Shown: piece by piece, positions 1 through 31,215 of the stretch | Layout of the letters: every line of letters starts with the position of its first letter | Position numbering within the stretch: the first letter of the stretch is position 1 | Source of the DNA: a virus | Virus record (IMG/VR): IMGVR_UViG_3300009703_000006 | Span: 1-31,215 of that record | Strand: one strand, 5' to 3' | Length of the DNA stretch: 31,215 nt | Program-made: the position numbers and the translations under genes | Notes under the pieces: generated by a model | The model's database searches: none | Told to the model about the DNA's origin: nothing | What the model saw: only the letters and a program-made list of their open reading frames with translations

Positions 1-123
1 AACAGAAGTACCAACATCTACATAATCGTCCACACCATCAAATTGTAGCGAGTAGTTGCTTAATTTATCTTTATTAGTATTTTCAGGCATTAATATTTGA
101 GGTAATTTATAAGTAGAATTATC
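1..123. repeat. Terminal duplication. 1-123 is identical to 31093-31215 (circular-closure overlap), so the unique genome length is 31092 bp
   Basis: Base-by-base comparison of the first and last 123 nt of the window. The repeat lies inside an open reading frame. Confidence 0.95.
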
Positions 124-777
124 ACCCATTCTATACCACGCAACAGGACTTAATGAAGTTAAATCATTTGGAGTACCTGAATTGTAAATTGAAGTAATAT
201 TGTCAGAAGTTAAAGCACTATCATAAATAGAAACCTCGTCGATATTGCCTAAATAAAAATTACTAACATTAAGATATGAACCTATTGTTAATGACGTACT
301 TGCTGAGTTTGTACTTACTGAACCAATTGAAGTGTTTATTAGGTTGCCATCAAAATATAGTTTCAAAGTTTTTGTTGCATCTAAATATGTAAAAGCTATA
401 TGATGCCAAGTATTTAAAGTTAAACCAACAGATTGAAAACCACTATTTGTATCTCCTGTTGTTGTGTTTCTTACTGCTTTAACATTTCCAAACCTATCAA
501 TAATAATATCTATACCAGCCTTTGAGCCTGAACCTGAATTACTTAAAACATAATCATTTGTACTCCTTGTGTTTGATGTATTAATCCATAAAGAAGCAGA
601 AAAATCTCCATTGTCGTATGAACTAAAATTACCTACATCAACACTTTCGTCAACTCCATCAAAGGCTAAGCTCTTTGTATTGTTAAATGAAGGTGGGGCT
701 GGTGTAGGACTTTTAGTACCTCCTGAAGGTATCATAAAGACACCTTTTCTATTGCTTATATTAAAGAATGTTGGCAT
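1..777 (-). CDS. 5' part (259 codons) of a wrap-around gene for a tandem LamG/concanavalin-A-like lectin-domain protein. It continues from 31092 down to the stop at 30445 (474 aa in total)
   Basis: Manual minus-strand translation from ATG 777-775, which overlaps the upstream stop as TAATG. Sequence reads MPTFFNISNRKGVFMIPSGGTKSPTPAPPSFNNTKSLAFDGVDESVDVGNF...SASLWINTS...TWHHIAFTY...LYFDGNLI...LGNIDEVSIYDSALTSDNITSIYNSG...AWYRMGDNSTYKLPQIL. There is no stop before position 1. The frame runs through the 123-nt repeat into MPENTNKD... of ORF 30445..31182. It is missing from the ORF track because it runs off the window edge. Confidence 0.85.
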   Translation of the reverse strand, partial: MPTFFNISNRKGVFMIPSGGTKSPTPAPPSFNNTKSLAFDGVDESVDVGNFSSYDNGDFSASLWINTSNTRSTNDYVLSNSGSGSKAGIDIIIDRFGNVKAVRNTTTGDTNSGFQSVGLTLNTWHHIAFTYLDATKTLKLYFDGNLINTSIGSVSTNSASTSLTIGSYLNVSNFYLGNIDEVSIYDSALTSDNITSIYNSGTPNDLTSLSPVAWYRMGDNSTYKLPQILMPENTNKDKLSNYSLQFDGVDDYVDVGTSV

Positions 778-1241
778 TATATTGGTATTTCACATTTATT
801 ATAATTCTGTGGAAACCTCAAACCTAATTGGATTGAAGCACCACTTAATTCATCTTCAAATCTTTCTGTAAACATTTCTACTGTGCTTGATCTTACAAGC
901 TGTACTTTGTTCCAGTTTACATTATTTAATTCACTATTCAATTGCTCAAAGTATGCAATCAAATCTATTAGTATTTGGACACAATCACTTTTAACTTCAT
1001 TCTCATTGCTTTCATCCTTTCTTACAATATCCATTACAATTACTTGAAAGTTCCAAGTAAAGTCACCATCACCAGCACTTGCTGGTTGGTCAACTATCCA
1101 CATTAAAGGATAGTTAAAGTTCTTTAGTTGGTCGTGTTGTACTACTTCCCAAAGATTGCCATTGCCAAAGCTTTGCACTTGTTTGTGTGCATCAGCAAAG
1201 TCATTTAGTTGCTTTATTATTTGGTTATAACTAACTATCAT
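777..1241 (-). CDS. Hypothetical virion (neck/head-completion?) protein, 154 aa
   Basis: ORF track. Sits in the morphogenesis block, with an ATGA overlap to the upstream gene and a TAATG overlap to the LamG gene. No motif recognised with certainty. Confidence 0.6.
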   Translation of the reverse strand: MIVSYNQIIKQLNDFADAHKQVQSFGNGNLWEVVQHDQLKNFNYPLMWIVDQPASAGDGDFTWNFQVIVMDIVRKDESNENEVKSDCVQILIDLIAYFEQLNSELNNVNWNKVQLVRSSTVEMFTERFEDELSGASIQLGLRFPQNYNKCEIPI

Positions 1242-1786
1242 TTGTAGTACTTATAATCATCAAACCAACAATCATTTCTTGATCCTGTACCTAAATAAAA
1301 GCTTGTTGTATAAGCAGACTTTTTAGCATTAATATCGTCACTTGTTTCTTGGTATTTAGGATATAATTCTCTATTGTCAATTAAGTAATTAATTAACCTT
1401 TCATCATAAAATTCAGCTTTGTTTTGCCAATCATCTCTAAGGTATTGTAAATCTTGTGCTGTAATTGGTTGTGCATTTTCACTATTCTTTGTTGCAACAC
1501 TTTTATTTCTGTACTTATAAAGCATTGAAGTAGAACATTCATACATTGACCAATACACTAAAGACTTGGCTATGAAGTCGTCAATTAAAGTCTTTTCATC
1601 TGCATTTAAAGTACCAGCAATAATCTTGCTTTTTAAATCTTCATATAATGGTGTGCCTAAGTTTGGATGTACCCTCATATCCTGTGCCGTTACAATTGAA
1701 GGTAGGATTATTCTTTGGTCAACATTGTCATCAATTAAGCTGTTATTTTTTAAATAACTTTCCGATATAAATAAAACATTTGCCAT
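1238..1786 (-). CDS. Putative head-tail adaptor/connector protein, 182 aa
   Basis: Lies immediately downstream of the portal gene. The N-terminal pattern (IILPSIVTAQDMRVHPNLGTPLYEDL) resembles gp6-like connector proteins. Assignment is mostly by position. Confidence 0.45.
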   Translation of the reverse strand: MANVLFISESYLKNNSLIDDNVDQRIILPSIVTAQDMRVHPNLGTPLYEDLKSKIIAGTLNADEKTLIDDFIAKSLVYWSMYECSTSMLYKYRNKSVATKNSENAQPITAQDLQYLRDDWQNKAEFYDERLINYLIDNRELYPKYQETSDDINAKKSAYTTSFYLGTGSRNDCWFDDYKYYK

Positions 1787-1787
1787 A

Positions 1788-3647
1788 TTATCTTTTTTTA
1801 CGAATTACAGATTGCTCCCAAATGTGTCTGCAAAAAGGTCTATGAATAGTAGTGCCTGGTAATGTGTACCAACCACCTCTTTTAGTAAAGATGTCTATTC
1901 CTGTTTGGTTAAAATCATTTCTTAATAGCTTTAATTGGTCTAAAGTGTACAACCTACCAGCCTGAGCAAAGACAATCATTTGCTTACAAAAATCTCTACT
2001 TGTTGGTATAATTGCACTACCTGAAGCATCAGGTCTTTTAACATACTTATAAGCAACAATTATTTCTTCTGTTGGTTTCTGTATGCTTTTCTTAGCATCT
2101 TCAGTTGGTTTAAAATTAACATCTAAAGCACCAATGTTTTGAAGCTCTTGTATTATTTCATTTGTTTCACCGATAGATATTTCCATAGCTTCTGCTATTT
2201 CATTTGTCGGCATACTTGGTGTATCTATCAACATTGACATTACAGCCTTTTCACTATCTGTTAAAACTCTTTCAAGTGCAAAGTTGTATTTGCCTAATAT
2301 TTCTTTTTCAAACCTTTCAGCATCTTCAATACAAGTTATTTCATTTTGATAAGTACCTAAGATTTCATAATCATTTTCATTAAAACCAAGTTCTTTAAGT
2401 TGGTTAAAAATCATATCATCAAGCTGGTCATCCATCATAACTCTTTCTTGTGGTTGTAATGGTGGCAATCCTATCTTTTCTCTTATCTCATCTTGTGTCA
2501 TTACACTAACAGCAACAGCTTCACTTAATGGTTTACTTACAGGCTCAATTGGTAGTATCTTTAAAACTTTTGGAAGTCCATTGTAGTTTATAATCTCATT
2601 AAATACTTGCTCAAGAATGTCTTGTTCAGGTGCAATATGAACATTAGAATATATTTCAAAAGCTGTTCTTAATTCATCTGCATTGTTTCCTAATCCTGTT
2701 TGGTCTTTTATTCCAAATAACATTGGTGAAGTCACAGAGTGTGCAGTATAAATTTCTTGTGTAATTTGGTTGTTTAAGTTCAGGAATTGGTCGTTTCTAC
2801 CATCTATTGGAATTGGCATTATTTGTGGATGGTCACTATTTTGATCCGTAAAACTAAGTAAAGGCTTACCAGCATTATCTGTTCCTGTTGCATAAGACTT
2901 AAATCTCTGCTCTATTTCCATCATTTCTTCGTCACTTGGCTGACCATTATTGAAGCTTATAATGTAGCCTGTTGAAAGACCATTTCTAATATTTTGTATT
3001 GTAAAGTTACTTATCTCAGCATCTGCTTCTAAATAAGGTACAGCAGCTATATAGTCAGGCATAGGATATTCACCTAAGTCAGGTCTATATTCTTTATAGT
3101 AAATTATGTAATTTGTATCAGCATTAACTTCATCGTTAAATGGAAATAATTTTAATTGTGTAAAATCTTCATTCTCTTGTACGTTTCTTGCCTTCCAATC
3201 TGAAGTGTAAAAGTAAACATCATCTTCAATTCCAACCCTAACATCATTGAAGTTTAAATGGTCTACACTTACTATCTTCATATTAGAATTAACTCTAATC
3301 TGCATAGCAAAGCCACCAAATACTTTCTTGTCTTTAACTACTTTACAAAGCAAATCATTCATTGCACCATCCTCGCCAGGCATTCTTAAAAATGCTTCAA
3401 CCTGTGCTTCTTCACTAAAGGTTGCATTGCCATCAACAACAAAGCCTTGACCAACTATAAACCTTGTTTTAGTGTCTATTATGGTGGATTGCTTACTGCT
3501 TTCATTTAATAGCTTTACAAGAAAGTCACCATAACAATTCTTATAAGGTCTTTCACTTCCATATTCATACCAATCACCTTTTCTGCTTTCTTTAAAAACT
3601 GGTAATTCATATCCTTTGAAGTCTATTGGTATTAGCTTAACTGACAT
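1788..3647 (-). CDS. Portal protein with a C-terminal MuF/SPP1 gp7-like minor-head-protein domain, 619 aa
   Basis: Large ORF in the head module. The central stretch HSVTSPMLFGIKDQTGLGNNADELRTAFEIY looks portal-like. The C-terminus (IPTSRDFCKQM...RGGWYTLPGTTIHRPFCRHIW) resembles the Cys/His tail of MuF-family proteins. Confidence 0.65.
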   Translation of the reverse strand: MSVKLIPIDFKGYELPVFKESRKGDWYEYGSERPYKNCYGDFLVKLLNESSKQSTIIDTKTRFIVGQGFVVDGNATFSEEAQVEAFLRMPGEDGAMNDLLCKVVKDKKVFGGFAMQIRVNSNMKIVSVDHLNFNDVRVGIEDDVYFYTSDWKARNVQENEDFTQLKLFPFNDEVNADTNYIIYYKEYRPDLGEYPMPDYIAAVPYLEADAEISNFTIQNIRNGLSTGYIISFNNGQPSDEEMMEIEQRFKSYATGTDNAGKPLLSFTDQNSDHPQIMPIPIDGRNDQFLNLNNQITQEIYTAHSVTSPMLFGIKDQTGLGNNADELRTAFEIYSNVHIAPEQDILEQVFNEIINYNGLPKVLKILPIEPVSKPLSEAVAVSVMTQDEIREKIGLPPLQPQERVMMDDQLDDMIFNQLKELGFNENDYEILGTYQNEITCIEDAERFEKEILGKYNFALERVLTDSEKAVMSMLIDTPSMPTNEIAEAMEISIGETNEIIQELQNIGALDVNFKPTEDAKKSIQKPTEEIIVAYKYVKRPDASGSAIIPTSRDFCKQMIVFAQAGRLYTLDQLKLLRNDFNQTGIDIFTKRGGWYTLPGTTIHRPFCRHIWEQSVIRKKR

Positions 3648-3649
3648 AT

Positions 3650-4054
3650 CTATGATGGATTATATACATAATTTTGTTGTGTTCCTGTTGGTGTGTAGCT
3701 TGTATAATCAGGATTATCAGCACTATCAAATAACCTCATCTTGCCTTGCTCTACAAGTCCTGTTGCATTATCAGGATCAAGATTAGTTCCATTGTCTTGC
3801 TCATAAATAAAATAATTATAATATCCTGAACTACTTAAAATCAAGCTACCATTAAGTGCATCATTAACACCTTCTGTAAAATTGAATAAATTGAACCTTT
3901 GCTTTTGTGTTGATGTATCTGCAATAATACAATAGTAATCCACATTGCTTGTATCATTCTTAAAATGAAATAAATAATATGGTGATGCAAGTGTTGTCTT
4001 TTCTTGCAAAGTTACTGCAAACTCAGTTGATGTTCCTTTATTCAGATGGATCAT
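3650..4054 (-). CDS. Hypothetical structural protein, 134 aa (start moved to the internal Met MIHLNKG)
   Basis: ORF track 3650..4096. The upstream 14 codons overlap the 50-aa ORF, and ATG 4054 gives a short coupled overlap instead. Confidence 0.6.
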   Translation of the reverse strand: MIHLNKGTSTEFAVTLQEKTTLASPYYLFHFKNDTSNVDYYCIIADTSTQKQRFNLFNFTEGVNDALNGSLILSSSGYYNYFIYEQDNGTNLDPDNATGLVEQGKMRLFDSADNPDYTSYTPTGTQQNYVYNPS

Positions 4055-4190
4055 TTTTCTTTTTCTTTTTAGGCTTTTCAGTAAAAACATCAGCACCTAA
4101 GTTCTTTAACATTTGTGCATTTTCTTCAATGATTAAAACCTTGAAACCTTTGCTGTTCCAAATTTGATTTTCTAATCCTTTCTTAAACAT
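4038..4190 (-). CDS. Small ORF, 50 aa (MFKKGLENQIWNSKGFKVLIIEENAQMLKNLGADVFTEKPKKKKKNDPSE)
   Basis: Manual translation. It is the first ATG after the terminator at 4203-4231 and fills the gap before the next gene. Below the ORF-track size cutoff. Confidence 0.45.
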   Translation of the reverse strand: MFKKGLENQIWNSKGFKVLIIEENAQMLKNLGADVFTEKPKKKKKNDPSE

Positions 4191-4202
4191 ATTTTATATT
4201 TT

Positions 4203-4231
4203 AAAAAAAAAGGATGGGTAAAACCCACCCC
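4203..4231 (-). terminator. Rho-independent terminator downstream of the 171-aa abundant protein gene
   Basis: Minus-strand RNA reads GGGGUGGGU-UUU-ACCCAUCC followed by a run of 9 U (plus-strand A-run 4203-4211). Confidence 0.8.
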
Positions 4232-4270
4232 TTTTCAACAATTAAACAAAAGAACAATTAAGCAATATTT

Positions 4271-4786
4271 TTAAGCAATAGTCAATCCTGCAATAACTGA
4301 AGCTTGTACTTCATAGCAAGAATATTGTGACTTATCCATTAATTCAATTTGGTATTGGTTCGGATCACCAAACGCTTGACCTGTTTGAGCTATTAGGCTT
4401 GAACCTTCTGCAAAAGCATCAGCACCTAAAGACCAATATTTGCCATTGTTATCTTTAACAATAACAAACAATCTTGCTAATATCATTAATTTTAATTCGT
4501 TACTTTTGGAAGCAGCTAACTTATTTATAGTAAATGCAGCAACATTATCATAGAATGATGTGCCACCTACTGAGTCAATAGTAGCAGTAGAAGTTAAACT
4601 TCCTGCTTCTTTCTTTAACTCATATCTATAAAAGTTAGTTGCACCAGCTTGTGTGATTGCTGTGATTTCGTGGTTGGCAAGTGTAAAAGCAGTTACATTA
4701 TCTCTTTCAGAAATAAGCACTTCTTCAATACCACCAATGCTATCACTACAATCTCTTGTAAATCCTGAAGCTAATGGGCAACTCAT
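4271..4786 (-). CDS. Abundant virion protein, probably the major tail (tube) protein, 171 aa (start at MSCPLASG)
   Basis: Bracketed by two strong terminators directly after the capsid gene. The track ORF's extra 10 N-terminal codons (to 4816) overlap the terminator hairpin, so ATG 4786 is preferred. The pattern GGIEEV...FYRYE...VIVKDNNGKYWSLG...TGQAFGDPNQYQIEL recalls tube-type proteins. A decoration protein is not excluded. Confidence 0.5.
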   Translation of the reverse strand: MSCPLASGFTRDCSDSIGGIEEVLISERDNVTAFTLANHEITAITQAGATNFYRYELKKEAGSLTSTATIDSVGGTSFYDNVAAFTINKLAASKSNELKLMILARLFVIVKDNNGKYWSLGADAFAEGSSLIAQTGQAFGDPNQYQIELMDKSQYSCYEVQASVIAGLTIA

Positions 4787-4801
4787 ATTTTTAAATTTTA
4801 T

Positions 4802-4831
4802 AAAAAGGTGGTGCAATTAAACACCACCCTT
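4802..4831 (-). terminator. Rho-independent terminator directly after the major capsid gene
   Basis: Minus-strand RNA has stem GGUGGUG / CACCACC (plus 4807-4813 / 4822-4828, extendable with one G-U pair) and an 8-nt loop, followed by UUUUUAU. Confidence 0.8.
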
Positions 4832-4842
4832 AATGTTAATAA

Positions 4843-5787
4843 TTATGCTAATTCAAATTCAACCACTTGGTCACCGAATGCTACATTTACAGCTCTACGA
4901 AATGCCATAGTCACCTTATAAATTCGATCATTAGGATCATACCAACTACGAACATCATCGCTTTCTTCATCAGGCAAGTCAACACCAATGTAGATGTTTG
5001 AAGCTCTTAATAAGTAGCAGTTACCTTCAGTAATTCCTGAAAGACCAGGTGTTGCAACAACAGTTACATTAGGAAATCCAATTAATGGAAGTTCAGCAGT
5101 AAAATCACCATCAACAACATAATGGAAATAATTACCATCAGCTATTGCTTTTTGGTATTTTAAGAATGTGTCCATTCCTACAAATAATTTTAAATCATCT
5201 GCATCCATAATATCTTCAGGCATAACTTCTACCATTCCTGTTAAGATACCAATTACATTTGCTGAAGTAATACCTGTTGCAATAGTAATACCTGTTGGAT
5301 TACCATTTACAGGTGAAGCAGCACCAATCAATTTAACAAGACCATCATACTTGTTTAAGTTAGCAGTACCTGAAAGTGTATCTCCTTGCCAATCAGCAAC
5401 TTCAATAGCTTTTTGTACTCTTGCAACCTTTTGAGAAAAGTATAACTCTTCAAATGGAATTTCTTCTTTCTCACCAGTCAATCCTTGTCTAAGCATTGTA
5501 GCTGTGTATTTAGAAGCCAAGTCAGTCATACATAAATCTTCGTGAATTGCAACAGCACCAGGTGTTAAATCTCTTTGAGATAAAGTAGTAGAACCATCTG
5601 CTGATCTTGAACATCCATCAGCTTGAAATACAACATCTGTATCTAAGATGTTAATAGTTGTTGTGGTCTTAACACCAGGCTGCAAATTTGCATACTGTGA
5701 TAAACGACCACCAGCAACAGATTTTACTATCAAATCCATTGCGTGTTGTTCTGTATAGGCTGGTAAGCCTGAAACATCAAAACTCAT
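4843..5787 (-). CDS. Major capsid protein, 314 aa
   Basis: Follows the acidic scaffold gene and is followed by a strong terminator. Size and sequence character are typical of HK97-fold capsid proteins. Confidence 0.8.
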   Translation of the reverse strand: MSFDVSGLPAYTEQHAMDLIVKSVAGGRLSQYANLQPGVKTTTTINILDTDVVFQADGCSRSADGSTTLSQRDLTPGAVAIHEDLCMTDLASKYTATMLRQGLTGEKEEIPFEELYFSQKVARVQKAIEVADWQGDTLSGTANLNKYDGLVKLIGAASPVNGNPTGITIATGITSANVIGILTGMVEVMPEDIMDADDLKLFVGMDTFLKYQKAIADGNYFHYVVDGDFTAELPLIGFPNVTVVATPGLSGITEGNCYLLRASNIYIGVDLPDEESDDVRSWYDPNDRIYKVTMAFRRAVNVAFGDQVVEFELA

Positions 5788-5803
5788 AATTTTTAATTTT
5801 AAT

Positions 5804-6508
5804 TTAGTTAATAATATTTTTATTCTTTAGGACTTCGATAATGTCCTTTTTTTCATTCTTTAATTTAGCAAAACCACTTCTTTTTTTCTTTGCAGTTTCT
5901 GTGGTTGGCTTTTCCACTAACTTTTCAGTTAGTTCTAATAAACCTTTAAAAGCAGTTTCAAGTCTTTCAACCTTGTTTTTAAGTTCTTCATTTTCTTCAC
6001 TTAAAGTTGCTTCCATTGAAAACACTCTTTCAGTTACAATGCTTTCGATAATCTTTTTAGCTTCGCGTTCTTGTGCTTCATTCAATGGCTTTTCAATATT
6101 CATTTCTTCTTCTTCATCATCAGCCATTGGTTCTTCAGCCTCAACTTCTTCAATTGCAGTAATTACACCACCTTCAGTTGTTATAATTCTACCATCTGCA
6201 AGTTCGTGGTTTCCATCAGGAGCAGGAACCATTGCATCATCAATAGAAACAACAACTGCACTACCGATATTTACATCAGGTTCTGCAACTGCTACACTTC
6301 CATCTGCAAGAACAATATCTTCAAATTTTTCTTTAACAGCTTCAGCCATTTCTTCTTTGGTGGTTTCTTCAGTTGTTTCTTCAACAACCTCTTTAGTTTC
6401 TTCTGCCTTGATTGTAGCTTCAAGGACTTCTTTGGTGTCAGTAGTATCAACACCTTCTTCTTTAAAGACATTCTTGATGTCTTGAAATAATGTTTTTAGA
6501 TCATTCAT
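5804..6508 (-). CDS. Scaffolding protein, 234 aa
   Basis: Very acidic, Glu/Lys-rich, coiled-coil-like sequence (TKEVVEETTEETTKEEMAEAVKE..., EENEELKNKVERLETAFKGLLEL) located between the protease-like gene and the capsid gene. Confidence 0.75.
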   Translation of the reverse strand: MNDLKTLFQDIKNVFKEEGVDTTDTKEVLEATIKAEETKEVVEETTEETTKEEMAEAVKEKFEDIVLADGSVAVAEPDVNIGSAVVVSIDDAMVPAPDGNHELADGRIITTEGGVITAIEEVEAEEPMADDEEEEMNIEKPLNEAQEREAKKIIESIVTERVFSMEATLSEENEELKNKVERLETAFKGLLELTEKLVEKPTTETAKKKRSGFAKLKNEKKDIIEVLKNKNIIN

Positions 6509-6521
6509 TTTAAAATGGTTT

Positions 6522-6540
6522 ATAATTAGTATATATAAAA
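6522..6540 (-). promoter_or_regulatory. 19-nt motif TTTTATATATACTAATTAT (minus-strand reading), exact second copy at 16248-16266. Candidate late promoter or translation element
   Basis: Exact 19-nt repeat seen in the sequence. This copy lies 14 nt upstream of the scaffold ATG, in a 41-bp intergenic gap. Confidence 0.4.
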
Positions 6541-6549
6541 AAATTGTAT

Positions 6550-7152
6550 TTATTTCACTTTTTGCGAAATTTTATATTTCTTAATCACTTCTTTTATTTT
6601 ATTTATTACTTTTTCAGGTAGTTCAAATTCTCTATCTTGAGCAAATAATCCTTCTACACTAAAGCCACGAAATTCACCACTTTGTACTTGTTGCCAAACT
6701 TCATCATTGTCAACTTTCATAGAACCAAACCAACTGCCATCAGGCACAGTTTCTGCCCATTCAGGAGCTTTCATTCCACGCTTACTATCTACTATAATGC
6801 TTTCAATAACATAAACACCTTCAGCCAAAGCATTGGAATTGTGCATTAAATTCACCTTTGAGCTAAAGCCATTTTTCATAAACTTGTTTACAATCCTTTC
6901 AATAGTATCTTTTCTAAAGACTACATAAAAGACTTTGCCTGTATCATCAAACCTTGCTATTGGTAAATCAGCTATCATAAAATAACCACTTACAATTCGC
7001 TTTTCTTCATCTTGTATTTTAAACTTTAAGTCTATTGGTTTTTGTTCATTAAATGCCATCCAATTACTTTGTATTGCTGGACTATCTACAAGTGCTATCA
7101 TTTCAACACCACTTTCATCTTCTTCATCAATTATTAATTCAAATATTTTCAT
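6550..7152 (-). CDS. XkdF-like putative prohead protease, 200 aa
   Basis: Lies just upstream of scaffold and capsid genes. The pattern MIALVDSPAIQ...VNLMHNS...VIESIIVD...GSWFGSMKVDNDEVWQQVQSGEFRGFSVEG resembles the PBSX XkdF family. Confidence 0.6.
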   Translation of the reverse strand: MKIFELIIDEEDESGVEMIALVDSPAIQSNWMAFNEQKPIDLKFKIQDEEKRIVSGYFMIADLPIARFDDTGKVFYVVFRKDTIERIVNKFMKNGFSSKVNLMHNSNALAEGVYVIESIIVDSKRGMKAPEWAETVPDGSWFGSMKVDNDEVWQQVQSGEFRGFSVEGLFAQDREFELPEKVINKIKEVIKKYKISQKVK

Positions 7153-7158
7153 AATATA

Positions 7159-9129
7159 TTATTTTATAGTTGCTTGGTTTTCTATTACAGCAACCTTGTT
7201 CTGTGTATTAGTTATATCAGTTTCAGTTACAAATACCTGTGTTGCTTCTTGTGGTACTAAAGTGCTTGTGTTTGTTATTGCACTAAGTGAAGGGGCAGAA
7301 GCACCAACGCCACCAACTGAACCACCACCACCAATTGATCCACCACCACCTGTCTTAAACTTAGCAATAGATGAAGCAACAATTGAAGCTATGCCTGTAG
7401 CTGCTCTTATCTTAGCAGCAGCAACTAATGGTACTGCTATTGCTTGACCACCTGGTATTGTTGAGTAACTTGCAAATATACCAGCAATTTCACGCTGAGT
7501 ATTCACAATGATTTCACCAATGGCAAGAGCTTTATCAGCTATAAATAAAGCATTGGCAAGTTTTTCATTTTCACCAGCCAATTGTGTTAACCCAGCAATT
7601 AAACCTTTGGCAGCATTTAACTTAGCATCTTGTAAAGCTTGATCACTTTCTAATACTTTTTGATTATATTCTATTTGTGCATCATCAAGTTCTTTTTTAT
7701 CTTCAGCAGCCTTTTTATCTATTTCTGCTTGTGCATCTGCTTTGGCTTGTTCCTGTTCAAGTTCTTTATCAATTGCCTCTTGTGATATTTGTGCAATGTT
7801 TTCTAAATGTTGAAACTCTAATAATTCTTTTTCAGCATCACTTAATTCTTTGTTTTCTAATTCTTTTTGTAGTTTAAGATTTTCAATATTAATTAAAGCT
7901 TCTGCCTTTTCCCTTGCATCAAGGACATCTTCTGCATCTGCTTCTTTTCTTGCTATTAATAAATCAAATATTGCCTGTTCTTCTTTTTTTCTTTGTTCCT
8001 CTTTTTCTTTGCTTTCTTCTTTTCTTTTTGTTCTTCTTTCTTTTATTGCTTCAACTTCAAATACTAATAAATCGGTTTCTGCATTTTCTATTGCTTGAGT
8101 TGATAATATTTGTTCTTGGTCTAAGTTTAATAATTCTTGTTTTAATTTTACAAGTTTTTCATCAGCTTTTTGAAGTCCTGAAACTAAAGAGCCTAAACCT
8201 TCAAGCCTTGCAATCTCTAAATTAATTTCTTGTTTTTGTAATGCAATTCTTTGTTCAGTTAATTCATTTTGTTGTTTAGTGAAATCTTTTATAATTTGTA
8301 ATTTTTGCTTTTCAAGATCAAAAGTGTTTTTTCCTTGTGCCTTTGCTAATCGGATTTCATTATCCATATTAGCAATTCTATTGTTATGAATTTCCTGCTC
8401 CCTTTTGGCTGAATTTTCAAGTTGCTTTAATCTTTGTTTCCTAAGTTTTCTTTCTTCTTTTAATCTTGCCTTTGCTCTTGCCTGTGCCTTTTCTTCACTA
8501 TCATCGTATAGCCCTAACCATTTTAAGCCACTTTTAATACCACCAACAAGTTCATCAAATTTTGCTACTGCCATTCCAATAACTACTATTATTGCACCAA
8601 AACCCGAAGAAATTAATGCAAGTCTTAAAAGCTTCAAGGCAGTAGTTCCAGCTCCAACTACAAAATTATAAGTGCCTTGTGCTGCCGTTAGAATACCCTG
8701 AACAATAGCAGTCTTTTTTAATGTATTATTCCATAGCTTTTGAAAAGAAATAACACCTTCAATAGTGCCTTTAAATGCCATTGTCACACCAAGAGCTGTT
8801 TCTATTCTTTTAGCAGTTTCACCAATAGCACTATCCTCATCACCACCTAACAATATAAATGCAGCAGTCACATCACCAACAGCACCAGCAACACTTCCAA
8901 GCTCACTTGCTACTTGCTCATTGTCAAGTGCTTCCATTGCAAGTTCAGTATTCTTGATCTCTTTGTTAACACCTACTAATTCATTCTTTAATTCATTAAA
9001 AGCCTTTGAACCTAATGGCACTTTCCTAAGTTCTTCATTGAGTTCTGTTGCTCTATCTTCTAATTGTCCAAGTGTTCTTTCACTTTTCTGAACATCAACT
9101 TCTAAGTCTATTACTACCTTTTCTGCCAT
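7159..9129 (-). CDS. Tape-measure-like protein, 656 aa
   Basis: Contains hydrophobic Gly/Ala-rich segments (LTAAQGTYNFVVGAGTTALKLLRLALISSGFGAIIVVIGMAV), a long central coiled coil and a Gly-rich C-terminus (TGGGGSIGGGGSVGGVGA). Its position is atypical: upstream of the head genes and not adjacent to the chaperone-like gene. Confidence 0.6.
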   Translation of the reverse strand: MAEKVVIDLEVDVQKSERTLGQLEDRATELNEELRKVPLGSKAFNELKNELVGVNKEIKNTELAMEALDNEQVASELGSVAGAVGDVTAAFILLGGDEDSAIGETAKRIETALGVTMAFKGTIEGVISFQKLWNNTLKKTAIVQGILTAAQGTYNFVVGAGTTALKLLRLALISSGFGAIIVVIGMAVAKFDELVGGIKSGLKWLGLYDDSEEKAQARAKARLKEERKLRKQRLKQLENSAKREQEIHNNRIANMDNEIRLAKAQGKNTFDLEKQKLQIIKDFTKQQNELTEQRIALQKQEINLEIARLEGLGSLVSGLQKADEKLVKLKQELLNLDQEQILSTQAIENAETDLLVFEVEAIKERRTKRKEESKEKEEQRKKEEQAIFDLLIARKEADAEDVLDAREKAEALINIENLKLQKELENKELSDAEKELLEFQHLENIAQISQEAIDKELEQEQAKADAQAEIDKKAAEDKKELDDAQIEYNQKVLESDQALQDAKLNAAKGLIAGLTQLAGENEKLANALFIADKALAIGEIIVNTQREIAGIFASYSTIPGGQAIAVPLVAAAKIRAATGIASIVASSIAKFKTGGGGSIGGGGSVGGVGASAPSLSAITNTSTLVPQEATQVFVTETDITNTQNKVAVIENQATIK

Positions 9130-9140
9130 GATCTAAACTT

Positions 9141-9539
9141 TTAATAATTTTCAGCAACATAGCTATCTATTGTTGCCTGTATTTCATCCTTCATACTTTT
9201 GGTATAAATACCAGATACTCCTAAACTGCTATTTGTATTTTGAGCAGTTAACCAACACCCATTATTTAACTGTTCTTGTAAGTCTTTGATATGTGTTTCT
9301 AAAGCAAAAACTTCAGCATCTGTATATACTCCATTTAATACATCTATATATCTATCTGAAGTAAAAGATAAAAGCCATTCTTTGCCATCTTTAATTCTAT
9401 ACTTGTACTGTATTAGGTATAATTCTTTAATTGTATCAGCATCAGTAATTTCTGTAAATCCACTTGGCTTAGTTAATTCAAATTTAATTGATGGTTCACC
9501 ACTTGAAACGTTATCTTCTATGTAAAATTTTCTTGCCAT
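9141..9539 (-). CDS. Hypothetical tail-module protein, 132 aa (start at MARKFYIED)
   Basis: ORF track 9141..9617. The first 26 codons overlap the upstream gene, whereas ATG 9539 sits 14 nt after the upstream stop. Confidence 0.6.
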   Translation of the reverse strand: MARKFYIEDNVSSGEPSIKFELTKPSGFTEITDADTIKELYLIQYKYRIKDGKEWLLSFTSDRYIDVLNGVYTDAEVFALETHIKDLQEQLNNGCWLTAQNTNSSLGVSGIYTKSMKDEIQATIDSYVAENY

Positions 9540-9552
9540 TTTTTTTAATATT

Positions 9553-10134
9553 TTAATAATAAGTATAAGTGTACCATCTATCTTCTGTATGGTTATAAAT
9601 AAATTGTACCGATGCACCTTTAGTTAAATCAAAGTCTGAATTATTAGCTAACATAATTCTATTCGCTGCTGCACTTCCACTATCGTTGTGCTTGAATTTT
9701 AATTTCTTATTTGTACCTGAATTAATTATTACTACGATTCTATTAACTCCTGCACTTGGAGCTACTATTCCTGTAAAATCTCTATCGTGTGAACCTGGAT
9801 TTAAAAAATGAACGTTATAAGTTGTAGGGTCATAATCATCAAAATCAACAGAGACACCACCACTCTCTGTATATTCTCGTATTTGCGAAGTAGGTATTTG
9901 TGTTAATCCTAAAGCATTAGCATAGTTATAAACATCCTGAGCCACGCCCGTAGGGTCATAAGTAGAAGCTAACATATCGCCACTTACAGCACCACCTAAA
10001 ATTGTATCACTTCCTGCACTATTTCTTAAAGTATATTTATTAGAGTTATTACTATCTATAAATATGTAAAACTCGCCACTTGCAGGGTTACCAAGTGTGC
10101 TTCCATTTTCTGTTGTTATTACTAATTTTCCCAT
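9553..10134 (-). CDS. Small tail-fibre-like protein, 193 aa
   Basis: ORF track. Gly/Ser/Thr/Asn-rich and beta-rich sequence in the tail block downstream of the 1101-aa protein. Confidence 0.5.
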   Translation of the reverse strand: MGKLVITTENGSTLGNPASGEFYIFIDSNNSNKYTLRNSAGSDTILGGAVSGDMLASTYDPTGVAQDVYNYANALGLTQIPTSQIREYTESGGVSVDFDDYDPTTYNVHFLNPGSHDRDFTGIVAPSAGVNRIVVIINSGTNKKLKFKHNDSGSAAANRIMLANNSDFDLTKGASVQFIYNHTEDRWYTYTYY

Positions 10135-10139
10135 TATTA

Positions 10140-10289
10140 TTATTTTAAAATTAAATCGCCATAAATTATTATAGTTCCCTGTATTGTTAAGCCACCATAA
10201 TTAATCATTTGTCTGTTATCTATTATTGTTAAAGTGCTATTAGTTCCTATCTCTTGAACTCCACTATATATGTCTGGTAGATATGTCAT
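10140..10289 (-). CDS. Small ORF, 49 aa (MTYLPDIYSGVQEIGTNSTLTIIDNRQMINYGGLTIQGTIIIYGDLILK)
   Basis: Manual translation. ATGA overlap with the stop of the 1101-aa gene, and it ends 5 nt before the next ATG. Fills the gap. Confidence 0.5.
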   Translation of the reverse strand: MTYLPDIYSGVQEIGTNSTLTIIDNRQMINYGGLTIQGTIIIYGDLILK

Positions 10290-13200
10290 ATTATTATAAA
10301 ATTAGTTCCATCATATTGAACAGTATATGTTGTATACAAAGCAACTATATTTAAAGTTGCACTTCCGTCTATTGTTTTACCACCCGTTGTTCTGGTCTGC
10401 AAAGTATTTAAAGAATCTATTTTTTTAAAATTCCAAAACTTACCCTGTTCTGCATCATTCGGCAAAGTGATAATAATATTCCCTCCACTTGTATCAGCTT
10501 CATAAGTCGTCACGCTCAAATCTGCCGTAACGCTTGAGTTTATTTGCACAACACTTCCCTCTCCTTTTATTACTCCATTTATATAAGTCACTCCAGAATT
10601 TACAACTTGAATATCATTCGTATTTATCAATGATACATCACTTGCTCCTTCTACTGAATTTCCATTACCTCGAATAAATACATTTTCAGATCCTGCAAAG
10701 ATGAAATTGTTATCTCCGTTAATATCTGCATTTTTAACCGAAGGATCAATGTAATTGTTTTCTCCTTTTACGCATATATTTCTGTCGCTATGGAAGTTTC
10801 CATCAATTAGTCTTGCTTCTCCTCTTTTGAAATATGGAGCGTCTTCCGTACCTATCTTAGCAGTGCCACCAGTAGCTGTTGCAGTATCAGGCACAAAAGC
10901 ATCAACATCTTTAAGCTTTAAAAATTCACACTTAGTTATTGGATTGCTTGGATTGTAGTTTTCTATTTTATTTAACCTAAAGTAAGCACCATCAAAATAG
11001 TATTGGTTTCTAAATGATAAGTTTCTAATATCTGATGGTCTTAAATAAAACCAACCTCTTACAATCTTTGAATTTGTATCTGTAATTTCTTCAATGAATT
11101 TTTTATAATAAGCATTGTAAAGATTATTATCACTTAAAGTAATATCATAAAAAGTGTCATCATAATATATCTCATTAGTTAATCCAAAGTTAATATCAAC
11201 AGTAGGACTAAAAGCATCGTCTAAATGTCCTGAATATGGGTATTGAATTTCGTCTGTATTTCCTGCTAATATGCTTCTATGCGACCAGGTAATTAAATTA
11301 TCTTTTAAACCACCCCATTGTAGTATTCTAATATTGCTTTCAGTTCTAACATAGCCATTGTTTTGATCATACTTTTTAATAGCTGGAATAACTCTATCAT
11401 AATATAATTGTCCTACACTTGGAGTTGGTGAAAATATAATGTTTGTCTTATATTCATTATTAATAAAATCGTTTTCAATTTCTTCTTTTCTTTGTCCGTA
11501 AATTTCATTCCATGTTGTATTATATAATTCATTATAATAATCTTTATCCTGCTTGTAAGTGAATAAATATTCTTTGCTGTCTAAAGCACCCATTGGCAAG
11601 TATTGAAGCTCTTTGCTTACGTCTAATTTTTGTGACCAGTCTTGAGTTATATTATTATAGAAGTCATCTCTTGGTTCTATAAACAAATTCTTTTCATTGT
11701 TCTTATCAGGTTCAATGTATAAGTTAAACATCTTTACAATACTCATAAAGAAATCCCTTTGCTTTATCTTCTTTGGTATTGATGCATTCATATCAATTAA
11801 ATTGCCTTCAGCATAAGAGTTGTTAACTACTCTATTTCTAAAAACACCACCAGCAACATTTAAACTTATATTTCCAGTATGCATTGTTAAATGATTAACT
11901 GCACCAAGACCTTTAAACAATGGCAATGGATTAAATGTCCAAGTAGTAAAAATTCCACCTTGATATTGATTAAATAATTCATTAACAACAAATTCATCAC
12001 TAAATGTTTTTGCTGCAATTTCTATTTTAACCTTCTCATTAGTTTTAACAAATAAGTTAGATACAGTTACTATGTATCTATTAGGTTGTGTTGATGTTGT
12101 TCTTGGATCAGTGCTTAATTCACATATTGCTTCTATATCACCACTAAAATCAGGTATGTTAAAAAGCTGAAAATTTGTAGTTTCTTTTATATAATCATTG
12201 TCAGGCAATGTTGTTCCTGAAGTTGTTACAGTTGTTGCTGGTGGTATTGTACTTGAATAAGTGATATTAAATTTTTCTATTGCTACAATTCCAGTAGTAC
12301 CTAAAGCACCACCAATGGGATTTCCAGCATTGTCAGTATGAACTATTGCTAAATTACCAACTATCGCAGAACAACATTCTAAGTCAATTGCAGAAGCACC
12401 ACCACCATATTGTAAAGGTTCAAAAGTTCCTGTTAAATCAACTTCAAAATAAAAATCATAAGTACCATCAGCATTACAAGTATATTCACCAGTAGATGGA
12501 TCAAATACCAAGTTTGGATCATTCTCAACACTCATAGTAACATCATCATAATCACTTGGTGAAAACACTGGTGTTGTTGCCTCAGAAAGTAGTTTAGTTG
12601 TTGTTGATGGTGGACTAACATATTCAATAGTATTAGCATCAAATAGTCTATTGTTTATTGTTGTATCACTTAAATTAAATTCTTTGCTGTTAAATGGTAT
12701 TATTAAATCTTCAAAAGGTGAGCTTAAAAAGAATGTGCTTTGGTAAGTAAAACCAGCAGCTTCAAACATTCTATCAATATATTCTTTAACAAATATTGCT
12801 GGAAATATTTGATTGACTGAAAACTGTATTGCTGTGAAGTTACTACTAAAGCCATAGTCTATTAATGGATATACATAACCAACGCCAGGAGTTGCTGACC
12901 AAGAAGTCTGCTGTATTGCTTTTGTCCAATTATGGTTTAAGTCTGACCATAGCATTGTAGTATCATCTAATTCTTTATCTCCTAATTCCTTTATAAAATT
13001 AGCAGTATTACCTACAATAGTACACTCGTAGACAATATCATCATTGTCTAAAATATTGATTTGCTTTAATTGTAAATATCCTTCTACCTGTATTTCTCCA
13101 TCTACTAAATAAAGTACATCAGTTTTTAAGTTAGGATTAAAAGTGTTTAAATCAATATTAACTTCAAAGATGTTTTCAAATACCTTTCTTAGTCTTTTAC

Positions 13201-13591
13201 TGCCTGGTAGTTTAATTGTCTTACTATAATCTGACTTTCTTTGATCAGGCTTTGCAATGTCTGAAATATTAAAAGTAATATTAGGATTAAGGCTTTCTAA
13301 TAGCTCTATCCTTTCATTGATTTGCTTATTTATCTTATAGCCTATTGGTGAACTGCCTGTTGGAAATATATCCTTATTAAGTGTTATTTCAGTATCACTA
13401 TTAGCTTTTATTACTCTTGCTGTTTGTTGTGTTGATGTATTAGTTACAAGATCACCTTTACTTATTGGTGTTGCACCTGTTAGAAACAAAGCACCTGCAT
13501 CAATTAATTTGAAATCATTGTCACTTGTAGTAGTGCCACTTACCACAACATCTTTAGCAATATAGCTTATATATAGTTCTTCTTTTTGCAT
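10286..13591 (-). CDS. Large tail/host-recognition protein, 1101 aa, with a beta-helix-like C-terminal repeat region
   Basis: Largest ORF in the window. The C-terminal part has Asn/Gly-rich repeats (NICVKGENNYI...INGDNNFIFAGSENVFIRGNGNSVEGASDVSLINTNDIQVVNSGVTYINGVIKGEGSVV) typical of fibre or spike domains. Confidence 0.65.
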   Translation of the reverse strand: MQKEELYISYIAKDVVVSGTTTSDNDFKLIDAGALFLTGATPISKGDLVTNTSTQQTARVIKANSDTEITLNKDIFPTGSSPIGYKINKQINERIELLESLNPNITFNISDIAKPDQRKSDYSKTIKLPGSKRLRKVFENIFEVNIDLNTFNPNLKTDVLYLVDGEIQVEGYLQLKQINILDNDDIVYECTIVGNTANFIKELGDKELDDTTMLWSDLNHNWTKAIQQTSWSATPGVGYVYPLIDYGFSSNFTAIQFSVNQIFPAIFVKEYIDRMFEAAGFTYQSTFFLSSPFEDLIIPFNSKEFNLSDTTINNRLFDANTIEYVSPPSTTTKLLSEATTPVFSPSDYDDVTMSVENDPNLVFDPSTGEYTCNADGTYDFYFEVDLTGTFEPLQYGGGASAIDLECCSAIVGNLAIVHTDNAGNPIGGALGTTGIVAIEKFNITYSSTIPPATTVTTSGTTLPDNDYIKETTNFQLFNIPDFSGDIEAICELSTDPRTTSTQPNRYIVTVSNLFVKTNEKVKIEIAAKTFSDEFVVNELFNQYQGGIFTTWTFNPLPLFKGLGAVNHLTMHTGNISLNVAGGVFRNRVVNNSYAEGNLIDMNASIPKKIKQRDFFMSIVKMFNLYIEPDKNNEKNLFIEPRDDFYNNITQDWSQKLDVSKELQYLPMGALDSKEYLFTYKQDKDYYNELYNTTWNEIYGQRKEEIENDFINNEYKTNIIFSPTPSVGQLYYDRVIPAIKKYDQNNGYVRTESNIRILQWGGLKDNLITWSHRSILAGNTDEIQYPYSGHLDDAFSPTVDINFGLTNEIYYDDTFYDITLSDNNLYNAYYKKFIEEITDTNSKIVRGWFYLRPSDIRNLSFRNQYYFDGAYFRLNKIENYNPSNPITKCEFLKLKDVDAFVPDTATATGGTAKIGTEDAPYFKRGEARLIDGNFHSDRNICVKGENNYIDPSVKNADINGDNNFIFAGSENVFIRGNGNSVEGASDVSLINTNDIQVVNSGVTYINGVIKGEGSVVQINSSVTADLSVTTYEADTSGGNIIITLPNDAEQGKFWNFKKIDSLNTLQTRTTGGKTIDGSATLNIVALYTTYTVQYDGTNFIII

Positions 13592-14878
13592 CTAAAATCT
13601 TTGTCTGTAATTATCAACTCCAAACTCTAAGTTAACTTCCAAATTAAATAGCTTGTCTACATTACTTCTTTTTTCTTCCCAATTGCCTTCAATGTTTTGT
13701 ACTGTAATTCTTTGCCCATTTTCATATAAATAAATCTCAGGACTTTCCAACATCTCAAGCAACCAATTAAAAGTATTTACATCTACCCAATCAGAAACAA
13801 GCTTCATCTTTGGCATTGATTTGGTATAATATTGCACTTTTTGTTTGTCAGCTAAACTGTAAACTATGCTGCCACCACTATCTAAATTTTCAGGATTTTG
13901 TTTATAATATTTCCTTTCTATATCTTCAGTTCTTCTGCTGACCTTTGTAAAGTTAAAACAATCAAAGCCACCAAGTGAATTAAGAAACTCCAACCTTCTA
14001 ACTTCATACCTACATTCAGTATCTACATTAAAGTATATTTCTTCACTTACTACGCTTGAAATTGTATCTAATAATATCATCTTGTAAGATGCTACACTAC
14101 TTGTAATAACAGGTGGAGTGCCAATAGAAAACTGTGCTGGATTAATGTTGTTTATACTATTAGGTGCAGATGGTATTTTAAGCATATATTTAGAACCTAA
14201 TGAAGTAAGGTGTGTTATGTCTATTTCAAAGGTACTAATGATACTGCCTGAACTATCATAAGTTATATATTGTGTCCTATCAACAGGATTAGAAGCATTG
14301 TCATACAAAAAGTATAGCCAACCTTCATCTGTTAATTCTACACTTTGATTATCTGACTTATTTGCTCCTGATCCTTTCGGAGCATTCGTTAACCATTTTC
14401 TGCTTATCGTATTATCTGTATAATTAGTATAATAATTAGCTACTTGCCAATCATAGAAGTTTACCACATTGCCTCTATAATTAGGTAAGCTTCCATTGAA
14501 TACTATTATAGTTTCAATTTCTTGATCTGCAAATTGTGTAAGCACTCCAGCAACATCATACTCTTCACCAACCTTTATAGTAAATTCTTTATAAGAGTTT
14601 GGATTATCAGTAAATCCATCAGCAGTTGCTGTGGTGTTTATTGTGCCTAAGTCAGTTTTTAAATAGCTTTCACATATCCCGTGAACATCAGCCCTACCAT
14701 AGCCATTAGGATCGGCTGGTACTTTTAATCTTGCTACTTGTGTTGCTCCATCATATACATCGAATAAATATTTAAATCTACTATTAGCAATAGATGTGCT
14801 TGAAGCAACATATTCAATAGGATTGTAAACACTTCTATATTGTTCAGGTATGTAATTAAGTGGTGAATTAATAGCCAT
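13592..14878 (-). CDS. Tail structural protein, 428 aa
   Basis: ORF track. Abuts the 1101-aa gene with no spacer and shares one nucleotide with the upstream gene. Function inferred from context only. Confidence 0.5.
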   Translation of the reverse strand: MAINSPLNYIPEQYRSVYNPIEYVASSTSIANSRFKYLFDVYDGATQVARLKVPADPNGYGRADVHGICESYLKTDLGTINTTATADGFTDNPNSYKEFTIKVGEEYDVAGVLTQFADQEIETIIVFNGSLPNYRGNVVNFYDWQVANYYTNYTDNTISRKWLTNAPKGSGANKSDNQSVELTDEGWLYFLYDNASNPVDRTQYITYDSSGSIISTFEIDITHLTSLGSKYMLKIPSAPNSINNINPAQFSIGTPPVITSSVASYKMILLDTISSVVSEEIYFNVDTECRYEVRRLEFLNSLGGFDCFNFTKVSRRTEDIERKYYKQNPENLDSGGSIVYSLADKQKVQYYTKSMPKMKLVSDWVDVNTFNWLLEMLESPEIYLYENGQRITVQNIEGNWEEKRSNVDKLFNLEVNLEFGVDNYRQRF

Positions 14879-15444
14879 TATTTCTTTTTAAATATGTTTT
14901 TAATTTCTTCAGTTGTTGCTGTTCTTCCAGCAGTTGCCAAGTCTTTTTTAAGTAGTTCAAATATGTCACCTTGTGTTATTGTGCTATAAGCCTTATCCCA
15001 AAATGGTCTTGGTTTAATACCTTTTTGAAATATGCTTTCTCTTACTGCAAATGGATTAATCCCTTTCCTTTCTGCCCATTGTCGTAAACTTGCACCATCA
15101 ATGCTACTAACATTAATTGGTGGTTTCTTACCATCCTTCTTAAAGCTATAATCACTTGAAATGCTTTTATCTACTGCACCTGTCACACCTTGATTAAGAA
15201 AGTCATAATAATCAGCCATAAATAAAGTAGCAACAAACTTAGTCCCAAAGAATTTAACAGGCATCTGTACTGATTGCCTTAAATTACCTGTATCAATTAA
15301 ACCTTCACTATCAATTTGACTAAGCACTTCTTGTGTAACTCTAATAGCCAGGTTATTCATAACATCACCAATGCTTTTTGGCTGTGCTACAATACCACTT
15401 GCAGTTTCAAACTCTACTAAGCTATTATGTATCTTATTGCTCAT
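14878..15444 (-). CDS. HK97 gp10-like neck/tail-completion protein, 188 aa
   Basis: Motifs IDTGNLRQSVQ and ...ADYYDFLNQGVTG..., plus the C-terminal LRQWAERKGINPFAVRESIFQKGIKPRPFW, resemble the gp10 family. Confidence 0.5.
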   Translation of the reverse strand: MSNKIHNSLVEFETASGIVAQPKSIGDVMNNLAIRVTQEVLSQIDSEGLIDTGNLRQSVQMPVKFFGTKFVATLFMADYYDFLNQGVTGAVDKSISSDYSFKKDGKKPPINVSSIDGASLRQWAERKGINPFAVRESIFQKGIKPRPFWDKAYSTITQGDIFELLKKDLATAGRTATTEEIKNIFKKK

Positions 15445-15719
15445 TATCTTCTTTTAAGCCTTTGCATTTGATCTTTATGTGCCTGTTGTTCCATTCTTTG
15501 TTTGTCTTTAAAATAGCAACACATATTTAATCCATATACTACATTCCAATTTTGGACTACTTCAAACTTATCTACTCTACTATTACATAAGCTGTCTATT
15601 AATGACCACCACCCCCAGTTGTCTGCAAAGCTATTTCCTGAGCTTCCTTTATCTTCTTCTCTGCTACTTCCATCAAAGAAGTTTTTATAGTTTCCGTTAA
15701 GATTGGTAAGTGATTGTAA
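15444..15719 (-). CDS. Candidate -1 frame C-terminal extension (91 codons) of the 216-aa gene. The predicted frameshift product is about 268 aa
   Basis: Manual translation. The -1 frame is open from 15761 to a TAA at 15446-15444, which overlaps the next gene's ATG as TAATG. It reads LQSLTNLNGNYKNFFDGSSREEDKGSSGNSFADNWGWWSLIDSLCNSRVDKFEVVQNWNVVYGLNMCCYFKDKQRMEQQAHKDQMQRLKRR. Confidence 0.45.
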   Translation of the reverse strand, partial: LQSLTNLNGNYKNFFDGSSREEDKGSSGNSFADNWGWWSLIDSLCNSRVDKFEVVQNWNVVYGLNMCCYFKDKQRMEQQAHKDQMQRLKRR

Positions 15720-16249
15720 AAAAAAACACCTATTGGATAAGCTATTGTTATTGGCATATTGTTAAAGAAATTCTCTGCTGTTTCTTTAATTACTTCACCA
15801 TCCACTTCAGCATCCTTATAACCAAACATAGTTTTATATACAGGTCTGCAAATTATAGTTAATATCTTATGTAAGTTTTCATAAATTACTTCTTCATTGT
15901 TATTGGCTTTTTGTAGTATTTCCATAATATTTACATATTCACCAAATAATAGTTTATTAGCTTCATACTTAAATTCATACCACTTGCCACCAACCAAGAA
16001 CCTTCTTTTCTTTAGTTCTTTAGGCAATTCAGTTTTTAAGAAAGCCATCTTTTTTACAAGTTGATGATATTGCTTAACACTAAGCTCTTTGATCTCTTCT
16101 CTTTTCTTGCCTGTTAATACACATAGTATGTTAATAACCTTACTAACATCATTCATTTCAGTTGCTAAGATTGGTCTTAACTGAATGTAGTGACCTATTG
16201 TTATATCATCCCAGCTTGTAGGTATTTCTATTTCAAACTTCTTTGCCAT
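15599..16249 (-). CDS. Tail-assembly-chaperone-like protein, 216 aa (zero-frame product)
   Basis: First gene after the non-coding hub. The segment RRFLVGGKWYEFKYEANKLLFGEYVNIMEIL resembles chaperone families. It also carries an internal slippery run with an open -1 frame. Confidence 0.45.
   Translation of the reverse strand: MAKKFEIEIPTSWDDITIGHYIQLRPILATEMNDVSKVINILCVLTGKKREEIKELSVKQYHQLVKKMAFLKTELPKELKKRRFLVGGKWYEFKYEANKLLFGEYVNIMEILQKANNNEEVIYENLHKILTIICRPVYKTMFGYKDAEVDGEVIKETAENFFNNMPITIAYPIGVFFYNHLPILTETIKTSLMEVAEKKIKEAQEIALQTTGGGGH
15718..15726 (-). other. U9 run containing a perfect U_UUU_UUU -1 slippery heptamer in the zero frame (GGU GUU UUU UUU UAC)
   Basis: Plus-strand A9 at 15718-15726. 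The zero-frame codon phase was checked against the ...AYPIGVFFYNH... sequence of the 216-aa ORF. Confidence 0.5.
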
Positions 16250-16266
16250 AATTAGTATATATAAAA
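16248..16266 (-). promoter_or_regulatory. Second exact copy of the 19-nt motif TTTTATATATACTAATTAT. Its last two nucleotides are the AT of the ATG at 16249
   Basis: Exact match to 6522-6540. Confidence 0.4.
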
Positions 16267-16282
16267 TTTCTTAATAATTACC

Positions 16283-16358
16283 TTAAACACTATTTTTAAT
16301 TGGTCTTTTAAGTTTTGTAAGCTAACTTAATTAATTAAAATACATTTAAACACTATTT
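16283..16358 (-). repeat. Two exact 13-nt direct repeats AAATAGTGTTTAA (minus-strand reading) at 16283-16295 and 16346-16358, 63 bp apart
   Basis: Seen directly in the sequence. Located 35-110 nt upstream of the first late gene. Confidence 0.7.
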
Positions 16359-16426
16359 ACATTAAGTCTAATCAACTTAAATTACTTTTTAGTATATTCA
16401 TATACATTAACATCTTTAAGTGTCTT

Positions 16427-16576
16427 AAAACGCTTTATTTTAATTTCAAGCAAATTTGTAGCAAACGCTTCTTTTTTTCTTTTTCTTTTTTTCTCTTCTC
16501 TTATCTTCTCTTCTCTTCTCTATATGCTAGACAAAACGCTACCGATTGCCAAGCAAACGCTATAATTTTGCTACAA
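16427..16576. repeat. Repeat cluster. Four (A/C)AAACGCT motifs and a 10-bp inverted repeat flank a 54-nt polypyrimidine (plus strand) tract
   Basis: The four motifs are at 16427-16434, 16462-16469, 16533-16540 and 16554-16561. The inverted repeat is TTGTAGCAAA at 16456-16465 and TTTGCTACAA at 16567-16576. The tract spans 16468-16521, has a single purine, and includes (TTCTC)2-TTATC-(TTCTC)3 at 16491-16520. Confidence 0.8.
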
Positions 16577-16594
16577 TAACAGATAAGAATTAAT

Positions 16595-17791
16595 TTAACG
16601 AATTGCATACCATCCACGATTATGTTGTTTTAAATGGATCAAAGCTACATAACGCAAAGCATCCAGCAAGTGATTAAACTTATCAACAGGCTTTTGTAAG
16701 CTATTTCCATACTTGTCAGTAGCCCATTTATAAGACCTAAACTCCTTTTTTAAATTACTGCTATTAACAACATTTATTTTAAAACGCTTTAATATGTCTA
16801 TTCCATTTAATATACTATCCTTACCTTTAACTGCTGGTTTGCTGTTTAAACCAAGCCTATATAGTTCTTCAATGCTTTTAGGTTCAGCACTATCACAAAT
16901 CACTTCAGCTCTACCTACAATTGGTTTAAGCCTATCTGCCAAGTCCTGGTTAGTTAATCCTTTTTCGTATAGTATTTCTTTTAAATACAATTCATCACCT
17001 AACCTATAAACACCAACACAAGCAGAAGGATCAAGACTATATCCAAAGTCAAGTCCATAGGCTATTAACTTACAATCAGGCATTGTATTAACAAAGCTTA
17101 CATTCTCATATACTAAGCCACTTATATTTCCATACTCACCTAATCCGTATATCTTCCAAAATTCTTTATCAGTATGCTGTAAGTATTCTATTTCTTTAAC
17201 TAAGCTTTCAGGCAGGAAGGTATTATCTTTATAGTTACTTACTATCACCTCAACATCACCAACCTCATTAGAACGCTTTATTTCAAGTTCTTGGTTTATC
17301 CATACTTGCTCATCATCAGGATTGAAGTCTACAAATATCTTGTTTTCTGTTCTCATAAGTAGCTGAAAAAACTCTTGCTTGTATTCAAGTTCATTGGCTT
17401 CATTACAATACAATATGTTTCTTTTAGCACCTCTAAGCTTCTGCTGGTCATCAGCACCTATAAACTCAACCAACCTATTTCTAAACTTAAATGTTTTCTT
17501 AGTCTTGTTGTGTTCTATCTTATCATACCAATTGCTGTTTTTAAGTATTTCAATAAAGTCTCTTATTATTGTGCCATCTAAATTAGTACGATACTTTCTT
17601 ACACTTGTCCACACGCCTTCATATAGGTATTGACCTTCACCATAGTTGCCTGTAATAAGCCACAAGGCACATAATTGATTAATTGAATAAGTTTTGCTTG
17701 ATCTTGTACCACCTCGATTAACTACAATCTTCTTATCAGTATCATAGTTGCGTTCAAATATCTCGGTGCAGTCAATGGTCAGTTCTTCCAT
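16595..17791 (-). CDS. terL: Terminase large subunit (PBSX/Terminase_3-like), 398 aa
   Basis: N-terminal ATPase with P-loop-like VNRGGTRSSKTYS, Walker B-like ILYCNEANE, and a C-terminal nuclease-like half. Follows terS with a 20-nt overlap. Confidence 0.85.
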   Translation of the reverse strand: MEELTIDCTEIFERNYDTDKKIVVNRGGTRSSKTYSINQLCALWLITGNYGEGQYLYEGVWTSVRKYRTNLDGTIIRDFIEILKNSNWYDKIEHNKTKKTFKFRNRLVEFIGADDQQKLRGAKRNILYCNEANELEYKQEFFQLLMRTENKIFVDFNPDDEQVWINQELEIKRSNEVGDVEVIVSNYKDNTFLPESLVKEIEYLQHTDKEFWKIYGLGEYGNISGLVYENVSFVNTMPDCKLIAYGLDFGYSLDPSACVGVYRLGDELYLKEILYEKGLTNQDLADRLKPIVGRAEVICDSAEPKSIEELYRLGLNSKPAVKGKDSILNGIDILKRFKINVVNSSNLKKEFRSYKWATDKYGNSLQKPVDKFNHLLDALRYVALIHLKQHNRGWYAIR

Positions 17792-18251
17792 TTCTGTTTA
17801 TAACTACTTGTATTTCTCTTATTGTTTGGTCTATTTGTGCTTTGTCAGGTTCATTCAATCCAAACATCTTAGCCAAGCTGTCATAAGCACCACGATAATC
17901 TGAACCTTTAACCATTTCTTTAAGCAAATAAAACTTCTGCTTTTCATCCTTAGTTAGTTCTTCTTTACTTGCTAACTGCATTAATGACCTCCAAGCTTGT
18001 ATGATTTCTAAGTAGCCTTTGGCCACGTCTGAACGTGTTATTTCAAATTGCTTTGCTTGTTTTTCTTGTAGCTCGGCAATAGTTGTACTTATGTTATCCT
18101 GAGCCAAGAGGTGACTTGCTTTGACTTTAATTGTTTCAATCTTAGTATTAACACCAACATCATAAGCACGTCTATACGCTTCTGAGCCGTTGCCTGTATT
18201 GACATACTCTTCAGCGAATTTTCTTTGCTTAGGTGTTAGTTTCTTACTCAT
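17772..18251 (-). CDS. terS: Terminase small subunit (Terminase_2-like), 159 aa
   Basis: The N-terminus MSKKLTPKQRKFAEEYVNTGNGSEAYRRAYDVG matches the conserved HTH start of this family. Lies directly upstream of terL. Confidence 0.8.
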   Translation of the reverse strand: MSKKLTPKQRKFAEEYVNTGNGSEAYRRAYDVGVNTKIETIKVKASHLLAQDNISTTIAELQEKQAKQFEITRSDVAKGYLEIIQAWRSLMQLASKEELTKDEKQKFYLLKEMVKGSDYRGAYDSLAKMFGLNEPDKAQIDQTIREIQVVINRNGRTDH

Positions 18252-18663
18252 TTATATATATTTCTTTTTGGTGTGCATATTCATATAGTTCTGTTAATTC
18301 TTGACCAGATAATGTATAATATAAATTTTGTAATTGGTGTAGATATTTGCAATTTATATTCCAATCTACAACATTAACTCTCCACTCATTATTAATATAA
18401 TTGTCAGAAGTTAAATGAAGGTCAAATTCATTTGGTATTTGTAATTTATACCAATATTTATCTTTATATTCTACTTTTTTAAATCCAGCTTTTATAATCC
18501 AATCTTCATTTATTTCTATTGGCTCAAATTCTTCAATAGTATAACCTATTTCATTAGTTTCTAATACTTCTGTGTTTTGTATTGCTGTTATAAATTCAAC
18601 TGTATTAGTGTTTTTGTTTCTGACTAAATTATGTAGTCTTAATTCTTTGTTGTTTACTTTCAT
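18244..18663 (-). CDS. Hypothetical protein, 139 aa
   Basis: ORF track. Overlaps terS by 8 nt. Confidence 0.55.
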   Translation of the reverse strand: MKVNNKELRLHNLVRNKNTNTVEFITAIQNTEVLETNEIGYTIEEFEPIEINEDWIIKAGFKKVEYKDKYWYKLQIPNEFDLHLTSDNYINNEWRVNVVDWNINCKYLHQLQNLYYTLSGQELTELYEYAHQKEIYINE

Positions 18664-18678
18664 TTTAATTGTTTTTAT

Positions 18679-18837
18679 TTATTCATACTTTAGTTTTATT
18701 TCTGCTCTTACATTTTTAGCTCTACTGCTATATGGTCTTAATATAATAGCTTCCAAATCATCTTTAATATGCTCTAATTCCTTTTCGGCAATTAGCTTTT
18801 TATGTTTTAACCTTTGGTAGCTACTTATCCTTTTCAT
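18679..18837 (-). CDS. Small ORF, 52 aa (MKRISSYQRLKHKKLIAEKELEHIKDDLEAIILRPYSSRAKNVRAEIKLKYE)
   Basis: Manual translation. Fills most of the 18664-18875 gap on the coding strand. Confidence 0.4.
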   Translation of the reverse strand: MKRISSYQRLKHKKLIAEKELEHIKDDLEAIILRPYSSRAKNVRAEIKLKYE

Positions 18838-18875
18838 ATTGTTTAATTAAGTCTTTTACCCATTTTGGATATTCT

Positions 18876-19133
18876 CTATTGCTTTCTTGTATTACTTGCA
18901 ATTGAGCTATTAACCAAGAACTTTTGTATTTGCCTTTTGTCCTTTCTATTAATTCTTGTTGTAGTATTTCGATCAATTGGCAAAGGTTCACTATTATTAA
19001 TTACATTTAATATAAAACTATCAGGCAAGTATCTTAGTCTTTGTTTCATAGCTATATATAAAACAAATGTGTTGACTGCTTTACTGCCAAACTTCTGCTT
19101 CTGTTCTTTTATTTCATTAGCAGATAGTTTCAT
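18876..19133 (-). CDS. Hypothetical protein, 85 aa
   Basis: The minus-strand ORF is preferred over the overlapping plus ORF 18865..19155 because all other genes are on the minus strand and it is start/stop-coupled to its neighbour. Confidence 0.5.
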   Translation of the reverse strand: MKLSANEIKEQKQKFGSKAVNTFVLYIAMKQRLRYLPDSFILNVINNSEPLPIDRNTTTRINRKDKRQIQKFLVNSSIASNTRKQ

Positions 19134-19267
19134 TCAATATCAGCAAGGTCATTAGTATCTACCTTAAACTTCTTGCCACCACTATTGCTATGGCTTACCA
19201 AAGCATATTTAGAGGTCAAGTGTTTAATGTAAACCTTGTTGCCTTTATATGTTAATCTTCTTTTCAT
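19130..19267 (-). CDS. Small ORF, 45 aa (MKRRLTYKGNKVYIKHLTSKYALVSHSNSGGKKFKVDTNDLADIE)
   Basis: Manual translation. ATGA overlap with the start of the 85-aa gene. Confidence 0.4.
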   Translation of the reverse strand: MKRRLTYKGNKVYIKHLTSKYALVSHSNSGGKKFKVDTNDLADIE

Positions 19268-19277
19268 TAAGTCAGTA

Positions 19278-19481
19278 TCAAAATTGTTCATCCAGTTCAT
19301 CATCTTCAATAGGTATATAACATAAGTGTAATAAGTTCAAGCCAACAAAATCTGTACTAATATCAGCTACACCATTAATATCAAAGCTTTCAAGTATTTC
19401 ACCATTCTTTTCACTTTTGAAATACAAGCCATCTTCATCAATATAGTAGCCATAAATGATCTTATTTTTTAGCTTTGGCAC
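19278..19481 (-). CDS. Hypothetical protein, 67 aa
   Basis: ORF track. Acidic C-terminus. Confidence 0.5.
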   Translation of the reverse strand: MPKLKNKIIYGYYIDEDGLYFKSEKNGEILESFDINGVADISTDFVGLNLLHLCYIPIEDDELDEQF

Positions 19482-19749
19482 TTCTTTTCTTTTTTTTAGG
19501 TTTAGGTTTTATTTGTTCAGCTTTTTTAATTGCTTCTTGCTTTTTAAGTTCTGCTTGTTTTCTATCATACCAACCTATTAGCATATTCATATAGTTTTTC
19601 ATACAATTTGAACAAGCCCAATTGATATTAATGTTGCTATCCATTTGCTTTAGGATAGGATTAAAGTTGTCTTTAAGCCAATTTAAATGGCATTTAGAAG
19701 GCAATGCTCTAACCTTCTTATAAGTTAATATAATTTCTTCAATAGTCAT
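19462..19749 (-). CDS. Hypothetical protein, 95 aa, with a strongly basic C-terminal tail
   Basis: ORF track. Contains ...WACSNCMKNYMNML... and ends in KPKPKKKKRSAKAKK. Confidence 0.5.
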   Translation of the reverse strand: MTIEEIILTYKKVRALPSKCHLNWLKDNFNPILKQMDSNININWACSNCMKNYMNMLIGWYDRKQAELKKQEAIKKAEQIKPKPKKKKRSAKAKK

Positions 19750-19970
19750 AATAAACGTCTTTCAATTATTCTTAATAATAAAGGTGTGACCATTACAGCC
19801 ACACCATCAAACAAAACATATGAAAAAAGACTTATCCAAAAGGATAAGCAGAAAGAACAGTTGAATGGTTTAAAATCTAACCATCTAACCATAGGTATAA
19901 AGTAGTCAACAAAAGTAGTTGTAATACTTATGATCACAAATATAATAATAATTTCATCCATAAAATTCAT
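19746..19970 (-). CDS. Small integral membrane protein, 74 aa (DUF1360-like?)
   Basis: Hydrophobic segments IIIIFVIISITTTFVDYFI, FCLSFWISLFSYVLF and VAVMVTPLLL. The KPFNCSFCLSFW motif resembles DUF1360. Confidence 0.5.
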   Translation of the reverse strand: MNFMDEIIIIFVIISITTTFVDYFIPMVRWLDFKPFNCSFCLSFWISLFSYVLFDGVAVMVTPLLLRIIERRLL

Positions 19971-20442
19971 TTATTTGCCAATTTTCTTTTATTTTTTTAT
20001 TTAATCTATCTATCATTTTCAATAATGATGTATAGTGTATCTTGCTTTTCTTAGCAAATATTGTTCTTATACCTCTACATTCTATCAATTGTTGCAATAA
20101 TATCTTATCAATGCCATCCAAACTATTAACCAGGTCTTGGAGCTTTTCTTCTTTAAAGCATTCATTCTTGTATGTTTCTAAGCCATTTAAACTATTAAAT
20201 GAGTTAGGTAGTATGTAAGTCCTATAATATGGACTGTTAACACTTAGCAATTGATATATTGATACTTTATAAATGTATGCTTTCAGCTTATCATTTGCTT
20301 GTAGTTCAAGAATAAAGTCATCACCTTTTTCAAACAATGCTAAAAATACCTCTTGCACATAATCATCCAAGTAAGGTACATTATAATGTTTGCCAATATT
20401 TTCAATATAATTTCTAAGTGTATTGATCTGCATTGGCAACAT
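19954..20442 (-). CDS. ECF-type sigma-70 family factor, 162 aa
   Basis: Region-2-like DDYVQEVFLALFEKG...YIYKVSIYQLL and a region-4-like HTH near the C-terminus (IRTIFAKKSKIHYTSLLKMIDRLNKKIK). Confidence 0.55.
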   Translation of the reverse strand: MLPMQINTLRNYIENIGKHYNVPYLDDYVQEVFLALFEKGDDFILELQANDKLKAYIYKVSIYQLLSVNSPYYRTYILPNSFNSLNGLETYKNECFKEEKLQDLVNSLDGIDKILLQQLIECRGIRTIFAKKSKIHYTSLLKMIDRLNKKIKENWQINEFYG

Positions 20443-20452
20443 ATATACAAAA

Positions 20453-20797
20453 TTAATAATTTTTTTCTACATTATGTATTTCACTTTTCAAGAAGCTTAT
20501 GTTTGTTCTCATTGCATCACATACTCTATAACCACTTTCAAGCAACCTTCGGAGCTTATACATTTCAGGGACTTCCACATTAGCCTCATTGGTTGCTCTT
20601 GCTACACTAAAGCCTTCAGCTACTTTGTTATGTATTACTGCTTCATAATCTTGGTGTGCTTTTGTTCTTAATGTTTCTATATAATATAAACGTGCTGTTA
20701 GTTCTTTTAGTTGCTTGTTTAGTGTCTTGCCATCCATTATACTTGTTTCATTGTATTGTTCTATAATGGTTGCTATTTGTTCTAATACTTCATTCAT
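20453..20797 (-). CDS. Hypothetical protein, 114 aa
   Basis: ORF track. Mostly helical in character. Confidence 0.5.
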   Translation of the reverse strand: MNEVLEQIATIIEQYNETSIMDGKTLNKQLKELTARLYYIETLRTKAHQDYEAVIHNKVAEGFSVARATNEANVEVPEMYKLRRLLESGYRVCDAMRTNISFLKSEIHNVEKNY

Positions 20798-21137
20798 TTC
20801 TCAAGTCCTCCAATTCTTTTAATATGTTTAAAAAATCTTCAAATTCCAATGCTATATATTCTCTTTCAAAGTTCTTGGTAAATACTACTACTGGCATTGT
20901 TCTTTGTGGTGCATCATTTCTTGACTGCTCAAGTGCCTTCCAAATGTTTAGCTTTTCTTGGTTCTTACATTCAAAACTAAATTCACTTATTATGCTGTTG
21001 TCATCAATGCAAATAATGTCGCCTTTAAAATTCATACCACCACTTAATGGAGTTCTTCGCACATTGGTTTCAAACTTCTTGTTGATTTGTTTGGCTACTT
21101 GCCTTTCAAACCTATTGCCTTTTTGTTTTGCATTCAT
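20790..21137 (-). CDS. Hjc-like Holliday junction resolvase (PD-(D/E)xK), 115 aa
   Basis: KGNRFERQVAKQI...RTPLSGG...GDIICID...FSFECKNQEK matches the KG-x-x-ER ... D ... E-x-K layout of archaeal-type resolvases. Confidence 0.6.
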   Translation of the reverse strand: MNAKQKGNRFERQVAKQINKKFETNVRRTPLSGGMNFKGDIICIDDNSIISEFSFECKNQEKLNIWKALEQSRNDAPQRTMPVVVFTKNFEREYIALEFEDFLNILKELEDLRNE

Positions 21138-21149
21138 CTTCTTTTTGTT

Positions 21150-21236
21150 TTATTCATTTATTTTCATTCCTGCCAATACACCAAACACAAAGCATATAGC
21201 ACAAGCTAAAGTTATTAATATATATATTTCAGTCAT
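21150..21236 (-). CDS. Tiny hydrophobic ORF, 28 aa (MTEIYILITLACAICFVFGVLAGMKINE)
   Basis: Manual translation. Its start overlaps the end of the 87-aa gene and it fills the gap before the resolvase gene. Confidence 0.3.
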   Translation of the reverse strand: MTEIYILITLACAICFVFGVLAGMKINE

Positions 21237-21492
21237 TTAAAAATTGTTTTAAGTCCTTAACTTCTTTTTTTAATATAGCATTATCTAACATTAACTTACT
21301 GTTTTGTGCTTTAAGCTGTCTTATTTCATACTCTAAAGCTTCTGTGTAGTTGTGTAGCTCATTAATGTATTCAAGTGTTTCAGTAAGTATTTTAAGGCTT
21401 TCTAATTGCTTCTTTGTCTTGCTTTGCTCTTTGGCTTTTAACACAAGAATGTGAAACTTGTTTTTAGTTAATATTGCTTTTAATTGATCCAT
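21229..21492 (-). CDS. Coiled-coil protein, 87 aa
   Basis: ORF track. Heptad-like Leu/Lys/Glu-rich sequence. Confidence 0.5.
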   Translation of the reverse strand: MDQLKAILTKNKFHILVLKAKEQSKTKKQLESLKILTETLEYINELHNYTEALEYEIRQLKAQNSKLMLDNAILKKEVKDLKQFLND

Positions 21493-22415
21493 TAGTCAAA
21501 TATATTTAATTCATCATTTAGATTATTATTATTTTGTGACAAAGGATTAACACCACCAAGTGTAAAACCTAATCCATTGTTATAATCAAACCTTAATGGC
21601 TCATTTATCATTGTAGGTTCTCCACCTGTTTCTTTATCCTTTATTTTAAGAACATATATTTCACTCATCATAAATAATTGAGGACTTGAAATTAATCTGT
21701 GACATACAATTAAATTATCACACCTATTTGGATATACTTGACCACCTTCACAATCTGCTTTTCTTGGTGGTTGTATGTGTCCATTTAAAATATGGTCTGC
21801 TGGAAATACACGCCTTGCTGCTTCTGTCATTGGATGAATACAAACAAAAATACTTTTACCACTCTTATTGCAAAATTCTCTAATGTCATTGCATATGATA
21901 TAATTTCGTTCAAACTGAGGTATGTTTCTTGGATGGTTCAAGCCCGTGTAGGGATCAATTACACAAATATCTGCATCAGTATCATAGAATATATTTAATA
22001 ATTCTCTATGGCTGTACATTTTAGCATTGTCTATAAACTTAAAATATTTGCTTATTTCTTTATTATAAAATGCAATTTTATTTTTATTAAGTTCATTAAA
22101 CTTTTGACCAAGCCATATTTGAATAATATCTCTTTTTAATTGACCACTTCTATTTTCACCTGACCAAATAATAGACTTCTTATTATTTATTTTAGCTTGG
22201 CATACTAAATACCATAACAACCAGTAAGTCTTACCAACATTATCTAAGCCTAATAATATATTAAATGATGCTTTCTTTAGAACAAAGTGCTTATCTAAGT
22301 CAGGTAAATTAACTCCAAGACCTTGTTTGATCTTGCCTTCTTTATAGGCTATCAAATATTTTAATGCTTTTTTATCTTCTTCAATCATTGGTAAGCAACT
22401 TTTTAACATCATCAC
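21492..22415 (-). CDS. DnaB/RepA-like P-loop ATPase (putative replicative helicase), 307 aa
   Basis: Walker A GLDNVGKT, Walker B-like ADICVIDPY and IFVCIHP. Lies downstream of the DUF1376 gene. The true start may be the internal Met at 22388. Confidence 0.55.
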   Translation of the reverse strand: MMMLKSCLPMIEEDKKALKYLIAYKEGKIKQGLGVNLPDLDKHFVLKKASFNILLGLDNVGKTYWLLWYLVCQAKINNKKSIIWSGENRSGQLKRDIIQIWLGQKFNELNKNKIAFYNKEISKYFKFIDNAKMYSHRELLNIFYDTDADICVIDPYTGLNHPRNIPQFERNYIICNDIREFCNKSGKSIFVCIHPMTEAARRVFPADHILNGHIQPPRKADCEGGQVYPNRCDNLIVCHRLISSPQLFMMSEIYVLKIKDKETGGEPTMINEPLRFDYNNGLGFTLGGVNPLSQNNNNLNDELNIFD

Positions 22416-22773
22416 TTACTTTCAGAAGATTATTATTAGCATAATTATCTTTTAATTTGTTGGCTTTAGCTTTGCCACCTTTACTGCCATTCTCAGCATT
22501 TATCTTGCTTCTTGTTTTAAATTGGCTGTGTTGTTCGTCTAAGAATTTAATCTTTATTTGACCATCTACAATTTTAAATAGGTTCAAGTCTATTAGTTGT
22601 TGGTAATGGTTAGGTATAATCATTTTAAGCTGTTCTAAAGGCACTTGACAATTCTTTGACCAGTAATAGCAACAAGCTCTAATATAAGCACCTTGCAAGT
22701 CTAATTCCATAAAAGAGATTGTTCCTGTAATCCATTGATTAGGATAGAATTTAAAAAATGGTAGTTCTTTCAT
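22381..22773 (-). CDS. DUF1376-family replication-associated protein, 130 aa
   Basis: The N-terminus LPFFKFYPNQWITGTISFMELDLQGAYIRACCYYW matches the DUF1376 signature. Confidence 0.6.
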   Translation of the reverse strand: MKELPFFKFYPNQWITGTISFMELDLQGAYIRACCYYWSKNCQVPLEQLKMIIPNHYQQLIDLNLFKIVDGQIKIKFLDEQHSQFKTRSKINAENGSKGGKAKANKLKDNYANNNLLKVSDDVKKLLTND

Positions 22774-22783
22774 AGTTTTGTTT

Positions 22784-23146
22784 TTATAAACTTAAAAAAT
22801 TAATTAATTCAGTTTCACTTATTTCTTTATTATTTAAAAAACACTTACCATCTTCAAAGCTTGTATTCTCAAAAACTATTAAATGAAAGCCTAAATAAGT
22901 CCAATCATCATCAACACCTTTTATCATCCAATTATTAATCTTATTCCACATCATTTTTTGCCCTTTTCTTGGATAACTATTTCTTGATTTGAGTTCTAAC
23001 ATTATTACTTTTTTAGTTTTCCAATTCCATAAAATAAAATCAATATCACTTGCAGAAAATCCTGTATTTGAGTCAGGTAAATTATTTCTTATCCAATTAT
23101 TAAAAGTTAAATCTCTTATACCGGTAATTTCTTTTCTTGTTGGCAT
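22784..23146 (-). CDS. Small protein with a possible PD-(D/E)xK nuclease core, 120 aa
   Basis: SASDIDFILWNWKTKKVIMLELKS fits a D...(E)xK spacing. Its start overlaps the methyltransferase gene by 31 nt. Weak, motif-only call. Confidence 0.3.
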   Translation of the reverse strand: MPTRKEITGIRDLTFNNWIRNNLPDSNTGFSASDIDFILWNWKTKKVIMLELKSRNSYPRKGQKMMWNKINNWMIKGVDDDWTYLGFHLIVFENTSFEDGKCFLNNKEISETELINFLSL

Positions 23147-24336
23147 ATCATTTCTTTTGCAATATTAAAAGTCTTTTCATCTATTTCAGCAGCTATTATA
23201 TTTCTTTTCTTTTCTTTAGCTGCAATTATTGTAGTACCACCACCAGCAAATGGTTCTAATATTAATTCATTTGGCTTTGTAAACATTTCAATTAAATATC
23301 CTACGCCACTTTTACTTTGTTGCCAATTGTGTGCTTGTTTTTCTCTTTGTTCTGAAATAAAATAATCTTGAATTGTATTGTTTATTTTTTTCTTTCCATT
23401 TTGAAATATTAAAACTGGTTTCCATCTACACATTAAATTAACACCATTAACTATTTGTGTTTGTCCTTCGTGATACATTGCAAAAGTCCAATAATAATCT
23501 AAATGTTCATTCATTCTTTTCATTACTTCAGGTAAATTCATTTGACCACTATAAGCAATACAAAAACCATTTGGCTTTAATACTCTTTTTGCAAATCTTG
23601 AAAGCTTAGACCAGCATTCAATATACTCTTTTGGATAAGGTGGATCAGTAATAATACAATCAATTGAATTATCTTCAATGTCTTTAAATACTTTTTCAAA
23701 GTCACCAAGTCTAAAATCAATATCAATTTCTTTATCTTTGCCTTGCTCAGCTAATATTTTTCTTTCTTCTTTTATAGCTTCTTTCTTTTCTTCTTTCTTT
23801 ATTTCTTTATAAGCAGCATTAATACTTACTTCACCAGTTCTAAGCTTTTGCTTTGTTTCTTCAGGTGCTTTTTCTTGTATCTTTTTTACTTTGGCTATTG
23901 TGTCGTGTGAAACTGCTGCTACTTTAGAAAGTTCTTTTCTTGTTTCTATTGGTTTTGCTTCTGCAGATTTCTGCTTAAGCAATACTCCACCTTGTCCTCC
24001 TTTTTGTTTTTCTTTTGCTTTTGCTTTAAATACATCTTCAAGTTGTAAAGCCAAAACACTTCTTTGATAGTTGCTTAAATTTCTTCTTCCAAATTGGTTT
24101 AATATCATCCACTCTTTTACTGCTTCTTCACTACTAAAACTTTTACTTTCAGTTTCTATTTCTAAGTTCCATTGTTTAGCAATTTTGTATCTATTATGTC
24201 CATCAATAATGTAATTGTTCCAGGTAATTATTTTTTCTCTAATGCCTTCTTCAAGACAATTATTTTCAAGTTGTTTATATTCTTCATTAGTTAATGGTGG
24301 TATAAGGTCTTGAAATTCTTTTAATATTTCCATCAA
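23116..24336 (-). CDS. ParB-like N-terminal domain fused to a beta-class N6-adenine/N4-cytosine DNA methyltransferase, 406 aa
   Basis: ParB motif IIDGHNRYKIA...FGRRNLS. Motif IV DCIITDPPYP precedes motif I EPFAGGGTTIIAA, the order seen in the N6_N4_Mtase family. Confidence 0.85.
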   Translation of the reverse strand: MMEILKEFQDLIPPLTNEEYKQLENNCLEEGIREKIITWNNYIIDGHNRYKIAKQWNLEIETESKSFSSEEAVKEWMILNQFGRRNLSNYQRSVLALQLEDVFKAKAKEKQKGGQGGVLLKQKSAEAKPIETRKELSKVAAVSHDTIAKVKKIQEKAPEETKQKLRTGEVSINAAYKEIKKEEKKEAIKEERKILAEQGKDKEIDIDFRLGDFEKVFKDIEDNSIDCIITDPPYPKEYIECWSKLSRFAKRVLKPNGFCIAYSGQMNLPEVMKRMNEHLDYYWTFAMYHEGQTQIVNGVNLMCRWKPVLIFQNGKKKINNTIQDYFISEQREKQAHNWQQSKSGVGYLIEMFTKPNELILEPFAGGGTTIIAAKEKKRNIIAAEIDEKTFNIAKEMICQQEKKLPV

Positions 24337-24620
24337 TTATTCTTTTTTAAATTATTATAATAAAATTGCTTTTCTCTAAAGCTAAGTTCTTCAAAAGTAT
24401 AGGCTGGTATGTTGCCATAATTAAACTCATTAGTGTAATATGGTTCTTCTTTGCCGTGAAATTTAACTTTCTTAATGTACTTATTTTTGTTTTTTACTAC
24501 ATTATATTTACTTGTTAAATTAGTTTTACTTACACCCCAATTATCAGCAAGTTCAGGTATTGTATAACCTAATATTAATAGTTCTTGTATTAATTCGCTT
24601 AGTTTTTCATTTAACTTCAT
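24333..24620 (-). CDS. HTH-containing small protein, 95 aa
   Basis: The segment YTIPELADNWGVSKTNLTSKYN looks like a helix-turn-helix. Confidence 0.45.
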   Translation of the reverse strand: MKLNEKLSELIQELLILGYTIPELADNWGVSKTNLTSKYNVVKNKNKYIKKVKFHGKEEPYYTNEFNYGNIPAYTFEELSFREKQFYYNNLKKNN

Positions 24621-24648
24621 ACCAACCTCTTTTTTTAAAGTAATCTAT

Positions 24649-24918
24649 TCAGAAAGGTAAGTCATCACCTTCTTCTTCTTTTGGTTGTTCTTGCTTTGCT
24701 GGTGCTGTTTGTTCTTCAGGTTGCCACTTATCAACGCTTAAAGAGACATCCTTGCCGTAGTCATCAGCCTCATCTTTAATATTAATGTTAAGCCTAACAA
24801 ATTTATGTCCTTTAAACTCTTCTATATGGTCTTGTATCTTATCAATGTTGATAGTTGCTTTTAACCAGGTTTCACTTTGTTTCTTGCCTGATCCACAGTA
24901 AATTGTTTTTTCACTCAT
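24649..24918 (-). CDS. Small SSB-like protein with an acidic C-terminal tip, 89 aa
   Basis: The C-terminus ...EEQTAPAKQEQPKEEEGDDLPF mimics the bacterial SSB tail (D-D-D-I-P-F type) after a flexible linker. Lies within the recombination/replication block. Confidence 0.5.
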   Translation of the reverse strand: MSEKTIYCGSGKKQSETWLKATINIDKIQDHIEEFKGHKFVRLNINIKDEADDYGKDVSLSVDKWQPEEQTAPAKQEQPKEEEGDDLPF

Positions 24919-24937
24919 TTTTATTTATTTTTTTGGT

Positions 24938-25264
24938 TTATAATATTATTATTGATGTATTATCTTTTTGTTTTTCTTTGTCGCAAATATTATCAATTAT
25001 TTGTATAATATCATCACAATTATTTTTTGAATCCATATAGTTTTGCATATCACTTTTAGTAATTAAAATATCAAAAACACAATAATATTTTGATGTCATA
25101 CAAAGCCTATATCTATTTAATTGATTTTTATTTTGATTTTTAGATATTATAAAAGGCTTTTTATTATTAACATCTTTTATTATCTTTTTATGTTTATCAC
25201 ATATATTAAATATTTCATTTTCATTTAATATATCTATAAGTAAATTTTCTTTTTCTTTATTCAT
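24938..25264 (-). CDS. Hypothetical Cys-containing protein, 108 aa, in a markedly AT-richer segment
   Basis: ORF track. Asn/Lys/Ile-rich with 5 Cys. The local GC is visibly below the genome average. Confidence 0.45.
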   Translation of the reverse strand: MNKEKENLLIDILNENEIFNICDKHKKIIKDVNNKKPFIISKNQNKNQLNRYRLCMTSKYYCVFDILITKSDMQNYMDSKNNCDDIIQIIDNICDKEKQKDNTSIIIL

Positions 25265-25274
25265 ACCTTAATTA

Positions 25275-25985
25275 TTAAACACTTATAAATTCATTTTCAC
25301 CTATTGTAACTATACCACTTGAATAGCTTTGTGGTTCACCATTCCAATCTTTATATGCTTCATTTAAATAGTAATATTTTCTATTTGCATTATTTAAAAT
25401 CTGTTCACCAAATTTATACACTTGTACGTTATAAGGTGCTGTTTTTTCTATTGCAATAATATAATAATCTTTTTTAGGTAAGCCTGTTAAATACATTGTA
25501 GCCTGTAAACTATAATTATTATACCTTAAATCTCTTGCAAACTTTTCACCAGCATCAGCTACAATCTTAATATCTGCTATAAAATCTTCACCAACCATAT
25601 CAGCATATCCGTGATAATTTACATCGTTGTATTTCCATTCAATATGCTTTTCAGTTTCACCTGTTTGCATTAATAACTTTCTTAGCATATCACTTTTCAT
25701 TGCTTTGTCATATACATTCCTTGCAATGTTATATTCTTTTTGTGTCACAATTATTTTATCTACATTAATTGCTTTGTATTCATCCCAAATCTTACCACGC
25801 CTTGTGCCTTCAAATACAACATATTCATTGTGAAAATCATCTGCTTCAAGTATCATTTTGTGTAGTAGTGATCCAAATAACATAGCTGGTGTAGGTTCAA
25901 AGTCTTGCTTCCAATAGCTTAATAAATGGTTTGGACTTTTGTCGAATTGGCTTAATGCCGAATAGCTTAATCTATCTTTTTTCAT
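25275..25985 (-). CDS. PD-(D/E)xK exonuclease (RecB/Cas4-like recombination exonuclease), 236 aa
   Basis: The N-terminal LSYSALSQFDKSP, ...HGYADMVGEDFIADIKIV... (D ... D-x-K) and downstream QATMY fit the PDDEXK_1 layout. Confidence 0.65.
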   Translation of the reverse strand: MKKDRLSYSALSQFDKSPNHLLSYWKQDFEPTPAMLFGSLLHKMILEADDFHNEYVVFEGTRRGKIWDEYKAINVDKIIVTQKEYNIARNVYDKAMKSDMLRKLLMQTGETEKHIEWKYNDVNYHGYADMVGEDFIADIKIVADAGEKFARDLRYNNYSLQATMYLTGLPKKDYYIIAIEKTAPYNVQVYKFGEQILNNANRKYYYLNEAYKDWNGEPQSYSSGIVTIGENEFISV

Positions 25986-26166
25986 TTGTTCTTATTTTAA
26001 ATAATTGTTTTAAATCTTCTATGTCTAACTTGCTATAAACCTTGTTTAAATTGGTTCTATAATTTATTGGTTCTTTAGCAAATACTCTTGTTTTCACATA
26101 ACCAATACATCTAAAGGCTGAAGCATCTAACAATGATAATTTATTTATTAATTGTTCTTTATCCAT
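25972..26166 (-). CDS. Hypothetical protein, 64 aa
   Basis: ORF track. Overlaps the exonuclease start by 14 nt. Confidence 0.45.
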   Translation of the reverse strand: MDKEQLINKLSLLDASAFRCIGYVKTRVFAKEPINYRTNLNKVYSKLDIEDLKQLFKIRTNEKR

Positions 26167-26233
26167 TTTCGTTTTTTATTGATAAGTATATTGCTAATAG
26201 ACCTATCATAGTTAATATATAAATTGTAATCAT
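26159..26233 (-). CDS. Tiny hydrophobic ORF, 24 aa (MITIYILTMIGLLAIYLSIKNENG)
   Basis: Manual translation. ATGA overlap with the upstream stop, and its own stop overlaps the next ATG. Confidence 0.25.
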   Translation of the reverse strand: MITIYILTMIGLLAIYLSIKNENG

Positions 26234-26604
26234 TGTCTTTTAAATGCATCTGCTTCAATATCTGAATATATACCATATTCATAAGCATTGATTAATTTTA
26301 AAGTAAGCCTGTCTTTTAATCTCTTTTCTGCCATAGCAAAAGGATAAGGTGCTTTGCAGTTGTTTGGTGATGCTTCACCAATAGACCATTCAGTTCTATC
26401 TTTTAAATTGGCAAAGCCAAGTATTGCAACATCACTTTTTTCATTCCTGATAAACTCAGGCTTTAAAAATTCAATACCTTCTTTATATGCAATCTTTTCA
26501 ACTGCATCGTGTGTAACTATCCACTTTGAAAGTGAACCTCTTTTAAGCTCCCAAAAATCTTCTTTTGATAGCTCATACTTTTTAGCTAATTGTTTAATGT
26601 TCAT
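26230..26604 (-). CDS. Hypothetical protein, 124 aa. The C-terminal motif is faintly like single-strand-annealing proteins
   Basis: GEASPNNCKAPYPFAMAEKRLKDRLTLKLINAYEYGIYSDIEAD resembles the conserved A-x-x-KR...G...E/D end of Rad52/ERF-type cores. The protein is short for that role. Confidence 0.3.
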   Translation of the reverse strand: MNIKQLAKKYELSKEDFWELKRGSLSKWIVTHDAVEKIAYKEGIEFLKPEFIRNEKSDVAILGFANLKDRTEWSIGEASPNNCKAPYPFAMAEKRLKDRLTLKLINAYEYGIYSDIEADAFKRQ

Positions 26605-26923
26605 TGTTAATTGTTTTAATTAAATTAATTGTTAATTGTTTGATTGTTCTTGCTCTTTTGATTTGATCATTAGCATTAACTAATTTTAACTTTCTTATAA
26701 TATCATTAACTTCATTAATATACTTATGAAATTCTTTATTATAAGTTGCCTTGTTAACTGCTTCAATTCTCTTTAATGCTTTATAGTTTTTTTTAGTCCA
26801 ATTAATTTTGACTAATTCAAATCTTAGATTGTTATATAGCTTATTAATGTAATCGTATTGCATCCAGCTATCAACTATTTCTTTTTGCCTTTGGTAGTAA
26901 TTATAGGCTTCTTGATCTATCAT
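26594..26923 (-). CDS. Hypothetical protein, 109 aa
   Basis: ORF track. Confidence 0.45.
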   Translation of the reverse strand: MIDQEAYNYYQRQKEIVDSWMQYDYINKLYNNLRFELVKINWTKKNYKALKRIEAVNKATYNKEFHKYINEVNDIIRKLKLVNANDQIKRARTIKQLTINLIKTINNEH

Positions 26924-27120
26924 AGTGATTGCTTTATTGTTTTTAATACTTTTAAAAGTCTTTCTAATTCATCTCTTAATAAGTGGTGATGCACACCATC
27001 CAATTCAAACTCTATTACTGTTTTGCTGTCAGGTGAATTTTTATAGACTTTAACATCTGTATTAAAATCTGTGTCATTTAATGTGAATGTCACTTTACTT
27101 TGCTTAATTGTTGCTTCCAT
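26920..27120 (-). CDS. Hypothetical protein, 66 aa
   Basis: ORF track. ATGA overlap with the downstream gene. Confidence 0.45.
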   Translation of the reverse strand: MEATIKQSKVTFTLNDTDFNTDVKVYKNSPDSKTVIEFELDGVHHHLLRDELERLLKVLKTIKQSL

Positions 27121-27122
27121 TT

Positions 27123-27302
27123 TTATTTATTTTTGTTTACATATTCAGTTATTAATTGAACAAGTGTTTTTGAATAGCTGTATGGTCTTATACTCTTGCC
27201 ATCAAGCCTTGCTTGTTCTTGTCTTTTAATGTGTATATCAACAAATTCATTGATAACATCATTGTCTTTTTCTTCAATATAAAAGGTTCTTGTCCTTGCC
27301 AT
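27123..27302 (-). CDS. Small ribbon-helix-helix-like regulator, 59 aa (MARTRTFYIEEKDNDVINEFVDIHIKRQEQARLDGKSIRPYSYSKTLVQLITEYVNKNK)
   Basis: Manual translation. It is the first gene after the 102-bp intergenic region. The basic beta-strand-like N-terminus followed by helices fits an Arc/CopG-like layout. Below the ORF-track cutoff. Confidence 0.4.
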   Translation of the reverse strand: MARTRTFYIEEKDNDVINEFVDIHIKRQEQARLDGKSIRPYSYSKTLVQLITEYVNKNK

Positions 27303-27337
27303 TGTTTAAATATTAATTAATAAATCTTTTGTGTAAA

Positions 27338-27353
27338 TGTAATTATAATTACA
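27338..27353. promoter_or_regulatory. Perfect 16-bp palindrome TGTAATTATAATTACA. Candidate operator within the early promoter region
   Basis: Seen directly in the sequence, 36 nt upstream of the RHH-like gene start. TTTG and TACATTTA elements nearby loosely resemble the Bacteroidota -33/-7 boxes. Confidence 0.35.
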
Positions 27354-27373
27354 ATGCAAACAACAAAAAGTGT

Positions 27374-27403
27374 AAAAAAAATAATTAACAATCAAATGTT
27401 AAT
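27374..27403 (-). terminator. Weak AT-rich hairpin plus U-run downstream of the phosphoesterase gene. Possible end of the late transcript
   Basis: Arms ATTAACA (27384-27390) and TGTTAAT (27397-27403), then UAUUUUUUUU on the minus-strand RNA. The stem has only one G-C pair. Confidence 0.3.
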
Positions 27404-27404
27404 A

Positions 27405-28481
27405 CTAAAATAAATGTGTAATTCTTGCTATTTGTCCAGCAGTTTTTGAGAATAAAAAGCACTCAATGGCTTTATTGTTTGAGGATTGATAACCCGAAGT
27501 GTGATGCCACGCATCTGCTTCCGATGGTGATCTAAGTGACTCCAAAGAAAGTCCAGGATAGTCTTTTGCTACCTTGTGGTGTATATGCTGAGTAAACATA
27601 TATCTATACTTTGTATTAGACCATTCACCACATTCATCAGCCATAAGCATTGGCAGTATATCCATTTTAATTTTATGTCCGTGACAGGATGCAATTAAGT
27701 TCTTATAATACTTATAATACTTTCGCATTTGTAAGCTAACATCAAATGAAATGTTTTTATTGTTTCTAAAGTGTACCTGTAATAATTGTGCTACCATCCA
27801 CCCTGTCAAATGATCGTGATTGCCTGGTGTGTACATAACGTGCATATCTGCTAACTGTACAAGCCTTTTAATAACATCTATCATTAACCTTTTAGCTATT
27901 AGAAAATGATCACTTAATAAACCATCTGTATCTTGCTTAGTGCCTTTGGTTGTTGTTCCTTCAAAGTTATCTATGTGCAATAAGTCACCACTTAATAATA
28001 ATACTATCCTGTCAACATTAAAACCACTTGCTTTCTGTATGCAACCATTAACACCTTCTAAGCATCTTATTACAGCCTCTTGGCAGTTGTATTCTTCACC
28101 ACTAACAAAGCTTTTGCAGAGCTTACCAATATGCAAATCACTTGGACAAATAAACATTAAATTACTATCACTATATTTCTGCCTTTCAATGGTTGGATAT
28201 TCAGGTGCATACTGCTTGGCTTCTTCAATTAAGTCTTTGGCTAACTTTTGGAATTGGTCTTGTACATTATTAACCTTAAAATATAATGAAGCATTTTTAT
28301 TTTTTATCCAACCACTATGAACACCTTGTGGATCAAGACCTTCCTTTTCAGCTTCTTCTTTAATCCTTCTGTAATTAAAGACCATTTCAGCTTCATCTTT
28401 TGTAAGCCTGTATCTTGGATTGCCTTCTTTAGAAGTATATCTTTTACTGTGGTCTATATTTTCATTGTGCCTTGTACTCAT
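27405..28481 (-). CDS. Calcineurin-like metallophosphoesterase, 358 aa
   Basis: Ordered motifs CPSDLHIG, SGDLLH, TPGNHDH, CHGH and HIHH. ATGA overlap with the upstream spanin-like gene. Confidence 0.8.
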   Translation of the reverse strand: MSTRHNENIDHSKRYTSKEGNPRYRLTKDEAEMVFNYRRIKEEAEKEGLDPQGVHSGWIKNKNASLYFKVNNVQDQFQKLAKDLIEEAKQYAPEYPTIERQKYSDSNLMFICPSDLHIGKLCKSFVSGEEYNCQEAVIRCLEGVNGCIQKASGFNVDRIVLLLSGDLLHIDNFEGTTTKGTKQDTDGLLSDHFLIAKRLMIDVIKRLVQLADMHVMYTPGNHDHLTGWMVAQLLQVHFRNNKNISFDVSLQMRKYYKYYKNLIASCHGHKIKMDILPMLMADECGEWSNTKYRYMFTQHIHHKVAKDYPGLSLESLRSPSEADAWHHTSGYQSSNNKAIECFLFSKTAGQIARITHLF

Positions 28482-28915
28482 ATTAGTTTACCTAACTTCT
28501 TTAAAACAATTAAAGCAAGTATAAGCAAAGCAAATATTATAATAAGGTGTTTATATTGTTGCCACCAAGTTAGTTCTTTATAGACAACCTTTTCGACCTT
28601 ATACGGAATAATTTTTTCCTTAATAATCGTATCCCCAAAGCATTCAATTTGATGTATGAGGGTTTCTTTAACTGTGTCGTAGAAGTATTTAAGATATACT
28701 TTTTCATTATTTATTACTATTGTGCTATCGTGCTTTATTATATTGCTTAATACTGTTGTATCATAATTGTCTATTATAACAGTATCAATTACAAATATTG
28801 TATCTATGCTTGTTTCTGTTAGATAAGGATATTTATTAATAAGCCTATTCAACCTTTTTTGTGGTGAACAGGCTATTAATAACAATACTAATATGCTACT
28901 CTTTAGGAAGTGCAA
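28478..28915 (-). CDS. Unimolecular-spanin-like protein, 145 aa: N-terminal lipoprotein signal plus C-terminal transmembrane helix
   Basis: Signal and lipobox MHFLKSSILVLLLIAC, a beta-rich middle, and a C-terminal TM segment HLIIIFALLILALIVL. Lies in the lysis cassette. The architecture parallels T1 gp11. Confidence 0.55.
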   Translation of the reverse strand: MHFLKSSILVLLLIACSPQKRLNRLINKYPYLTETSIDTIFVIDTVIIDNYDTTVLSNIIKHDSTIVINNEKVYLKYFYDTVKETLIHQIECFGDTIIKEKIIPYKVEKVVYKELTWWQQYKHLIIIFALLILALIVLKKLGKLI

Positions 28916-29075
28916 TTAAGCTATCTTTAGAACGTAAAAACATCAAGCCAACAGTTAGCCAACCTGACATATCTGAAGCAGTTTGTTTTTCTGTGTATAT
29001 TATTAATCCACAAAATACAAGAATAACAACACCTAAAAGTGTAGTTACCCAGTTTTCAAATAATCTATTTTTCAT
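28896..29075 (-). CDS. Holin candidate, 59 aa, two hydrophobic segments (MKNRLFENWVTTLLGVVILVFCGLIIYTEKQTASDMSGWLTVGLMFLRSKDSLIALPKE)
   Basis: Manual translation. Its 3' end overlaps the spanin-like start by 20 nt. Below the ORF-track cutoff. Preferred over the GTG-started plus ORF 28861..29142. Confidence 0.45.
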   Translation of the reverse strand: MKNRLFENWVTTLLGVVILVFCGLIIYTEKQTASDMSGWLTVGLMFLRSKDSLIALPKE

Positions 29076-29085
29076 TTTTATTTAT

Positions 29086-29244
29086 TTAAGCACCACAGCC
29101 AACACAATCAAAGTGACTATCGGTAGGTTTTACATTGTTTAATTTCATTTCTAATTGGTGTATCTTATCTTTTATTTCTAAGTCATTTGTAAATTCACCA
29201 TTTAGCTTAGTTTTAAGTTCTTCTATTTGTTGTTTAATATCCAT
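29086..29244 (-). CDS. Small ORF, 52 aa (MDIKQQIEELKTKLNGEFTNDLEIKDKIHQLEMKLNNVKPTDSHFDCVGCGA)
   Basis: Manual translation. Its start overlaps the amidase stop by 11 nt. Coiled-coil-like with a C-terminal CxxC. Confidence 0.4.
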   Translation of the reverse strand: MDIKQQIEELKTKLNGEFTNDLEIKDKIHQLEMKLNNVKPTDSHFDCVGCGA

Positions 29245-29857
29245 TTTCTTCAATTTGTTTAATGCTTTTAAAGTGACAATCTACTATTTTATTTTGAAAT
29301 TCTTCATTCATTAATAATTTACATTCTCTGTAATTAGTCATAAAGAAATTTTCTATTAATATTGCTGGACAAATAGTCTTTCTTAATACATAGAATTGTG
29401 CTTCTTTGTCTTTGTCACCATCCCTTGTATCTTTTCTTAGTTTATGATCAGGAAAATATTCCATCATATTGTCAATAAATACTTCAGCTATTCTATCACT
29501 TTTAGTTTCTCCTTTGCTTGTATATACACTATATCCATTAGCACTTTCTTTACTAAAGCCATTGCTATGAATACTTACATAAATACACTTGCCTAAAGTC
29601 TTGTGATATTGATTGGCAATTTTAACCCTTTCACTTAGGCTAACATCATAATTACTTTCAACAACATCAAAATTATATATATATTGTTCGTCACATTTCT
29701 TTTTTAGCTTTTCAACTATTTGCCTATTACCAACACCCTCAAAGTATTGTGTGCCATCATCCCAAACAGGTGAACGTTTGCCCGATGTCATATACTGACC
29801 ATCAACTATTCCCCCGTGACCTGGATCAAACAGCCAAATGTATTTCCTTTTAATCAT
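29234..29857 (-). CDS. N-acetylmuramoyl-L-alanine amidase (Amidase_3) endolysin, 207 aa
   Basis: Motifs DPGHGG, SIHSNG and LIENFFMTN are in the order typical of the zinc amidase family. Confidence 0.85.
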   Translation of the reverse strand: MIKRKYIWLFDPGHGGIVDGQYMTSGKRSPVWDDGTQYFEGVGNRQIVEKLKKKCDEQYIYNFDVVESNYDVSLSERVKIANQYHKTLGKCIYVSIHSNGFSKESANGYSVYTSKGETKSDRIAEVFIDNMMEYFPDHKLRKDTRDGDKDKEAQFYVLRKTICPAILIENFFMTNYRECKLLMNEEFQNKIVDCHFKSIKQIEENGY

Positions 29858-29859
29858 AA

Positions 29860-30048
29860 TTATCTAATAAATAAACCTTCAATAAATGTAGCAATACCAA
29901 CAAAGAAAGTACCAAGAGCTGCCCAAAACTTATTTTCAAGTTTTCGTATTCTCTTTTCGTGGTCGTTTTTCTGTTTACTTAAATGCTCCACTTTGGTCTT
30001 AATTTCTATTTGACCTTCAATTAATCTATCTAATTTATCTTCACTCAT
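29860..30048 (-). CDS. Single-pass membrane protein, 62 aa (holin/antiholin candidate)
   Basis: Charged helical N-terminal part and a C-terminal TM segment FWAALGTFFVGIATFIEGLFI. Lies directly upstream of the amidase gene. Confidence 0.45.
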   Translation of the reverse strand: MSEDKLDRLIEGQIEIKTKVEHLSKQKNDHEKRIRKLENKFWAALGTFFVGIATFIEGLFIR

Positions 30049-30179
30049 TTTCCTTGACCTTTATATTTTTTAATATAGTTTTTACTTGCTTTGTGTTTAC
30101 TTGTTCTTTTCTTTGAGTGTATGCCTTTACGTTTCTTTTTAGGTTTGTAAATCTTTGCTATGCTGTTTAGCCTTTTCAT
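30045..30179 (-). CDS. Extremely basic small ORF, 44 aa (MKRLNSIAKIYKPKKKRKGIHSKKRTSKHKASKNYIKKYKGQGK)
   Basis: Manual translation. TAATG overlap upstream and ATGA overlap downstream. Has 19 Lys/Arg and no acidic residue. Confidence 0.4.
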   Translation of the reverse strand: MKRLNSIAKIYKPKKKRKGIHSKKRTSKHKASKNYIKKYKGQGK

Positions 30180-30433
30180 TACGCAGGTATCTCTTCACTC
30201 CATTCAGGCGTAGCCATTAACTCAAGTATTGCGTGATGGTCATAAGTTCCAACAGGCACTACACTACCATCCGTTATAAATGTTGGCGTATAACCATCTT
30301 CCCATTTAATAACAAATTGAGTATCGTCTAAAGACTTTCTAATTGTAGATGCTGAACTTTCTCCTACTTGACTAAAATCTATTAATCCAACATCTGTTAA
30401 ATTAATTACTGCGTATGTTCTATTATTGTGCAT
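30179..30433 (-). CDS. Hypothetical protein, 84 aa
   Basis: ORF track. Follows the LamG gene after an 11-nt spacer. Confidence 0.5.
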   Translation of the reverse strand: MHNNRTYAVINLTDVGLIDFSQVGESSASTIRKSLDDTQFVIKWEDGYTPTFITDGSVVPVGTYDHHAILELMATPEWSEEIPA

Positions 30434-30444
30434 TTTATATTTTT

Positions 30445-31215
30445 TTAAGGTGTGTTATTATCTATATCTGTACTTTCCATATTGCGTGAAACTGAGTTCA
30501 AAGTGCTATTACTTGCGTCCCCTACTCTATCCTCAATAGTCATAGCGTTAGATGTTCCATCATTACTACCTATTTGGTCAGGTATAGTCCAAACTCCACC
30601 GCTAAATGTAGCTTGTTCTCCTAACTTCCAATAGGCAGTAGCACCCGTTATTGTGGTAGGTTCTCCTGAATTATACATAGCGGTTATATCGGGACCACTT
30701 AACACACTATTAAATGCTGAAACTTCATCAATGTTTGCACTGGTTGAAAAAGTGCCGTCAAATTTAGCACCTATTGTATCAAACCTTGTATCATTTACTG
30801 CACCAAAGCCTGTATCTGTACCCATTGAACTGCCATTTAAAAATAATTCAATGCTATCCCCAGACCTAACAATAACTATATTTATCCAGTTTGTAGTATC
30901 ATTCATTATACTAACAACAGAAGCACTACCAAATTCTTTATAAACCCCCGCAATTCTAATATATAATTTATTTGTATTTTCTATATATAATAAATAGTCA
31001 AAAGAATATGAATTTTCGCCTAAAAATACTTCTGCCACACTTACGTTATTTCTTTTTATCCAAAATGATATTGTAGAATTAGTACCTAAATTAACAGAAG
31101 TACCAACATCTACATAATCGTCCACACCATCAAATTGTAGCGAGTAGTTGCTTAATTTATCTTTATTAGTATTTTCAGGCATTAATATTTGAGGTAATTT
31201 ATAAGTAGAATTATC
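30445..31215 (-). CDS. 3' part of the wrap-around tandem-LamG gene (second LamG domain). The frame stays open to the window end
   Basis: SLQFDGVDDYVDVGTS...ISFWIKR...NWINIVIVRSGDSIELFLNGS...ANIDEVSAFNSVLSGPDITAMYNSG is a Laminin_G_3-type signature. The 11 codons upstream of the track's Met (31183-31215) contain no stop and match 91-123. Confidence 0.85.
   Translation of the reverse strand, partial: DNSTYKLPQILMPENTNKDKLSNYSLQFDGVDDYVDVGTSVNLGTNSTISFWIKRNNVSVAEVFLGENSYSFDYLLYIENTNKLYIRIAGVYKEFGSASVVSIMNDTTNWINIVIVRSGDSIELFLNGSSMGTDTGFGAVNDTRFDTIGAKFDGTFSTSANIDEVSAFNSVLSGPDITAMYNSGEPTTITGATAYWKLGEQATFSGGVWTIPDQIGSNDGTSNAMTIEDRVGDASNSTLNSVSRNMESTDIDNNTP

Follow-up and report, generated by a model that had tools for sequence, protein, structure and literature searches.

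Comparative evidence for a widely conserved recoding site at a nine-T run in a phage gene beside the terminase

The lambda-type tail assembly chaperones (TAC) G/GT (described by Xu, Hendrix and Duda 2004 and summarised in PMC5009743) reportedly arise by a programmed shift of frame that yields a short and an extended product with a common N-terminus, from a pair of overlapping ORFs flanked by the major tail and tape-measure genes. Such chaperones bind the tape-measure and major tail proteins, are needed to assemble the tail and do not occur in virions. The two isoforms of Thermus thermophilus dnaX are said to be obtained in another way, by transcriptional slippage (Larsen et al. 2000, summarised in PMC5009743). 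On stretches of 9 A or T, slippage of bacterial RNA polymerase is highly efficient, the RNA-DNA hybrid of transcription measures 9-10 bp, and the slippage run of Thermus dnaX consists of 9 T's (PMC5009743). In Shigella the extension produced by slippage in spa13 overlaps spa32 at its start and alters the expression of that gene (PMC5009743). Phage frameshifts such as that of G/GT often work without stimulators (PMC5009743).

The gene described here, hereafter gene X, was found in the window, i.e. the whole stretch of 31,215 nucleotides analysed, from IMG/VR record IMGVR_UViG_3300009703_000006. Its zero-frame ORF (15599..16249, (-) strand; ATG at 16249, stop at 15601..15599) encodes a short form of 216 aa. 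An earlier note on this DNA had pointed to a candidate -1 shift on a U9 run within the gene, and the coordinates agree with its description: codons 174-178 read GGT GTT TTT TTT TAC in the zero frame (GGT at 15730), the nine T's (hereafter T9; 15718..15726, (-); codons G-TT TTT TTT T-AC) forming the shift site and containing a U_UUU_UUU heptamer in the zero-frame phase at 15725..15719 (-). The -1 frame has 105 codons without a stop, from 15761 to 15447, and, again as described, it runs past the zero-frame stop, ending in a TAA at 15446..15444. The 91 codons of this frame that follow the shift (15447..15719, (-)) encode LQSLTNLNGNYKNFFD...WGWWSLIDSLCNSRVDKF...LNMCCYFKDKQRMEQ...KRR. The predicted long form is composed of 177 zero-frame residues and 91 residues of the -1 frame, i.e. 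268 aa, so that both product sizes proposed earlier (216 and about 268 aa) were right. Residues 1-177, which make up the N-terminal domain, are common to the two forms, and the predicted trans-frame junction peptide is GVFF-LQSL (...AYPIGVFFLQSLTNLNGNYK). A stretch of 121 nt (15599..15719, (-)) would be read in two frames, as the short-form tail YNHLPILTETIKTSLME...GGGGH and as the long form's acidic linker. The G-[DG]-G-G motif that terminates the short form is the other-frame reading of WGW. The note had also seen in the extension the filling of the only unexplained gap of the late operon; this is incorrect because 16250..16594 and 4097..4270 are non-coding too.

Over the 25 genes of the window (7614 codons) the -1 frame meets a stop once per 6.7 codons. 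Stop codons are thus very frequent in this DNA, as had been remarked, and the longest other stop-free -1 stretch within any of the same genes is 40 codons. The 105 open codons of gene X therefore do not result from chance (probability ~4e-8). As for the run, composition predicts 0.5 T9 per 31 kb and a single T9 is not rare; that at 15726..15718 is the only run of at least nine within coding sequence in the window. A second T9, at 4211..4203, was considered as a recoding site and rejected: a canonical terminator hairpin has its U-tract there.

A search in which the conceptual fusion of gene X (268 aa) served as query found 113 homologous protein clusters. Nearly all of them are 211-219 aa long, which is the size of the short form, and one protein out of the 113 (P0006, 266 aa) spans the whole fusion. 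The name of the contig that encodes P0006 (L081) bears a '2x' tag, which was taken to mean about 2x coverage, and the other genes of this contig are fragmented. At the DNA level, the run was read in 80 IMG/VR loci picked by peptide patterns far from the shift site and 54-90% identical to X. All 80 have exactly T9 at the V-F-F codons, and the synonymous alternatives GTN, TTC and CTA are never used at the run in these loci. The -1 frame is open for 90-100 codons in each of the 74 loci long enough to judge, while the +1 frame of the same loci closes within 3-15 codons. A pattern scan of metagenomes, which tolerated T8 to T11 at the run, retrieved T9 in 34 out of 34 relevant contigs; another match, L110, is an unrelated sequence that fitted the pattern by chance and was set aside. 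Eleven further lineages (L082-L084, L090-L094, L131-L148) and the cultured phage P12024S also carry exactly T9, each with a -1 frame of 79-94 codons displaying the same motifs.

Altogether T9 is present in ~140 loci, from 90% down to ~20% protein identity, and in two codon registers, NTT TTT TTT TNN and NNT TTT TTT TTN. T7, T8 and T11 are absent from these ~140 homologous loci. Conservation is also visible in the proteins, no part of which is better conserved than the site: among 30 diverse short-form homologues the two Phe codons of the run are the sole invariant columns, and FF lies in the expected region of 109 of 110 short-form representatives. Where apparent exceptions were checked, the aligned position reads xFF[CWYSLF], as a T9 run would allow. 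The comparison with homologues suggested in the earlier note thus comes out in its favour, the U-run and the open -1 frame both being kept in every locus examined. Judged from these alignments, the T9 site is a real, widely conserved and so far unannotated recoding site.

The length of the run bears on what causes the shift. Nine is fixed irrespective of codon phase in the ~140 loci, although coding constraints may contribute: the first T of the run occupies position 2 of a codon for a hydrophobic residue and the ninth occupies position 2 of the codon, for Leu or Phe, with which the -1 frame begins, and such constraints could explain part of the fixed length. Bearing this in mind, we lean slightly towards slippage of the polymerase on T9, rather than of the ribosome, as the probable maker of the shift, because nine T's are kept everywhere though seven suffice for the ribosome, because nine fits the 9-10 bp hybrid of transcription, and because bacterial RNA polymerase is reported to slip well on 9 A/T. 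The genomic frame of gene X would give the 216-aa short form, and entry into the -1 frame at the invariant T9 the 268-aa long form. This entry would be due mainly to slippage of the host RNA polymerase on the nine T's; the enzyme would add one U in a fixed share of the transcripts, whose translation would then be normal. Ribosomes slipping by -1 on U_UUU_UUU may contribute, and their product would be identical.

A shift made by ribosomes, which would slip back one base on the unedited U9 with both P and A sites occupied by tRNA-Phe, at a low, unstimulated efficiency like that of lambda G/GT, keeps a lesser but appreciable chance. One counterpoint to the polymerase is indeed that T9 contains a correctly phased U_UUU_UUU in either register. 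In addition, the wobble positions inside this heptamer are all invariant, the outer T's are partly fixed by the hydrophobic codons, and the output, a common N-terminus plus an extended minor form, resembles that of G/GT. Many tailed-phage sites also lack stimulators (PMC5009743). Nevertheless, no lineage makes do with 7 or 8 T's, and efficient slippage of bacterial RNA polymerase is to be expected on T9 anyway. The elements that assist ribosomal shifts, which phage sites do not strictly need, were not found either. The 98 nt 3' of the run fold with -13.5 kcal/mol (z = -0.35 vs shuffled sequence) and no common downstream RNA structure appears across 19 lineages, which answers in the negative the earlier suggestion of a stimulatory fold; the upstream AGGTG, similar to a Shine-Dalgarno sequence, varies between lineages and is not conserved. 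Of the programmed -1 shift at U9 first put forward, the shift itself and its two products are strongly supported by the comparative evidence; an exclusively ribosomal mechanism is not supported, a run fixed at nine fitting polymerase slippage at least as well.

The two forms could also come from different genomes, replication slippage toggling the phage population between genomes with T9, which give the short form, and genomes with T10, which give the long one. Two contigs, L081 and L085, do have T10 with an uninterrupted long ORF, the first being the source of P0006. But they stand against ~140 T9 assemblies, L081 is apparently of low coverage with other genes fragmented, and selection keeps both frames in the T9 genomes, which therefore give both products from one genome. 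Such phase variation is very unlikely.

The extension carries the marks of translated sequence and lacks an independent start. The -1 peptides align well, as L.SL..LN..YKNLFD, followed by an acidic linker and then by WGWW..LDnLTNSRiDKW....v.kALN.vaYY.DKQkME. Past the zero-frame stop, the three codon positions of the -1 frame have entropies of 0.47/0.44/1.02 (positions 1/2/3), to be compared with 0.58/0.25/1.07 in the bona fide coding region upstream; those of the dual-coding overlap (15599..15719) are 0.71/0.52/0.73. Substitutions were counted along the minimum spanning tree of 65 unique sequences. In the extension 57% of the changes are synonymous in the -1 frame vs 15% expected. In the 121-nt overlap the synonymous excess is modest and roughly equal in both frames, which suggests that both are translated, i.e. 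the short-form tail as well as the long-form linker. By its pattern of codons and substitutions, the extension is coding.

A conserved start codon in the -1 frame was sought across the loci and none was found. In many of them the first ATG/GTG/TTG occurs 65-86 codons into the ~92-codon extension, past the conserved WGWW motif, and the first -1 frame codon is in most loci TTA, which is not a start codon. The nearest -1 stop 5' of the run is only 3-29 codons away (3 codons in two loci); entry into the -1 frame is therefore pinned to T9. Independent translation of a 26-codon ORF beginning MCCYF, which the earlier note had kept as an alternative, is refuted since its ATG is not conserved and the conserved sequence begins about 30 codons upstream of it. 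That there is no recoding at all, T9 being an error or the mark of a pseudogene, or the C-terminal domain being started separately from the MCCYF ATG or from a TTG, is hardly credible: homopolymers are error-prone on some sequencing platforms and a few lineages have a TTG as first -1 codon, called as a start (P0117, P0118), but beyond this general lack of a start the run has the same length in independent assemblies of many projects, contiguous homologues align across the junction, and chance or sequencing error is dismissed because ~140 loci, including the cultured P12024S, keep T9 together with the open -1 frame.

The family is much wider than the loci with T9. An exhaustive HMMER search with P0006 (E < 1e-3) collected at least 860 representative clusters (50% identity), in which three classes appear. 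The first contains short forms of ~200-230 aa whose match stops at the junction (query residues ~175-181), the second pieces of ~80-127 aa that match the extension only, and the third continuous proteins of ~240-270 aa, 22-35% identical, whose alignment crosses the junction and continues into the C-terminal domain. L086, which belongs to the continuous class, has neither a T run nor an open alternative frame, and some lineages have the long form alone, as a single ORF. Because distant relatives carry a continuous ORF and L086 lacks the T run, the long form, with its N-domain, acidic linker and helical C-terminal domain, is by this reading the ancestral full-length protein. We would extend the preferred mechanism only tentatively to the whole: T9 may act as a slippage switch across this aquatic phage family of at least 860 clusters, fixing the isoform ratio and tying downstream expression to it.

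This last point stems from the gene that follows. The TAA of the -1 frame overlaps the ATG of the next gene, as the earlier note had it, in a TAATG (15442..15446, (-)) of which the A at 15444 is shared. The next gene (14878..15444, (-); ATG at 15444..15442) encodes a protein of 188 aa, of unassigned function. Overlap or abutment of stop and start takes one of four recognised patterns (TAATG, ATGA, TAGTG and similar) in 71 of 74 loci; the remaining 3, read from context, have an ATG or GTG overlapping the stop. In the 74 loci 143-176 nt separate the zero-frame stop from the point, further downstream, where the long form stops and the next gene starts. The 188-aa gene is thus probably coupled in translation to the long form. 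Ribosomes in the -1 frame would carry translation on to it and, since the long-form stop overlaps the next ATG, the choice of frame probably sets the amount of the 188-aa protein too. The AF2 model of this protein is mediocre (pLDDT 68), and neither a fold match nor a sequence match was found for it in the PDB.

Upstream, gene X is preceded by TerL, the terminase large subunit (16595..17791, (-); Terminase_3 and Terminase_3C matches), and this is so in every related contig examined. The order of genes is TerS, TerL, X, the 188-aa gene, genes for proteins of 428, 1101, 193 and 132 aa, and the tape measure, then prohead protease, a 234-aa protein, a capsid-like protein, a 181-aa protein, the terminator, a 148-aa protein and portal. 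The tape-measure protein (656 aa; 7159..9129, (-)) matches phrog_1506 (E 1e-11) and its sequence has a coiled coil, stretches of hydrophobic residues and a C-terminus rich in Gly. It is 6.3 kb downstream of X with five genes between, in agreement with the ~6 kb given before.

The same order is found, by synteny, in related contigs and in P12024S (JQ823122, genus Inhavirus), a cultured siphophage of Nonlabens (Persicivirga), and X is placed alike in P12024S and L086. The P12024S homologue is ~20% identical to X and matches the fold of the X model (BFVD I6R9M9, E 1e-8). It comes after TerL and has the T9 and a -1 extension with W-x-W and L-x-x-L-A-Y motifs, its two parts being annotated separately as hypothetical genes 38 and 39; the record mentions no recoding. 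Among the INPHARED phages, neither the region nor X nor the capsid protein obtained a match with megablast and tblastn. TerL is ~35% identical to terminases of Bacteroides and Flavobacterium phages, and the GC content is 31%. Since its gene order is syntenic with that of P12024S, the phage is probably a siphophage of marine Flavobacteriia equipped with a tape measure, the host being deduced from GC and synteny.

The AF2 model of P0006, built on an alignment of 17 continuous homologues, has pLDDT 86 and pTM 0.79. Residues 1-183 form an alpha/beta N-domain and residues 206-265 a helical C-domain; the linker that joins them (190-204) is disordered. Foldseek found no match to it in the PDB with E below 3, and an HMM search of the PDB with the gene X profile found none either. 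When X and 17 homologues were compared with Pfam, PHROG and NCBIfam no TAC match was obtained, the sole family match being phrog_32199, of unknown function. In BFVD the X model matches uncharacterised proteins of uncultured phages, of the Nonlabens phage P12024S and of the Flavobacterium phage 6H; the two matches labelled as TAC are marginal (E 0.017 and 0.064, TM 0.27-0.36).

These results bear on the G/GT arrangement of long-tailed phages that the earlier note had recognised in gene X. X does share with G/GT a programmed shift giving short and extended products with a common N-terminus. It does not lie between a major tail gene and the tape-measure gene, and it shows no homology to TAC families in sequence or structure. 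Membership of X in the G/GT tail assembly chaperones is therefore not supported: it adjoins TerL, five genes away from the tape measure, with no TAC family or fold match. A pair of ORFs of 193 and 158 aa just upstream of the tape measure was considered as the "real" G/GT and rejected: the overlap arose because the ORF lister took an upstream GTG, the start being probably the ATG at 9539, and the homologous genes of P12024S do not overlap. Gene X itself, we infer, acts in the assembly of the virion.

In the output of gene callers and in GenBank records, that of P12024S among them, gene X is split or truncated, and its conserved C-terminal domain is consequently absent or wrongly labelled in the annotations of marine phages, by the thousands. 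The T9 site also offers a clean natural comparison between polymerase slippage and ribosomal frameshifting, for which a cultured phage-host pair exists. What makes it clean is the fixed nine-T run, its two registers, and the sister lineages that code the long form directly. With a two-isoform design like that of G/GT, no known fold and a location beside the terminase rather than the tape measure, X hints that control of isoform ratios by recoding goes beyond the canonical chaperones in the assembly of tails or virions. If polymerase slippage at T9 is true, we know of no earlier case of widespread, deeply conserved RNA-polymerase slippage in phage virion assembly. X would then be a structurally novel morphogenesis protein, possibly a non-canonical class of tail chaperone, and the slippage family would include cultured siphophages of Flavobacteriia.

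Compared with lambda G/GT, X is likewise a late gene of a long-tailed phage with a tape-measure protein, with a conserved -1 shift, short and C-terminally extended forms sharing their N-terminus, and no obvious stimulatory structure. The differences concern first the location, X following TerL at 6.3 kb from the tape measure, and the geometry of the shift, which would occur 39 codons before the zero-frame stop and leave a 121-nt dual-coding overlap, longer than that of G/GT. They extend to the proteins, X having no similarity to TAC families in sequence or solved structure, and to the site, an invariant T9 in the case of X while the G/GT heptamer is variable. Finally some X lineages have the long form only, as one ORF.

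Likenesses to slippage systems were also found. In Shigella flexneri homopolymer slippage, known there and proposed here, leads to a C-terminal extension in spa13, mxiE, mxiA and spa33; where the extension ends it overlaps the next gene's start, the expression of that gene being influenced in Shigella, and the operon builds a length-controlled tubular machine. The Shigella system is however one of bacterial (type III) secretion, not of a phage, and its proteins are unrelated to X. Thermus thermophilus dnaX is a replication gene, while X belongs to the structural module of a phage and its slippage is putative; in addition the long form of dnaX is what its genomic frame encodes, the short one arising by slippage, whereas the genomic frame of X encodes the short form. 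Both nevertheless have exactly nine T/A in the coding sequence, both make two isoforms with a common N-terminus from one gene with no need for an RNA structure, and in both cases the homologues of other lineages use another solution.

Besides the nine-T run (T9) proposed as the -1 shift site of X, the gene with a 216-aa short form and a 268-aa long form, the window contains a single further T9, which serves as the U-tract of a minus-strand intrinsic terminator of textbook form (4203-4230; GGGTGGG-TTTT-ACCCATCC followed by T9). This terminator is located between the genes of 181-aa and 148-aa proteins, past the capsid gene block.

Ten T's are found in two of the related contigs, L081 (the contig name of which is tagged '2x') and L085 (1602-2339), and with this T10 the long form is encoded by one uninterrupted ORF. 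In the alternative frame of L085 a 59-codon short-form tail persists, ending in GDGG. The T10 runs may reflect errors of assembly or natural variants that are rare, or they may mark lineages in which the polarity is reversed.

The minus-strand intergenic region between the gene of the terminase large subunit (TerL) and X is 345 nt long (16250-16594) and combines repeats with a box before the ATG: AAATAGTGTTTAA is present twice, at 16358..16346 and 16295..16283, while the TATATATACTAAT box lies immediately 5' of the ATG of X. A similar TATATATACTAA is found ahead of the X homologue in contig L084. The region may act as a late promoter or have a regulatory role.

Directly upstream of the tape measure gene, two minus-strand ORFs of 193 and 158 aa (9141-10134) show an apparent overlap of 65 nt. 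This arrangement resembles a pair of the G/GT type (lambda tail assembly chaperones), a reading that we rejected: the overlap is artefactual, produced by an upstream GTG, and the second gene likely starts at ATG 9539, with a product of 132 aa.

The 619-aa portal protein (1788-3647, minus strand; phrog_33693, E 1e-43) displays two matches unusual in portals, a C-terminal winged-helix HTH_24 (residues 463-506) and a weak one to a helicase PHROG. Near the endolysin is a 245-aa protein (30445-31182, minus strand) that contains a Laminin_G_3 domain of the concanavalin-like lectin kind (E 2e-17); it may function in receptor binding or as a decoration protein.

The order of the late-gene block (777-18251, minus strand) is non-canonical: TerS (terminase small subunit), TerL, X, tail-tip-like genes (188, 428 and 1101 aa), and the 193-aa and 132-aa genes are followed by tape measure, prohead protease (Peptidase_S78_2), scaffold-like protein and capsid, the portal coming much further on. 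This order is syntenic with that of the cultured Nonlabens phage P12024S (JQ823122), which suggests that the window phage represents a marine Flavobacteriia siphophage lineage without close cultured relative. In P12024S the recoded gene (23136-23830) appears in GenBank as two separate hypothetical CDS, P12024S_38 and P12024S_39, which are joined in the -1 frame by a T9 at about 23578-23586.
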